Positions 1 to 64,000 of a DNA stretch of 64,000 nucleotides are shown one piece after another. A program made the translations under genes and the position numbers. The notes beneath the pieces were generated by a model. It saw only the letters and a program-made list of their open reading frames with translations, made no database searches and was not told where the DNA came from. The stretch is from Phoronis australis (lineage: Eukaryota > Animalia > Phoronida): NCBI GenBank assembly GCA_002633005.1, contig NMRA01000032.1, positions 1,158,911-1,222,910 on the forward strand, written 5' to 3'. Each line of letters begins with the position of its first letter. The first letter of the stretch is position 1.

Positions 1-381
1 AATTTTAATTAGCAAATTAAGGGGTTTTGGGAGATCCAAGACATGATATGTGTGATTGGTTAAGATTTATTTGAACTTTTGAAAAAATCATTGCGTTACT
101 TTTTCTCTGTTTAAACATACCGTACTGTTGTCTGGTTGTGAAACCTCAGTTACAAGTATTAGGTACTTACATTTTATATTGTTGGGAAACTGTTATGGGA
201 AATGTTCATTTCAACATATTGTATGATATGAATTCAATCGTAATGTTGTTTTTTAAAACCAAAAATATATAGAATGCATTGACTTCAAGCTGTGGCAAAG
301 GATAGAAGAGGTTGTGCTGTAGTATTTTAATGTGATTTTGTGGAAATGTCATGTTTGGTGTTATTGATGATAATTTTCCAG

Positions 382-3300
382 TCACTACAGAAAGAGATTG
401 AGAAGCGTAGCAGTGGTGTGGCGTCTGTGTTGAACCTATGTGAGGTCCTACTGCACGACCATGATGCTTGCCCCTCGGAGATTGAGACATCGGCCATTAA
501 GCAGGCCATCAAGAGTTTGGACAAGCGTTGGAAGAATATCTGTGCCATGTCTATGGAGCGGAGACTGAGGTGATCTTTTTTGATAGTGGTGAACTTTTTG
601 CAATTTGAAAATTTTTTCCATTATAATACTCTTTAGCCTTGAACTTGACAAGTCTTTTTTACATGCAAATCAGGTTGGATGTCTTCAACGGTGTGGATAT
701 GTTAAAGACTGTTTTTCATACCTGTGATCTTAGCGAGCAACTTTGCGGTTCACATAATTATGTTTAGTGTGTTAGTCGATTCACAAATACACTTTGGGGC
801 TTTGAAAAATGAAAAATGGTCAATTTTGTCTGAAATTGGTGATATTTTATGATATTTAATTTGAGACCTCTTTCTCGGTGTAGCATCGAAGAGACATGGC
901 GCTTGTGGCAGAAACTATTGGATGATCACCGCAACTTGTGCGACTGGCTTAAAGATATGGAGAAACAGGTCCAGGGTCCAAAGTCGGATAACATCAGCTT
1001 GGACGAGACGAGACAACTGATTAAAAAAGTCGAGGTGAGCTGCAGCTTGTATATGCTATGTAGTGGTTGGCGTGTGAAAGACAGCTTCCTGGGGGAATAA
1101 CTTGAAGATCCTATTTGGAGCATTCTTTAATCTGTTCTGTTATGTCTATGTTACTCTCATTTTGTTGATGCATTGCTGGTAGTTTTGTTTTACCGTGCCA
1201 TGCTCCATGCAACCATGGTAAGAAGGTGGGGAGTGGTCAAAATTCAGTCTTGCACCATTTCATATTATATAGGATGAACTCTCATCTTTTCTATGGTTGT
1301 TAGTGCATTGCATTCGACACACTTGGTGGTGTGGTTCTAACATTCGTACCATTTCGGAATTTATTTTGTATTGTGAGGAGATTTTATGTTTATTTTGTTA
1401 ATTCATTGTATAATATTTTACGTTGCATGTTTGTAATATCTTACGCTTCTGTTTGATGTGGTACAAATGTAACAAATACAATCATGCTTGTTTGTTGCTT
1501 CTCCAGGTGGCGCAGCGAAAAGTTCACGAGCGACTATCTCAGCTGGAGCTCATCAACAAACAGTACCGGAAGTTGGCACGTGAAGGACGCACTGACACGT
1601 CTAACATCCTGAAACAGCACGTGCAGGACGTGAACAATTTGTGGGACAAGGTATCAACGTACGCATCAACCGTACTGCGTCGCCTCAAACATTCACTGCA
1701 GATGGTGGAGGACTTCCATACGGTGCGAGAAGCTCAGCTGGTCTGGTTTACTGAGCTAGACCTTCAGCTGACTAACGTGGAGCATTTTTCAAACATGACT
1801 ACATCGGAGCAGGCGGCTCATTTGAAGGTAATCCCAATGGTTTGTTGTCAGTTAATAATTAAAAGTATAGTGTAGCATACTCTTATATTACCTAGTAAGT
1901 ATAAACTTCTAATGAAAATAAAAGCACTCGCTTTCGAGCCTGTACAGCTCTTCGTCTGGTGGTTTTAGAGACAAGTGTCTGTTGAATGAATTTTTATGGG
2001 CCCCTCCTTAGAGGGACTGCGTTGTGATATGGGTTCTCTTACCCATATTCAATTGATAAATTAATATGTTATTTTTTTGAGGTTTCCAATAACGTGGTAA
2101 AAATTCTCCTGTTTGGGACGGTAAAAATATTTTGCAGAGCTTCTACCAAATTTTATAAGTGGTCAATATTGGTCGTCCCAAATTCAAGAATTACAATCAA
2201 TGACAAATGATCACTCATCTCGATGTTACTCACCATTTTGGAAAGGTTGTGTTAGCAGCCAAAATTGATCGTTATCCAATCTATAGAACCAAGAAAATTC
2301 AATTTCTGTTTGAATTTCTCATAGAAATTTGACTCTGCAGATCGACAATAGCTCTAGTAAAAACTTTGTTTTATGAAATATCTGCTCCTGAAATTGTTCC
2401 TCTCTATGTTCTCTGTTAGGACAAAGTCATCTAGCTTTCTTTAAATTGTCTTGTTTCTAAGACAGTACCATCTCGTTTGTAGACACTTGAGAAAGAGGTT
2501 GCGGAACACAAGCGTAAAGTTCAGTTTGTGCAGGAGTGTGCCGCTTACTTAGTCAGTAAATGTGACGGGAACGACGCAGTCAAGGTACAGAGTCAGCTGG
2601 AGGAATTTAACAAATACACAAAAGATGTCCTCACCAGACTGGCACGGCTTCAGAGTAGAGTCAGAATCGATGCGCTGGTGAGTTATTAGTGCGAGGTTAA
2701 GGGGTGGTTTAAAGAGGTGCTAAAATTGGTCTTGCTTTTGTCAAAATTTATTTTAGTCACTGTCATAATATCATTTGAATGCTCAAAACTCAGTTGGATT
2801 GTGTGAAGTTTTTATGGTGCCTGAACTCCCATTAACTCTGACATAAATATTACGAAAAAAAAAACAACACATTTAGCCTTGTTTTGGATAAAATTTGTCA
2901 AAACTGCTTAAAAAATAATCTTAATTTAACAGTTGCAGTCCAGAACTCATCGTAGCCCAAAACTCAGACCTAGGTGCTGTGAAATATTTAATTGATAGAA
3001 CATGAATGAATACAAACTGGTTGGTAAATTTTAAGCAATGGCAAGATTAGTGTCCGTTTTGACAAGGCTGTCAATTGGCTTTGTATGAGAGTTTGGGTTG
3101 AGGAACTGGATTGCTTTTGTGTGGTTAGATGAGGGTATGGTTGATGGTTATATGTGTCTGTTCTGTTTCTTCTGTTACATGGCTATTTGCACTTCATATT
3201 TCATGACCATGTACTTGAATATCTGTTTTTGAATAATATAATCGCATGAAATGTCTTTTTTGAAAATAAAAGTAAATTTAAGTGTTGTGTTACTAACGCT

Positions 3301-6300
3301 TGACAGTGAGTTTTAGGGGATTTCTTTTTTTAACATTTTGTTTGTTTTGTCTAGTTACCCATTTGAGCATGACTAATGTTCGCACCATTTATACCTGTAG
3401 TGTATAAAAAGTGTTTGAAGTATAGAATCGGCTACAGTTTATTCTAAAATTTAAGTCTACATCGTGTGAAATACTAAGCTTTCTAATGAACAAGTTAAGT
3501 GTGTGAGAAATCTAACATATTTGTCCAATCTAAAATCATTTTCTGTCCGAGGGAAATGATCGTTATTAATAGATTTACTAATTAAATGTGCACTGTTGCA
3601 TGTTGTCCTGTAAAATATGATTGTTTTTCATACTTTTCAAGTTTGCACTGTGTTTTCTCATTTTCTACTTACCCAACTATCACCAAACATACCGAGCAAT
3701 TTCACGAGGCGTAATTTCCGTTGTGTATTAAATCCAACACATTGGGAAATCCTTCACGTAATCGCGTAATCGTCAACAGACTATGCATTTACCAAAAAAA
3801 AAGTTTTGGACCGGGAAGTCATCAGCAGTATTGAAGAAATCACATAGGGGCCAGTTCCTGCGTATTCCTAAAGTTCGATTTGGAACAAATTGAAGCTATA
3901 ACAAAACCTATGCTGTCCCTTGAGTGCATTGAGCTGTGAACAGTATCTTGGTGTTAAAGCTGTGGCTACTGTATTGTGCCTTAGTCAATGATTACTGGGT
4001 GTTAAGATTATGGAAGACCCTAGAAAAAAATCGAAATATCTTATTCTCAGGAATGGCTGTTAGGATTCATATGAAACTTTCAAATACTCTGCTTTAGACA
4101 TTGCTCTCTAATACTCTGTTAGGAATTGTTGTAAAGTGCTCCACTTTGGCGTGAGGGGCTATAAAAACAGGACTTTCATAATTTTCTTGAAAAAAAATTG
4201 GAATGTTATGTTTAAGGATAATAAAATAATGATTTAGAAACCTGTGACATCATTTTTAAATTTCATTCTTAAAAATTTATATTGAAGGAAGTTTGATTGT
4301 CGATACCGTTGTTTTGCTATTGATGTACCTCTCGGCGTTTTGCTAAATCTTGCCAAAAAGATGTAGTCATATGACCCAATAACAACAAGAGTGTTAAAAT
4401 AAAAAAAACATTCTTATGGTTTCCACTTCCAGAAAATACGTACTTTTTCTCAGAGTTAAAATCTCTAGTAGATATTTGTTTTTTGATAAAGTCTTACATT
4501 ATCTTAACTGAATGTTAATTGGCATTGCCAGCGCTGGCAAATTTAATTGACCAGCACACCCTAACTACCCTGATGGTCAGCATATGGAGGGACAGTACTG
4601 GTTCTGTTACATCTAGTTGAGCTTTTGCTCTTGATCTGTGTGGATCACTATTTGGTGATGGTTTCTGTTGTGTGAGCTTTGTCAACTCCTTGCATGTGCC
4701 TATACCCTTTCCAGGAGGAGAGTGAATATGTAGAAAATGTTGATAGTTTGTCCTACTCTGATGACGATGTCACCCTCAGCCTTTCCTTTGATGAGTCAGA
4801 TGACAATGAGTTAGACGGAGATGGGGTAGGTGCCGGCGTTGCTATCGCGGCTGTTTGGAGACAGTTTTGGTCATCTGACAATACTTTACTTTGCACTGCT
4901 AGCCCTAACTATATTAATTTTGTTCTGTTGATGACTAACAATAATCATGATCCGACATTTGATTAATTTAAGCTCATTTTTCAAAAAGCTCTTTTGACAT
5001 ACTATATCATAGATGATGTCTGAACTTTGAATTTGAGTCCACAAAAAAATTGTTTCATTTGAAAACCCATTCGCATTTAAGTGTCTGTGATTTGGCACCA
5101 GTGACTATGCACAGTTGATTGTAACCCAGCAAGCTCTGCAGGTCAGCTGACTAACTGGCATTGTTCATTGGTTCATGAGCTGGAAGTCATCAATGGGTGA
5201 CCAATTAAATGTCTTTGCCAACTTACCCAGTCGCCAATAGACTTGCTGGCTTTCAATCCAAGCCATGAGGCACACTCTTATTTTTGTTTCTTCTCGTTTC
5301 TCTGTTCTGTTGTCCTGGCAACAGCCTTATACTGCCTATATTCTAACTTTGTTGTAACAATTTGTAATTAAAGTTCACATTTTATCCTGTAAATTTTGCT
5401 GAACATGAACGTTCTATGTTATTGAGTGTTGTGTTTTACTAATGGGTCATTCATTTGTTATCAATTCATTTTACCATGTCTATAACTATTAGTCACACCT
5501 CTAGAAAATTACTGAATGTTTGTTTTTGTGAGAAATTTTGAAACAACTAATATAAGATTTTATTCCTTGTATGTGCTTAGAAATTCACTTGCTACGCTTT
5601 GGTAAAAGGTGCTATTTTCCTTTGTCTGAAATATGTCTGTGTTGTATTAGTGTTACTTTTCTAACCTCATAATCTTCTGGATGTGTTTCTAACACTTAAA
5701 ATGCTGCACCATGAAACATGCTTATTTAAACCAATAACGACATTTTCCAGGAGCATATTTATGAACGTTTCTCTTCCACCAACAGGGTGCACCAGCATCA
5801 GCGAGACGAAGCAAGCCTACATCAGGATCTGCTTCTGGACCTTCAGCGACCTCTGCAGGTAGATCCCAGGGAGGTCGTCAACAGAATGGCGTCCATCGGC
5901 CAGGTAGCAATGACTCGCTTGACTGGGACATGTATGATATTGAGAGGAATCTGGCTGATCGGTCTTCACTGCAAGCTAACGGAGACAGCTCAACACAACA
6001 AAATGGCGTTGGCGACGGTCAGGTGACGGATAGTCGTTCAGCGATGAAGCGAGGACCTCACACGTATCAGGCATACCTCTCACAGATCAAAGATCAACTG
6101 GCAGGACAGAATGACAAACTGGAGCAGGTATGTGTCATTGTACAAGTACAATAACGAATTAGCTCCAAAAATGAATCATTATATCTAGACTTATGGTACA
6201 CATAGCGATAATGTATTTAAGAGGTTACCAAACCCAGTTTTGGCCTATTAACAGACATTAAAAGTGACTTTCTCGTCCAATTCCCTGAAACAAAATAATG

Positions 6301-9300
6301 CTGCGTAACCCTCGCCAACCCTCAAATGTTTGGTGGAAAATTTGGAAAACTCCGTTCAAAGTCTGCTAAACGAGCAAGCGTGACCTACACTTTTAGAGAA
6401 TTACACGGCAACTGTGGTAAAAGACCAACCAGTCTGTGATGTAGGGAGTATAAGTTTTTAGTTGATTCCTGCTTTTATCTTTTCAAGAATGATGCCCGTG
6501 ATGCATTTGTAGGATTGGCTGAATCATCAAAGCGGGGTTTTTGTATCCTGTTAAGTAAAAACACAATAATGAGCAATAACGCAAAGAAAATAATGGAAAC
6601 AAAAGGAAATCATACGGAATTGAGGGAATAATATATTAACAAAAAGAGAAACGAAAACAAAAAGCATACCGTCGTAATTATATCAGCTGCGTACTACGTC
6701 ATTTAAAAAGGAAAGCTTCAAGATTTTGAATTTATAAAACGTAAGTAAGTATGTGTTGATGGCTAACTCAAAGCACTTTCTCTCACAATTTGAATATTTG
6801 TTTACTACCTCCTTCAGGTTGAGAAATATCTGGCTGAGTTGGACCTGACTGTGGAGGAATCAAGTCAGATACTGGACAGTACAGAGAGTCAGCTGAGGTG
6901 TAAAACACCTGTTGGACCAGAGGTGGACACTATGGCTTCAGGTTATGTAAGTAGCACCATGGGAATAAATTAAATAGAATGATAAAATGAAATGGAGTAA
7001 AGTTAACGACTGTAACAAACATTGCATATTCTAGATTAATATTCCTGACCAATAATGGAATACCTGAAGACTTCCAAATTCAGCAGAAATGTGGGACAAA
7101 ATTGCCACCTTGTTGCACAGCCTCACATAAGATCTATAGCTCTGCGCGTGGAAAACCAGCAGGAAGTCTTACAGACCTCAGGTTGACACCATGACTCCGT
7201 TGAAAGTGGGACAAGAATTCTCCTATCTTCATATCTTGCAAAAGGTCATCTTCCAACTGGGGAAAATCATGATGCGAGCTGCTGCCAGACTTGCGTGTTT
7301 TCACTTTGAATATGTGATAACAACTCTTTCCCTCCATTTGCTCTTAGACTGTTCCATTGATAGTTCTTGGGAATGTCACATTCCTCATGCCATCCTCTCC
7401 CTCTCTCATAAGTTTCTCACCTCTGGATTTGAGAGTCGACTTTTTCAGCTTTTTCCAATAAACATTTATTTAATAAAGTGAAGACGTTTAAGCGTTTGGG
7501 TCATATACAGTTAAACTGTTTACATCACAAAACATTGACTACCTAGTGTTGCATTTAAATGTTTTCGTTTTGCCAGGCACGTTTACTTGTGGGTTGTAAA
7601 GAGAACCTGAAAAAGCTGGAGTCTATACAGAAACAACTTAAGGCAGACACAGGCTTGTCCAGTGTTACTGGGATAGACACTCAAGTGAAAGGTGAGACCC
7701 GTGAATAACGAGTTTGATAACCAGTGTCATAAGCCACGGAGTGCAATTTACCTGTGAAGTTATAATTATGCTTCTCTATTTATTGCCCATTATGTTCTCG
7801 CCTTCGGAATACTTTGGGCTACGACACTGAGTAACATATTTCTATAGTGTGCTTATCCATTGAGAACCACACATAACAAATTATGCTTGGTGACTAAAGT
7901 GTTTGCAAATTTGCCCGATATGTTGCAAAAATTGCCATTGTTGTCCTTGTTAAAGTAACACGATCGTTGAGAAAACTTTTTTGAGATCAGTTCCAAGGCA
8001 AATTTGACCTCACGACCTCAGTTGTTGTAGTCCTGACCAATACTTTTCTATCAGAGCTAAACCTTACTCGGCAAAAAGCAGAGTATTTTGAACGCATTTA
8101 AGAGATAAAGTCAGTGGCCTGGATTTGAGCAAATGACTGGTAGCCACTAATGAGAATTGGCAAGGTGTAATAAAATTGCAAAAACTTATGGATTTTGTTA
8201 TTTTATTAAACTCTTATCAAAGCTAATCACTTCAAAAAGTCTATCGCACCTAAGAATAATTTCAAAAATGAATTTTTCTCCTCTATAACTGACTGTGTCC
8301 CTTTAAAGCGTTGTCTAAGATTACCCTCTTTCTTCAGGTGTTGTCCACCGTTGGGAGGTACTGAACGCAAGGGCGTCTGCCAAAGACCTGCGTCTGAAGC
8401 AGTCCAAACATGAGTGGCAGCAGTTCACCTCTGACCTCAACAATATCATGGTGTGGTTGAATGAAGCGGAGGCTATTCAGGGCACTCAGGGCTTCATCCC
8501 ACAGGAGATTAAACAGTTAGAGATCACTATCAGGAAACACAAGGTAACAGAGACGCAGTTTTGTTGACAGTCTTAAATATTGGCCCAGATTCATTTGAAA
8601 TATATGATGGGCCGTTGGGGGAAAGGTGTCGCCGGAAAAATACGAGCGTAATTATGTACGTTACGCCGTTATTTACGTCATTAATTACGCTGTAAAATTA
8701 CGAGCGTAATTTAATTCTTTATGGCGTAAAGTTACGCTCGTAATTTAGTTTAAACTCTTAGCCAATGACCTTCGATTTTACAACTCACGGTTGCGCGCGC
8801 TCATGTTAATACTTATTTACTGACGGGTTACATGTCTACGCTACGAGCGTTGAATCATGGCGGATCAAATCGCTGCTGCAATGTCAGCGATTGTGCAAGA
8901 ACGAGCTGCGCAGGAACAGCCGCGTATGTTAGGTTAACACTGATTGGTTTAAATTTGAAACGTTCTTAAGGTATTTTACGAGCGTAATTTACGGCGACAT
9001 TTCCCCCATTTAATTTACGGGCGTAATTTTACTGCAACACTTTTGCAATCTAATTTACGTTCGTAATTACGAGCGTAATTTTACAGCAAAAATTTCCTCA
9101 TTTAATTTACGAGCGTAATTGTATGGCGACACTCCTGCAATTAAATTAACGCTCGTAATTACGAGCGTAATTTTACAGCGACACTTTCCCCTCAACGGCC
9201 CACCATAGAAATATTGTCATTTGCATAGAATTTATAGAGCTCTGGACCATATTTAGTAAGAGTAATAATTGGTGGAGAATATAGTTCCTTTTGGAAACTT

Positions 9301-12300
9301 TCAATAAATTTTATTTGCAGCGCATGTATTGACAATAAAAAGCCGCTGAGGATGTGATATCTGGCTACCACTTGGCACAAAGTTAATTAGTGCTTTTGTT
9401 TTATCTTTTCATTATTTGAGAGTCTGAGATTCAATACTCTAACATTTTAATGACCTTAGAAGGTGACCGAGGTTTAGTCTTAAACTGGTACTGATTCAGC
9501 TCAGTACTACTAAGAGGTTTTAGCAGACGCGTGCGGTAAAATCTCATCTAATTCAAATTAAAATAGTTGTCAAAAATGCCTTTCTTCAGGAATGTCCACT
9601 GTTTTTCAAAACTTAGTATGATGGTAGCTGTGGTGCAGAACTTGATCATGGAAAATAGTTGAATTCGGTGCTTCATTTGTTTCATGGAAAAAATAAAAAA
9701 TCACTTGTTAGCCATGTTGTGTCCTAAATTGGTAAGGTTTTTAGTTTTCTGTAATTTGTTTTCTTTTGGTTTACTTGTTAGAATCTTTCATCTTGAGTAA
9801 GTGTGCAGAAGGGTGGGGGTTCATGGGCGGCGGAGCACTGAAGAAGTGCTATAGTCCCACCCAGTCCCCTATGGTACACCCCCCATGTGTTATCTGTGTT
9901 GTATTAATTGTTTTTAGGAATTCTTGCTTCAACTGGAACACCGCAAGGCCATTGTCTTGTCCATCAACCTTCTCAGCCGTCGGTTTGTCAGCGACAAGTC
10001 AACCTCTCCTGAGTCAAAAGATCTCGTGCTGAAACTGAAGCAGATGAACACCAGGTGGGACACAGTGTGTTCCAGGACGACTAAGTGGCAGAAGAGACTA
10101 CAGGGGGCACTGATGAGGAGTCAGGAGTTTCAGCAGACGACACATGACCTCCTGCTTTGGCTTGAGAGTGTGGAGACAAGAATCAAGGGTCTGGAGCCAG
10201 TACACCTGGATGGGGATAAGGAAAGGATGGTGGAGAAATATGAGAAGTTTAAGGTGAGTTTAGAGGAGTGTAGGCTGTATTTAGATATAGGGCAATGGTA
10301 GAGAAATTGTAGTTAGGTTTGCTGAGACTAGTCCATATGGAAGGGGGAAGGGTGTAGTGGCGGAGAACAAAAGGTCTGAGGATGGTCCATGTGGAAGGAA
10401 CAAGTAGACTGTAAATGGCGAACATGAGATGTTTGAAGTGAATTTAGGGGAATGTAGATTATTGGTACAATGGACCAGCCCATTTGGAGAGGGGAATCAG
10501 GTGGTGGCTGAGGAACATGAGGGCTTTAGGTGATTGAGGGTAAGTTATTCTGCATTTACAAGGAAGATAATCAAGAGTGTGAAGCTACACCATTTGGTGG
10601 GGAGTGTTGTTGGGTGAAAAAGTTGAGGTGAGAAGGGTGTGCGGCTGTATGTGTGTGTATGAAGTGAACATAACACAGACAAGATACTGTTGAGAATGAG
10701 TGGTCTTGGCTAAGCATTTCTTGGAATTAGGAAAATGATACATTACTTGGCAATATGAAAATTATAAAATTTAGTAGTTGCAATTTTGTAAAATATTTGG
10801 AAAGTAATGGGTTCTCTGGTCTAATCATCCACCTTTCTATGTACAGACCATCAAAGGAGAGTTGGAGAAGAGCCAACCAAGAGTGTTCTCTCTGAAGGAG
10901 ACCAGTGACCATTTACTAGTCAACACCGATGCTAGTGCCGCCCTGGAGGCCAAGGAGAAGATCCATGTCATCTCTAACAGACTAAAGAGCCTACTGCGGC
11001 TTAGCACATCCTATGTCAACCGCCTGGGGGCGAGCTTGGGTCTGGATGTGATGCCTGTGTCGGTAGGGCCTCAAGTTTGTTTTGTGTTGTAGTATGCACA
11101 GTTGTATTGGAGCCATAAAATGAACCTAGGGTCATGCATGCAGCATTTGCTCCATCTATTGCATGGGTTATCAGTTTAAACTGATTGCAGTCTGATTTGT
11201 AACTTGCACAAAAGAATCTGGCTGCCTTAATGTATATAAGTTAGTTTGTTTGGTGCCCTGAAAGGTATGGTAAAGTTTCTTCAAATTGGAACGTAATATT
11301 GCGGACAATCAAATTTTATTTGATCAAAAATTTCAACAAGAGTAAAGAAGATGACAATTTTGATTCATTGTTTGAAAATTTTATATAGTATGACGGTGTT
11401 CAACAAACACAATATGAAATTTTGAGCGTTTTTGACAATACAGGGAGCATTGAAAAAATGACAATTTTGACGAGATTGTTTTTGTTTGAATTTGAGGAAG
11501 CTTTATCGTAACCCTATTTGAGATTTTCATACGCGTAACTATTGGCAACAAATTAGGCCTACATCTGCTTTTGATGTGTTTTGAACTCCAGTCTGTACTT
11601 TTATGACAAAGTTTTAATTTGTATTTATTTTATTGATATTGATGTATGCACTTATAATCCTGTGACATAGTTCCAATAAGTCATTACTCACATTTATTGC
11701 CCTGCGTTACAGCCTATCCACCTGGACGCCCCTGATGGCACGTCAACCCCAAGGACGAGCACACCTCGGTCATCACGAAGTGGAGGAAGGTCACCCCTCA
11801 GTCTGTCCCGACAGGTAAGTGTGTGACAACACCTGTAGAAGCTTGCTTACCTTGAGAGAGGGTCAGACTCTTGTCACCATGAAGGCTCATCATTTAGTGT
11901 CATACAAAGTTATGCCATGTATCTCTGATAGTCATAAATCGCAAAGTTTTCCAGTGTATTTCTTTTTCACTGTCCCTGGTATACAATGCAAGGATGAGGT
12001 TTTGGATTTAGGCAGCTATGACCCACCTTTACGTTTGTTTATGAAAACATAGCGATGTTTTATCAGTCGCCACACGTAGACAGTATGAAGTGTGATGATC
12101 AACCTCGCTCAAAACCAGAAAGGAAAACCTCTGAAACCCTTGTGTGGGAATTCAATGGGAGATTTGACCAGACTAGTGAATATCAAGTGTTCACTGTAAG
12201 TGAGCATACCTGATATCCAAGTGGCCACTACTACATCATCAACTAGACACATTCATTTGTTATTATATTGCTGGCAAGTGCCTGAGGCACAACTTCCCTG

Positions 12301-15300
12301 TGTCATGATCTTGGCCATTTTACTTGTCCAAGATGAAATATTTAAAGCTGCGGGAAAGAGTTCTTACCATGAGGGACAGGTAAAATGATTGCCTTTTTTG
12401 AGAGGAACGAGGGTTTTGTCAGACTCTACTATCTCTATCGTCTGTTGATGTCGCAAGTCGAGACACTTCTTTGCGTGCATTGCTCGTCATTCGATGTGAA
12501 AACCAGAAAATATGTCTCACAATATGTTAGAAACCTACAGACTTTGTTGTTTACAGTTTCTGTAAACGCATCATTTTTACACTCATTCACCAACAAGAGT
12601 TCCACTGATTTACGTTCTATTGTCGCCTAAATATTGTCACATGTTTTATGCCATTTTGTCATTAGTTCTTGGGCCCATTGGGTAAAGATCATCCAGAGTA
12701 TGAGGAAGAGAAGTATGACATTCTTTTGAGGTCATAGGTCACGGTGCATGCATCAGGCTTCTTTCTTTGAAAATCAACGAAATATTCCTCTCACTACTGC
12801 AAAGTAGTTAATAGCATGCTAGGTTCTTAAAACAGAATTTTCGAATAAAGACTAAGTACTTCAGAGACTGATGTTCGTGTGAAGCTGTTTCTCAGTTTCA
12901 AGGTAATGCATGCTGGATCGATGGTCTTTCTGATATGGTGATTGCTGGCGATTTGTTTTCAACTCGTATCAATTATGCAGCGGTGTTTGGTGTCACATGA
13001 ACTTAAGTTTTGGACCAAATTGTGTTCCTGATGGTAAGAAACAGGTTCAAAAGATATAGTGAGTGCATAAAGAAAAATGATACAGACAGCACTGTATTTT
13101 TAAGAATTGATTGTGGATGTTCTCAGTTTGATTGGATTTGTGGAATGAAAAAAATCACGCTACTGCCAAATTTGACGTGCAGGACAACAGTGAATGAATT
13201 TCTGGTTTTGAGAAAAACTTTCATCCACATTTCCGATGACCGTAAAATAAGCTGATGTTTATATGCCCTGCTGTCAAAAACTTTGCCCGACAAAGTCATC
13301 CATTTTGCTCTTAAGTTATATTGAACGCACTGCTCTGGTGGGTCACAAATGGCCGACTCGAAAGTAAGATGAAGTATGTATCTTGCCTTATTTCACGATT
13401 CCATTAGTTTGACCATCATGGCAAAATCAAAACATTCGATACTCTCATAATATTGTCCCAAGGATATAATCATTACCTGAACGACGTTCAATATATCGTT
13501 GAATTTTTGAAGTATTAATAGTGTGTCAAAATACTCATTCCTGTTCAGTAGTAATGTGTGGCAGCCCCCATACACATTACAGTCTCACTATCAGCCCCCA
13601 AACACATTACAGTCTTACTATCCTAATATTTTTGTATCCACTCTCCAGATACACCCTTCTTCATCCTGGGCGCACAGGTCAGAGAATGTCTAAGAATGAC
13701 CAAATGTTTCTCTGTGTTTCTATGATTTAACCTGCTGAGTTCAGTTAATTTGATGTCAAAAATTATTGAGTTATGTTTGTATACGCCCGCATATATTATG
13801 TGGTGCATATTGCCGTCATCTCTGTCTGGGCGTCTGGCCTCCATGACTGTATCTCCTAAACCCCTTGCAGGAAGGTATTGAAATTTAGCAGGTGTGTTCC
13901 TATGGGGTTGACGACGGAGGGCGACGAGTTTCAGACTGACCCGAATACCGCTGCGCCCCCCTAGTGGCAATTTTAGTTTTTTACGTTTGTCTCTGTAACT
14001 TCAAAGGCCCTCAACCGATTTTCATGAAATTTGGCACATTGAGGCATCTATTAAAGAGGTGACACTATCCTCCTGCATTCGGATAGATTCGAGCCAATTT
14101 GCACCATCTAGTGGTTATTTTTTACTATTTTAAAGTCTGTTTTTTGGCATCCACTCCTCTATCAACCAAACCACTGTACGGATGATTGTGAAAATTGGCA
14201 TGCACGGGTCTTGCTATGAAGAGGACAGTTGATGATGATTTTCTGATGACTTCGAGTACTGTGGTGCCTCCTATTGGCAGTCTTGTTTGTTTTTGCGCCC
14301 ATGGCTGTATCTCCCAAACAGGATCAAATGTAGCAAATGTATTTTATGGACAACGACGACTTTCAGACAGATCGGACTACCGGTGTGCTTCCTAGTGGCA
14401 ATTTTAGTTTTTTTACGTTTACCTCTGTATCCTCAAAGGTCCTCAATGGATTTCCATAAAATTTGGCAGATAGGCATCTACTAGTGAGGTGACGCTAGCC
14501 ATTCATTTTTGGATTGATTCAAGGTGTTTTGCGCCACGTAGTGGCCATTTTTTTGTTGTTTTCGAGTCTGTTTTTGGCGTTCGTCCCTCTGTCAACCAAA
14601 CCACTCTAAGGATGATTGTGAAAATTGGCATGTAAGTTCTTACTAATGAAGAGGATAGTTGACGATGGTTTTCAGACAACTTCAACTACTGTGGTGCCTC
14701 CTTGTGGCGGTTTTGTTTTTTTTACACCCATACCTGTATTTCCTAAGCCCTTTGCAGGATTTTTTTAAATTTAGCTTGTGTTTTTATATGAAGATAGTAA
14801 TGGAAGACGACGACTTTCAGACGGATCCAATGAACATTGTGCCCCCAGTGGCAATTTCTTTTTTTCCTCTGTTCTTGACGAATTTTCATGAAATTTGGTA
14901 AATAGCTTTTTTTAAAGAAACCATGACTTTTTCTGGTTTTCAGACAGATTCAATGTTTTTTGCGCCATCTAGTGACCATTTTCTAGTCTGTTTTTGACAT
15001 CTGCCCTCTGTCAACCAAGCATCTCTTTGGATGATTTTGAAAATTGGCTTATATATTCTTAGTGTGAAGAGGACGGTTGACGATGATTTTCAGACTTCAA
15101 TTACTCTGGCGCCTCCTAGTGGGAATTTTGTTTTTTTTGCACCCTCAGCTGTCTCTCCTAAGCTCTCTACAGGATCTTTATTAAATTTAGCAAATGTATT
15201 TATATGAAGTTGATAACAGAAGACGACAGCTTTCAGACGGATCCGACGAACGCTCTGCCCTCTAGTGGCAGTTTTATATTTTCCGTTTTCCTCTGTTTCT

Positions 15301-17423
15301 CCAAAGTTGATTGATGGATTTTTATGACATGTGGTGTATAACTTTCTGTTAAAAAACGGTGCCATTTTCTCGTTTTTCGATGGATTCGAAGTGTTTTGCA
15401 CCATCTCGTGTCCATTTTATGGTATATAGAAACACCCTTAGAAGCACACCATTTGCAATGCATTCGTGGGCACATTTCAACGGTCCACATTGCTCTTGTT
15501 CTTCATATTAATGGTTATGGTTTTGCAAGCTTGTATCTGCATGGGTATGGGTATGGATTGATCTCACCGCGTAGCATGATGCTTTTCTTGTTTTGAGGCA
15601 TTTCAGAATATCTGGCATGCTTTCAAATTTTTTAGATCATGTCTAAGAGGTTGGATCTGTGATTGTTATTCTTGAAAATATACTTGCCTGCATGCGTATC
15701 CCAGAAGTTCCTGTGATTTCGTTTTAGTTCACATGTACTTATATTTTAAGTATTTTCATAATTTACCATTGTAAAAATGCACGTCACTGTTGAGTAATAG
15801 CTTATCTCTTTTTCCATCATTTCTATGAGGAAGTCTTATTTTTGCTTGACAAATTTCATTCATTTGCTGATATTCCGAGCATTTTCCTAATTGACCATTT
15901 TAAAAATGTGTGTTAGTTTTGAGTAATAGCTTATCACTATTTTTTCATCATTTCTATGAGGAAGTTGTTATTTTTTCTTGACAATTGTCATTCATTAGCT
16001 TATATTCTGGGCATTTTCCTTCATTAACCATTTTTAAAATGTGTGTTAGTTTTGAATAATAGCTTGTCAAAAATTTTCCATTTTTTCTATGAGGAAGTCA
16101 CTATTTTTTTGACAATTTTCATTCATTTACCTATATTCCGAGCATTTTTCTCAGTGATGGGCTATTTTAAAATGCATGTTAGTTTTGAGTAATAGCTGTT
16201 ATTATTTTTTCATTTCTATGAGGAAGTCTTTATTTTTCATCAAGAGTCAATTACGTACATTAACTGCAGTTATAGGGGTTATTTTAGGTGCTTGTACATG
16301 GCATCTGCTTATGTTGTCAATTAACCAAGTTTGCCTGGGAATGCAGCTTTATGTTGGCTTTATATCCTGCAAATCTTGTTGTAATACATGTGAAGGCTTG
16401 AAATATGTACAACCTGGCAGTGGGAAAAACAATTACAATCTTCACTTTGACAACAATGTATAGTTCAGTGCCTACGGAATAACCTGAATTCCATTTCGTA
16501 AGGTATTTTCAATACATCTCAAGTCATTTCGTGGTTGCGCTGGCCATTGTTTCTTGGTTATTTTATTGTAAAGATATACTGACTATAGGTTCTAGGGTTG
16601 TAATTTAATTGATTTTTTCAATCGCTTGTAGTTATTTCCATGCACCATGGTGGTGAACTTGATGGAAAATTGATATTATTAAGAACAAACGTGTTCCCTA
16701 ATGACTATATACAATCCTACAATTGGACAATTAAGTTTTACTGTGTTGACCCATGTACTTACAGAAGTCATACACTAACTACGGTAAATATTCTCCAGAT
16801 TGCGACAGTGAAAAATTCATTAGTTTGCTCTGTGTGGGAGTTTGTACAAAATTTTAGAAATAGGCAATGTTGGTCGTCCTAAATTCAAGAATTACTATCG
16901 ATGACAAAACGGTCATCCACCTCCATGTTACACACAATGGGGAAGCATGAAAACATTGAGTCAGTAGCTTTTTCTACGATTGTATGAGCTGTGAAGTCTA
17001 TTTTCAGACCCTGTTGATAGAATATGCTGCGTCCAATATTTGAAAAATATGATGAACGCCAAAATCGTTAATGTCCCAATCTTCATAATTAAAAAAATTC
17101 AATATCAACTTCCATTTCTGTGTTCCAAATTTTATGTCCCAAGCAGTAGAATTTTCACTGTAGCTTGTTTTTAATATTGTAAGTATTGTATTGTTTAGTC
17201 AGTGCTGATCAAGTATTACATTTCCAGTTCCGTCGCACGCCTTGAGCGACCTCTGTTGTGGCGTGTACTCCGTGCTGCCGTGCCATTACAAGTACTCCTG
17301 CTGTTATTGGTTGGTATCGCCTGCCTGCTGCCTGTGTGTGAAGAGGGCTGTGGTACGCAGAACACCTTACAGAACTCATTAGCACCTGGACTCAGGTACA
17401 CCGATGGACCCCCTCCAGTTTAG
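382..17423 (+). CDS. SYNE1: Nesprin / SYNE-family spectrin-repeat KASH protein, 3' part (5' end outside window)
   Basis: Phase-consistent GT-AG exons: 382-569, 884-1034, 1507-1827, 2483-2677, 4715-4825, 5786-6127, 6818-6946, 7577-7691, 8338-8543, 9918-10253, 10847-11062, 11713-11814, 13649-13677, 17228-17423. Spectrin-repeat peptides (SVLNLCEVLLHDHDAC; LDKRWKNICAMSMERR; IEETWRLWQKLLDD; LELINKQYRKLARE) typical of the nesprin-1/2 C-terminal region, an LDWD W-acidic motif (~5918-5929) and a terminal TM+KASH ending PPPV*. Symbol is family-level (SYNE1/2 co-orthologue). Confidence 0.93.
2096..2300 (+). mobile_element. Interspersed repeat, copy 1 (second copy ~16782-17100)
   Basis: Shared GGTAAAnATTCTCC...TTGGTCGTCCnAAATTCAAGAATTAC...TGACAAA between two nesprin introns. 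Confidence 0.6.
8605..9205. mobile_element. MITE/foldback element with ~50-bp TIRs, TA target duplication and internal TTACGAGCGTAATT repeats
   Basis: Left end TGATGGGCCGTTGGGGGAAAGGTGTCGCC; right end reverse-complements to TGGTGGGCCGTTGAGGGGAAAGTGTCGCT; TA on both flanks; many subterminal TACGAGCGTAATT motifs. Confidence 0.85.
10320..10650 (+). repeat. Degenerate tandem copies of the 3' end and donor site of nesprin exon 9918-10253
   Basis: About four purine-rich units resembling CCAGTACACCTGGA...GAGAAGTTTAAGGTGAGTTTAGAGGAGTGTAGGCTGTAT, e.g. GAGATGTTTGAAGTGAATTTAGGGGAATGTAG and AAGTTGAGGTGAGAAGGGTGTGCGGCTGTAT. Confidence 0.6.
13649..13677 (+). CDS. 29-nt nesprin microexon (IHPSSSWAH-S)
   Basis: ctctccag|ATACACCC...GCACAG|gtcaga; converts phase 0 (exon ending 11814) to the phase 2 required by the KASH exon acceptor at 17228. 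Confidence 0.7.
13777..15500. mobile_element. Non-autonomous repeat with ~420-430-bp internal tandem units (possibly Helentron/HINE-like)
   Basis: Anchor TCAACCAA(A/G)C at ~14162, ~14592, ~15011; recurring CCTAGTGGCAATTT and GAAAATTGGC; T-rich flanks. Family assignment is by resemblance only. Confidence 0.6.
15790..16235. repeat. ~130-bp tandem repeat, ~3.5 copies
   Basis: GA(G/A)TAATAGC...TTTCTATGAGGAAGT recurs at ~15792, 15921, 16054, 16187. Confidence 0.85.
17228..17423 (+). CDS. Terminal nesprin exon: transmembrane helix + KASH luminal peptide
   Basis: LLWRVLRAAVPLQVLLLLLVGIACLLPVCEEGCGTQNTLQNSLAPGLRYTDGPPPV*; acceptor tttccag at 17221-17227; TAG 17421-17423. Confidence 0.95.
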
Positions 17424-17790
17424 GTTGTAGCACATGGAACATCTTCCAGAACTCTTTACCACCTGAACTTCAGTACACTGATGGACCCCTGCCAGTTTAG
17501 ATTGTAGTATGTGGAACACCGTCCAGAACTCATTAGCACCTGGACCCAGGTATGCCGATGGACCCTGGCCTGTGTAGATAGAGGTTCTGATGCAACGAAT
17601 ACCTTCCAGAACTTTCTAGTACCTGGAATTATGTTTGCCGATACACTTACACCTGTATAGATGGCGCCATGGGTCCAAGAACATCATTCAAAATTCGTTA
17701 GCACGTGGTCTCAGTTACGCCCATGGAGTCCCACATGTGTGTATTTCATTAGTACCTGGACTCAGGTGTCCCAAAAGAGTCCCACTTGTC
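17347..17790 (+). repeat. Tandem 77-83-bp repeats of the KASH-peptide coding segment extending into the 3' UTR
   Basis: Units 17347-17423 (coding), 17424-17500, 17501-17577, 17578-17660, ~17661-17742 and a partial unit to ~17790, sharing CAGAACTC...CCTGGA...GATGGACCC...GT(T/G/A)TAG. Confidence 0.9.
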
Positions 17791-18816
17791 AGGATAATTT
17801 GTGGGTATACTGGATGAATTGACTGGGGAACCAGAGGGACTTAGTTTGCTGGATGAACCTTTGTTTTAGTAATTAGGCATTATATTGTCTGAAGTCATGT
17901 CAGGGATGATACTTCCTTTACAAGGGATGAAGCTATCTCTCTTGTAAGCTCATTTCTATTAAATGTCAGATACAAGATGCAGAAACTTGGAAGTAAATTT
18001 GTGAGGATTTTGTCTAAGATTTAAACCAAAATCGTAAAACTGTTGATGATTAAAAACTCTCTAAATATGTGACATTAATTGAGACCAGCACAGGCAGTTT
18101 ATAGCGCTTCAAGAAGTGCTAACGTAAGTTAATTATGTGATCAGTAAAGATAAATTTTAATTCTTCAAGGTTTAGAAATCTTTCAATGAATAGATATGAA
18201 ATTCCATGGTAACTTTTGAACTGTGTTTAATTTATGATGTGCCATTTATGGGTAAATACACGTTCGTGATAATGATTTGATTCGTACAAAGTACTTGGTT
18301 ACTTTCCATATTCTGTACATGGCATTTTGGCCAAAGGTATAGTTTTATAATTACCCTTGTACATATCACAAATGGCCTGGTTTGATTTAATGTGATAAGA
18401 ACTGTAGTTATTTTAGTAGACCTGTGTGAATCTCAGTAATATTTTTGTCAGCAGTGTTCATGTAATCTCGAAGATTTTACATTTTCTTGGATTTTTTGTT
18501 AAATAGTGTGTATTGAATTTCGTCATGTTGTCTGAGGTTGTAATATTTATTCTCATGTACATACAGCATTGGAACTTCTGTAAGATTTGTGATAATTATT
18601 GTGTGCCATTAAGTTCTATACATTGTATTTAACAATTATCTCAACTATTTTACTGTTTAGAGCTTTGCATTTAATTTACACACAATTATTCATTTTCAAA
18701 ATTCCATTTTTTGTATATTAGTAAATATTTTGTGTAGGTTGCATACAATTTGAATGTAGTGTTTGTTTTTGTGTACCCATTGCTCATTTGTGAATATTGC
18801 ATTGACGCTATTTTTT

Positions 18817-18822
18817 AATAAA
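18817..18822 (+). terminator. Candidate polyadenylation signal of the nesprin gene
   Basis: AATAAA ~1.4 kb after the stop at the end of a T-rich UTR-like stretch; ATTAAA nearby at 18832. Confidence 0.4.
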
Positions 18823-20566
18823 CACCATTACATTAAATTGCAAGTTTGTTCATGTCCAGATTTGTACCATATGTGCACATTCCCTGTGTATGTAACTACT
18901 GGTATGTCTAGAATTAGGCGTATGCGCCCCTGTAAAACAAAGGTAAAGATATCTAAAATATGTGAGTGAAATTTTACTTTTCCTTAGAAAATGGTAGATG
19001 TTGACTTTTTGACTTATGTTTCAATTTAAAACTGCATTCGAATTCGTTTTTTTTTATTCTCATCAAATTGGCTTCACTATATTCCTTGCTGTCATCATGA
19101 CAGGATTCGTGGGGCTAACCTAGGTCAAGGTCATATGCAATGCATAGGTGTCCTGCACTATTTGGCAATTTCAGCCTTGGCCACCTGTTTTGTTGAGTCG
19201 CTGATGGTTGTTGATGTTCTTGTTGGCAATGGAAATGGAAACCTTTATCTGTAAGGAATATTATGTGACTGATTTTATGAGACTAAAAGGCCCAATTTGA
19301 TTTTTGTTTTTAGCCATCTATTAACATGTAGCTTTAACATTAACTGCTGAACAGAAAGTATGAGGACGTCAAAACACATTGGATTAACAGTGACTCTTGA
19401 AGACATGCACAGGCCCGTCCATAAACTCCTACTTGACCTTAAGCTGGCTGTGCTGCTTTCTTAGTTCTATAAAATACTGTGTTCTCATGGTCCATAAAAG
19501 CATTTTTGTTAACTTGAATACAAGCTTAGGGTATCTGCACCGTTTTGTGCGACCTTTTAACTGGTCGTTATTCGGTGATTCTTTGTGAAAATTGACCTGA
19601 AGTTTTCACAAAAAGATGGTTTTGCAAACATAACTAACGAAAATCTCGCCGATGGGACAGTTCACAGTTTTGTCTTGAGGGGTAACACCCCAGAAGCATA
19701 ACTGAACTGAGCTCTTTATCTCAAATGACTGCCTCATGCTATCGTTTCCCGTACACGGCAGCGGAGCCGGGCTCTCTGACTAGTGTAAACTGCCTTCGCA
19801 GTAAATGTAGAACACACGGTGACACTTGGGCAGGGAGTGAGACTTCTTGTGGTCAGGTGATGCAATTAATAATTACTCTTCATTGGCAAAACAATTGCAA
19901 TCGTCTCGCCACTTTTCTCACCATGCACGCATGCTGTGAGGATTTGCGCTCGCGAACACATCCGAAGTCAAAACGGGGCAGATATTTTCGCTCGTAATCC
20001 ATCGGACATTTGCAGTTTTCAAATGAACGCTACCAACTTGTCAAGTTATGTTCTTTCATTTCTTTGCCAAAGAGCTGTGTATAATTTGCAATATCACACT
20101 GGGACCCACGCAGGGGTCGTAAATTGACTAAATAGCGCTCTTCATGATCTAAAAAGTCTGTTTAAATGATTCAATTTCTTTAGAAAATTGTTCTTTATGG
20201 ACGAACAAATAACTGCATTTTTTCAAACTCTTATGTCGCAAAATAACATTTTAAAGCTAAGCATTATCTAAACAGATGCACTTGCTTTGCTTACCCTTAA
20301 ATGTCGTGGCTAAGACATCTTCCCGCGCTTTGGCGGGCGGTGGCAATGTTAATGCCTAATTGCCAGATATAATGGGGTTTCTCTCTCTCTCTGCCCCCTC
20401 CCGCCCTCCTTCCCTACCTTGGTCCTCCCTGTCTCCCCTCTCTCACTCTCGCCTCTCACCCCTCCCCTACACTCGTTCAAAGTGCTACGAAAGGTCAGTA
20501 TGGGTGGCACTGTGTCAGAGGGTATCCCTCCCCTCTAGCTTCTTTTACACTATCACGTGAGTATAT

Positions 20567-21578
20567 CAGTGGCGGATCTAAAATATCACAAGGGGGGGTC
20601 AACATTTTGTCCGGCTGTAAGCATTTGCGCAAACCACGATTGCAGATGCGCATAGCACCGAATGGGGGGAGGTCGGGAGGGGGGGGCAAACCCCCCTCCC
20701 GCCCAGGAAATTTTTCTGTTTTTTCCTCTAAAAATCAAGCATTTTCCTTGATTTCTGAAGTATTATCTAAGAAAAAAAGGCAAAAAAAAAACACGGAGAA
20801 CGTGTCAAACAGGAAAAACTGCAAGTACCACAGACCCAAACTCACAACCTGGCGCGCGTGCTTTACCACTACGGCACTACACCACCACGATTTCATTCAA
20901 AAATTGAAAATAAGATACCTACTTGTTTATGGTCCACAGCGTTTACGCGCGACACCTATTTCTTTTTGTAATGCTTATTACACTTTTTATACTTTGTGCA
21001 ATCAGTTCGTAACAAATTTGTTGTATTTAAAATAGTCTTCAGTTGCCCAAAAGACCAAATCCTTTTTTTGTGTTGGCAATAATGACGCGATTGCTTTGCC
21101 TTTGGATATTGTCTTAAGTTAAGGTTTGACAAAGAGATAATTATGAGTTTCTGATTGATTCACTGAGGCTTCGATTAAAATTCACATCTTACCAGGAGCT
21201 TCTGTTTTTTTCATCGTCACTCAGATTCCACTTTCTTTAAAAAAATGAAGTAATTTTCTTCATTGCACAGTGAAGCAGACGACGGAAACGCAGTCATAGT
21301 GCGCAGCGCCACTGCCGATCGCCTGGGATATCGCGGGAGAGCCTATACTTAGCCATAGTTTCGTTACGATTGAGCCGTGTTCCGAATTTGACACTTGAAA
21401 TTGGACCTGTGAAATTGGACCTGAGCCCCCCCCCCCCCACATACTAAAACTGCACACATTAAAACCTTGTTTCCGCCGTAAAATGTTAATTACCGGGGTT
21501 AATTAATAAACTCAAAATTTCCCTACGCTCTTGCTGTTTTATTTTTTTTCCGGTGGGCCCCCCCTAAATCCGCCTTTA
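20567..21578. mobile_element. Putative hAT-type MITE upstream of the CTHRC1-like gene
   Basis: Left CAGTGGCGGATCTA followed by G runs; right C run then TAAATCCGCCTTTA; TSD not clear. Confidence 0.45.
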
Positions 21579-21694
21579 TAATATAGTGCGTAATTGATCA
21601 CTCGGGGTCATTTAATTGATTGGAACAAAAATGTCCCATTTGTATTAATTTACGGAAATAAATTGACACCTGATTATATCCAAATGGGAAGGGT

Positions 21695-21701
21695 TATAAA
21701 A
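21695..21701 (+). promoter_or_regulatory. TATA box of the CTHRC1-like gene
   Basis: TATAAAA about 60 nt upstream of ATG 21761. Confidence 0.6.
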
Positions 21702-21760
21702 GGGCTTAAAATTTCATTTATCGCAGGTCCTCATTTCTGACTGCTGCAGAAGCGTACGAA

Positions 21761-22564
21761 ATGGCAACTTTTTATCGTCTGCTCGTCTTTGTCTTAGTCG
21801 CCTTGTTCGTGAAGAGCGTTGCTCCAAACACAACTTCTGGCGTGAAGCAGATGATGTCTTCACTATTTAAGAAGTACGAGACAGCGTTTAAACTCTACCA
21901 CGATTTTGTTGCCAAGCATTTGGACGCCAATTCCTTCGAAATTTTGCAACTGAAAAAAATGATGGCTGAAAACGAAAAAAACTCGGGGGAATTGAAGGCG
22001 AAGATGAATGACCAACGATATGAGACGAGCAAAAGACTGGCGGCATTGGAAAAGTTTAAAGATGAAACATCTCTAAAAATGAAGGAAGATGCCAAAAACA
22101 CATTAAGAAATATCGTGCGCAAATCCTGGTCTGGTGAAAGCGAAATCGGCAAAGTACAGAAACCGGGAGATTTGGTAACCATCACGGAGTTTAACAAAAG
22201 GCAAAAGTCAAGTAAACTAAAAGTGGATTTCAGCTCTTATTTTGGTCTAGAATATACCGACACAAATAATACGAGAATGTGCGCCACTTGGTCAATCCTC
22301 ATTAACGGCAAACAGTGCAAAAAGCCGCAACCAATCCAGGGGTCGATGTTTTTCGAAGGCAACTTTCGAGAACAAGAAATTGGTGTTCCTACTTTCATAA
22401 GTGGAATCTGCAACGACATTCCTGAAGGTAACGTCAACCTAACTATTAGCACCTCGAAGTGTGAGGGCAATAGTGCAAAGGACTTCCACATCCCCAGAAT
22501 AATTCGCACTGGGTTTGAAACGACTTCTTACCTTGTCGTGGAAGAACTGTTTGAAAGCCTTTGA
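21761..22564 (+). CDS. Secreted CTHRC1-like protein: signal peptide, predicted coiled coil, CTHRC1 C-terminal domain; no Gly-X-Y repeat; single exon
   Basis: 267-aa ORF; hydrophobic N-terminus LLVFVLVALFV; C-terminal motifs FNKRQKSSKLKVDFS, CATWSILINGKQCKKPQPI, ISGICNDIPEGNV, TGFETTSYLVVEEL parallel CTHRC1 (FTK..SALRVLFS; W.F.FNG.EC..P.PI; GLC.GI..G.V; TGW.S.SRIIIEEL). Confidence 0.8.
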   Translation: MATFYRLLVFVLVALFVKSVAPNTTSGVKQMMSSLFKKYETAFKLYHDFVAKHLDANSFEILQLKKMMAENEKNSGELKAKMNDQRYETSKRLAALEKFKDETSLKMKEDAKNTLRNIVRKSWSGESEIGKVQKPGDLVTITEFNKRQKSSKLKVDFSSYFGLEYTDTNNTRMCATWSILINGKQCKKPQPIQGSMFFEGNFREQEIGVPTFISGICNDIPEGNVNLTISTSKCEGNSAKDFHIPRIIRTGFETTSYLVVEELFESL

Positions 22565-25500
22565 TTTCAAAATGTAAGTCACAAATTAAGATTTTGTGAA
22601 AGAAATTTCAATAGTATGACGTCGATATGTATGTGGAGTCAAGTTTGCTTTTAGTATAACTATCTAATTCGAGAACTTTTGATTGCAATTCGACTTAAAT
22701 TCCTTACCAGGCTCCGAAAGGCTCATGAGCGAGTTTTAAGATATATGTATATGTGCAATAAATACAATAATTCTTCACTTACTTCGTATAATTGTCATTT
22801 TCAAAGACTGATTACCTTGCTGCAAATTACGGTAACTTCCAAAATGTGCTTATATGTAATAGAATAGAATTTAATCTCTGACAAAGTAAATTTCAACTTG
22901 TCCACCGAATAGTGACTGCTAAATGGTTGAAGATTTAAAGTGGATGATTTGCAGTGTCGAAATTTAAGAGATGGAATGTATTAAAAAGTGCAAAATAAGT
23001 TTGCTGTTTGTGATTTAAAATTATTGTAATAAATACCGTAGTGCTTGCAGTTGGCCTTTGTATAATTATGTACTTTCATTGTGAACACATCAGTTCCAGC
23101 AAACGCATACCCACATTTGAGAGGAGAGAAAGCTCTTTGCTTGAGAATTGATAGTACAGGGTGGATCCAAAAATGTTCCCCATTCTCATATTTACATGTT
23201 TGAATACTGTATTTTTGTAAGGTATTTCAAAAATAACATTTTTGTTTGATACAGATAGTTCCTGATTTTAGCACTCTTTCTGACCACAATTCAATAATTT
23301 ATGACAAACAGATAAAAAGGAAAGTGACTTATATCCAAACAAACGCACGCAATCAGTTTTAACTTCGTCAGTGTGATTTCCAGAGAAAATTTAAGAGAAC
23401 TGTATCATTGTGTATTATATTCCTCCATCCCACTATTTTTCAAAAAAATCCAACATGTGTCAACATTCCGATAAAACCAAAAATATTGGGTATTGAATAC
23501 TGAATTTCAATTTTTTTATCATTACAGTCGTAAAAATATGCGCTAACGTTTCAGATTCAATCCTACAAAAGGCTGTTCTCTACAAGAATTCTGTGTAAAA
23601 TGTTATATTGCAAACAACTGTGAGAACTATCAGCTTCTGGCTTCTAAATCTATCTCGCTTTCAAACATTTTTACTCATATAGAATTTGTGGAAACAACGT
23701 TCTCGTCCAAGTCAACTTTATGGCTGTGTTAGATAATAAAATAGTTTTAATCCACCTTCCTGTCTGTTTTAAATTTTTCTACCATATAAATACTAAAATT
23801 ACTAAATTAGTTCCCTCAAAACTAAATCAAGTGGCTGTACAATAACTTATTTCAGGACACAATTTTCAGCTGAAATTAGGCATCTTGTGTAGTTTGTGTG
23901 CAATCGTCAACACCTAACACTTGTTTGCAAACGAAGAAATTCCTCTGAATTTTTCTGTAGTTGTCTTCGTGTCAAGGTGGTGAACACAATAATGCTATTT
24001 GCTGGACCATTGTATTAATCAATCATCATAATTGTCCTTTCGTCGAAGAATACTAAAGGCAAATGTTTCCACGGGCAAGATTAATTTTCGTGGCACAAAG
24101 CATGCAATTTAGAATTTCTTGGACTATTATTTTAATAATGGACCAGAAGCTTGACTGTCCGTAAAACTTTCAATCTTTTTGTGACGGGAGCGCCTTCTGT
24201 TGATGGAGTCGTGAGTAAAGACTATGTTTAATTCCAGAAGCTAGAGTGGGTTATCAAATTTTAAAGCGGTGTATGTTGGTCAATTCCCTCATTTGGTACC
24301 CCCGATGACGAAATTTTTAGTTGCATTTTGATTGGGTTTTACATTTATCTTGAAACCCCTATTTTCGCGCAATTTGATACATTCGCTCAAACGTCGGATT
24401 CGGCTACCGGATCTCGTTTCTATCTGGTAAGAATCTCACCTTTTTAACTCAGGTCTTATTACTATCCGGTTAGAGTCTCAACTTTTCAACTTTTTTAGTT
24501 TTACTAACTTCAGCTTACAGATTTTTCATTTATTTGGCTTTGGGGGCTGACTTAGGCGATTTGGGAGCCGATTCAAACTAAGTGAAGTTTAAATGACGAC
24601 GGAAGCTAATCAGATGTTTTGTAAGTTTGTAGATTTGTATTTTATATTTAGCGCATAATGAACTCATTATATATGTCTACTTCTCTCTAGTTTCACTCTC
24701 TCTATAACTTGTCACCTTGGTTCTGACGTATGCGATACGGACGCCGGCGTGAAAACAGAACACAACGCTGCGAATATTTTTATCGGCTGCGAACAGTCGA
24801 CGTTTTAGATACTAATTAGATCGGCGTTGGTCGCTCCACCCATTCCTGTTACGTTTTCAAGGAATACTGAAGTCTTCAGTTAGTCTCCTTCATCAAAAGG
24901 GTATTGATTAGATTTCGGTTATGTGATAGCTTGAAATAGTCCGTGCATTTTTTTACCATGTTTTTAATTTCTTTGGTAATTGCAGTTTTGAATAGTTTAA
25001 TCTGCCACCTGTTATTACTGAGCTAGTACACTGTTTGTAAGTCCCGCTTGGTGTATGATCATCCATAGCCGTGGGCTCTCTCTACTTGGTCTACTAAAAA
25101 GTTCTGGGCATATTGATGATACTGATTAGAACATTTTATTTTTATCTTTATTATAGATACAAACTTGCCGCACATCAATTCAACGGATGTCCGATTGTAA
25201 AAGAAAAAATCATTTTACTCGTAAAATTCGACACAAAGGGGTATATTTTCGCTGTCAAATGCTGAAGATAATTTTATGTTGTGTCGTGCATTCAAAGTCA
25301 GGAGTGAGGAGATCCCAGGATTTTAACAATCTACCGTTTTGGCATTGTAGTTAGCCCCCTTTTGTATATCTAGTCCCATACATATTTAGTTTACTCTGAT
25401 AGTTTACGCGTGGGATTTGGCTCAGCGGCAGAGTCTGCATCATGGCTGCTGCTGCGGAGCCTATCTTCGAATCCGCGCTATGTATCGAATCATATATGGA

Positions 25501-26721
25501 ATTTGTTTATGACATTACCTCGGCGAACCCTTTATAGAAGGCATGGGTCATTCAGTGTTTACTATTGTAGTCACAGTTTAAACCACCAAGTTGTTGTCCC
25601 CGAAACCTGATCATGGCTTAGGCCTAATCTAGCTAGCTCACATTTTCACTGGGTAGTCACCATCGACCAGTGGGGCACGGACGTGTACACTAATTACTAA
25701 GATATAAAGAACGTGTTTTTTGCTACCTCTCCGGCAGCATGTTCAACTGCTAGGGAGGGGACGGTCTTTTTGGGTTCCTGGCGGGATCTTTCTGGAGCGT
25801 GTGTCTGGTCACGGTGCATCAGAGCCCCCTAGTGTAACGTCCCCGTGATATACGGTGCACTGGGACACCGGCATACATCTATTTCTTTTCATACATGGAC
25901 GCAGTCTTAGTGCTAAGTAATCTATGTAAGTAAATGTTTACCTGTTTAAATCGGCACAGGAAAATATAATAAAAGAACAGCTGAAATAGTGTCCCTACAA
26001 TTACTTGGGGATATAGTATCTTTGCCTACAATTAGGGCCTACCATATCCTCCAGTGAGCCTGAGAACAGAACTAGAATAAATTAATAATAGTGAATCTTC
26101 ATTTTACACAGCTTGACATGTAAGAAATCAACCAATAAATAAATTTAACTGACATAACACGAATTTAAAGGTCAAAAAAAATTTACAGACGGCAACATTT
26201 ATAAAAAGTACAAAAAATACACACCTAGCAGGGATTCACGGACTGGAGATATATTTTGCAACTAAAATATTTACAAACGTACCGTACGTGACAGCACCAA
26301 GTGATCAGAAAAATTATCGGTAGTTACCCGGTAGGAACATTTGTATCTACTCCGTCCCACTAGGTTTTTTATACATGTCTGAAATTTCAATAGGCAAAAC
26401 CATAGATCTAACATGGCCGGATCAGACTAATGGGAAAATTCTGACGGCTTCAAACGAAGGTTGGCCTTCATCAACGGTGCTGATCACACCGATCAGACAG
26501 TCAACTAAAGCTTTTAAGTCAGTATTACACAGTTCGCCAGCATGACATTATGCCAAAGATACTCTATACATATATCTATAATATCTTTGATTAATACGGC
26601 AGCTGTTGATACCTCGGTCATTTACGCTAACTAGTGCTCAGGGCTACTAATTGTCCTAGCCGATTACCGCGGGTTGATTCAGGGAATCCCTTGTGGTTGG
26701 TTTCGAAACTACCTACTTAGT

Positions 26722-26741
26722 GTTCCAGAACATTCGAGAAA
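26722..26741 (+). promoter_or_regulatory. Heat-shock element (HSF site) of Hsp90
   Basis: gTTCcaGAAcaTTCgaGAAa = four perfect alternating nGAAn units, ~300 nt upstream of the inferred first exon. Confidence 0.85.
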
Positions 26742-27023
26742 GGTCTCGAGAAATTTGTTCACTCTAGTAATCCTTCATTTCCGGAAAATAGTACAACAAG
26801 GAAAGCTTTATTTGCTTTTTACTAAATCGCTTAAAACATACAGTACTTGAACATTAATTCATTTTGTATTTAAGTGGGTCATAATTTAAAGAAATATTAC
26901 ACAAAATCCTTATTTCATAAAATACAAGAAAATACAAGCACTACTTTTTAAAGCCTAATAACGGATACGGATATGGCGCATTCACGACTTTAAAGCTCAG
27001 TGAACGCGTGGTTTCGGAATAGT

Positions 27024-27104
27024 TCTTTCTGTACCGGCTTCTTGGAAGGCTGTGTGGTTGTGTATCCAGTGATTGATTAACTTTTAACAAAGAAATATTT
27101 AAAC
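27024..27104 (+). other. Inferred non-coding first exon of Hsp90 (pyrimidine/TCT-like start, donor GTGAGT at 27105)
   Basis: TTTAAAG ~35 nt upstream, TTCTTTCT start motif, strong donor; the coding exon starts with ATG directly after the acceptor (cag|ATG at 30254), the known Hsp90/Hsp83 arrangement. Start site is approximate. Confidence 0.6.
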
Positions 27105-27439
27105 GTGAGTATTGAAAATCGCATTACGTTATTACGTGAAGTGTTCTCATAGTGTTTTGTTCTATTCTCATTCTTCACTTCGAAATTTGGTCACATTTTT
27201 GTGTTTTTCAATCGACTTTTGCAAAGACGAAACTTCGTTTTTTTGATTGCCATCAGATTGCCCGTTATCAAAGTTACCATTATATGTACTCATTTCCCAC
27301 AGTTTATCACCTTCGTTAATGCTGTGATATATCAGAAAAAACTTACTGGTAACCAATGACAATGTCATTAAATATTGTCCTTACCCGGGCTTACCTCGTG
27401 ACTATGAGTTTTTGACCAAGACTAGAGGTAGAGTCTAGA

Positions 27440-28139
27440 GGCAATAGTCGGATATAATGGACCCTAACTTATTCCAAATAAATCCACTAAATGTTGGTCT
27501 AAATGAATGATTTTGGTATCGTTGCATTCCTCAGACATCTGGCTATCCGTACAAATCCTTTTCACGACCCTCAATTACTCTAGTCTATAACTACGCCATT
27601 CTGAACTTGGCACACTTTAGCGTTAGCCACACGCATTGTGAAATCGGCAGCCATTTCAGGGAACTTACTATATCTAGCGCCATCTATCGGCGATTTGCTA
27701 CAACACGCGCTGTTCCTTTTTCATCAGTCAACATGGACGACGATAACATGACGATGACAGATACGATCGTGAGAGAGACGACGAAGGTGATGACGAGAGC
27801 AGATGATTAATAACGACTGACGTTAATAATATTGACGAAATCGACCAATGACGTTGACTGATGAAAAAGGAACAGCACATGTTGTAGCAAATCGCTGATA
27901 GATGTCGCTAGATACAGTAAGTTCCCTGAAATGGCTGCCGATTTCACGATGCGCGTGGCTAAAGTGGACCGAGTTCGGAACAGCGTAGCTATAGACTAGA
28001 GTAATTGAGGGTCGTGAAAATGATTCGTACGAATAGCCAGATGTCTGAGGAATGCAACGATACCAAAATCATTCATTTAGACCTAAATTTAGTGGATTTA
28101 TTTGGAATAAGTTAGGGTCCATTATACCCGACTAGTGCC
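27440..28139. mobile_element. Foldback / Mutator-like MITE with ~295-bp TIRs and 9-bp TSD
   Basis: 27440-~27738 is the near-perfect reverse complement of ~27853-28139; flanks GAGTCTAGA (27431-27439) and GAGTCGAGA (28140-28148). Confidence 0.9.
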
Positions 28140-29271
28140 GAGTCGAGATAATCGATCAATTACAGCGCTCAACGCTAAAGCTACACGTCGCATTTGGTGA
28201 CCTGACAAGCGAAATCCGAGGTTGCCTTATTGCGAAAACTGAAAATCTCAAGCGCCGAAATAAATTTTGGGGTTTCTGATCCGGTGTAAAGGTTTGGCCA
28301 AAAGTCTTATTGTGCGTTGGACAGTGACCACCGATACCATCCTGCTAGCAGTGCCAGTAGGACAGTCTAGCTCCTGGCCATAGGCACTTATACACTGGAA
28401 GCTTTTTGGTGAATTATGCACTTGTCAAAAACATCAGTCTCGTTGTTATAAATGCATTTTGTGCATAGGGGGAGGTAATTGTTTACAATATGACGACATT
28501 GACTTACACATATGATTTTGGTATCGTTTGATTCCTTGCAAAGTGTTCTTTCCAGAAATAAACTGAAATTTTCCTACCCCGTTCAATACGTATTTTATCG
28601 GGAAATTTCTGCTCGCTCTATTTGGTAGTAAATACAACCATATTGAATGGAAAGAGTCACCCGGCGGTCAAAAACTGAACTACTCTACCGACTTCTGCAG
28701 ATCGTCGCTTTCCATAAGGTCAAATTGACGGAGACCCGTCTGTCCCCTGCCCGGGTTATGGTCCCAAGGGTTCAGATTCGATCTTATGGTGACTGGTACA
28801 CATCTGCTAGCAAGAGAATCCACGAAAAAATCTGAGGTTGTTTTTGAGGTCCAAATTGGTGAAAAATGTATCACTTCAGACAATTTCGTGAAAAAATGGT
28901 CATAATTTTAAAAAAATGAAAAAGGTGAAATGCTGCTAATTGTTCCTCCATATTACGTCACTAATGTCGGGAAAACTAGCGGGAATCTCGTGCGGGCAAA
29001 CACCATTCAGAATCGATGATGCTGTTTCATTCATTAACAATGGGTGACGCTGTAATCTTGAGTCGAGTTGACATGGCGGTGTCAACCGGGAAATAGTGCG
29101 AACCGAAATTCGTGGATAAAATACCGAGGAAACGCGGTAGGTTACAGCTTCATTTATTTTTGGAATGATAATGTTGCAAGGAATCGAACGATACCAAAAT
29201 CGTGTGTGTAGGTCAATGTCGTCATATTGTAAATAATTACCTAGAGGGACACCTATGGCTATAAGGAAACC

Positions 29272-29526
29272 GTCGATGTAAATAATTCCTTCCAATTTTA
29301 ACAAATACTCCCGTTACCAAACTTTTTCTTGGAGCAGTCCCTCATTCAGTTCCCAACATCAGTAACTCACCATTTCTAATGCAGCGGATGGTATGACGTA
29401 TCCCCTGGCATGTGTAGAGTGAAAATGGCGAGTTACCGATTTTGGGAACTGAACGAGGAACTGTTCGAAGAAAAAGTTTGATAACTGGAGTATTTGTTAG
29501 AGTTGGTAGGAATTAAGTACATCGAC
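29272..29526. mobile_element. Palindromic MITE-like element (~105-bp arms) in the Hsp90 5' intron
   Basis: GTCGATGTA..AATTCCTTCCAA..TAACAAATACTCC..CAGTTCCCAA mirrored by TTGGGAACTG..GGAGTATTTGTTA..TTGGTAGGAATT..TACATCGAC. Confidence 0.8.
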
Positions 29527-30253
29527 ACCCTCCTAAGGTTACAGTAGAGACAGTGGTGACTATCTTTTCGAACGCCACCTCCACCCATTCTGGTGTGCTC
29601 CTTCAATTTTCTCCGTAAACACCTAAATGTGTACGTATGTTTATTCACTTACTATTCTTCCAACACAGGGACATAAAATACATATGACTGCATGGGCTGG
29701 TGTCGCGGATTTCAACGATCTTGCCAGATTTCTGCCAAACAATTCTGACTTCTGTGTAGGAAAACCTTTACTAAATTAAACTTTGGAAGTCAACATGAAA
29801 TAAGAAACAAATTTAAGGGAATTACTGTCTGACTTATGTACTCGCACTGGCGACCTTGTGGCAATTTAGAATTTTCCCCAGGTCGCTAAACACAATCTGA
29901 GGTAGCATTGGTAGCCTGCAGATTGCCAAATTGAGCACTGAATTCCCATGGTAAAAAGGCACAATGCCATTTCCCCTCCGTTAAGCAATGGCCTTGGAAT
30001 ATCGCCCAAAATGCCATGGAAAAGTTAAATTATTCTCTTTAAAGTGGCAATGATTGGTGGAATTGCCCTTACCCCACCCTTCAGAATTGAGAAAATTGAA
30101 TTCCTGAGTCTTAAATTTTGGCGACCGTCTCAATCTGGAGAATTTTAATGATATAAGAAGCAAAAGTTTGCGCGAGTGGTGCAGCAGGCAAACAAGATGG
30201 CACATGCGTAGTGTTTGCGTCTGTGAGGCTAAATGAAATGTTTTTTTTTTCAG

Positions 30254-33200
30254 ATGCCTGAGATTGAAATGCAAGATGAAGGGGAGGTGGAAACTTTTGC
30301 TTTCCAGGCTGAGATTGCTCAGCTGATGTCATTGATCATCAACACATTTTACTCAAACAAAGAGATCTTCTTAAGAGAGTTGATTTCTAACTGCTCTGAT
30401 GCCCTGGACAAGATTCGGTATCAGAGTTTGACCGATCCGTCAATGCTCGACTCTGGCAAAGATCTCAAGATCAACATTGTTCCCAACAAGAATGAGAGCA
30501 CGTTGACTATCATCGATACGGGTGTAGGCATGACCAAGGCTGACCTGGTCAACAGTCTTGGCACCATTGCCAAGTCGGGAACTAAAGCTTTCATGGAAGC
30601 CTTAGCGGTATGTGACAAGTTTCATTGTCTTTAGAATCGTTGAGGCTTATCAAAGATGTGATGAAGGCATTCTTTCTAATCTTATTTGTTTATTTAATGT
30701 TGCTGTTTACCTGCTTTGGTTTATGCAGTACTGATTGGTACGAGTTTTTAAGTTCGGAATCGATGATATGTTGAGTATTAAATTGTGAAATTGCACATCA
30801 GTTTTAAGGATTTGTAGTGTGTACCCTGTCGTGTTCACAATTTGAACTTCCTCTACATGTTTGTGTTCATTTTTTCATCAGGCCGGCGCTGACATTTCCA
30901 TGATTGGTCAGTTTGGTGTGGGTTTCTACTCCGCCTACTTGGTTGCCGACAAAGTCGTGGTGACATCCAAGCACAACGACGACGAGCAGTACGTGTGGGA
31001 GTCGTCCGCTGGCGGCAGCTTCACCATTCGGCCGGACCATGGGGAGCCCATCGGGCGGGGCACCAAGATCGTGCTGCACCTGAAGGAGGATCAGATGGAG
31101 TTCATCGAAGAGAAGCGCATCAAGGAGGTGGTCAGCAAACACAGCCAGTTCATTGGCTACCCCATCGCACTGCACGTGGAGAAGGAGCGCGAGAAGGAAG
31201 TGTCTGATGACGAGGAGGAAGAGGAAGAGAAGAAAGAGGAGGTAACTGTGTGTATGTGTAACTCCGTGTGGAACCTTGAGAGGCCCAATCCCGCGCAACT
31301 GTGCGGCTTCTGGTTTTGTTTGGTCCAGGGACCGCTAAATCAACTGCTAAAGGGGCGTTGGAACTGAGAATGGTCGTGGATGGTTTATTGCAAATGCGAT
31401 GTTTCGTTTTCTATAAAAACGACATGGTGATTTTACAGTCCTCTGATGCTTAATGCTTTGTGTTGGTATTCATATGGTGCAGTGATGTCTGATTATGTCG
31501 AAACTTAGGTGTGAAAAGATATTTCAATGACAGGGCCACTAAATGTAACAATCTAACTCTGTAAATCCTGTAGCTTACGCATTTACTGTATTTATTCCCA
31601 AGTTTGATCAAAGGATTGCTTAGAAATGTACGTCATTGTCACTTATAATTGGTGGAATGGGAAGGTTGACTTAATTGTGTTGTGATGGAGAGTTGATTGT
31701 TGGCTGTCCTTAACAAAAGTTGTATTTTTCCAGGACGAAGATAAGGAAAAGCCAAAAATCGAGGACTTGGACGAGGATGAAGAGGCCGATGAAAGCAAAG
31801 ACAAAAAGAAGAAGAAGAAAATCAAGGAAAAGTATTATGAAGATGAAGAACTTAACAAAACAAAGCCCATCTGGACACGTAACCCAGACGACATTCAGCA
31901 GGAAGAATACGGAGAGTTCTACAAGTCTCTAACAAACGACTGGGAGGACCACCTGGCAGTCAAACACTTCTCCGTGGAGGGCCAGCTGGAGTTCCGCGCT
32001 CTGCTCTTCGTCCCCAAGAGAGCGCCGTTCGACTTGTTCGAGAACAAGAAGAAGCGCAATAACATCAAGCTGTACGTGCGACGTGTCTTCATCATGGACA
32101 ACTGTGAGGAACTCATTCCTGAGTATTTGAGTGAGTGCATTTAAACGGCTATTTTTCTGTTTATCTAGGCCAAACGTGTAAAATTGATATTTCAGTGTTC
32201 TCTTAGCTCCTGTCCTGTGGTTGAGGTGAAATTGGTGCAGTTCACCTCTGTTGTGGACAAGGCTACTAACAGTCGGTTTTGTCCTGGTTAACGTGGCATT
32301 GGGGTGATGTGTTCTTTTGAACCATTACCCAATTGCTTTTAATTCAATTTTTGTATTATGATTGCTAAAGTAAGGCGTATTAAGTAAAAAAAGTGAAAAA
32401 TTATGCCATCTATGGTGAATAACACTATCTGGGAGTAGCACATTTTGCTTCGAGGTTGAAAATATTTCTTGTCAGCCGTGTGTTAACCAGTCGTTGTGTT
32501 TGTCTGCAGATTTTGTGAAGGGTGTTGTGGACTCTGAGGACCTGCCACTGAACATTTCTCGTGAGATGTTGCAACAGAACAAGATTCTGAAGGTGATCCG
32601 CAAGAACCTGGTCAAGAAATGTATGGAACTGTTTGAGAACATCAAAGAGGACCAGGACAACTACAAGAAGTTCTACGAGCAGTTTGGAAAGAATCTCAAG
32701 GTACGTTGTTGATAGCATGTCTTGAGAAAGAAGTTAAGTCACTGTGACATCATTTTGAAAGTCATACCGATAAAATTCAGTTTTGTCTTGGAAAGTTGAA
32801 TACATATCTCAGAAGGAAGCTTCTGTTTTTTGTATGACATACCAAGCTGTAAAGGGGCAACTGCAGGTAGATCCTTTGAAATAAGTCTCCTGTCCTTCAC
32901 TTCAGTTTTACACGATGATCCATTTTCAGTTCTTGCGTTTTGTGTGAACTCGTATTATGTAGCTGTTAATTTGTAGTGTTGGTTGTCTAATAGAAATGCT
33001 GGCAGTAGTCACTTACATTTGCCTAGACGTTAAGAACCAGTTTGATTCCTGATATTTAGTTGAGAAAACTGTTCTAAAACGCAGGACCCCTGTAAGTGAC
33101 TGTCACTGTATTGTAGTCTGACCAGCTACTGGTGTATTGCACTTAGTGGACAACTGACAGCAGCCTTCCAGCACACGTGTATCACGCTGTAGTCAAGTTG

Positions 33201-35646
33201 GCTGGCAGTCGTGTACTGCTGGCGACTGGACAGTGTCAGTGATGGTGGTGCTCATGGAAGTAGACAAAGTCGGTGCTGTCTGGGTCAGCAGTAGGACCGC
33301 TTTCTTAATGTCCAGTGGCTGCGGACTTTCGTATTGGCACTGGACAGTTTGTTTTTTTTTTGTGCAAGGGAGAAGTCCCTATGGTAAAATCACCGCTTTT
33401 GCTCAATAAGACATCATCTCAAAACCGGGCTCTTGTGTTTTAGCTCGAGTGTTTGGTGCAGTGGGCCCAACTATGAGGCCTGTGCACGTCTGATGAACCT
33501 CAAATGACATCAGGCCACCTGCACTTTTTTTCATAGTTTACCTGGATGGATGTAGTCTTATTGATTCTTTGACAGTTGCTCCATTGTTTAGCTGCACATT
33601 GTTAGTGGACAGAGAGCTATTGATGAAGACATTGACAAGTGTGAACTTTGAACTCTGGTGCTAAAGTACTCTGGTGCTAAAGTCTGGTTGTGTGTTACTT
33701 CCAGTTGGGTATCCATGAGGACACTACAAATCGCAAGAAGATAGCTGACTTCCTGATGTACCACTCGTCACAGTCTGGTGATGAAATGACCACATTCAAG
33801 GACTACGTGTCGCGCATGAAAGAGAACCAAAAGGATATCTACTACATCACGGGTGAGAGCAGAGAGGTCGTCGCCAACTCCGCATTTGTGGAACGTGTCA
33901 AGAAGAGGGGATATGAGGTAAGTGCCACCAATGAGGCCATCCGGGCAGATGTGTAATTTTCTTTCCTGTCTTGGTTAATTTGTTCCCAGTGTGCGTTTTG
34001 TCGCTTAATTTATCGGACGTTGCAGGTATTGCGCGCTCACGTGATCAGTTTGTGTACTATTCCTTTGTTGCGCAGGTGCTCTACATGGTGGACCCAATTG
34101 ACGAGTACGCCGTGCAGCAGTTGAAGGAGTACGATGGCAAGAACCTGGTGTGCGTCACCAAGGAGGGTCTTACCCTGCCTGAGGACGAGGAGGAGAAGAA
34201 GAAGTTTGAGGAGCAGAAGGCAGAGTATGAGAGTCTGTGTAAGGTGATGAAGGAGATCCTGGACAAGAAGATTGAGAAGGTACGGTTAGCTGACCCAGCA
34301 TTTCCTGTGCGCTGTTGCATGATAGTACTGTGGGTTTCCGGATTAGATAGACTTGAATCAGAAATTTAGCGTTGCGCTCCACACGAGTACTTTTGAAAAG
34401 CAATTGAATTTCACTTGAGCAAAAGTGCAAAGTCTAAGACTAAATGCATAACTGCTAGTCATTTTGTCTGAATTATTTGTAGATTGTGGTGCACTCGAAA
34501 TTGTTTTGTGAAGTAGGAGTGCCAGTCCAGTTTCTGTCTTAAAGTCTGAAGTCTCTTTTCATGAAACTGACCTGGACTGTTATGTTGGATTAGTGTTAGC
34601 TGGTGTCATTTGTTCTTGGATACTGTTGCGAACCTATTGAATGTAGCAGTGGTCAACATATACTGTGGCAATTGACTGCTTGACACGACATTTTAACAGT
34701 GATGATGAATGTTTTCAGGTGGTCGTCTCCAGCCGCCTTGTATCGTCACCATGCTGTATTGTGACCAGCCAGTACGGCTGGTCGGCCAACATGGAGCGCA
34801 TCATGAAGGCACAAGCGCTGAGGGACACCAGCACCATGGGCTACATGGCTGCCAAGAAACACTTGGAGATCAACCCTGACCACGCCATTGTCAAGAGTCT
34901 AAAGGAGAAGGCTGCTACAGACCAGAACGACAAGTCTGTCAAGGACTTGGTCATGCTGCTCTACGAGACATCGCTGTTGTCATCAGGCTTCAGTCTAGAC
35001 GACCCACAGCTGCACGCTGGCAGGATTCATAGGATGATTAAACTAGGTCTAGGTATGTATTGTAGAAATAACAGGGATGTATTCCGTATGTACAAGCCAT
35101 TCACTGACAGTGCAAGTTCTTCGCAAGGTCTTGCTTGTTATGAAGTGATTTAGCTGTCCACTACCAACGAAGCGGGAAGGGGATTGGTGATTTTGCTCTA
35201 GGTTGCCTATTTACCTAGAAAATGTAAGTGGCCATTAATGTTCGTGGTTTCCATTGATACTTAAGGGCTCATGGGTGCTGTGTGACTGTCTTAGAAGCGT
35301 AGGAACTCCTTTTCTGATAGCTTCAATTGAAATGCTGTTTTGCTGTGATGAACTTTTCCCCATCTGATCGACATATGCCGATAACGTGCTTTACTAAAGC
35401 CAGACCAAATCTGAGCAAAACAAACTCATTCACCCATGTTAGCATGTGTTCCAACGCAATTTGGAGTAATCCTGCTTTATTGAGCCACCAAAAGGTGGTA
35501 CGAGGATTGGAACTGTTTATTAATTATACATTTATTTCCATTTAGGTATTGACGAAGACGATGTTGCCGAGGAACCGACGGAAGAAATGCCTCCATTGGA
35601 GGGCGATGCGGAAGATGATTCATCCAAGATGGAGGAAGTGGATTAG
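30254..35646 (+). CDS. HSP90: Cytosolic heat shock protein 90 (717 aa)
   Basis: Exons 30254-30607, 30882-31241, 31734-32130, 32510-32700, 33705-33917, 34076-34279, 34719-35052, 35546-35646 (2154 nt, in frame); signatures [59 protein letters not shown] and C-terminal MEEVD. Confidence 0.98.
30648..30740 (+). ncRNA. Candidate box C/D snoRNA, Hsp90 coding intron 1
   Basis: C box GTGATGA 30658-30664, D box CTGA 30731-30734, terminal stem TATCAA/TTGGTA. Confidence 0.5.
31262..31495 (+). ncRNA. Structured intronic RNA candidate with D-box guide complementary to tRNA-Tyr anticodon arm (Hsp90 intron 2)
   Basis: GC-rich hairpins (CCGCGCA/GTGCGG; TCGTTTT/AAAACGA); TTTACAGTCCT directly before CTGA 31443-31446; C'-like GTGATGT 31482-31488 and CTGA 31489-31492; no canonical C box. 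Confidence 0.35.
32995..33349 (+). ncRNA. Large multi-hairpin box H/ACA RNA (SNORA53/SNORA81-like) in Hsp90 intron 4
   Basis: Stems TGCTGG/CCAGCA (32997/33168), AGTCACTTACA/TGTAAGTGACT (33007/33091); H box AGACAA 33262-33267; terminal hairpin GTCGGTGCTG...TGGCACTGGAC followed by ACA 33344-33346 + 3 nt; three GTAGTC motifs. Confidence 0.65.
34520..34693 (+). ncRNA. Candidate box H/ACA snoRNA, Hsp90 intron 6
   Basis: 5' hairpin CAGTCCAG..TTTC/GAAA..CTGGACTG; 3' hairpin GTGTCA...TGACAC followed by ACA (34688-34690) + 3 nt; no clean ANANNA H box seen. Confidence 0.4.
35336..35422 (+). ncRNA. Box C/D snoRNA, Hsp90 intron 7
   Basis: Terminal stem TGTTTTGC/GCAAAACA, C box GTGATGA 35345-35351, D' CTGA 35364-35367, D CTGA 35411-35414; ~120 nt from the 3' splice site. 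Confidence 0.8.
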
Positions 35647-37673
35647 GAACCTCTCCTCCATCTCTCACTTAACCATTTTGTAAATAAATCATTAGACTCC
35701 CACACATTGATGTCAAAATCACTCTAATATTTAGTGGAACCTGTTGGATTAACGAAAACCTGTTGCCGTTGTATTCAACGATTTTGTAATGTATGTCTTG
35801 TTTATTTCATTTCTTTATTTGAAGTTGATCTTTTGTCACTGGAAAAAACATTAAAAGCATGAAGATTTGTTTTTACGTTTGTATTTGTTTCTTCATGTAA
35901 TAAAAATATGAACTGTCACATGAAATATTGTCATTCATAAGTTTCGATAAGAAGTCGTCATAAGATCTGTAAACATTTTAAGGTTGTGGATTGTGAACTA
36001 AGTTTCTACCTGGTGAAGCATATGCTAGCACTCCATACTGCGCAGTTTTCCGTTTTGTAGAAACGATTTTGCTGTGTACCAGTCTCAACAACAGCACATT
36101 TTAAAGAGTGAATAGCACAGTGATTGGCGATTCATTTGCTTTTGCAAAACACATGGTTGGTCTCAATAAACCACTTTCAGTAATAGATTTGAGGTATCTG
36201 GTGATTAAAGATAATTAGATCCAGTACATTTAAATTACTAACAGATAGAATGTTGAATTATACAGTCAAACCACAGTATGATAAACCACTACAATGCCGA
36301 TTGCTTTTATTCCATTGCTCGACTACGATCAACGTTTGAGAAAGGTTTATCCCAGCCTGGTTACACTACCTGTTCATTGTGTAAACACAGCTGTATTCTG
36401 GAAATGCCAGAAAAGCTTGTGCAACCACATCCTCTGCATTGCAATGAACATGTGATTGTGTTTTCTAGAATTTCTTTCGTTGACTAAATACAGTCCTGCG
36501 TCAATTGAAATGGATTTATTCAATGCAGACTGTGGAAATTGAACAAGATTGGTAATTAATGGCAGATACTGGGGTCAGTAAATTCTTGTCGAGACATGAC
36601 TGATCAACCTTTGAAACATAGACCCTCATCACTGCCTACAGCAAATGCATTGCAGTTGAATATAGCACCATCCCACTGATCTTCGAGCATTAATAAACAA
36701 TTTGAAACTTGATAACCATGATTGGCACTGACTAACCAGCTTTCATTAACTGAAACTTTGTGCACAAGAATTTAATTAAAAGCCTTCGAAATATTTTTAT
36801 TATATTAGGTGCACTGAACTATCCATGTAGTTCCAGCTATACTTAAGCAACATAAAACTAGATTCTTAAAATCACTCAAAAGTTGGTATGTTGACTGGAA
36901 ATGGATTGGTGAAGTAACCTTTAAATAACATTACAAAGCCACAAGAACTTGGAACAAGGAAAGTCCGAAACTGTTGAATTGGGTTTGAAAAGTGCACCTT
37001 GTAAGGAATTGTGCCATGACGTAGACTTAAGTCCAATATGTTAGGCAACATATAGCATAAGTGTGCTCAAAGTGATAGTCAAAACATATTACAAGAACAT
37101 GATTCATTTTCATTCAATGTAGGCATGATGACCACTCATCTGAAAGACAACTGTAAACTGTCAAAAACTTGCAAATACCAACAGTCGCCACAATAATACT
37201 ATTTTGGAATCCTGCTGAATGACAACTAATAACACCATTTTCCATTTGGTCTCCTTAGAGTTCTACAAATACATATTCACGATGAAGAACTTGGGACAAC
37301 TTATTAGTAATGATTGTGTTTGAAACTTTCAGTTATGGAATAAACAAAATGGCCACTTACAGAAAACAAGTAGAAGTGATTGTCGCTAGATGAATACATA
37401 ATTGGTGTATGATCACAACTAAGCTGTAGACCTCCACAGTTCTGAAATCAGTAGAAGTTATTGCAAAATTAATATGTCATCTCATATTTAATTTCAAAAA
37501 TTTTTTTTTACCTTCCAAGTTAATGATTTACAGCTAACATCGCAAATAAGAAACTAGTCATAAGCAAATTATCCATGATTCCCTCTGGTCTGAAATTGCT
37601 CAATGATCACTGCAGACTAGTAGCTCAAAAGCACGAGAACACACAAAAGCCCCAGTGTGCACATGAATTAGCT

Positions 37674-40600
37674 TTAAGCAGACTTCAGGGCCTCGTAGAC
37701 AGCCCTTAACCAAATGGCCACAGCAGTGGCTCCAGCATCAGGTTCACTGGACCTCTGGACATCAACGTAACTGGCTCTTCCCGCTCGGCCCTGCATCCCG
37801 GCCGTTGACTGGGCACCTTTCTCTGCAGCCTGGAGTGGGAGAACAAACATATAATTATTTTAAAGATCCATTCAGCTGACTGAAAAAAGAAAATCAAACT
37901 GGGCATAAAACTCTCAGAAAATCAGTCTGCTAATACTTTCCTTCATATGTTAAAATTATATTTCCGTTACCAACTCTAGTCATATGCACCACTTTCAAAT
38001 TCGCAATTTAGAGTTGGCTAACCCTACTAAACTCTGAAGCATTTTCTCAAGTGGCGCAGCTTTAACAACCCCTCCGAAATGGACTTTATGGTTGACCACA
38101 TGGTTTTAACATTTCGCGTTAAATTGAAACCATCATGGTGCAATATGGTTGGCAAGCATGGTTGACCATGGTTGACTATGCTTCACAACCATAGTTATCG
38201 ACCACGGTTGGTTACCCACCATGGTTGACCATGCTTCACAACAATGCTATGAGACAACTTAATGCAAAATCTTAAAACCATGGTTGGCCATGGTTATCAA
38301 CCATGGTGTGAAACCATGATTGACCATGGTTAACGACAATCATTGAGCATGGTTAAATATCATGGCTGACCATGCGTACAAACCATGGGTGAACATGTTT
38401 GTTTATGGTAAACAATTGATTGACATGGTTATTAAGCATGGACAACCATGGTCATAAAGTCATGCTTATGAACTGACAGTCACAGATATGGCTAAAAGCC
38501 CACTATAAGCAAATTACCTGCTGAATTTCAAATGAAATGTCTCAAGATCGTCAAATTATTAGCAAGGTTTAACTCACTAAAGAGTCTCAATTTGGACTTG
38601 AAATATTGAAAACAAGTGTTCGCACTCTACATAATACTTATATTTCTTCATTTACATCTGGACACAAAGATAGGAACAACAACAAGAACAATTGACTCTT
38701 TGTAATGTAATGCAGCAAATCTAAACTTGAAAAANNNNNNNNNNNNNNNNNNNNNNNNNNNNNNNNNNNNNNNNNNNNNNNNNNNNNNNNNNNNNNNNNN
38801 NNNNNNNNNNNNNNNNNNNNNNNNNNNNNNNNNNNNNNNNNNNNNNNNNNNNNNNNNNNNNNNNNNNNNNNNNNNNNNNNNNNNNNNNNNNNNNNNNNNN
38901 NNNNNNNNNNNNNNNNNNNNNNNNNNNNNNNNNNNNNNNNNNNNNNNNNNNNNNNNNNNNNNNNNNNNNNNNNNNNNNNNNNNNNNNNNNNNNNNNNNNN
39001 NNNNNNNNNNNNNNNNNNNNNNNNNNNNNNNNNNNNNNNNNNNNNNNNNNNNNNNNNNNNNNNNNNNNNNNNNNNNNNNNNNNNNNNNNNNNNNNNNNNN
39101 NNNNNNNNNNNNNNNNNNNNNNNNNNNNNNNNNNNNNNNNNNNNNNNNNNNNNNNNNNNNNNACTGGGGGGGGGGGCGACCCATGTAAGAGTGTTATTGG
39201 CATTGGATAGGATTTTACCTATAATTCATTGTGAATATGACATATCGTACACTGATCACAGCCCCAGAGGCACCCAATGTAAAGTTCGAAATTGGGTCGA
39301 TGAAAATGTACCCTCTTTCACGATTATGGTATCAGAGTGATACTCGTTTTTCACAATTTTAATTGGGATAAGTATGATACGCTTTTTTCAGCTGCGTCTC
39401 TAGAACGTAATTTCAGTCCACTAAGGCAAGTTTTCCTCCTGCTGTCTGTCGTATACAGCTTTTAGCGCCTTAAAAATTTTTGACTCCAATTTCAAAACTT
39501 CTTTCTTTGGTGGATAACCCTTTACTTACTGACTCCAAATACGTCAGTCGCCACATCCGGCACAAAGAATTTTTGAAATAAAAAAAAAATAATTTTGGTC
39601 CCAAAAAGGACCCTTGCTAGGTGGGTCACTTCATGGGCCACTGCAACCTTAATTAGTGGGCTGATCAAGCTGAAACTTGGTGGCTGACTATTTGAAAGAT
39701 TGGCCTTGCAAATAAAAACAGAAACTTTAAAATCAAAGACAAAAAGTTTTTCGAGTGAAAAAAACCCTAAGCCTACAGTCCAGGATTTTTGGGGGCCAAA
39801 AAATTTTTTGTCTCCAATTTCAAAAATTCTTTTCAAACGGACATAGAGTGTTGAAAAACTAAAGCCCACGAAATTTGAGTTCGATTGGATCATTAATGAG
39901 GTGATGCGGCATGATCAAAGTTGAAAAATGTCATTTATAGACCCTTTTGCACATAAAAAAATTTTACCTCGGTTTCAAAACTTCTTTCTTTGGTGGATAG
40001 CCCTTTACTTACTGACTCCAAATACGTAAGTCGACACTTCCGGCGAGCCCTAATAAGCTAACAGCAGAGGATCAAAATTGGAAAATTGGGGAGTCTGTGA
40101 CTTTGACCTTAAACCTTGACCCCTAACCAGATAGGGGCCTACAAATACGACGCATTTGAAAACTTGCTCTTTACCATAATTCAAAAATGTCTCGCTTTGG
40201 TAGTCTTCAGGTCATTGGTCATGAGGATATGATTTCCCAAACTAAAGCTAATTTTGACACAACTTTTCTGATACTGTGATGGCGTTGGTCATTTTGGGGT
40301 CCCTCCCGGGTGCTTACTAAGGCCAAGAAAAGTATGACACTTACATTTCTAGAGAGGAGAGACAGGGGGCTATCAGGGTCAGAAAGAATTTTTGGGTGAG
40401 TCACTTGGTGGGCCACTGTGACCTTAATTAGTGGGCGATAAAGCTGAAACTTGGAGGCTGACTATTTGAAAGATTGGCCTTGAAAATAAAAACAGAAACT
40501 TTAAAATCAAAGACAAAAAGTTTTTCGAATGAAAAAAATCTAAGGCCACAGTCCTGGGTTTTTTAGGGGCAAAAATTTTTTATCTCCAACTTCAAAAATT

Positions 40601-43600
40601 GTTTTTCAGATGGACGTAGAGTGTTGAGAAACTAAAGCCTACCATTTCCTAAACGTCGAGAATTACTGGAGTTACATCAGCAGCGATTCAAAGCCATGTC
40701 TGGAGTGATTGACAATAGTCTGGCAAGATACCTGGATGAACAGATGTGGCGGGAATGGTACGCAAGTATAGCGGTGGACACATTTACCAACATCCTAATT
40801 CATCTGTCTCAGTTGCCACAACACCACACACAATGAGAATAGCCATGAAGAGAAAACTTCTGGAAGATGAAGGAGTTTCCATCCCTCCCAAAAATTGAAA
40901 CCAAAAAATAAATAAAAAACAAAAACAGGCCCTAAGCTGGGCCTTTAATATAAAAGTAATGAACCTCCCTCTGTTGCCACTCCCTGTATAATAAAGATGC
41001 CCACCGAGCTCATCTACAGTAGTGTAGCTAGAATTATCAGTGCCAGGGGGCAGAAAACGACAGTGTCCTCTCTGTCGCTACCAGTTTGAAGCCCAGCCCC
41101 TTTGCCATTCAACTGGTGCCCCTCCCGTCGCCACATATTTGATGCCCACCCCTGGTCGACACCTGTTTGCCTTCCAGGTCTGCCTGGGGCCCCTGCTTGG
41201 CTGTCGCACGCGCACAAGTGCCCCCCTGCCCCACTCTCGCTACGCCACTGCTCATGCATGTAGATGGTTTCTGTATTGCAGATCATGGCATGTAAAATGC
41301 GGCCAAGCGTATTTGGGCTTTGTTGTTTTGGGGTGGCAACTGATAGTTTTACTCGTTTTTTTTATTTGTCCAATTTTTTTCCTAACATGCCTACATTTTT
41401 CACTATTTCTGCCCCAAAACGGAGGGGGTGGGCAATTGCCCCCTGCCCCACAATACGCCTTTGAATGCAGCGCACATAAATTTTGTCTATGGGGTACCCT
41501 TACCTCTTTGGCCTTTTTCCAAATCCGTACCAACAACAATTAAATCACTTATTCATGCACATTCCGTATCATATATTCACCTCAAAATAATATGCACGTC
41601 TCTTTCAAATGTGTATGACTTAACGGGCACACATTCATATTTGTACGGTTAGTTCACACATTTTGATGCTAAGCGTCCTTGACATAGCACCTGAATTCCA
41701 ATGGCTTCCGTGAAGAAACGATAGATTTCTGCTCCGTAACGTATGTGAAGGTTGGCGTTGAATTTTTAGAAGGTAGAAGCTCGAATTGAAACAATTTTAG
41801 CATAGTAGCAAAGAGTGAACAATTACAAATCCATTGAGGTATATATCATCCATGTGTGACCCTTCTTGTGGAAGACACGAAGGATTGAATAGGGTCTGAA
41901 TAGGGACACTGAAACGATACTTTTACCCAGAGATGGATCATGCTTAATCTATCTAACCTCCACAGAATCAGTTTCAACTTCCTTTTTGCTTTTAAGACCA
42001 AAACTACTTATTCATGACTGAAATGTAGTGTTACTTAGCAGTCATATCAATAAACACACAATGTTGAAATCAAAACTTACCAGTTCAATTCTTCACAAAT
42101 CCAGAGTCCTTGCTCAACCAGAACCGTTGAAATTTGAAATCCCTGTGAAAGGCTTGTACGGTGGCCAGAAAGAGTCATCACTATTATAGTTTAATTATTT
42201 TTTATTTTTCCTTTTTCACCTAAGTAGAAATTATTTTCACCGGGGTGGAAATTATTTCAACCTAAGTGGAAATTATTTCAACCTAAGTGGAAATTATTTT
42301 CACCAGGGGGAAAATATTTTCACCACAGGGGAAAATATTTCCACCTAGTAGGTGGAAATTATTTTCACCAGGGGTGAACCTCTTGAAATGTTTATTTCAA
42401 ACATGTGTTAACAATTGGTTGTCAAGGTTACATTCCTGGAAAGTAAAATACCCAAGCCTACGGGAGGCCAGAAAGTATATCGCTATTTTAGTTAAATTAT
42501 TCCTCTATTTTTCCTTTTTCACCTACTAAGGTGGAAATTATCTTCCCCCGGTGGAGTAATTTCAACCTAGGTTGAAATAATTTCCACCCGAGTGAAAATA
42601 ATTTCCACCCGGATAAAAATAATTTCGACCTAGGTTGAAATAATTTCCACCCGGGTGAAGATAATTTCCACCTAGGTGAAAAAGGAAAAATAAAAAAGAA
42701 ATTAAAGTAAAATACCAATGATACTTTTGGGCCACCCTCGGCTAGGGTATTTCACTTTCCAGGAATGTAACCTTGCCAACCAATTGTTAACACATGTTTG
42801 AAATAAACATTTCAAGAGTTTCAGTTTGCTGATAACACTCTAAGGCAATTCAACATGTAGATGAGATAGCATAAAATAAATATTTGGAAAACCCTTAGGG
42901 CATTAACAGCTAGGAAGAAGATAATCAAAGCTTCAGTAACTACCAAATGATTTTGGACAATGCATGTGTAAAGATATTTTAAGAAATTTGTAGGTATAAC
43001 TTTCTGTATGTCAGTCTAACTAGTTACATGTTGATAATACACACACATTTGTTTAGATTTAGCATATAATTCAAACAGATCAAATATACTTCATGTGGTT
43101 TTTGATGTCAGCCCTGGAGTTCTGCGCCTTCTGCTGTCACGGGCATGGTCTGGGGTGGGGATTAATGCACCAGCATATCCCCAATGATCCTGTCCGTGAC
43201 AGGTATTACAGGTATTACAGGGTTGTTTTAGAACAATCACATTTAATGAATGTTACTGACTTTCTTATTCAGTTTAGGTGCTCCTGGCCACCTATCATAA
43301 TAATTCAATGACCACATTCATTGTTTGTATTTGACAAATCCAATTTTGGTCAACATTTTGCATTTCATTTAGTAGGGCCAGGCAAGACACACACTATTTG
43401 CTGTTACTCTCTGTTCAAGAGTGTCATCTTGTAAATAAGATCTGTTAGTTGGCATGCGGAATGATTCAGTCCTGGGGCAGAATTGTGAAGTGTAGTCCAT
43501 TTTTATTAACCCTTTCAAAGACAGTTTTCTATGTATTTATTTACAGTAAATCTCACAAATTTTGGACAAAATTAAGTTCCAAAATATGGCAAAAATATCT

Positions 43601-46600
43601 GTAAACATTATTTGGTGGCAGCTATGGTATCAAATTAACAAAATAATGATAAAACAATAATTTAGTGCTACTTAATTTTTAATTAAAAATAAAATTTTAC
43701 ATAGCTGCCATATTGTCTTGAATTGTGAGATTCAGTGTACGATTCCATCATTGAAAATTATTACTTAATAATATCATTTCATAGATTAGCATTCTGGTAT
43801 TTACATGTTCTTTAGCTAAAAATACTAAATATCACCTTTATCTTTCAGCTGGTATTTACTATGGAAGCGAAAGCACAAACTTTTCAAACACGTATTATGT
43901 AAAGGGGCTTGGCCAAAGCCGAGTGATCGAACCATGTTTTAAGTCAGTTATGCAGTTTGTAAGCATACTTGGTGGATACCATGGTTCATATTGCGAAGAA
44001 CCACGGTCATGGATGGTTGTTCGCCTAAATGGAAAATGTGACCATGGTTGATAGTTTTTAACCATGGTTGACCATGGTCAAAAACGTAGTCAACCATGGT
44101 TCTCCAACTCTAGAAAAAACAACCATGGTTGACAATGGTTTGACCACGGCCGACCATGGTCAAAAGCATGGTCAATTATGGTTGTCTGTTTCTAGAAAAG
44201 GCAAACATGGTTGATAATGGTTTGACCATGGTTGACTATGGTCAAAAGAATAGCCATGGTTGAATCATGGTTGACCGTGCACAACCATGCTTATACATGG
44301 TTAACCGCCGTAACATTTCGCAGGGGCATCCTCAAAACAACTGGTGGACTACATTATGAATCTGCAACTTACAATTTTTAACATCGGTCAAAATACATAA
44401 AAGCAATTTAAGTTATCTTTGAAGCATTCGTTCAGTCGTTTTTACATTTTTTGCTTTTTTTAGTAAAAACAATCCTCAAAATAAATCAAGTCATAACATC
44501 TATCAATAAAATATTTCAAAGAAAATAAGACAAATTGATCTGAGTGATCTTCATTTAACAAACAATTATCAAACTTTTGAAGTCACACATTGCGGTAATT
44601 CAGTCATCCCGAAGTTGTAAACTGGAATAGATCAAGCTAGCAGCAGTGAATCTCATTGTTAAAGAAATCAATGGATTCCGTTTAGTCCATGATTTAATAA
44701 TGTTTAATTAGAAACTTGCAGTGTCAACCAAAACCATAGTCTTCAAAGACAGCACTGCTGTTTAACCTCTATTTAACAGACAGCCTCAGTTTCAAAATGT
44801 GAGCTGTGAATGGAAACTATTAGGCCTTACCTCAACAGCTTGCAGTAGGGAATCTAGTGGGGTAGACGAGGGTAATGATTTTGACAACGTGTCTTGCACT
44901 GGGCACAGAGCATCCAACTGAAAAAATGTGAGGAAAAGTCAAGACAAATGTCCACAACACTCAGATGTATCTTTTCACCACAAAATCTGAACCCTTGCTT
45001 TCAAAACTACAACAGATATGTTAGGTCTTCTTAGACACAACTTCAGAATTGTTTCAAAGGAGCTCTATCAACACCACAACACACAACTGCAGACACCCTG
45101 TTTATGTTCTGGTTCTCTCGGGTCACTTCAACCTTGGGAATATGTCAGTAATTTTTCTGACTTTAAATCAATTCTGCTCATGCCAGTAATTCCGAAAAGG
45201 CTCCTCAACTCCCCATAAGCGTCTCTGTTGAAAAATCTACCATATTTAGGCAGAATCTATTACACTAATCTGTTTGCACAGCTTCAAAAATATTGAAAAC
45301 CAGAAAATATTAAATGAAGGCTAAACATTTTGTGAAATATGCAGCATAACAAATGAGATTTAAAATACCACCAAATTTGAAATCCTGGCCTTACAGAAAA
45401 ACAAACCTCAAATTTTACTGTCTTCCATTAAAGTAACACTGTCCATTAGAAAAGTGGTTTACTGAGATCAGCCGAAATGTGGAATCTTATTCACAACCTC
45501 AGAGATCACAGTGGCATCAGTGCTGTTTCAAAGAACTTCAACCTATAAATGGCAGTCTTTTAAGCGTGTTTAACTGGTTAAGTCACCAACCTTGGTCTCA
45601 CGGAATGTCTGACAAACAACGAGAATTGGCAATTGGATACAAAATCACAAAAACACAACGCATTTTGTTGCTTTATAGCCCAGATCAAAGCCGACAGCTT
45701 CAAGAAGTGTACCCCATCCAACATTAATGTCAATTTTGTTTTCAGATATAACATGGATAATTTCCCTTTAACCAAATGTAAGCAACAAGCTCGGTCTACA
45801 AAACGTCATCTTCCCCTAGCATTCACATCCAACGTGCAAACAAACTCCCTCACCATCCCAATAAGACAGGACAACCCCTAGCATACCCATCCAACGTGCA
45901 GACAAACTCCCTCACTATCCCAATAAAACAGGACAACCCCTAGCATACCCATCCAACGTGCAGACAAACTGCCTCACCATCCCAATCAGACAGGACAGTT
46001 TCCTTTCATCACTTACCACTGTTCTGTCCCCTGGCTCCGCTCCACCATATCTGTGAATGACGTAAGGTGATATTTGTTACTTTAAGACTGAACTGTAGTA
46101 AAGCAAACCCTTTCTTGGGTTTTCTACCCGACTTTATTGTAACCAAATCAACTAAGAAAGTGTGTAGAGCAATTGACTTGGGACTACTCGAATGGAAACG
46201 GCAAGCGAATGTTATACAGGAACGCTTTTAACTGTGCCCAGGTGTGAGTCTTGTGATGATACTCGATTGACGTGTTAGAGACATTGCCTCGATTCTCAGA
46301 CAAGCTCAATGTCATGTATTAGTTTGTAATTCTGGGAAAAGGTAGACTAAAAAGTGTTATCGATAAATAACATGAAAAGGCATTATGGGACAATAAGATA
46401 TAAGCTTACAGCTAGAATACAAATTAATTTAACTTGTACACAAAATTAAACATGAAACTGCAAACAAATTCACCCAACATCTGCAGACAATTGTTATCTG
46501 TTGATTGATAAATATCAGTATACATACATATGCAGAACAATCAGGATACATTTAGTAAACAAGAAACTTTTTGACAATCAAGGGTAGAGTTCATGAATTG

Positions 46601-49600
46601 TAGTGTTGAATTTCTTAAATATTTCTATCAATAATTGCTTACTTCACTTCAGAGACCCTGGTTTTCTGTGGTAATGCAAAACAGACGGAATTCATATACA
46701 GTCAAGTGACCTAATTATCGGACATTTTGGCACATTTTGCATTATATTTAATTGAAAATACTACGGATTGTTGTAAATTTTTTTCTGAAATAAAGACTTA
46801 CCCTCACGGAATTGTTCTGTTATTATATCTTGTCACTGAAAGCCACATTTATGTTCCGACTGATCTTTAAAAAACCCAACAAGCAAACCTTCGGAGAACA
46901 TAAATATCGGACACCATGTTCCCCATACGCCACACCGCGGAAAACTGACTAACCACGTAATGGCCGCGGGCACCTTGTAGCCAAATTTCAGCTCAAGTGT
47001 TTTGACATATATGCTGCTAGAACACAGGTCCATTCGCAACAAAATTATCCATAAAATGAAATCTGATGACGGCGCCAAGTCGTTTCGATGAATTAGTGCA
47101 GACGGCTAAAGCACGTGCAAACTCACTGCAGTTTTTAGTATCAGTTTGGCTTCTTGATATGACACCCGCACGTGCGCGGTCGGGGTTTGACTTGAGTTTA
47201 AAAACAAATGAAAAAATGGAACAGTGCCATATTTTCAGTTCAATGAGATGGTTTCATTGTGGAAAAAGATTTTGTTTTCAACTTTTATAACCGATTTATG
47301 CGATCATCCATTTTAGGCCAACTTGTAGGTCTAAATTGCACCCTCTCTCGTGAAATCAAAACGAGACAACGCTGTAAAAAACGAGACGGTGCCGGACATT
47401 GAATGCATTACAACGGAACAAAAATTGGTGTCATTTAATTCTCAGATTATGCTTCAAGTAAGATTCTATGAAATGTCCGATATTTAGGTTCCGTCCGATA
47501 ATTAGGTACACTATGTGTAGTCTGATTTCCTTCAAGGAATTTGAGTTTATGAATGGAATTGACATATTTCTGAAGTAAATGCACTAATTTTAATATTTAA
47601 TTATGTGACATCATCTCGCATGTGAGTTTCATAACCCTCAACACATATGGGATACAACCATGAAGCTGAGCTCCATGGAGTAAAATGAGTGCGTAGCTTT
47701 CATGGCCTGAAATCACGGCGTGTAGCAATTTATTGCTACAATGATAATGCAAAGTATTTCAGTGGAAAAGTAAGACAATTACCAATTATTTTTTTTACGT
47801 TTTATCACATTAATCATTTACAAAATGAAAAAATATGTTGGTTACAATGAACTTCTCTGTTTTTTGCAAACCGAAAATCAGGGTCTCTAGGTCAAAGCTA
47901 AACAATCACTACAAAACTTCATCCTTTTTTATTAACAACAGTTTTAACCAGTAAACAGGCAGATGTTCATTCACAAGGGCCCAAAAATGATGCAAGCAAA
48001 GTTAAATCTACGCATTAAAAAGTTCTTGGATGACCATCACTTAAAAAATCAGTCACCAAACTGCTAAGAGCTGCCATACTGCAGTATACCTAATGAAAAC
48101 AAAATGGCAGCACTGACTAAATACAAATGTGCTGACAGTAGTTCACGGTACATGTACCTCTGTATGGCGCTAGTGCCCGCCTGGAGAGCGTGTAGCCAAT
48201 ATATGGGAGACGTAGAATCGTGAAGAGGGTTGGCAGCTGCCGTTAGAAATAAGCTGTAGATCTGAAGCAAGAGAAAGAGGCCTCACAGAAATATTCAACT
48301 AATGTAAACAACTCTTTTGTAGCTATATGACGAAGAAGGTAAATCTGAAACTAATGATTGAGGTGATCCAAATCCTTTGAAGGATACTACTGTTTGAAAA
48401 ATGTAGAATATATATATGGAAATAAAACAACAATAATGGATCAACTGAAATTTTTGGATATAATCACATCCTTCGTCAACAGAAACAAAGGATGTAATTA
48501 TATCTGAAAATTTTACTCGATCCATTATTGTTGTTGTATTTACATTATAGGACGATCGCCGCACAAATATGCTATGTAATGTTAACTTCGTGATTATTTT
48601 TCAGGCAACACTTTGTAAAATTTTGAAACTGACCCATGTCTAGATCATATGACAGTGTAATCCTATGAATCTAGTTTGCATAGCACCAGAACTTGGGCAG
48701 CTAAAATTTTGTCTACATATTCAAGTACCAGCTTAGGCAAAACAAGAGAAAATTCACGATATCATTATTACTGGTTTTATTACTGTTAGCATAGTAATGT
48801 TAGTATTGTAGCAGGACATAAAGCATTACATAAGCAGATGACTCACACCACCAGATGTCCCACCCATCACATTCTCCACAATATTAGCCAATGAAATCAG
48901 CAGGTTGAATGGTTGTAACACTGGCAGAGTGGGTTTGTCCTCTGCACCAAGCTCCATCTGGATAGCTGAAAAAGAAAACAAAATGCACTGCAGTCAACTA
49001 TGAGGTGATTGGTTGAAAACATCCACCTAGATAATATTAGTTTTGCATTGCACTAACACACTAAATGTCAATTTTAGAAAAGACTACTTTGAAATAATTG
49101 GCGTTACAAAGAATGATGCAAAAGTTAGACATGGTTGAAATTAAATGATTCACATCTCATCAATAATTAGGTGGATTTATTTTATTAAAATTCTGCAATC
49201 TTGGTAACAAGAATTAATGTGCTTGTTTGACTTCAAAAAACATATTCGATAAGTATCTCAAACTATGCATTGACTAGAATCTGTTAATGCTGATCACCAC
49301 ACAATTCACCCAAGTCACTTAATCATCGTGTTCTTTGTTTAACCCCCTAGTCTCACCTGTTGCCCCAGCCTTCAGGGTACTACCACAGTCCCCATCCCCA
49401 CACTCGCGGTCCAACTGGTTCAGTAACTTTTCATTGTTAGTAAGGGCAGTGCAGGCAGAGTGCAGAGCCTTGAAGATGAGACAAGAGGTGGCTAGAAAGA
49501 GGCAAATATCACATTAAGAAGACATCCCAAATCAGAGATGAGGAAAAAAACAGTTACAATTTGAAAACCACCAAACTGCCACAGCAACATCAATGTTGGA

Positions 49601-52600
49601 TAAAGTAATCATTATAAACAACAGTTTTCAATGAAAACAAACATTTTTTCTTCCCCCCTCACAAACCCAAATGGCTTTCTAATCAACATCTCCCTTCTAG
49701 GAACGCGACTTTTTATCATAAGTTGTATTTTCTTCTCTTGGTATGATTTGCTTCCTCATGAACGACAGTACCTTTCATTCTCTAATTGTGGACAGAATTT
49801 GTTGAACACAAAGCAGTGTTCAATGTTAAGAATTTTCAATGATATTTGCCCAAGCTCTCTGTATCTTTGACAACCTTTCGCAGCGCCACAAAGCAGATGG
49901 CCTAAACACATAAAAACTGATGTTAAAAGGACAGCTATATTCCAAGACTGTACGTGTCTCATTATCAAGCAGAAATAAAATGTTGTCTGAACATTTCTGA
50001 ACCTTTGTCAACTGTAGCAGCATTATCGGACGTAGCTTTTAAATCGGCAACAGGCGGTATGTCCAGCGGTCCCAAAGACAATCGGTCAGAACTAGATACA
50101 GGTAAGTATGGGCGGGGCCAAGCAGGGGCATCGGTTGGAGCATCTGAAAAACATAAACAACTTCTGAAGCAGTCAGGACACAGAAAAAATTTAGTACATG
50201 CTAAATAATTTGTCGTGACCAGCACTCCACGATTCATTCAAATTTATCTTATCAGTATGTCGTATCGCGAAAACTTCATTAGTGTAAAATTTCACCAATT
50301 AGGAAATAGTATGGCAAAGAAGTAAAATTTCATTTTTCATAAAAGGTAGCACAAAAGAAATGCTTTATCATTTTTAATTGAGTTCTGTACCATTGCTGTC
50401 ACCAGCCAAAGTTTTGAGAAATTGTGGATGATCCCAACAATGTTAAACGCATTTAAAAATGAAAAAAAAAACAATTTTTTGCAATTATTTTTGTCCAAAA
50501 TTGACAACATTCTTCACACTATATTTGCGATTTGCACTTGATTTAACTAGTCAAAACTACTGTCATATATTTACATAGTTCTGAAAATGAGAAGATTAAT
50601 TCTGAATATTTTTTAATTATGGTACCCTATATCAGAAATAAAAAGTCTATGTTCAATCTTAATGTCATAAAATAACGAAATTACAATTTAATATCGTGAT
50701 TCACTTCATTCTCCAATTACTCGATCCTACCAAGACATCTTTTCCTCACGTCGTTCAACTGCATCACAGTTATAGACACACCCGCCATTTCCATCGACGT
50801 GATGAGAGGTCCACTGTAGCAGCGGTCAACAAACACACCCATGCTTTCTACAACAAAATAATGTCAGATATCACTTACGGTAAGACCTGCACAAGATATC
50901 TCGACTAAAAGTTCTGTACAAACAAAAGCCTTCTGACGAAATGACCCAAAAATTCCACATCATGGCACCGGCTGGGCAAAAGGCAAATCTCCACAGCAGC
51001 CTTCTCTCATGACCGAGTATGTGAGAGACTTAACAAGAACGTTACTAAGATGACTAAGTCATTCTGTGATTAGAATTTTACTGCCTTGCCCACCTTTTTT
51101 GCTGTTAACATAATTAGCCGTCATGACGCGAAAATGGAATTTTGTCCGATTATTTTGGTCTTATACTGTAAAAGCAGGTTACTAATTTGCAAACTGTTAG
51201 CAAAAAAAAATCAATGGACCATTTTTGCTGTTTCATGGACTGCAGCTGCGTAGGACTTCTGTTCTGTTATAGTTGCAGTGGGTAAATAAGACATTAAGTG
51301 TAAATTTCACATTTTGCATGTTTACAACTCACTGTTTTCTTGATTTACATGACATGTAGTTTTAACTCTAAATTTTCAGGCTTGGTTAGAAATGAATGCT
51401 ACATAAACTGAGATCCAACTTCTATTGGAACGCTCTTTTATGAAGACCTGTTTTGTTAAAATGTAAACTGAGGAAAACAATATTGCAAGTATTGCAGCAA
51501 CTGAATGTAAATATGAGAGTAAGCTACTTAAATGTTATACAATGTGAATCTTATTGTAACTAGTAAAGTTTGCTAGTAATGTACTCAATTATGAGAAATT
51601 TAATGTTATTGTAGACTTAAGCCAATAATTCAAACTCACAAACAAGCAGCAAAGAATGGAACGACCTACCAAAATAGCAGATGGCCTCTCTAGCTATGAT
51701 GTTCAGTTCCAGATAGGATGTACCCCCCAGGTTGTTAATGAACAATGCCACATGGTCCCCCTTCTGTACCCTGACGTGAGACGGGCTCTCGGTATTGGTC
51801 ATGTGACTAATCATGGCTGCCACAACTTCTTTGGCAGACATGACCTGGGGAAGTAAGATTACAGAATAAGTCAGGGCAAAATACCACACTACTGAAGCAA
51901 CAACTTAGACTACTATGTGTAAAAAATTAAATCCTTCATGAGTCATGAAGCTCTTCAGTACCGGTATCATGAGTAGATGTGCATGTTTCAACTCAGTCCC
52001 TCTGCATGGGACGCTTGTCCATCATAGGTTACTTTCCAGTCATGGCTGGCATTCAGTTTTACACAAGTTGGTTGGTGCAACATATATCAAGTACCTCGCT
52101 CAAGGACATGTAACTCCACAATGACACACAAGAGTAGAACTCGCGATTCTCATAGGAATGTAGCGTGTATCACTCAACTGAAACTCAACTGCCAATGCAT
52201 GGTTTCAATGTGACTTATTTATATTTTCCCCAAAACTATCAGTGTGCTGGTCAAAATTAATGAGCTTCTCAATTGGATAGTTTACCTTTGTACGTTTAAC
52301 GCCCGCCTCTCCATGAAGACCCAGACCAAGCTCCATCTCATCAGGTCCAAGCTGGAAGGAGGGCCCGTCTGAGCCAGGTAGGGTACATGGGGCCAAAGTC
52401 ACACCCATCGTGCCTGGAAAGCAATTAATGTACAAACCATATGAACCACTGTATCGCAATTTTTCTTTTTACCGGTTCTCTTTTAAATAATCTCCAATAT
52501 TTGAGATAAGAGGCAATATTATTGAAGATAAAAATCAATAAATCTAGTCACTACAACCACGTTCAACACTGTGGACTAAGAAATCATGATGCTATGACAA

Positions 52601-55600
52601 GGACAGCCATTATCTGGTATGGTCATTATCCCATTTTTGGGGTCACTCCAAAACACTTGGCAGGATAAAACAATTGAAGGTCTGGTACAACAGTTCCTAT
52701 AAACAGCCGTGAGGTCAGCAAAGCAGAACTGACTCTGGTATGTTGAAAACTGATGCACTGAACGTGTAATATCTCAAGTTGTTCACTTTTCGAAAAAAGA
52801 ACATCAGCAAAAGTAGCAATTTTTTCCTCATCCAAACCGGCTTCAGTGATGCAATTCTCTAAGGAGGGGTGGGTTGCGACACTGGTACATGTGAGCCCGT
52901 GGTTGAAACCAATTTGTAGTCATTAATGACCAATCCACTGCTAGCTTGACAAGCCAGGGTGTTTAATGCCTTGTTTGACAACTTGGCTAATATTCCTGCC
53001 GGCGTTTTTTTTTTTTAGTGGTGAGGATCAGATTTCAAAATGAGTCATACCACAGACCAGAACAAGCTATGCTTATTTAACTTAACTTTAAATTCAAAGC
53101 CAAAGTCACAAAATTTCATGAGGTGCTTCCCTCGTGATGTATCTCTGCAAAGTTGTGGAATACTCAGATGATTAAGACAAGAATTCAGAGCTTCCACAGT
53201 TACCAATTTTTCAATCTTTCAAAAAAGAAATTGTAAGTTACCAGTTGGGAAAATTATTGCAGGGCAACATGTGGAGTGAAATTTCTACCTGTGACAAAAC
53301 TCCCAATGCAAATATAAAAATCGGTTACCCATTTCATTGATCGCTTCATTACACAATTTCACGATCTCCTCCAATGATCGACCTTCTTCTGCCAAAGCAC
53401 CTGCAATCTACAAGAGACAAGATTTTCAATACCTCATTCACACGAGCATTTTTATCAATGACTGAACCAGACAGCGCATTAATGACAAGTATTCACAAAG
53501 ACATCTCATCAAATTTGTTAGGACCAGAATAAACATTCAGTGCACTGCTTCACAGTGTTCTAGCCATCACATTCTCAAACAAAGTCTAACCAAACGATAC
53601 ATCAATGAAATTTCTCCCATCAGCGATGATTAGGAACACCTGTCTGATAATTTCATTGCTTATCATCAGATCTCTGAATAGACGTTTTAGAAGCATTTCA
53701 CAACCAAAATATTTTTCACACGTCCAAACAGACCTTGATCTATACAGGGTGATCAGACATGCTGATGTGAAAGTCGTCTAACTCTTGATAAAGAAATTGT
53801 GTTTGAGAAGTTAAAAATGTCCAAGTCTAATACAAACCTCATGAAGTGTATGTCTGGTTTTTCAATGATTCATCTAAAGCCACGCACAGCCCCATACCAA
53901 AAAATAATGTGTAAGGACCTCTGGAGACATTTCTAGATCATTTAGCAATTTTAAAGCAGCTATCGACCTGCCAACCACAAAAATCTAAAATTTGTTTTAA
54001 ATGTCTAAAAGTTACAAAATTGGCCCTGACTTGTACCTTACCAAAGTTAGATTTGATTCCTGAGCTTGTAAAAAAGACTCATAGTTTGTTCTTGTTTGAG
54101 ATCAGACTCAAAATGATTGCTTGCCACAATGAGTCATTTTATGCACCAAGCATAGACTGACACGGACAATAACATAACATCAGAGCCAATACCCGAGAAA
54201 CCACTTCTCATAACTGTAGGGAACAAGTGGAGTCCAGTTTTATGTTGGTAGTGGTCGGAAGCAAAAGTTTGTTTCTTTGATGGAACAGCGGTTAACAGAA
54301 GCTTTAAGTTTTCACAATAAAACGATAAACTGAGTGGAGTTGATTGCCTCTGCAGCTAGTTTGACCACCGCAGACTTGACTGATTTCAACTGCGAACCAA
54401 AAACTTAATTTTTTGCTGCTGTATGTTGTGTTGAAAGATAAAGTATAGGAAGCTTTTAAACAGAAAGTCACCATCACCATGCCTATAGTAGAGCTACAAG
54501 CTTACCAGCGTGTGTATTGAGCAAAGCGTGCAGCAAAAAGAAATGGCATTGCCAGTAAATCCTTGGTTAGGTTTCAATTAGGAAGCAGTACAAAGCTATC
54601 AATTGAGCACAGCCATCAAAAAACAAGTTCGCAAAATCCAAAAGGCTTCAAATTTTGCCAGATACAGAACAGTTGTCACTCACTATACTACCAAAGAAAT
54701 TAAATGTTCAGTGTAATATGACTATGATGTGACGATGGATCATTTATTAATATTTGGCATGCATGGTATTGGTATCTCCACCTTTTGGACTAGTAGTACA
54801 CCACAGAGACCCCGGCGGCCAGCCGTTTTGTCACGGGTAGTCAGGGCACAGTCCTCGCCCACCACCACCATGTCTACTTTGTAACCCTCATTCTCAGCCC
54901 GTTTGTTGGCGATGCCGAAATTGATTCTGTCGCCAGTGTAGTTTTTTATAACAAGTAAAGTTCCGGCTGAAAATAGATGCAGCACCACAGTATGTTGATA
55001 TCTACTTCACCTTTAACAGCGTACAGTTATTAGAAACAACAAAGCAAGCTTTTTACAAATAATCCACTACGCACATCATTATAAAAACTCATGTTCAAGT
55101 ATGGCAGAAACCTTTCACCCGATGACAGTGGACATGGCGTGCTCGTTACAGATTTGGAAACCAGACGTCATTTATAGCAATGAAACGAAGTGTGACAATG
55201 AACAGTGAGCGCAAATTGGTCAGAAGAGATAACAACAGGTGCTTATTCGCACCACATTGTTGATGCACTGGGAGATTAGAGTACTTCGACAGCAACGTGG
55301 CACTATCAGTCCACTGCCCACATTAACTACAGCACTAGCAAGTTGCAAAAGTTAAAGAGCAAAAAACAATTCGGGGGATTTCCCCTGTTGTGCTTCTGTC
55401 GTTTTTCAAACGCATTGAGACGCTTGTCCGGGCTTCTAAACATCCAGTGGCATCACAGATAACTTGGTGACGTGTAAGTAATATGACACAGAACAACACT
55501 AACTTATCACTTGCGAGCATCTGAATTGAAAGCACGGATCCAATGCAACATGATTTTTGTGCAAGTACAATAAAGCAATCATAGTAGGAAAATAAATAAT

Positions 55601-58400
55601 TGTGAATGAGCCACGAAATGCATTAAATACTTAATACGTAAATGAGCAAGTCTTTTGTCCAAAAATTCATGATACATGTGTTATCCTACCACACTGAAGT
55701 CAAATCTCAAAGTCTAAAACCCAAATTATGAATCAGGTAAAACATCCATAACAAGCCATATGTGACTTCAGGATGTTTACAAGTCTGCAACTATCCCACA
55801 ATGCATCAGAAAAATGGCAGCAGTGCTGTAGGACAATCTAAACATGGGGCTAAAACACTGAACTTCAGCGCTATCTCAGAGTGAAGAAGTTGTGCTTGAC
55901 TGCGGTGACGGGCTTAGCAGAGCAAGTGGTTTAAGGCAATACATGCGGATTCAGTAATTTGAGAGGATTTTAGCACCTAGACTTATGCAGCGTCAACAAC
56001 TTGTAAGAAAGCACAACAACTAGTTCCCATCGTGATCACAAGGCATCTCACCTTCACCATCACCGCTTGCCCTGCTAAACCCCGCCTCCCTGCCACTTTA
56101 TTTGAGATCACAGCACAGTCATCCGCTAATGTCACACTTCCTATGCGTAGACCCTGAGAACTGGCCCGCTCTATGGCTCGGCCAAATGTGAGTCGATCGC
56201 CAGTGTAATTGGGGATTATTATGAAAATCCCCGACTCTGTCAAAAGGAAAGATGTACGTTTGTATTCAAACTCAGGGATTCAACAAATGAACATTTTGCC
56301 TTGACAAGGGCAAGTTTGAGTTTGAGACATAATTTAATCTGAGAAAATCTTTTTTCCCCAGCACAACTTTTGAAACGGATGCAGTGAGAGCAAAGTACAC
56401 AAAACTGAATTATGGCAATTACTATCAGTAGTCCTTCAATGTGTCACTTGTGCATTGGTAAAGGGGTTGAGCACCAAAGCATACTACTGGTTAAATTTAG
56501 GCTACATGTCTTATACGTAAATTTTAAATGCTTTTACAGAACATTTCTAGCAAGCTATTTACTTCGAAACAAAAATTTCTGGATCAGTTTCAAAGGATTA
56601 TCATTGAATATAAATTTGCTTTTCGCACTGTTAAGCTGGCTAAAAGCAAAAAAATCAAATTAGGCCTTTAACTCAGTCTCATAAAAATGTTCTCATAATA
56701 TTCCTCACTGTGACAGGATTTCATTTCCGTTACCAACTCAAGTCACAGGTGACGCATACAAGCTCCATTTTCAAATTTACAATTTTAGGGTTGGCCAGCT
56801 GCAACCCACCAAAAATCCAAATTGTTTTCTGAAGTTGCTGATCACGTTTTTGATGTTCTTGTTGGTAAAATAGAATCCCATCACAGTAATGAATATTACG
56901 AGATTGATTTTATGAGAGTAAAAGAATTAAATTGATTTTCGTTATTAGCCAGCTAAATAAGACGAAATGTAACATTGACACTTATTCAGCACCAATGAAT
57001 ATCACAACCATGGATGCACATGAGAGCAAAATCTGAAATGTGGAGTTAACTGAAGTCTCTGTTTATAATACTTATCCAACATGAACAAAACTGCTTAAGG
57101 CCAGGTGTTTTGTGACTTGTGATTTCAATAGGACTGATAAGACTACCGCTATGCTGAACTCGTCATATAAGAAAAATACAAGTTATGGGTCAATTTTTTT
57201 GTTTAAAGATTGTTCTTAAATGCCAGTGAAGAATCTTACAATGCCAAGAGATTGTTGGGCATCTTGATGACAACATTAGGAGACGGGCTGGATATTACCA
57301 ATATTACGGTTTGCAAACCATAGTGCGATTGGCTGTATTGTTCACGAAAGTCACACATCAACATTCCTGCAGAGATCCTAACCACTTCACTATTGACACC
57401 AATTGTGTTGTAGGCCTCTCATGGGGGTTTGTTACCAATAGTAGTAATAAAATGTATTTGATTAACTACAAACTGTCTTCCATAACAAAGACACGCTACC
57501 TGACCCTCCTACAGCATGAATGGCAGCCAACACAGCACTCGGTGGTGGCGATGCAAATATCGAGCCAGCGATGGCGCCACTAAGCATACCCTTGCCCACG
57601 TAACCTGCAAAGAAAGCCTGTCAGAATCAGAACAATGCTGTGTCAATTATTGCTCATCGCTTATTCACAACTGTCACTCATGCTCTGCATGTAAAAACTG
57701 GTCGCTATGTATAAACTCCAGGGGGCCTGATTCTTGCTGAATCTATTGGTTTATGTTTTTTGGACTTTCGGCTAAAAAACACTCTACAGATGGCTTAGCC
57801 TGTTTCCTGAAGCAGGCTATAGCTGAACACGAGAAAATCTGTTTACCAGTCTTTACCACTCAAACTCAATAGACAGAAATCTGTATGGATATTCGTAGTC
57901 AGATTTCCAACTTTTAGCTCAGTCAAAAGACAATAGCCTCTTTGAGAAACGGTACTTGAAAGTGACAGGTGATGTTGTAACTCAATCCTTTACCATATTC
58001 AACTTCAGTGTACCACAGATAAAATCAAGAAAATATTTAAAAAATTGTGGGCATTCACAACAATGTCAGAAGACATGAAAACTTTTAACAATTATTTTTG
58101 TCCGGAATTGGAGAGAGCACAGCAAACGAGGAGACAATTCATAAAGTGAAATCTCAGATTACAGTCACTCATAATTTTCACACATTGCAGCAATACGTCA
58201 CCTGCATGTGCAGGTTCATGACCAGAGCCACCTCCGCACAGTACAGCCACCTTCCCAGCCTTCCTGGCAGCATCAGCATCGCCGCGCACAACAACACGAT
58301 GTCCCTTCAGCAGACGAGCTCCGGGATTCACAAATACGTGACCTTCAAGGCTTTCATCTACGCAGCGTTCCACACTGTTTATGAACTTCTTGGTGGCCAT
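37674..58400 (-). CDS. TKFC: Triokinase/FMN cyclase (dihydroxyacetone kinase, DAK1+DAK2 domains), 587 aa
   Basis: Minus-strand exons 58400-58202, 57604-57500, [56236-56052 or 54966-54782], 53407-53329, 52413-52286, 51844-51670, 50847-50731, 50143-50003, 49491-49357, 48965-48847, 48261-48158, 46050-46017, 44917-44831, 37829-37674 (1764 nt in frame). Motifs [59 protein letters not shown]. Alternative in-frame ATG at 58406. Confidence 0.95.
38735..39162. other. Assembly gap (428 N)
   Basis: Run of n characters. Confidence 1.
39480..40642. repeat. Internal direct duplications inside the composite element
   Basis: ~39490-39562 matches ~39972-40045; ~39622-39868 matches ~40393-40640 (GGGTnAnTCACTT...ACTAAAGCC). 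Confidence 0.85.
40652..40815 (+). pseudogene. Frameshifted Merlin/ISXO2-like (IS1595-family) DDE transposase C-terminal fragment
   Basis: NVENYWSYI / [27 protein letters not shown]...[10 protein letters not shown] matches the N.IE..W..K....G.....L..YLDEF.WR pattern of Merlin transposases. Confidence 0.7.
41017..41250. mobile_element. hAT-type MITE nested in the composite element
   Basis: TIRs CAGTAGTGTAGC / GCTACGCCACTG; 8-bp flanks CTCATCTA / CTCATGCA. Confidence 0.7.
42158..42823. mobile_element. Foldback element with ~21-bp GTGGAAATTATTTTCACC repeats
   Basis: 42377-~42550 mirrored by ~42650-42823 (CTCTTGAAATGTTTATTTCAAACATGTGTTAACAATTGG and its reverse complement); a partial extra arm at 42158-42375. 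Confidence 0.8.
45812..45997. repeat. ~62-bp tandem repeat, 3 copies, next to the donor of TKFC exon 46050-46017
   Basis: CCCTAGCAT..CATCCAACGTGCA(A/G)ACAAACT..CTCAC.ATCCCAAT..ACAGGACA three times. Confidence 0.9.
46699..47517. mobile_element. Tc1/mariner-type MITE (TA TSD)
   Basis: TA|CAGTCAAGTGACCTAATTATCGGAC ... GTCCGATAATTAGGTACACTATGTG|TA. Confidence 0.7.
52040..52190 (-). mobile_element. Decayed tRNA-derived SINE-like fragment
   Basis: Reverse strand reads ...TCGCGAGTTCTACTC...TGTCCTTGAGCGAGGTACTT, resembling a B box followed by the TGTCCTTGAGCAAGGCACTT block common in SINE2 elements. Confidence 0.35.
54782..54966 (-). CDS. TKFC: TKFC exon 3b (canonical-type exon, KNYTGD)
   Basis: attttcag|CC...AAG|gtggag; 185 nt, phase 1 to 0; [61 protein letters not shown]. 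Confidence 0.88.
56052..56236 (-). CDS. TKFC: TKFC exon 3a (divergent paralogous exon, PNYTGD)
   Basis: ttttgacag|AG...AAG|gtgaga; 185 nt, phase 1 to 0; [61 protein letters not shown]. Confidence 0.8.
56634..56954. mobile_element. MITE with ~70-bp TIRs (related copy at ~19025-19320)
   Basis: AGCTGGCTAA..AAATCAA..TCTCATAAAA..ATATTC mirrored by GAATAT..TTTTATGAGA..TTGATTTT..TTAGCCAGCT; the same right arm occurs at ~19256-19320. Confidence 0.7.
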
Positions 58401-58640
58401 TTTCATTCACCGTCAATGCTGCAATCGAGATTAAATATTACTATTACTCTGACATGTGTAGGCAAGCTGAGTCTTGAAAGTTCAATGAGCTTTTTACTAA
58501 TTATTAATTTGTGTTCTGATTGCTTCAATGTGCTTCATGTGAGGATCCATTACAGTACTATTAAGCTAGACTCTTCCATCATCCTTGGCTTATTTCGTGT
58601 GCTAGAATCTCGATTAGTTGTGTATGTACTTTTATTGTAT

Positions 58641-58918
58641 ATACAAAAACCGGCGTGGAAATATATAGATCACAAACATTTTAAGTTTGGTCTGCACGCC
58701 ACCGCCACCTATTGTCCACATCACGTGACCTAATGAACATAAGTCCCAAAAGATTTCTGTCCCCGACCGGGATTCGAACCCAGGACCTTTTGCTATTCGT
58801 GCCCCGATAGGAGGCAGAAATCTTTTCTGACTTATTTCATTAGGTCATGTGATGTTGCCAACAGGTGGCGTGCAGACCAGACCGAAATGTTTGTGAACTT
58901 TTATTGTATGTTTTGTAT
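58641..58918. mobile_element. Short foldback element with a tRNA 3'-half (B box) in its loop
   Basis: Arms ~58670-58763 and ~58810-58896 are reverse complements; the loop on the minus strand reads AAGGTCCTGGGTTCGAATCCCGGTCGGGGACA; direct repeat ACTTTTATTGTAT at 58628 and 58897. Confidence 0.75.
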
Positions 58919-60843
58919 TTTTATGTGAGATTTACCAAATAATTCTATATATGTACTACTATGGCCATGGAATGTGCCCCTCAGATGCCACTCTCTTTTT
59001 CACCGCCACTTTCCTTATGAAAGGATGCCTTTCCCATCAAGGGTTCGAAAAGTCTACAGACTACCTGACAAGTTAAAGGGATGAACTTTTGCAACTACAA
59101 AAAATTAGACCAGGGCAGTTTTTAATATTATCTGTATTTCTGACATTTTGTTGCAAAAGAGTCACTTACTTTTAACAAATTAGGCACTACTCGGATATGG
59201 CCATGGTCGCATTCAGAGAACCAGGCAATCACTGAATAACATTAACAGACACGTATGTTCAGAGCCAGAGGCCCTGGGACTGGTTGACACTAGTTCAGGG
59301 ACCGCTAGGCCTAATGTCCGACCAACAGACAAGGCAATTCGACAAGAATAAACAGTTTGAATTCTTGTAAAGAGTAAGTATTACCTATTGCATGTCCTAA
59401 ATCGCCCCTTTTCAGGTTGAGACGTGGAGCAAAGCGAGGCTTTGCATTACTTAACACCTGTGCACGTTCCCGGCGTAGACTTTGCTCGATGGGAGCGCCG
59501 TCTTTTGTCAGCATCATTCTGCTTCTCAATGAGATGAATTTATTCCGCAGTTGTACTGCTGTACGTGAACTTGGAAGTGAATATTCATTTGGGCAATCAG
59601 GTGAATCTTTTGTTCAGTGTAAAGAATTTTTGTAATTACTGGCCTCATGATCACCCATTTTCTCCTTTAGCCTAACTTGTGTCAAAGAAGCGGAGGACTA
59701 TGTGAATGGTTAATTCGTTAAATCAATTATTGTCTGATGGCCAACAGTTGGAAAAATATTGGTTAAAATTTGGCATTTTATTCACATGTAATTTGATTTA
59801 GCGCAGTGCAAATTTTTATCAACGTGAGCGTGATTATTTTAGTGTTTCTTGGTGCATTCCAAGTTCACACGCATACGCAATCTTGAGATTAAGCAAGATT
59901 TCAAGTTCACGCCAGCAGAACAACACGTACTTGTGCTACGGTGTATTTTACACTACACCAATTTCCGCGCGATTTAGGGAGGCAGCGGGAGAGGAGATAT
60001 ATTTTAATGCATGCAGAAAAATTAAGCAAACCATAACTCATTTGATCAGTTTGGGCGTTTTTAGCGCGATACTTGATCATACGAAAAATTTGCATCAGAG
60101 CGAGTACGAGCCATTGTTTACACTATATTCTTGAGGTCTTCTTAAATTCCACAATTCTGAGAAAAAAAAGATAGAGAACATTTTTTCATCTTCTAGTGAT
60201 GGATTTACACTCACTGGGGTCATCAGGTCGACGTTTTTGTAAGGGGACCTCCATTTAAAACAATCGCCCACGCCCAGCAGGACCGTCCGACTCCGTGGAC
60301 CGGCGCTTTCCCTATCTAGTTTTATTGATAACATTTTACGGATCTGCTCACGAAGGGGCTCCCCATGATGGAATACGGCCAAGTTGTCTCTCTTTTCCTG
60401 TTTTTTTTTTGTGAAATCTTAGGGCCCACCCATTTGTGTTGAGAACTGGTGGCCCGATAGAACCAGCTAGTTTTCACTCTTTTCCAGTTATTTCATGATA
60501 TAACCCCGGCCCTCATATTAGATTACTTGGGAACATGCTTTTCACATAAAAGACACAGTGTTATACATGGTCGCTCTCTTGGAAGGGCGGCCCCCATTCA
60601 CTTAGGTCAATTGCCCGCTCACCCTATAAATTCGACACAGCCAACTATTTTCAAGAGGAAGTAGGCAACATTTCTAACAGGTTAGGAAGATCGGATACGT
60701 TCACAAGAAGCACAGCAGCATGTGGCACAAATAAACAAAAACGTGTGACACGAGTGTTGTATCGGGAATAAAAAACTTGAAGATCACCGTGAATTACACA
60801 AAGGCAGTATCATCAATAGTTTTACAGCGGTAAAATGTCTGTG

Positions 60844-61112
60844 CCGGCGCGCACCCAGCCTTCAACATGGGGGGCTCGACCGGCGTCCTGGCGTCGTTTG
60901 TGGACCTTTTGCTAACAAAAGAGCGGGCGGACTAAAAAAAAAACGGAAGCACCAGTGACTGTGAAGTACGTGTTTGTGCTTATTTAGTGGACTTTTGTCC
61001 CACTTTCTCGGACTTTTTGTCTCTCGGGGGCGGACCTTTTTGCCCACTACGCCAAATGGGGGGCTCATTCGAGCCCCCCCCCAAGCTCCCCCGCCCCCTG
61101 GGTGCGCGCATG
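60844..61112. mobile_element. hAT-type MITE
   Basis: TIRs CCGGCGCGCACCCAG / CTGGGTGCGCGCATG with internal G/C runs. Confidence 0.7.
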
Positions 61113-61836
61113 GTGTCGGTACTTCTTCCCAGAAAATTTCGAACGTAGTATGGTTTAGGAGAACGATTTTGTGAAGAGGGAGTTCTTCGTACGAAATTCG
61201 CTGCTTTGATCAGACCATAGATACTCGTTATCTACAGTCTATGATCAGACTGTATGCAGTACGACTTTTATGACCGTTTGCAATACACTTGTTTAACGAT
61301 TTAAAGTATTCAGAGTGTATGTAGTGGACTAAAAAGATTTCTGCAAATTTTGTAGAGCAGATTTAACTTATAAACCGTGACAACAGGCTACCTCTGGAAT
61401 GGAGCAGAATTCACATTATACGAATAAAGTCTAAAAATTTCTCGGTGTATGCCCCATCTCCCGGTTGCTTGACAGGTACATGTAACTGCACACATCCCTT
61501 CGAGAATCGCCCATGAATTCCCCAATGGGAATTACGGATTTGAAAAAAATCTCGCAACTTATCACCCGGCAGTCAAGAGGCGTGTCCTTACTAGTTTTCA
61601 CATTGTGTTGCCATATTAGTGGTGGTCGACATATCAAGGTAATATCCAATAAATCGATTGATTTCTCTTTCTAGGTAGTACGTAACTCGACTAAATATCA
61701 CAGATCTTTTACATAACTTGATATGAGCTAACCTTGCGAGAAATTGGCAATATGCTTCAGGGAACTTTAATTGATGCAGGCTGAAATTTCATATCCCAGC
61801 TATTTGCGCTAAAAAAGCTGTGTTCATCATCTCTCG

Positions 61837-62585
61837 TGGCGTTTTTTATTGCCCATCTTTCCAGAGATTATTATTTTATCTTTATGTTATTTGTACACTC
61901 ATATTTCTGTACCTTATCAGTCATAATAAATGACCTTATATCGCCTATACACGGTCTCCTTTGTATCTCTGGAAACGGAGCTTGCGACGCACGTATTATT
62001 TTCGGGACATATTCCGAACATAAATGATATTTCACTCCTTAAATATATTTATGTGAGAATATGGACTCGTCCCACTTATACCCCCATCTTTCGGACTGGT
62101 CCATTAACCCCTTGTGTAGATTCGCATGCGGTCCTCTTGCACTCGAGGCACTAGGACATTCCATTTCCAGCCTCACTAATGCTTCGTTTGTGTTACTGCC
62201 ACGAGTTAAGTCAGGTCCTGGCTCCCATAGGCTGATGATTGTCACGAGTCATAGGGCTCCTTTGTTTTCAGTAAAGTTATATTTCTTGCCATCAGTACTT
62301 CGCTTTAGCAGCACTTAGGTTCAAGTCTAATCTCTCTTTATTTTTTCCCACTCTCTACCACCCTCTCTTTTGGGTGGTTTCTCTTACCTGCTTGCTGGCG
62401 CTTTTTATTGCCCATCTTTCCAGAGATTATAATTTTATCTTTATGTTATTTGTACACTCATATTTCTGTATCTTATCAGTCATAATAAATGACCTTATAT
62501 CGCCTATACTCGGTCTCCTTTGTATCTCTGGAAACGGAGCTTGCGACGCACCTATTATTTTCGGGACATATTCCGAACATAAATG
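61837..62585 (+). repeat. Near-identical 190-bp direct repeat pair (61837-62026 and 62396-62585)
   Basis: TGGCG(T/C)TTTTTATTGCCCATCTTTCC...TCCGAACATAAATG twice with only a few substitutions. Confidence 0.92.
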
Positions 62586-63264
62586 TCAGTGGCAAGAGTG
62601 ACCGTACATAGTTGAACCACAGGTTCCGAGGTAAGATTTTTCGTGCGTGGTAGGATTTTTGAAATGCGTGGTCAAGTTTCCGCCACCTGTGGCTTGTCTG
62701 TGCAGCCCTTTTTACTTGTAGGCCTAATTTTGTTCAGAAAATGACAGCATGGGTTTGCGTTGGGTGGGACAGCTGAAATACCGAGAATGTTTTCATAAGT
62801 AGCATTGAGAAAGGGACAAAGCGAAAGTTACGAAGGTCGCCATTATCGTATAACATTTCTTTTCTCAGAGTGTGATGGGATACAATTTCTGACATTATGC
62901 CAGTAAAATATTCAGGAAGAAACAAGAAAACAGTAATTAGGTTGTTTAGGGATGTGTAGTCTTACTGCTCACGTTGAATACTGGAAAAATCTTGATAATT
63001 TAAATATTCAAAAATATTTTTGAAAAAATTTGGTCGCAAACGACGTAACTGTTTGTCTTTGATGTCATCGACTATGCCACGTTATTCGTTTATAATTCGT
63101 TGCTTGCCAACCGGCACGTCATATGATTGTTTCGCAATATGTTTTTGGATACCAGGCCTCACAACATCTTTGGCTGTCGAGCTAATAGGACGTGTCGGAG
63201 AGCCGCTCTTGGCCAGAGCTCTCCACTGCGCATGTCAAGACTGAACTAGGCGCACGTCATAAAG

Positions 63265-64000
63265 CATGTGACATCACTTATGCACATCACAAGCGCTGCT
63301 ATGTAACTGTGACCTGACATCGGGATGTGACGTCAGCATTTCATTCCTCTTGTGAGCGATTGGTACGTTCTCAAGGGAAGGCCCGTTTGTAGGTCTTCCT
63401 GTCCTCAAACGTGGCGGTTTGAACAACTCAACATCACAGGAAGAAATGATGGAACAATGATGCTGCACGTGGCGCAGAACGTTGGCTTTGAAAGTACCAA
63501 CTATTCCTAAAGCGAGATGGGCACGCAGAGGGAGGTGTTTGAAGCGAACGTAGTCAACTTAGCCTACGTACACTGTAGCGTGTCACATCGACAGCAAATC
63601 CTTCGTATGCAACATGGCCGCGTTAAGGAAAAGAATTCGGTCCGAATCCCAGCCACTGTAGTCAAGGACTTGCCTCCTTCGTAAGCGAGATGGGGACGTA
63701 TCGAAGGGATCGAGCCTTTTCTGAGTTGTATATGACGCAACGCTGAGTTACCTAGAGCCTATCCCAGCGAACGCAGAACATCCGTGGGTAGAGTAGGACC
63801 GACAAGCGCCAGGCCATTACTCCTGTTGACCAGAACAGCTTCCTTCCAAAAAGGCTTACGTCATGAAGCAAATGGCATCACTGTATCACATATGGACATC
63901 ACAAGCCGGCTGCTGCGTAGGCCTAACTGTGACCTGACATCGGGATCTGACGTCTGCATTGTATTCCTCTTGTGAGCGATTGGCACGTTCTCAAGGGAAG
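63265..64000. repeat. ~620-bp-period repeat running off the window end
   Basis: TAACTGTGACCTGACATCGGGAT.TGACGTC.GCATT..ATTCCTCTTGTGAGCGATTGG.ACGTTCTCAAGGGAAG at ~63304-63380 and ~63924-64000. Confidence 0.8.

Follow-up and report, generated by a model that had tools for sequence, protein, structure and literature searches.

Mutually exclusive exons of a phoronid TKFC gene, with and without the KNYTGD lysine, and the same exon swap in bivalves

The window analysed here is a 64,000-nucleotide stretch of DNA from Phoronis australis. On its minus strand, running from 58400 to 37670, lies a gene for TKFC, a member of the ATP-dependent dihydroxyacetone kinase family, which has 14 coding exons per isoform and two homologous versions of the third. 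The Lys of the KNYTGD motif is present in one version (exon 3b) and absent from the other (exon 3a). The locus therefore raises the question of whether these exons are genuine alternatives in RNA, and if so what the exchange does to the enzyme.

Gene layout and either-or splicing

Both versions lie between exons 2 and 4, with 3a upstream of 3b in gene order. The features of the gene are as follows.

58202..58400, minus strand: coding exon 1, with the ATG at 58400; joint 57602-58200 seen in RNA.
57500..57604, minus strand: coding exon 2; its donor at 57500 is joined to 3a, to 3b or, rarely, to exon 4.
56052..56236, minus strand: exon 3a, alternative, PNYTGD; Thr, Asp and AGRRGL kept; reads in X3.
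54967..56051, minus strand: spacer intron of 1085 nt between 3a and 3b; no listed read joins 3a to 3b.
54782..54966, minus strand: exon 3b, canonical, KNYTGD; junction reads in X1, X2 and X3.
53329..53407, minus strand: coding exon 4, with the common acceptor at 53407.
52286..52413, minus strand: coding exon 5, shared; GLHGE, whose His aligns to the triose-binding His.
37670..51844, minus strand: coding exons 6-14, shared; L domain with GDGD, RAGRASY and EPDAGA.
51844-51670, 50847-50731, 50143-50003, 49491-49357, 48965-48847, minus strand: exons 6-10.
48261-48158, 46050-46017, 44917-44831, 37829-37670, minus strand: exons 11-14.

An assembly gap of 428 bases (38735-39162) falls within the last TKFC intron. 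The remaining genes noted in the window are on the plus strand. An intron-containing HSP90 gene (30233-35153; Pfam HSP90 2e-49) stands tail to tail with TKFC. A 284-codon open frame at 21710-22564 carries a CTHRC1 C-terminal domain (6.8e-14; atlas lead 0.84), with a signal-peptide-like start and a coiled-coil-like middle, but no collagen stretch is evident. A large protein with spectrin repeats has exons at 1414-10301 (Pfam Spectrin 1.2e-6 at 9918-10298), and a hydrophobic stretch near 14700 leads us to guess that this gene is nesprin-like.

The two exons of the original prediction are borne out at the coordinates given above: each is 185 nt long, bounded by AG...GT, and runs from phase 1 to phase 0 with an open frame, and the two share 27 identical residues over 60 aligned pairs and are separated by 1085 nt. 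The splice sites of exon 3a look strong (TTTTGACAG / GTGAGA). The predicted frame arithmetic is equally sound: including both exons leads to a stop after codon 169, inside 3b, and including neither ends the frame in exon 4, after codon 120, while either exon alone gives a protein of 587 residues. In both isoforms the K and L domains are fused, and GHEP, the triose-binding His, GDGD and the Arg/Asp motifs of the C-terminus are all present. The best NCBIfam match for both exons is TIGR02361, and the family-model score is lower for 3a (61.7 bits) than for 3b (81.5 bits).

Splicing was followed in three stranded RNA runs from one study (X1, X2 and X3), labelled as the same species, of each of which about 18-19% was read. 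Read counts are small, the tissues are not stated, and a junction needs at least 3 reads to be listed. In the order X1/X2/X3, the reads number 8/2/9 for exon 2 to 3b, 6/0/10 for 3b to exon 4, 0/0/7 for exon 2 to 3a, 0/0/3 for 3a to exon 4, and 0/0/3 for the skip from exon 2 to exon 4. All four junctions by which the switch was to be checked are thus found in X3. In total, X3 has 10 reads for 3a against 19 for 3b, X1 has 0 against 14, and X2 has just 2 reads at these exons; read depth in the bin over 3a is 0, 1.24 and 9.5 respectively. At this low depth and listing threshold, no joint of 3a to 3b is listed in any of the three runs. A fourth run (X4, contigs) yielded repeat fragments only, with nothing useful at the locus.

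The junction reads place both forms between the same flanking exons and support the proposal of mutually exclusive splicing, with one exon per productive mRNA. For the same reason exon 3a is not an assembly or haplotype artefact, and that explanation was rejected. There is one TKFC gene with two full-length spliced forms, whose proportions differ between RNA samples (X1 against X3, Fisher p 0.018 on reads and 0.031 on distinct starts). For each isoform 12 of 13 junctions are confirmed in RNA; the last, 44831>37829, lies outside the RNA-covered stretch and is a predicted one. Among 22 exonic read differences, a selection from a larger number, 18 are synonymous, including the one in 3a.

Exon choice would be set by splicing factors that depend on tissue or condition, and the frameshifted transcripts that include both exons or skip both would be cleared by nonsense-mediated decay (NMD); both steps are likely. 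NMD fits the frame arithmetic of the two aberrant products, and the simplest account of exclusion is regulated exon choice together with NMD. RNA pairing, which had been put forward as the other possible enforcer, finds no support, there being no conserved intron block in a (distant) comparison with the clam-like contig L003. A search of the introns for a docking or selector helix returned only short imperfect inverted repeats outside the repeat-like elements. The longest inverted repeats, at 56616-56972, were considered as a docking helix and set aside, as they resemble a small repeat element. Reads from both strands and loose ends mark this stretch and a second one at about 55417-55789, the two lying in the introns that flank 3a; these short inverted-repeat elements are likely to be small transposon-derived repeats.

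The exon pair in bivalves and the origin of exon 3a

Public gene models contain isoform pairs differing in this exon for 13 bivalve species of 10 genera, namely Mytilus californianus, M. trossulus, M. coruscus and M. edulis together with Mya, Pecten, Argopecten, Ylistrum, Mizuhopecten, Mercenaria, Dreissena, Ruditapes and Sinanodonta. In eleven of the 13 pairs the two proteins match completely outside the exon; M. edulis is represented by two records, and the Mizuhopecten forms start differently. Lys is constant in one form of each pair. In the other form its place is taken by Pro in Mya, Mercenaria, Dreissena and Ruditapes, Thr in Mytilus, and Ala in the scallops and Sinanodonta. Examples are XP_052768316/317 (Mya), XP_053373186/193 (Mercenaria) and XP_052272515/517 (Dreissena), all under generic database names. 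The Lys column separates 8 of the 8 bivalve exon pairs that were aligned. Both copies occur in a single model in Pinctada and Mytilus edulis, with the Lys-less copy first, and the same order is seen in the clam-like genomic contig L003, where exons 1 and 2 are followed in turn by a Pro exon and a Lys exon, these two lying in the same intron. It is worth adding that exon 3a alone as a query gave 3 matches among 38 candidates, none of them a bivalve alternative exon, and that an alignment query was needed to recover these.

The alternative exon had been proposed to be old and selected, with its decay or absence in relatives as the observation that would speak against this. The bivalve isoform pairs and the low ratio between two clam-like Pro exons (dN 0.205 against dS 1.96, the latter near saturation) support the proposal: relatives keep the exon, and the Pro exons are under purifying selection. 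Between the window's 3a and a clam-like Pro exon, pN is 0.30 and pS 0.88. In all, 30 protein clusters were examined, the large ones by their listed members, so that absences are at the level of annotation. At that level no alternative exon is seen among the listed members from Tegillarca, Gigantopelta, Haliotis, Pomacea, Tubulanus and Owenia, nor among those from Asterias, Antedon and Branchiostoma, the named coral and anemone isoforms, or the Ptychodera X1/X2 pair.

Whether 3a and the bivalve alternative exon are orthologous is harder to decide. The window TKFC protein is at best 58% identical to the stored proteins with which it was compared, and two trees agree in placing it outside the bivalve clades but differ on where it belongs. 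A quick tree puts it loosely with Owenia and the deuterostomes (support 84); FastTree assigns it to a group rich in molluscs (99), which is nested in a lophotrochozoan group (98). The protein P0318 is its weak sister (85). In a tree of 63 exon columns, 3a goes with most of the bivalve alternative exons, at an unstarred 85/84 and on a long branch (1.02), and the Pinctada alternative exon is on the opposite side. Forcing 3a and 3b into one clade costs 9.68 log-likelihood units, with p-AU 0.126, and is therefore not rejected. With the Lys column masked, the profile score toward the bivalve alternative set is +9.0 for 3a, the 7th of 60 rows, against -28.6 for 3b. Convergence is a real confound: across the protein tree the Lys state shifts 11 times, and a Lys-less protein placed within the clams looks as if it were derived from the Lys exon. 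Orthology of 3a with the bivalve alternative exon is accordingly favoured by these comparisons but unproven, and a single origin of the alternative exon is somewhat more probable than repeated ones.

Lysine and lysine-less states in the wider family

The original prediction has the Lys and Asp of KNYTGD lining the dihydroxyacetone pocket of DhaK-family kinases. It is correct that 3a has Pro for Lys and keeps the Asp; loss of the Lys is, however, common in the family and not peculiar to 3a. Among 198 stored motif-bearing proteins of at least 480 aa, in a redundant and query-enriched set, 81 have a residue other than Lys at this site, which accommodates at least nine other residues. On this count the KNYTGD Lys is neither invariant nor family-defining. 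Intact stand-alone Lys-less genes are found in oysters, lancelets, hemichordates, echinoderms and bacteria, and the lancelet TKFCs retrieved are all Lys-less (9 cluster members listed). The proteins P0318, P0321 and P0314 are animal TKFCs of the Pro type from stand-alone genes, and wherever the sequence covers that part it reads GHEPAF. Plants have Lys-type plus Thr- or Ala-type DAK copies (grass models P0195 and P0196; L010, L013, L027 and L030).

Stand-alone genes that have lost the Lys have usually also lost the His located four residues after the GHEP His. In a thinned set of 78 proteins that excludes the alternative isoforms, both residues are present in 45, neither in 31, His alone in 2 and Lys alone in none. 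An independent-pairs test of Lys against His found 5.4 of 6 pairs in the same direction and none opposite, with a borderline median p of 0.0625. At bacterial loci, 1 of 77 Lys-type forms is without that His (L085), and 9 of 10 Lys-less forms keep it. The His+Pro forms are intact bacterial genes, several of them in sugar-uptake or catabolic clusters.

Two further gene layouts hold the same pair of states in animals. Oysters encode the Lys and Thr forms in separate genes that are about 68-70% identical, the Thr genes grouping with an oyster Lys gene; this gene pair is possibly two splice forms split between duplicates. The pairs are P0147/P0268 in Magallana gigas (XP_011445176, XP_011445175) and P0077/P0205 in Crassostrea virginica. 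In coral-like contigs (n=5, two apparently one locus), a Thr/Gln exon of about 165 codons lies directly upstream of a Lys/His exon. These tandem first exons are:

L004, 4274-5547: coral-like tandem first exons.
L007, 345-1612: coral-like tandem first exons.
L005, L011 and L015: coral-like tandem first exons.

Separate coral genes for the Lys and Thr forms had also been considered, an idea dropped once the contigs showed tandem first exons. The upstream copy has a GT donor at its end in 4 of 5 contigs; that of L011 is apparently out of register at its end, and both this copy and the one in L015 look damaged or diverged. Two contigs are long enough to show shared exons downstream, to which the Thr/Gln first exon would be spliced; the protein set analysed holds no full-length coral Thr/Gln protein. 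The tandem exons share 57 and 54 of 62 residues in the segment, yet the Lys column differs, and the coral-like Thr exons are conserved (dN 0.048, dS 0.58). They are apparently an independent route to the same two states. That one dichotomy is held through three gene layouts suggests selection for having both forms.

A clue to substrate comes from bacteria, where one His+Pro kinase gene lies directly upstream of genes for a TIM-family protein and a D-erythrulose-4-phosphate isomerase. A cassette of this kinase, TIM-family protein and erythrulose-phosphate isomerase serves tetritol breakdown (PMC10733421, PMC13753588, in the parts of these sources available). In a comparison aimed at a LerK/DerK-like erythrulose kinase function, the isomerase adjoins 1 of 7 Pro-type loci, or 1 of 10 when all Lys-less loci are counted, and none of the 77 Lys-type loci, a difference that is not significant (Fisher p 0.08 and 0.11), and the remaining Pro-type loci have other neighbours or are on short contigs. 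This is a weak hint that the Lys-less state is linked to tetroses.

The substrate pocket and related splicing switches

The numbering K104/D109 of E. coli DhaK, used in the original prediction, agrees with the match to chain 4lrx, whose first residue is 98. D109 aligns to the Asp of the exon and K104 to the Lys of exon 3b, and we take K104 to contact dihydroxyacetone. In human TKFC, His221 and Thr112 are tested kinase residues, and His59 and Asp114 are proposed ones, according to the available part of a 2026 review (PMC13663913), whose section 4 does not name the KNYTGD Lys among the kinase residues; the available text of PMC4661931 and PMC6429413 likewise has nothing on it. The spacing equates Thr112 and Asp114 with the T and D of NYTGD, both kept in 3a. 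A change on the kinase side is likelier than one on the cyclase side, because the cyclase chemistry is mainly in the shared L domain (PMC13663913, same part).

The Pro isoform of Mya offers a structural comparison, the model being of the Mya protein and not of the window animal's. It scores 583.5 against TIGR02361 (glycerone kinase), above the cut-off of 574.95. It is modelled with the DhaK/L kinase fold at pLDDT 90.9 (Foldseek 1un8, E 1.6e-38), and Pro111 ends the strand 106-111, the exon's first. The exon would encode a strand and a helix at one wall of the K-domain pocket. Exon 3b would bring the Lys that is presumed to touch dihydroxyacetone, and 3a would drop its side chain along with co-varying neighbours, leaving the pocket looser or wider. 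On balance we consider it probable that the 3a protein is a working kinase whose triose pocket differs in affinity or in the range of substrates. This reading is favoured because Thr and Asp are kept and because the Mya Pro isoform folds as a kinase and passes the family cut-off.

A bolder reading is put forward only tentatively. TKFC may have an undescribed two-state pocket, Lys (with His) against Lys-less, both states having been kept repeatedly in animals as a pre-bivalve exclusive exon, coral tandem first exons and oyster genes; the Lys-less state would then be a different enzyme, with a wider pocket for four-carbon sugars such as erythrulose. If this were true, these animals would have an entry route for tetroses or polyols controlled by splicing.

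It is rather unlikely that 3a gives a form with weak or no kinase activity, acting as a cyclase only or as a regulator that dilutes the kinase in heterodimers or retains the inhibition of MDA5 by the K domain. The replacement by Pro is drastic, and no other copy in the set has diverged as far as 3a. In human TKFC, substitution of His221 abolishes the kinase and largely keeps the cyclase, the L domain alone retains appreciable cyclase activity, and the K domain alone remains able to inhibit MDA5 (PMC13663913, in the part available). Against this, 3a retains the Thr and Asp, the lancelet TKFCs retrieved are uniformly Lys-less, and the His+Pro forms of bacteria are intact, some in sugar clusters as described above. 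Since Lys-less TKFCs are common as stand-alone genes, 3a probably does not encode a dead enzyme.

We regard as unlikely the view that the isoforms share their substrates and differ in stability, regulation or partners through the surface helix and loop, the Lys change being incidental. The clean division of the aligned bivalve pairs by the Lys column argues against it, as does the difference in that column between coral-like tandem exons that are otherwise nearly identical. About half of the exon's residues do differ, many of them in the helix and in a loop modelled with low confidence (residues 144-146 of the Mya model have pLDDT under 50), and the wide range of residues at the Lys site fits an incidental change. 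In human tandem duplicated exons, moreover, ligand-binding residues are mostly conserved between copies (PMC9741552, available in part). Finally, a decaying duplicate spliced at noise level would agree with the lack of 3a junction reads in X1, with the equal numbers of skip-both and 3a-to-exon-4 reads in X3 and with the long 3a branch, but is very improbable given 3a in 10 of 29 single-exon junction reads in X3, an open frame in which the sole listed read-supported difference is synonymous, and the excess of pS over pN against the clam-like Pro exon.

The two isoforms are identical save for a 61-residue pocket segment, and comparing them would cleanly address both the role of the Lys and the substrates of Lys-less animal TKFCs, two points on which the literature consulted, part of it partial text, is silent. 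The switch is real, expressed, widespread in bivalves and apparently undescribed, although the bivalve forms already exist as database models. No description of the exon pair is listed in searches of the openly available main-text literature, with the top 12-20 entries covered for the larger result sets. The pair consists of homologous adjacent exons with the same phases, intact splice sites and common flanking exons in RNA. The bivalve TKFC isoforms swap the same exon, in the same order where both copies are seen, and the window protein lies outside the bivalve clades.

Vertebrates swap exons one step earlier in the pathway, with KHK, which acts upstream of triokinase in fructose breakdown, and the KHK-A/KHK-C and PKM1/PKM2 isoforms differ kinetically. 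Both of these pairs are, like that of TKFC, tandem exclusive exons by the ligand site of an enzyme of sugar metabolism (PMC9741552, available in part). In KHK the exon's one ligand-contacting residue is the same in both forms (same source), whereas in TKFC the residue presumed to contact the substrate differs. The main text of that paper does not mention TKFC. Human TKFC is the same two-domain K/L enzyme and is alternatively spliced with a tissue bias; its intron-17 isoform X8 has a truncated C-terminus and has lost both activities, whereas in the window TKFC a K-domain segment is exchanged at full length (PMC13663913, PMC11506722, both available in part). The intron-17 variant is the only splice variant described in the available part of PMC13663913.

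A close likeness is to exons 6a/6e of COQ-2 in helminths, molluscs and annelids, which are also two homologous internal exons, used either-or, that remodel an enzyme core; there too the choice between a single and a repeated origin is left open (PMC7434440, in the part available). The COQ-2 switch concerns a different enzyme and has been tested genetically, whereas the TKFC pair is known here from sequence and RNA reads. Beside COQ-2 and MRP-1 (PMC7434440, same part), TKFC would be a third case of invertebrate metabolism tuned by exon swapping.
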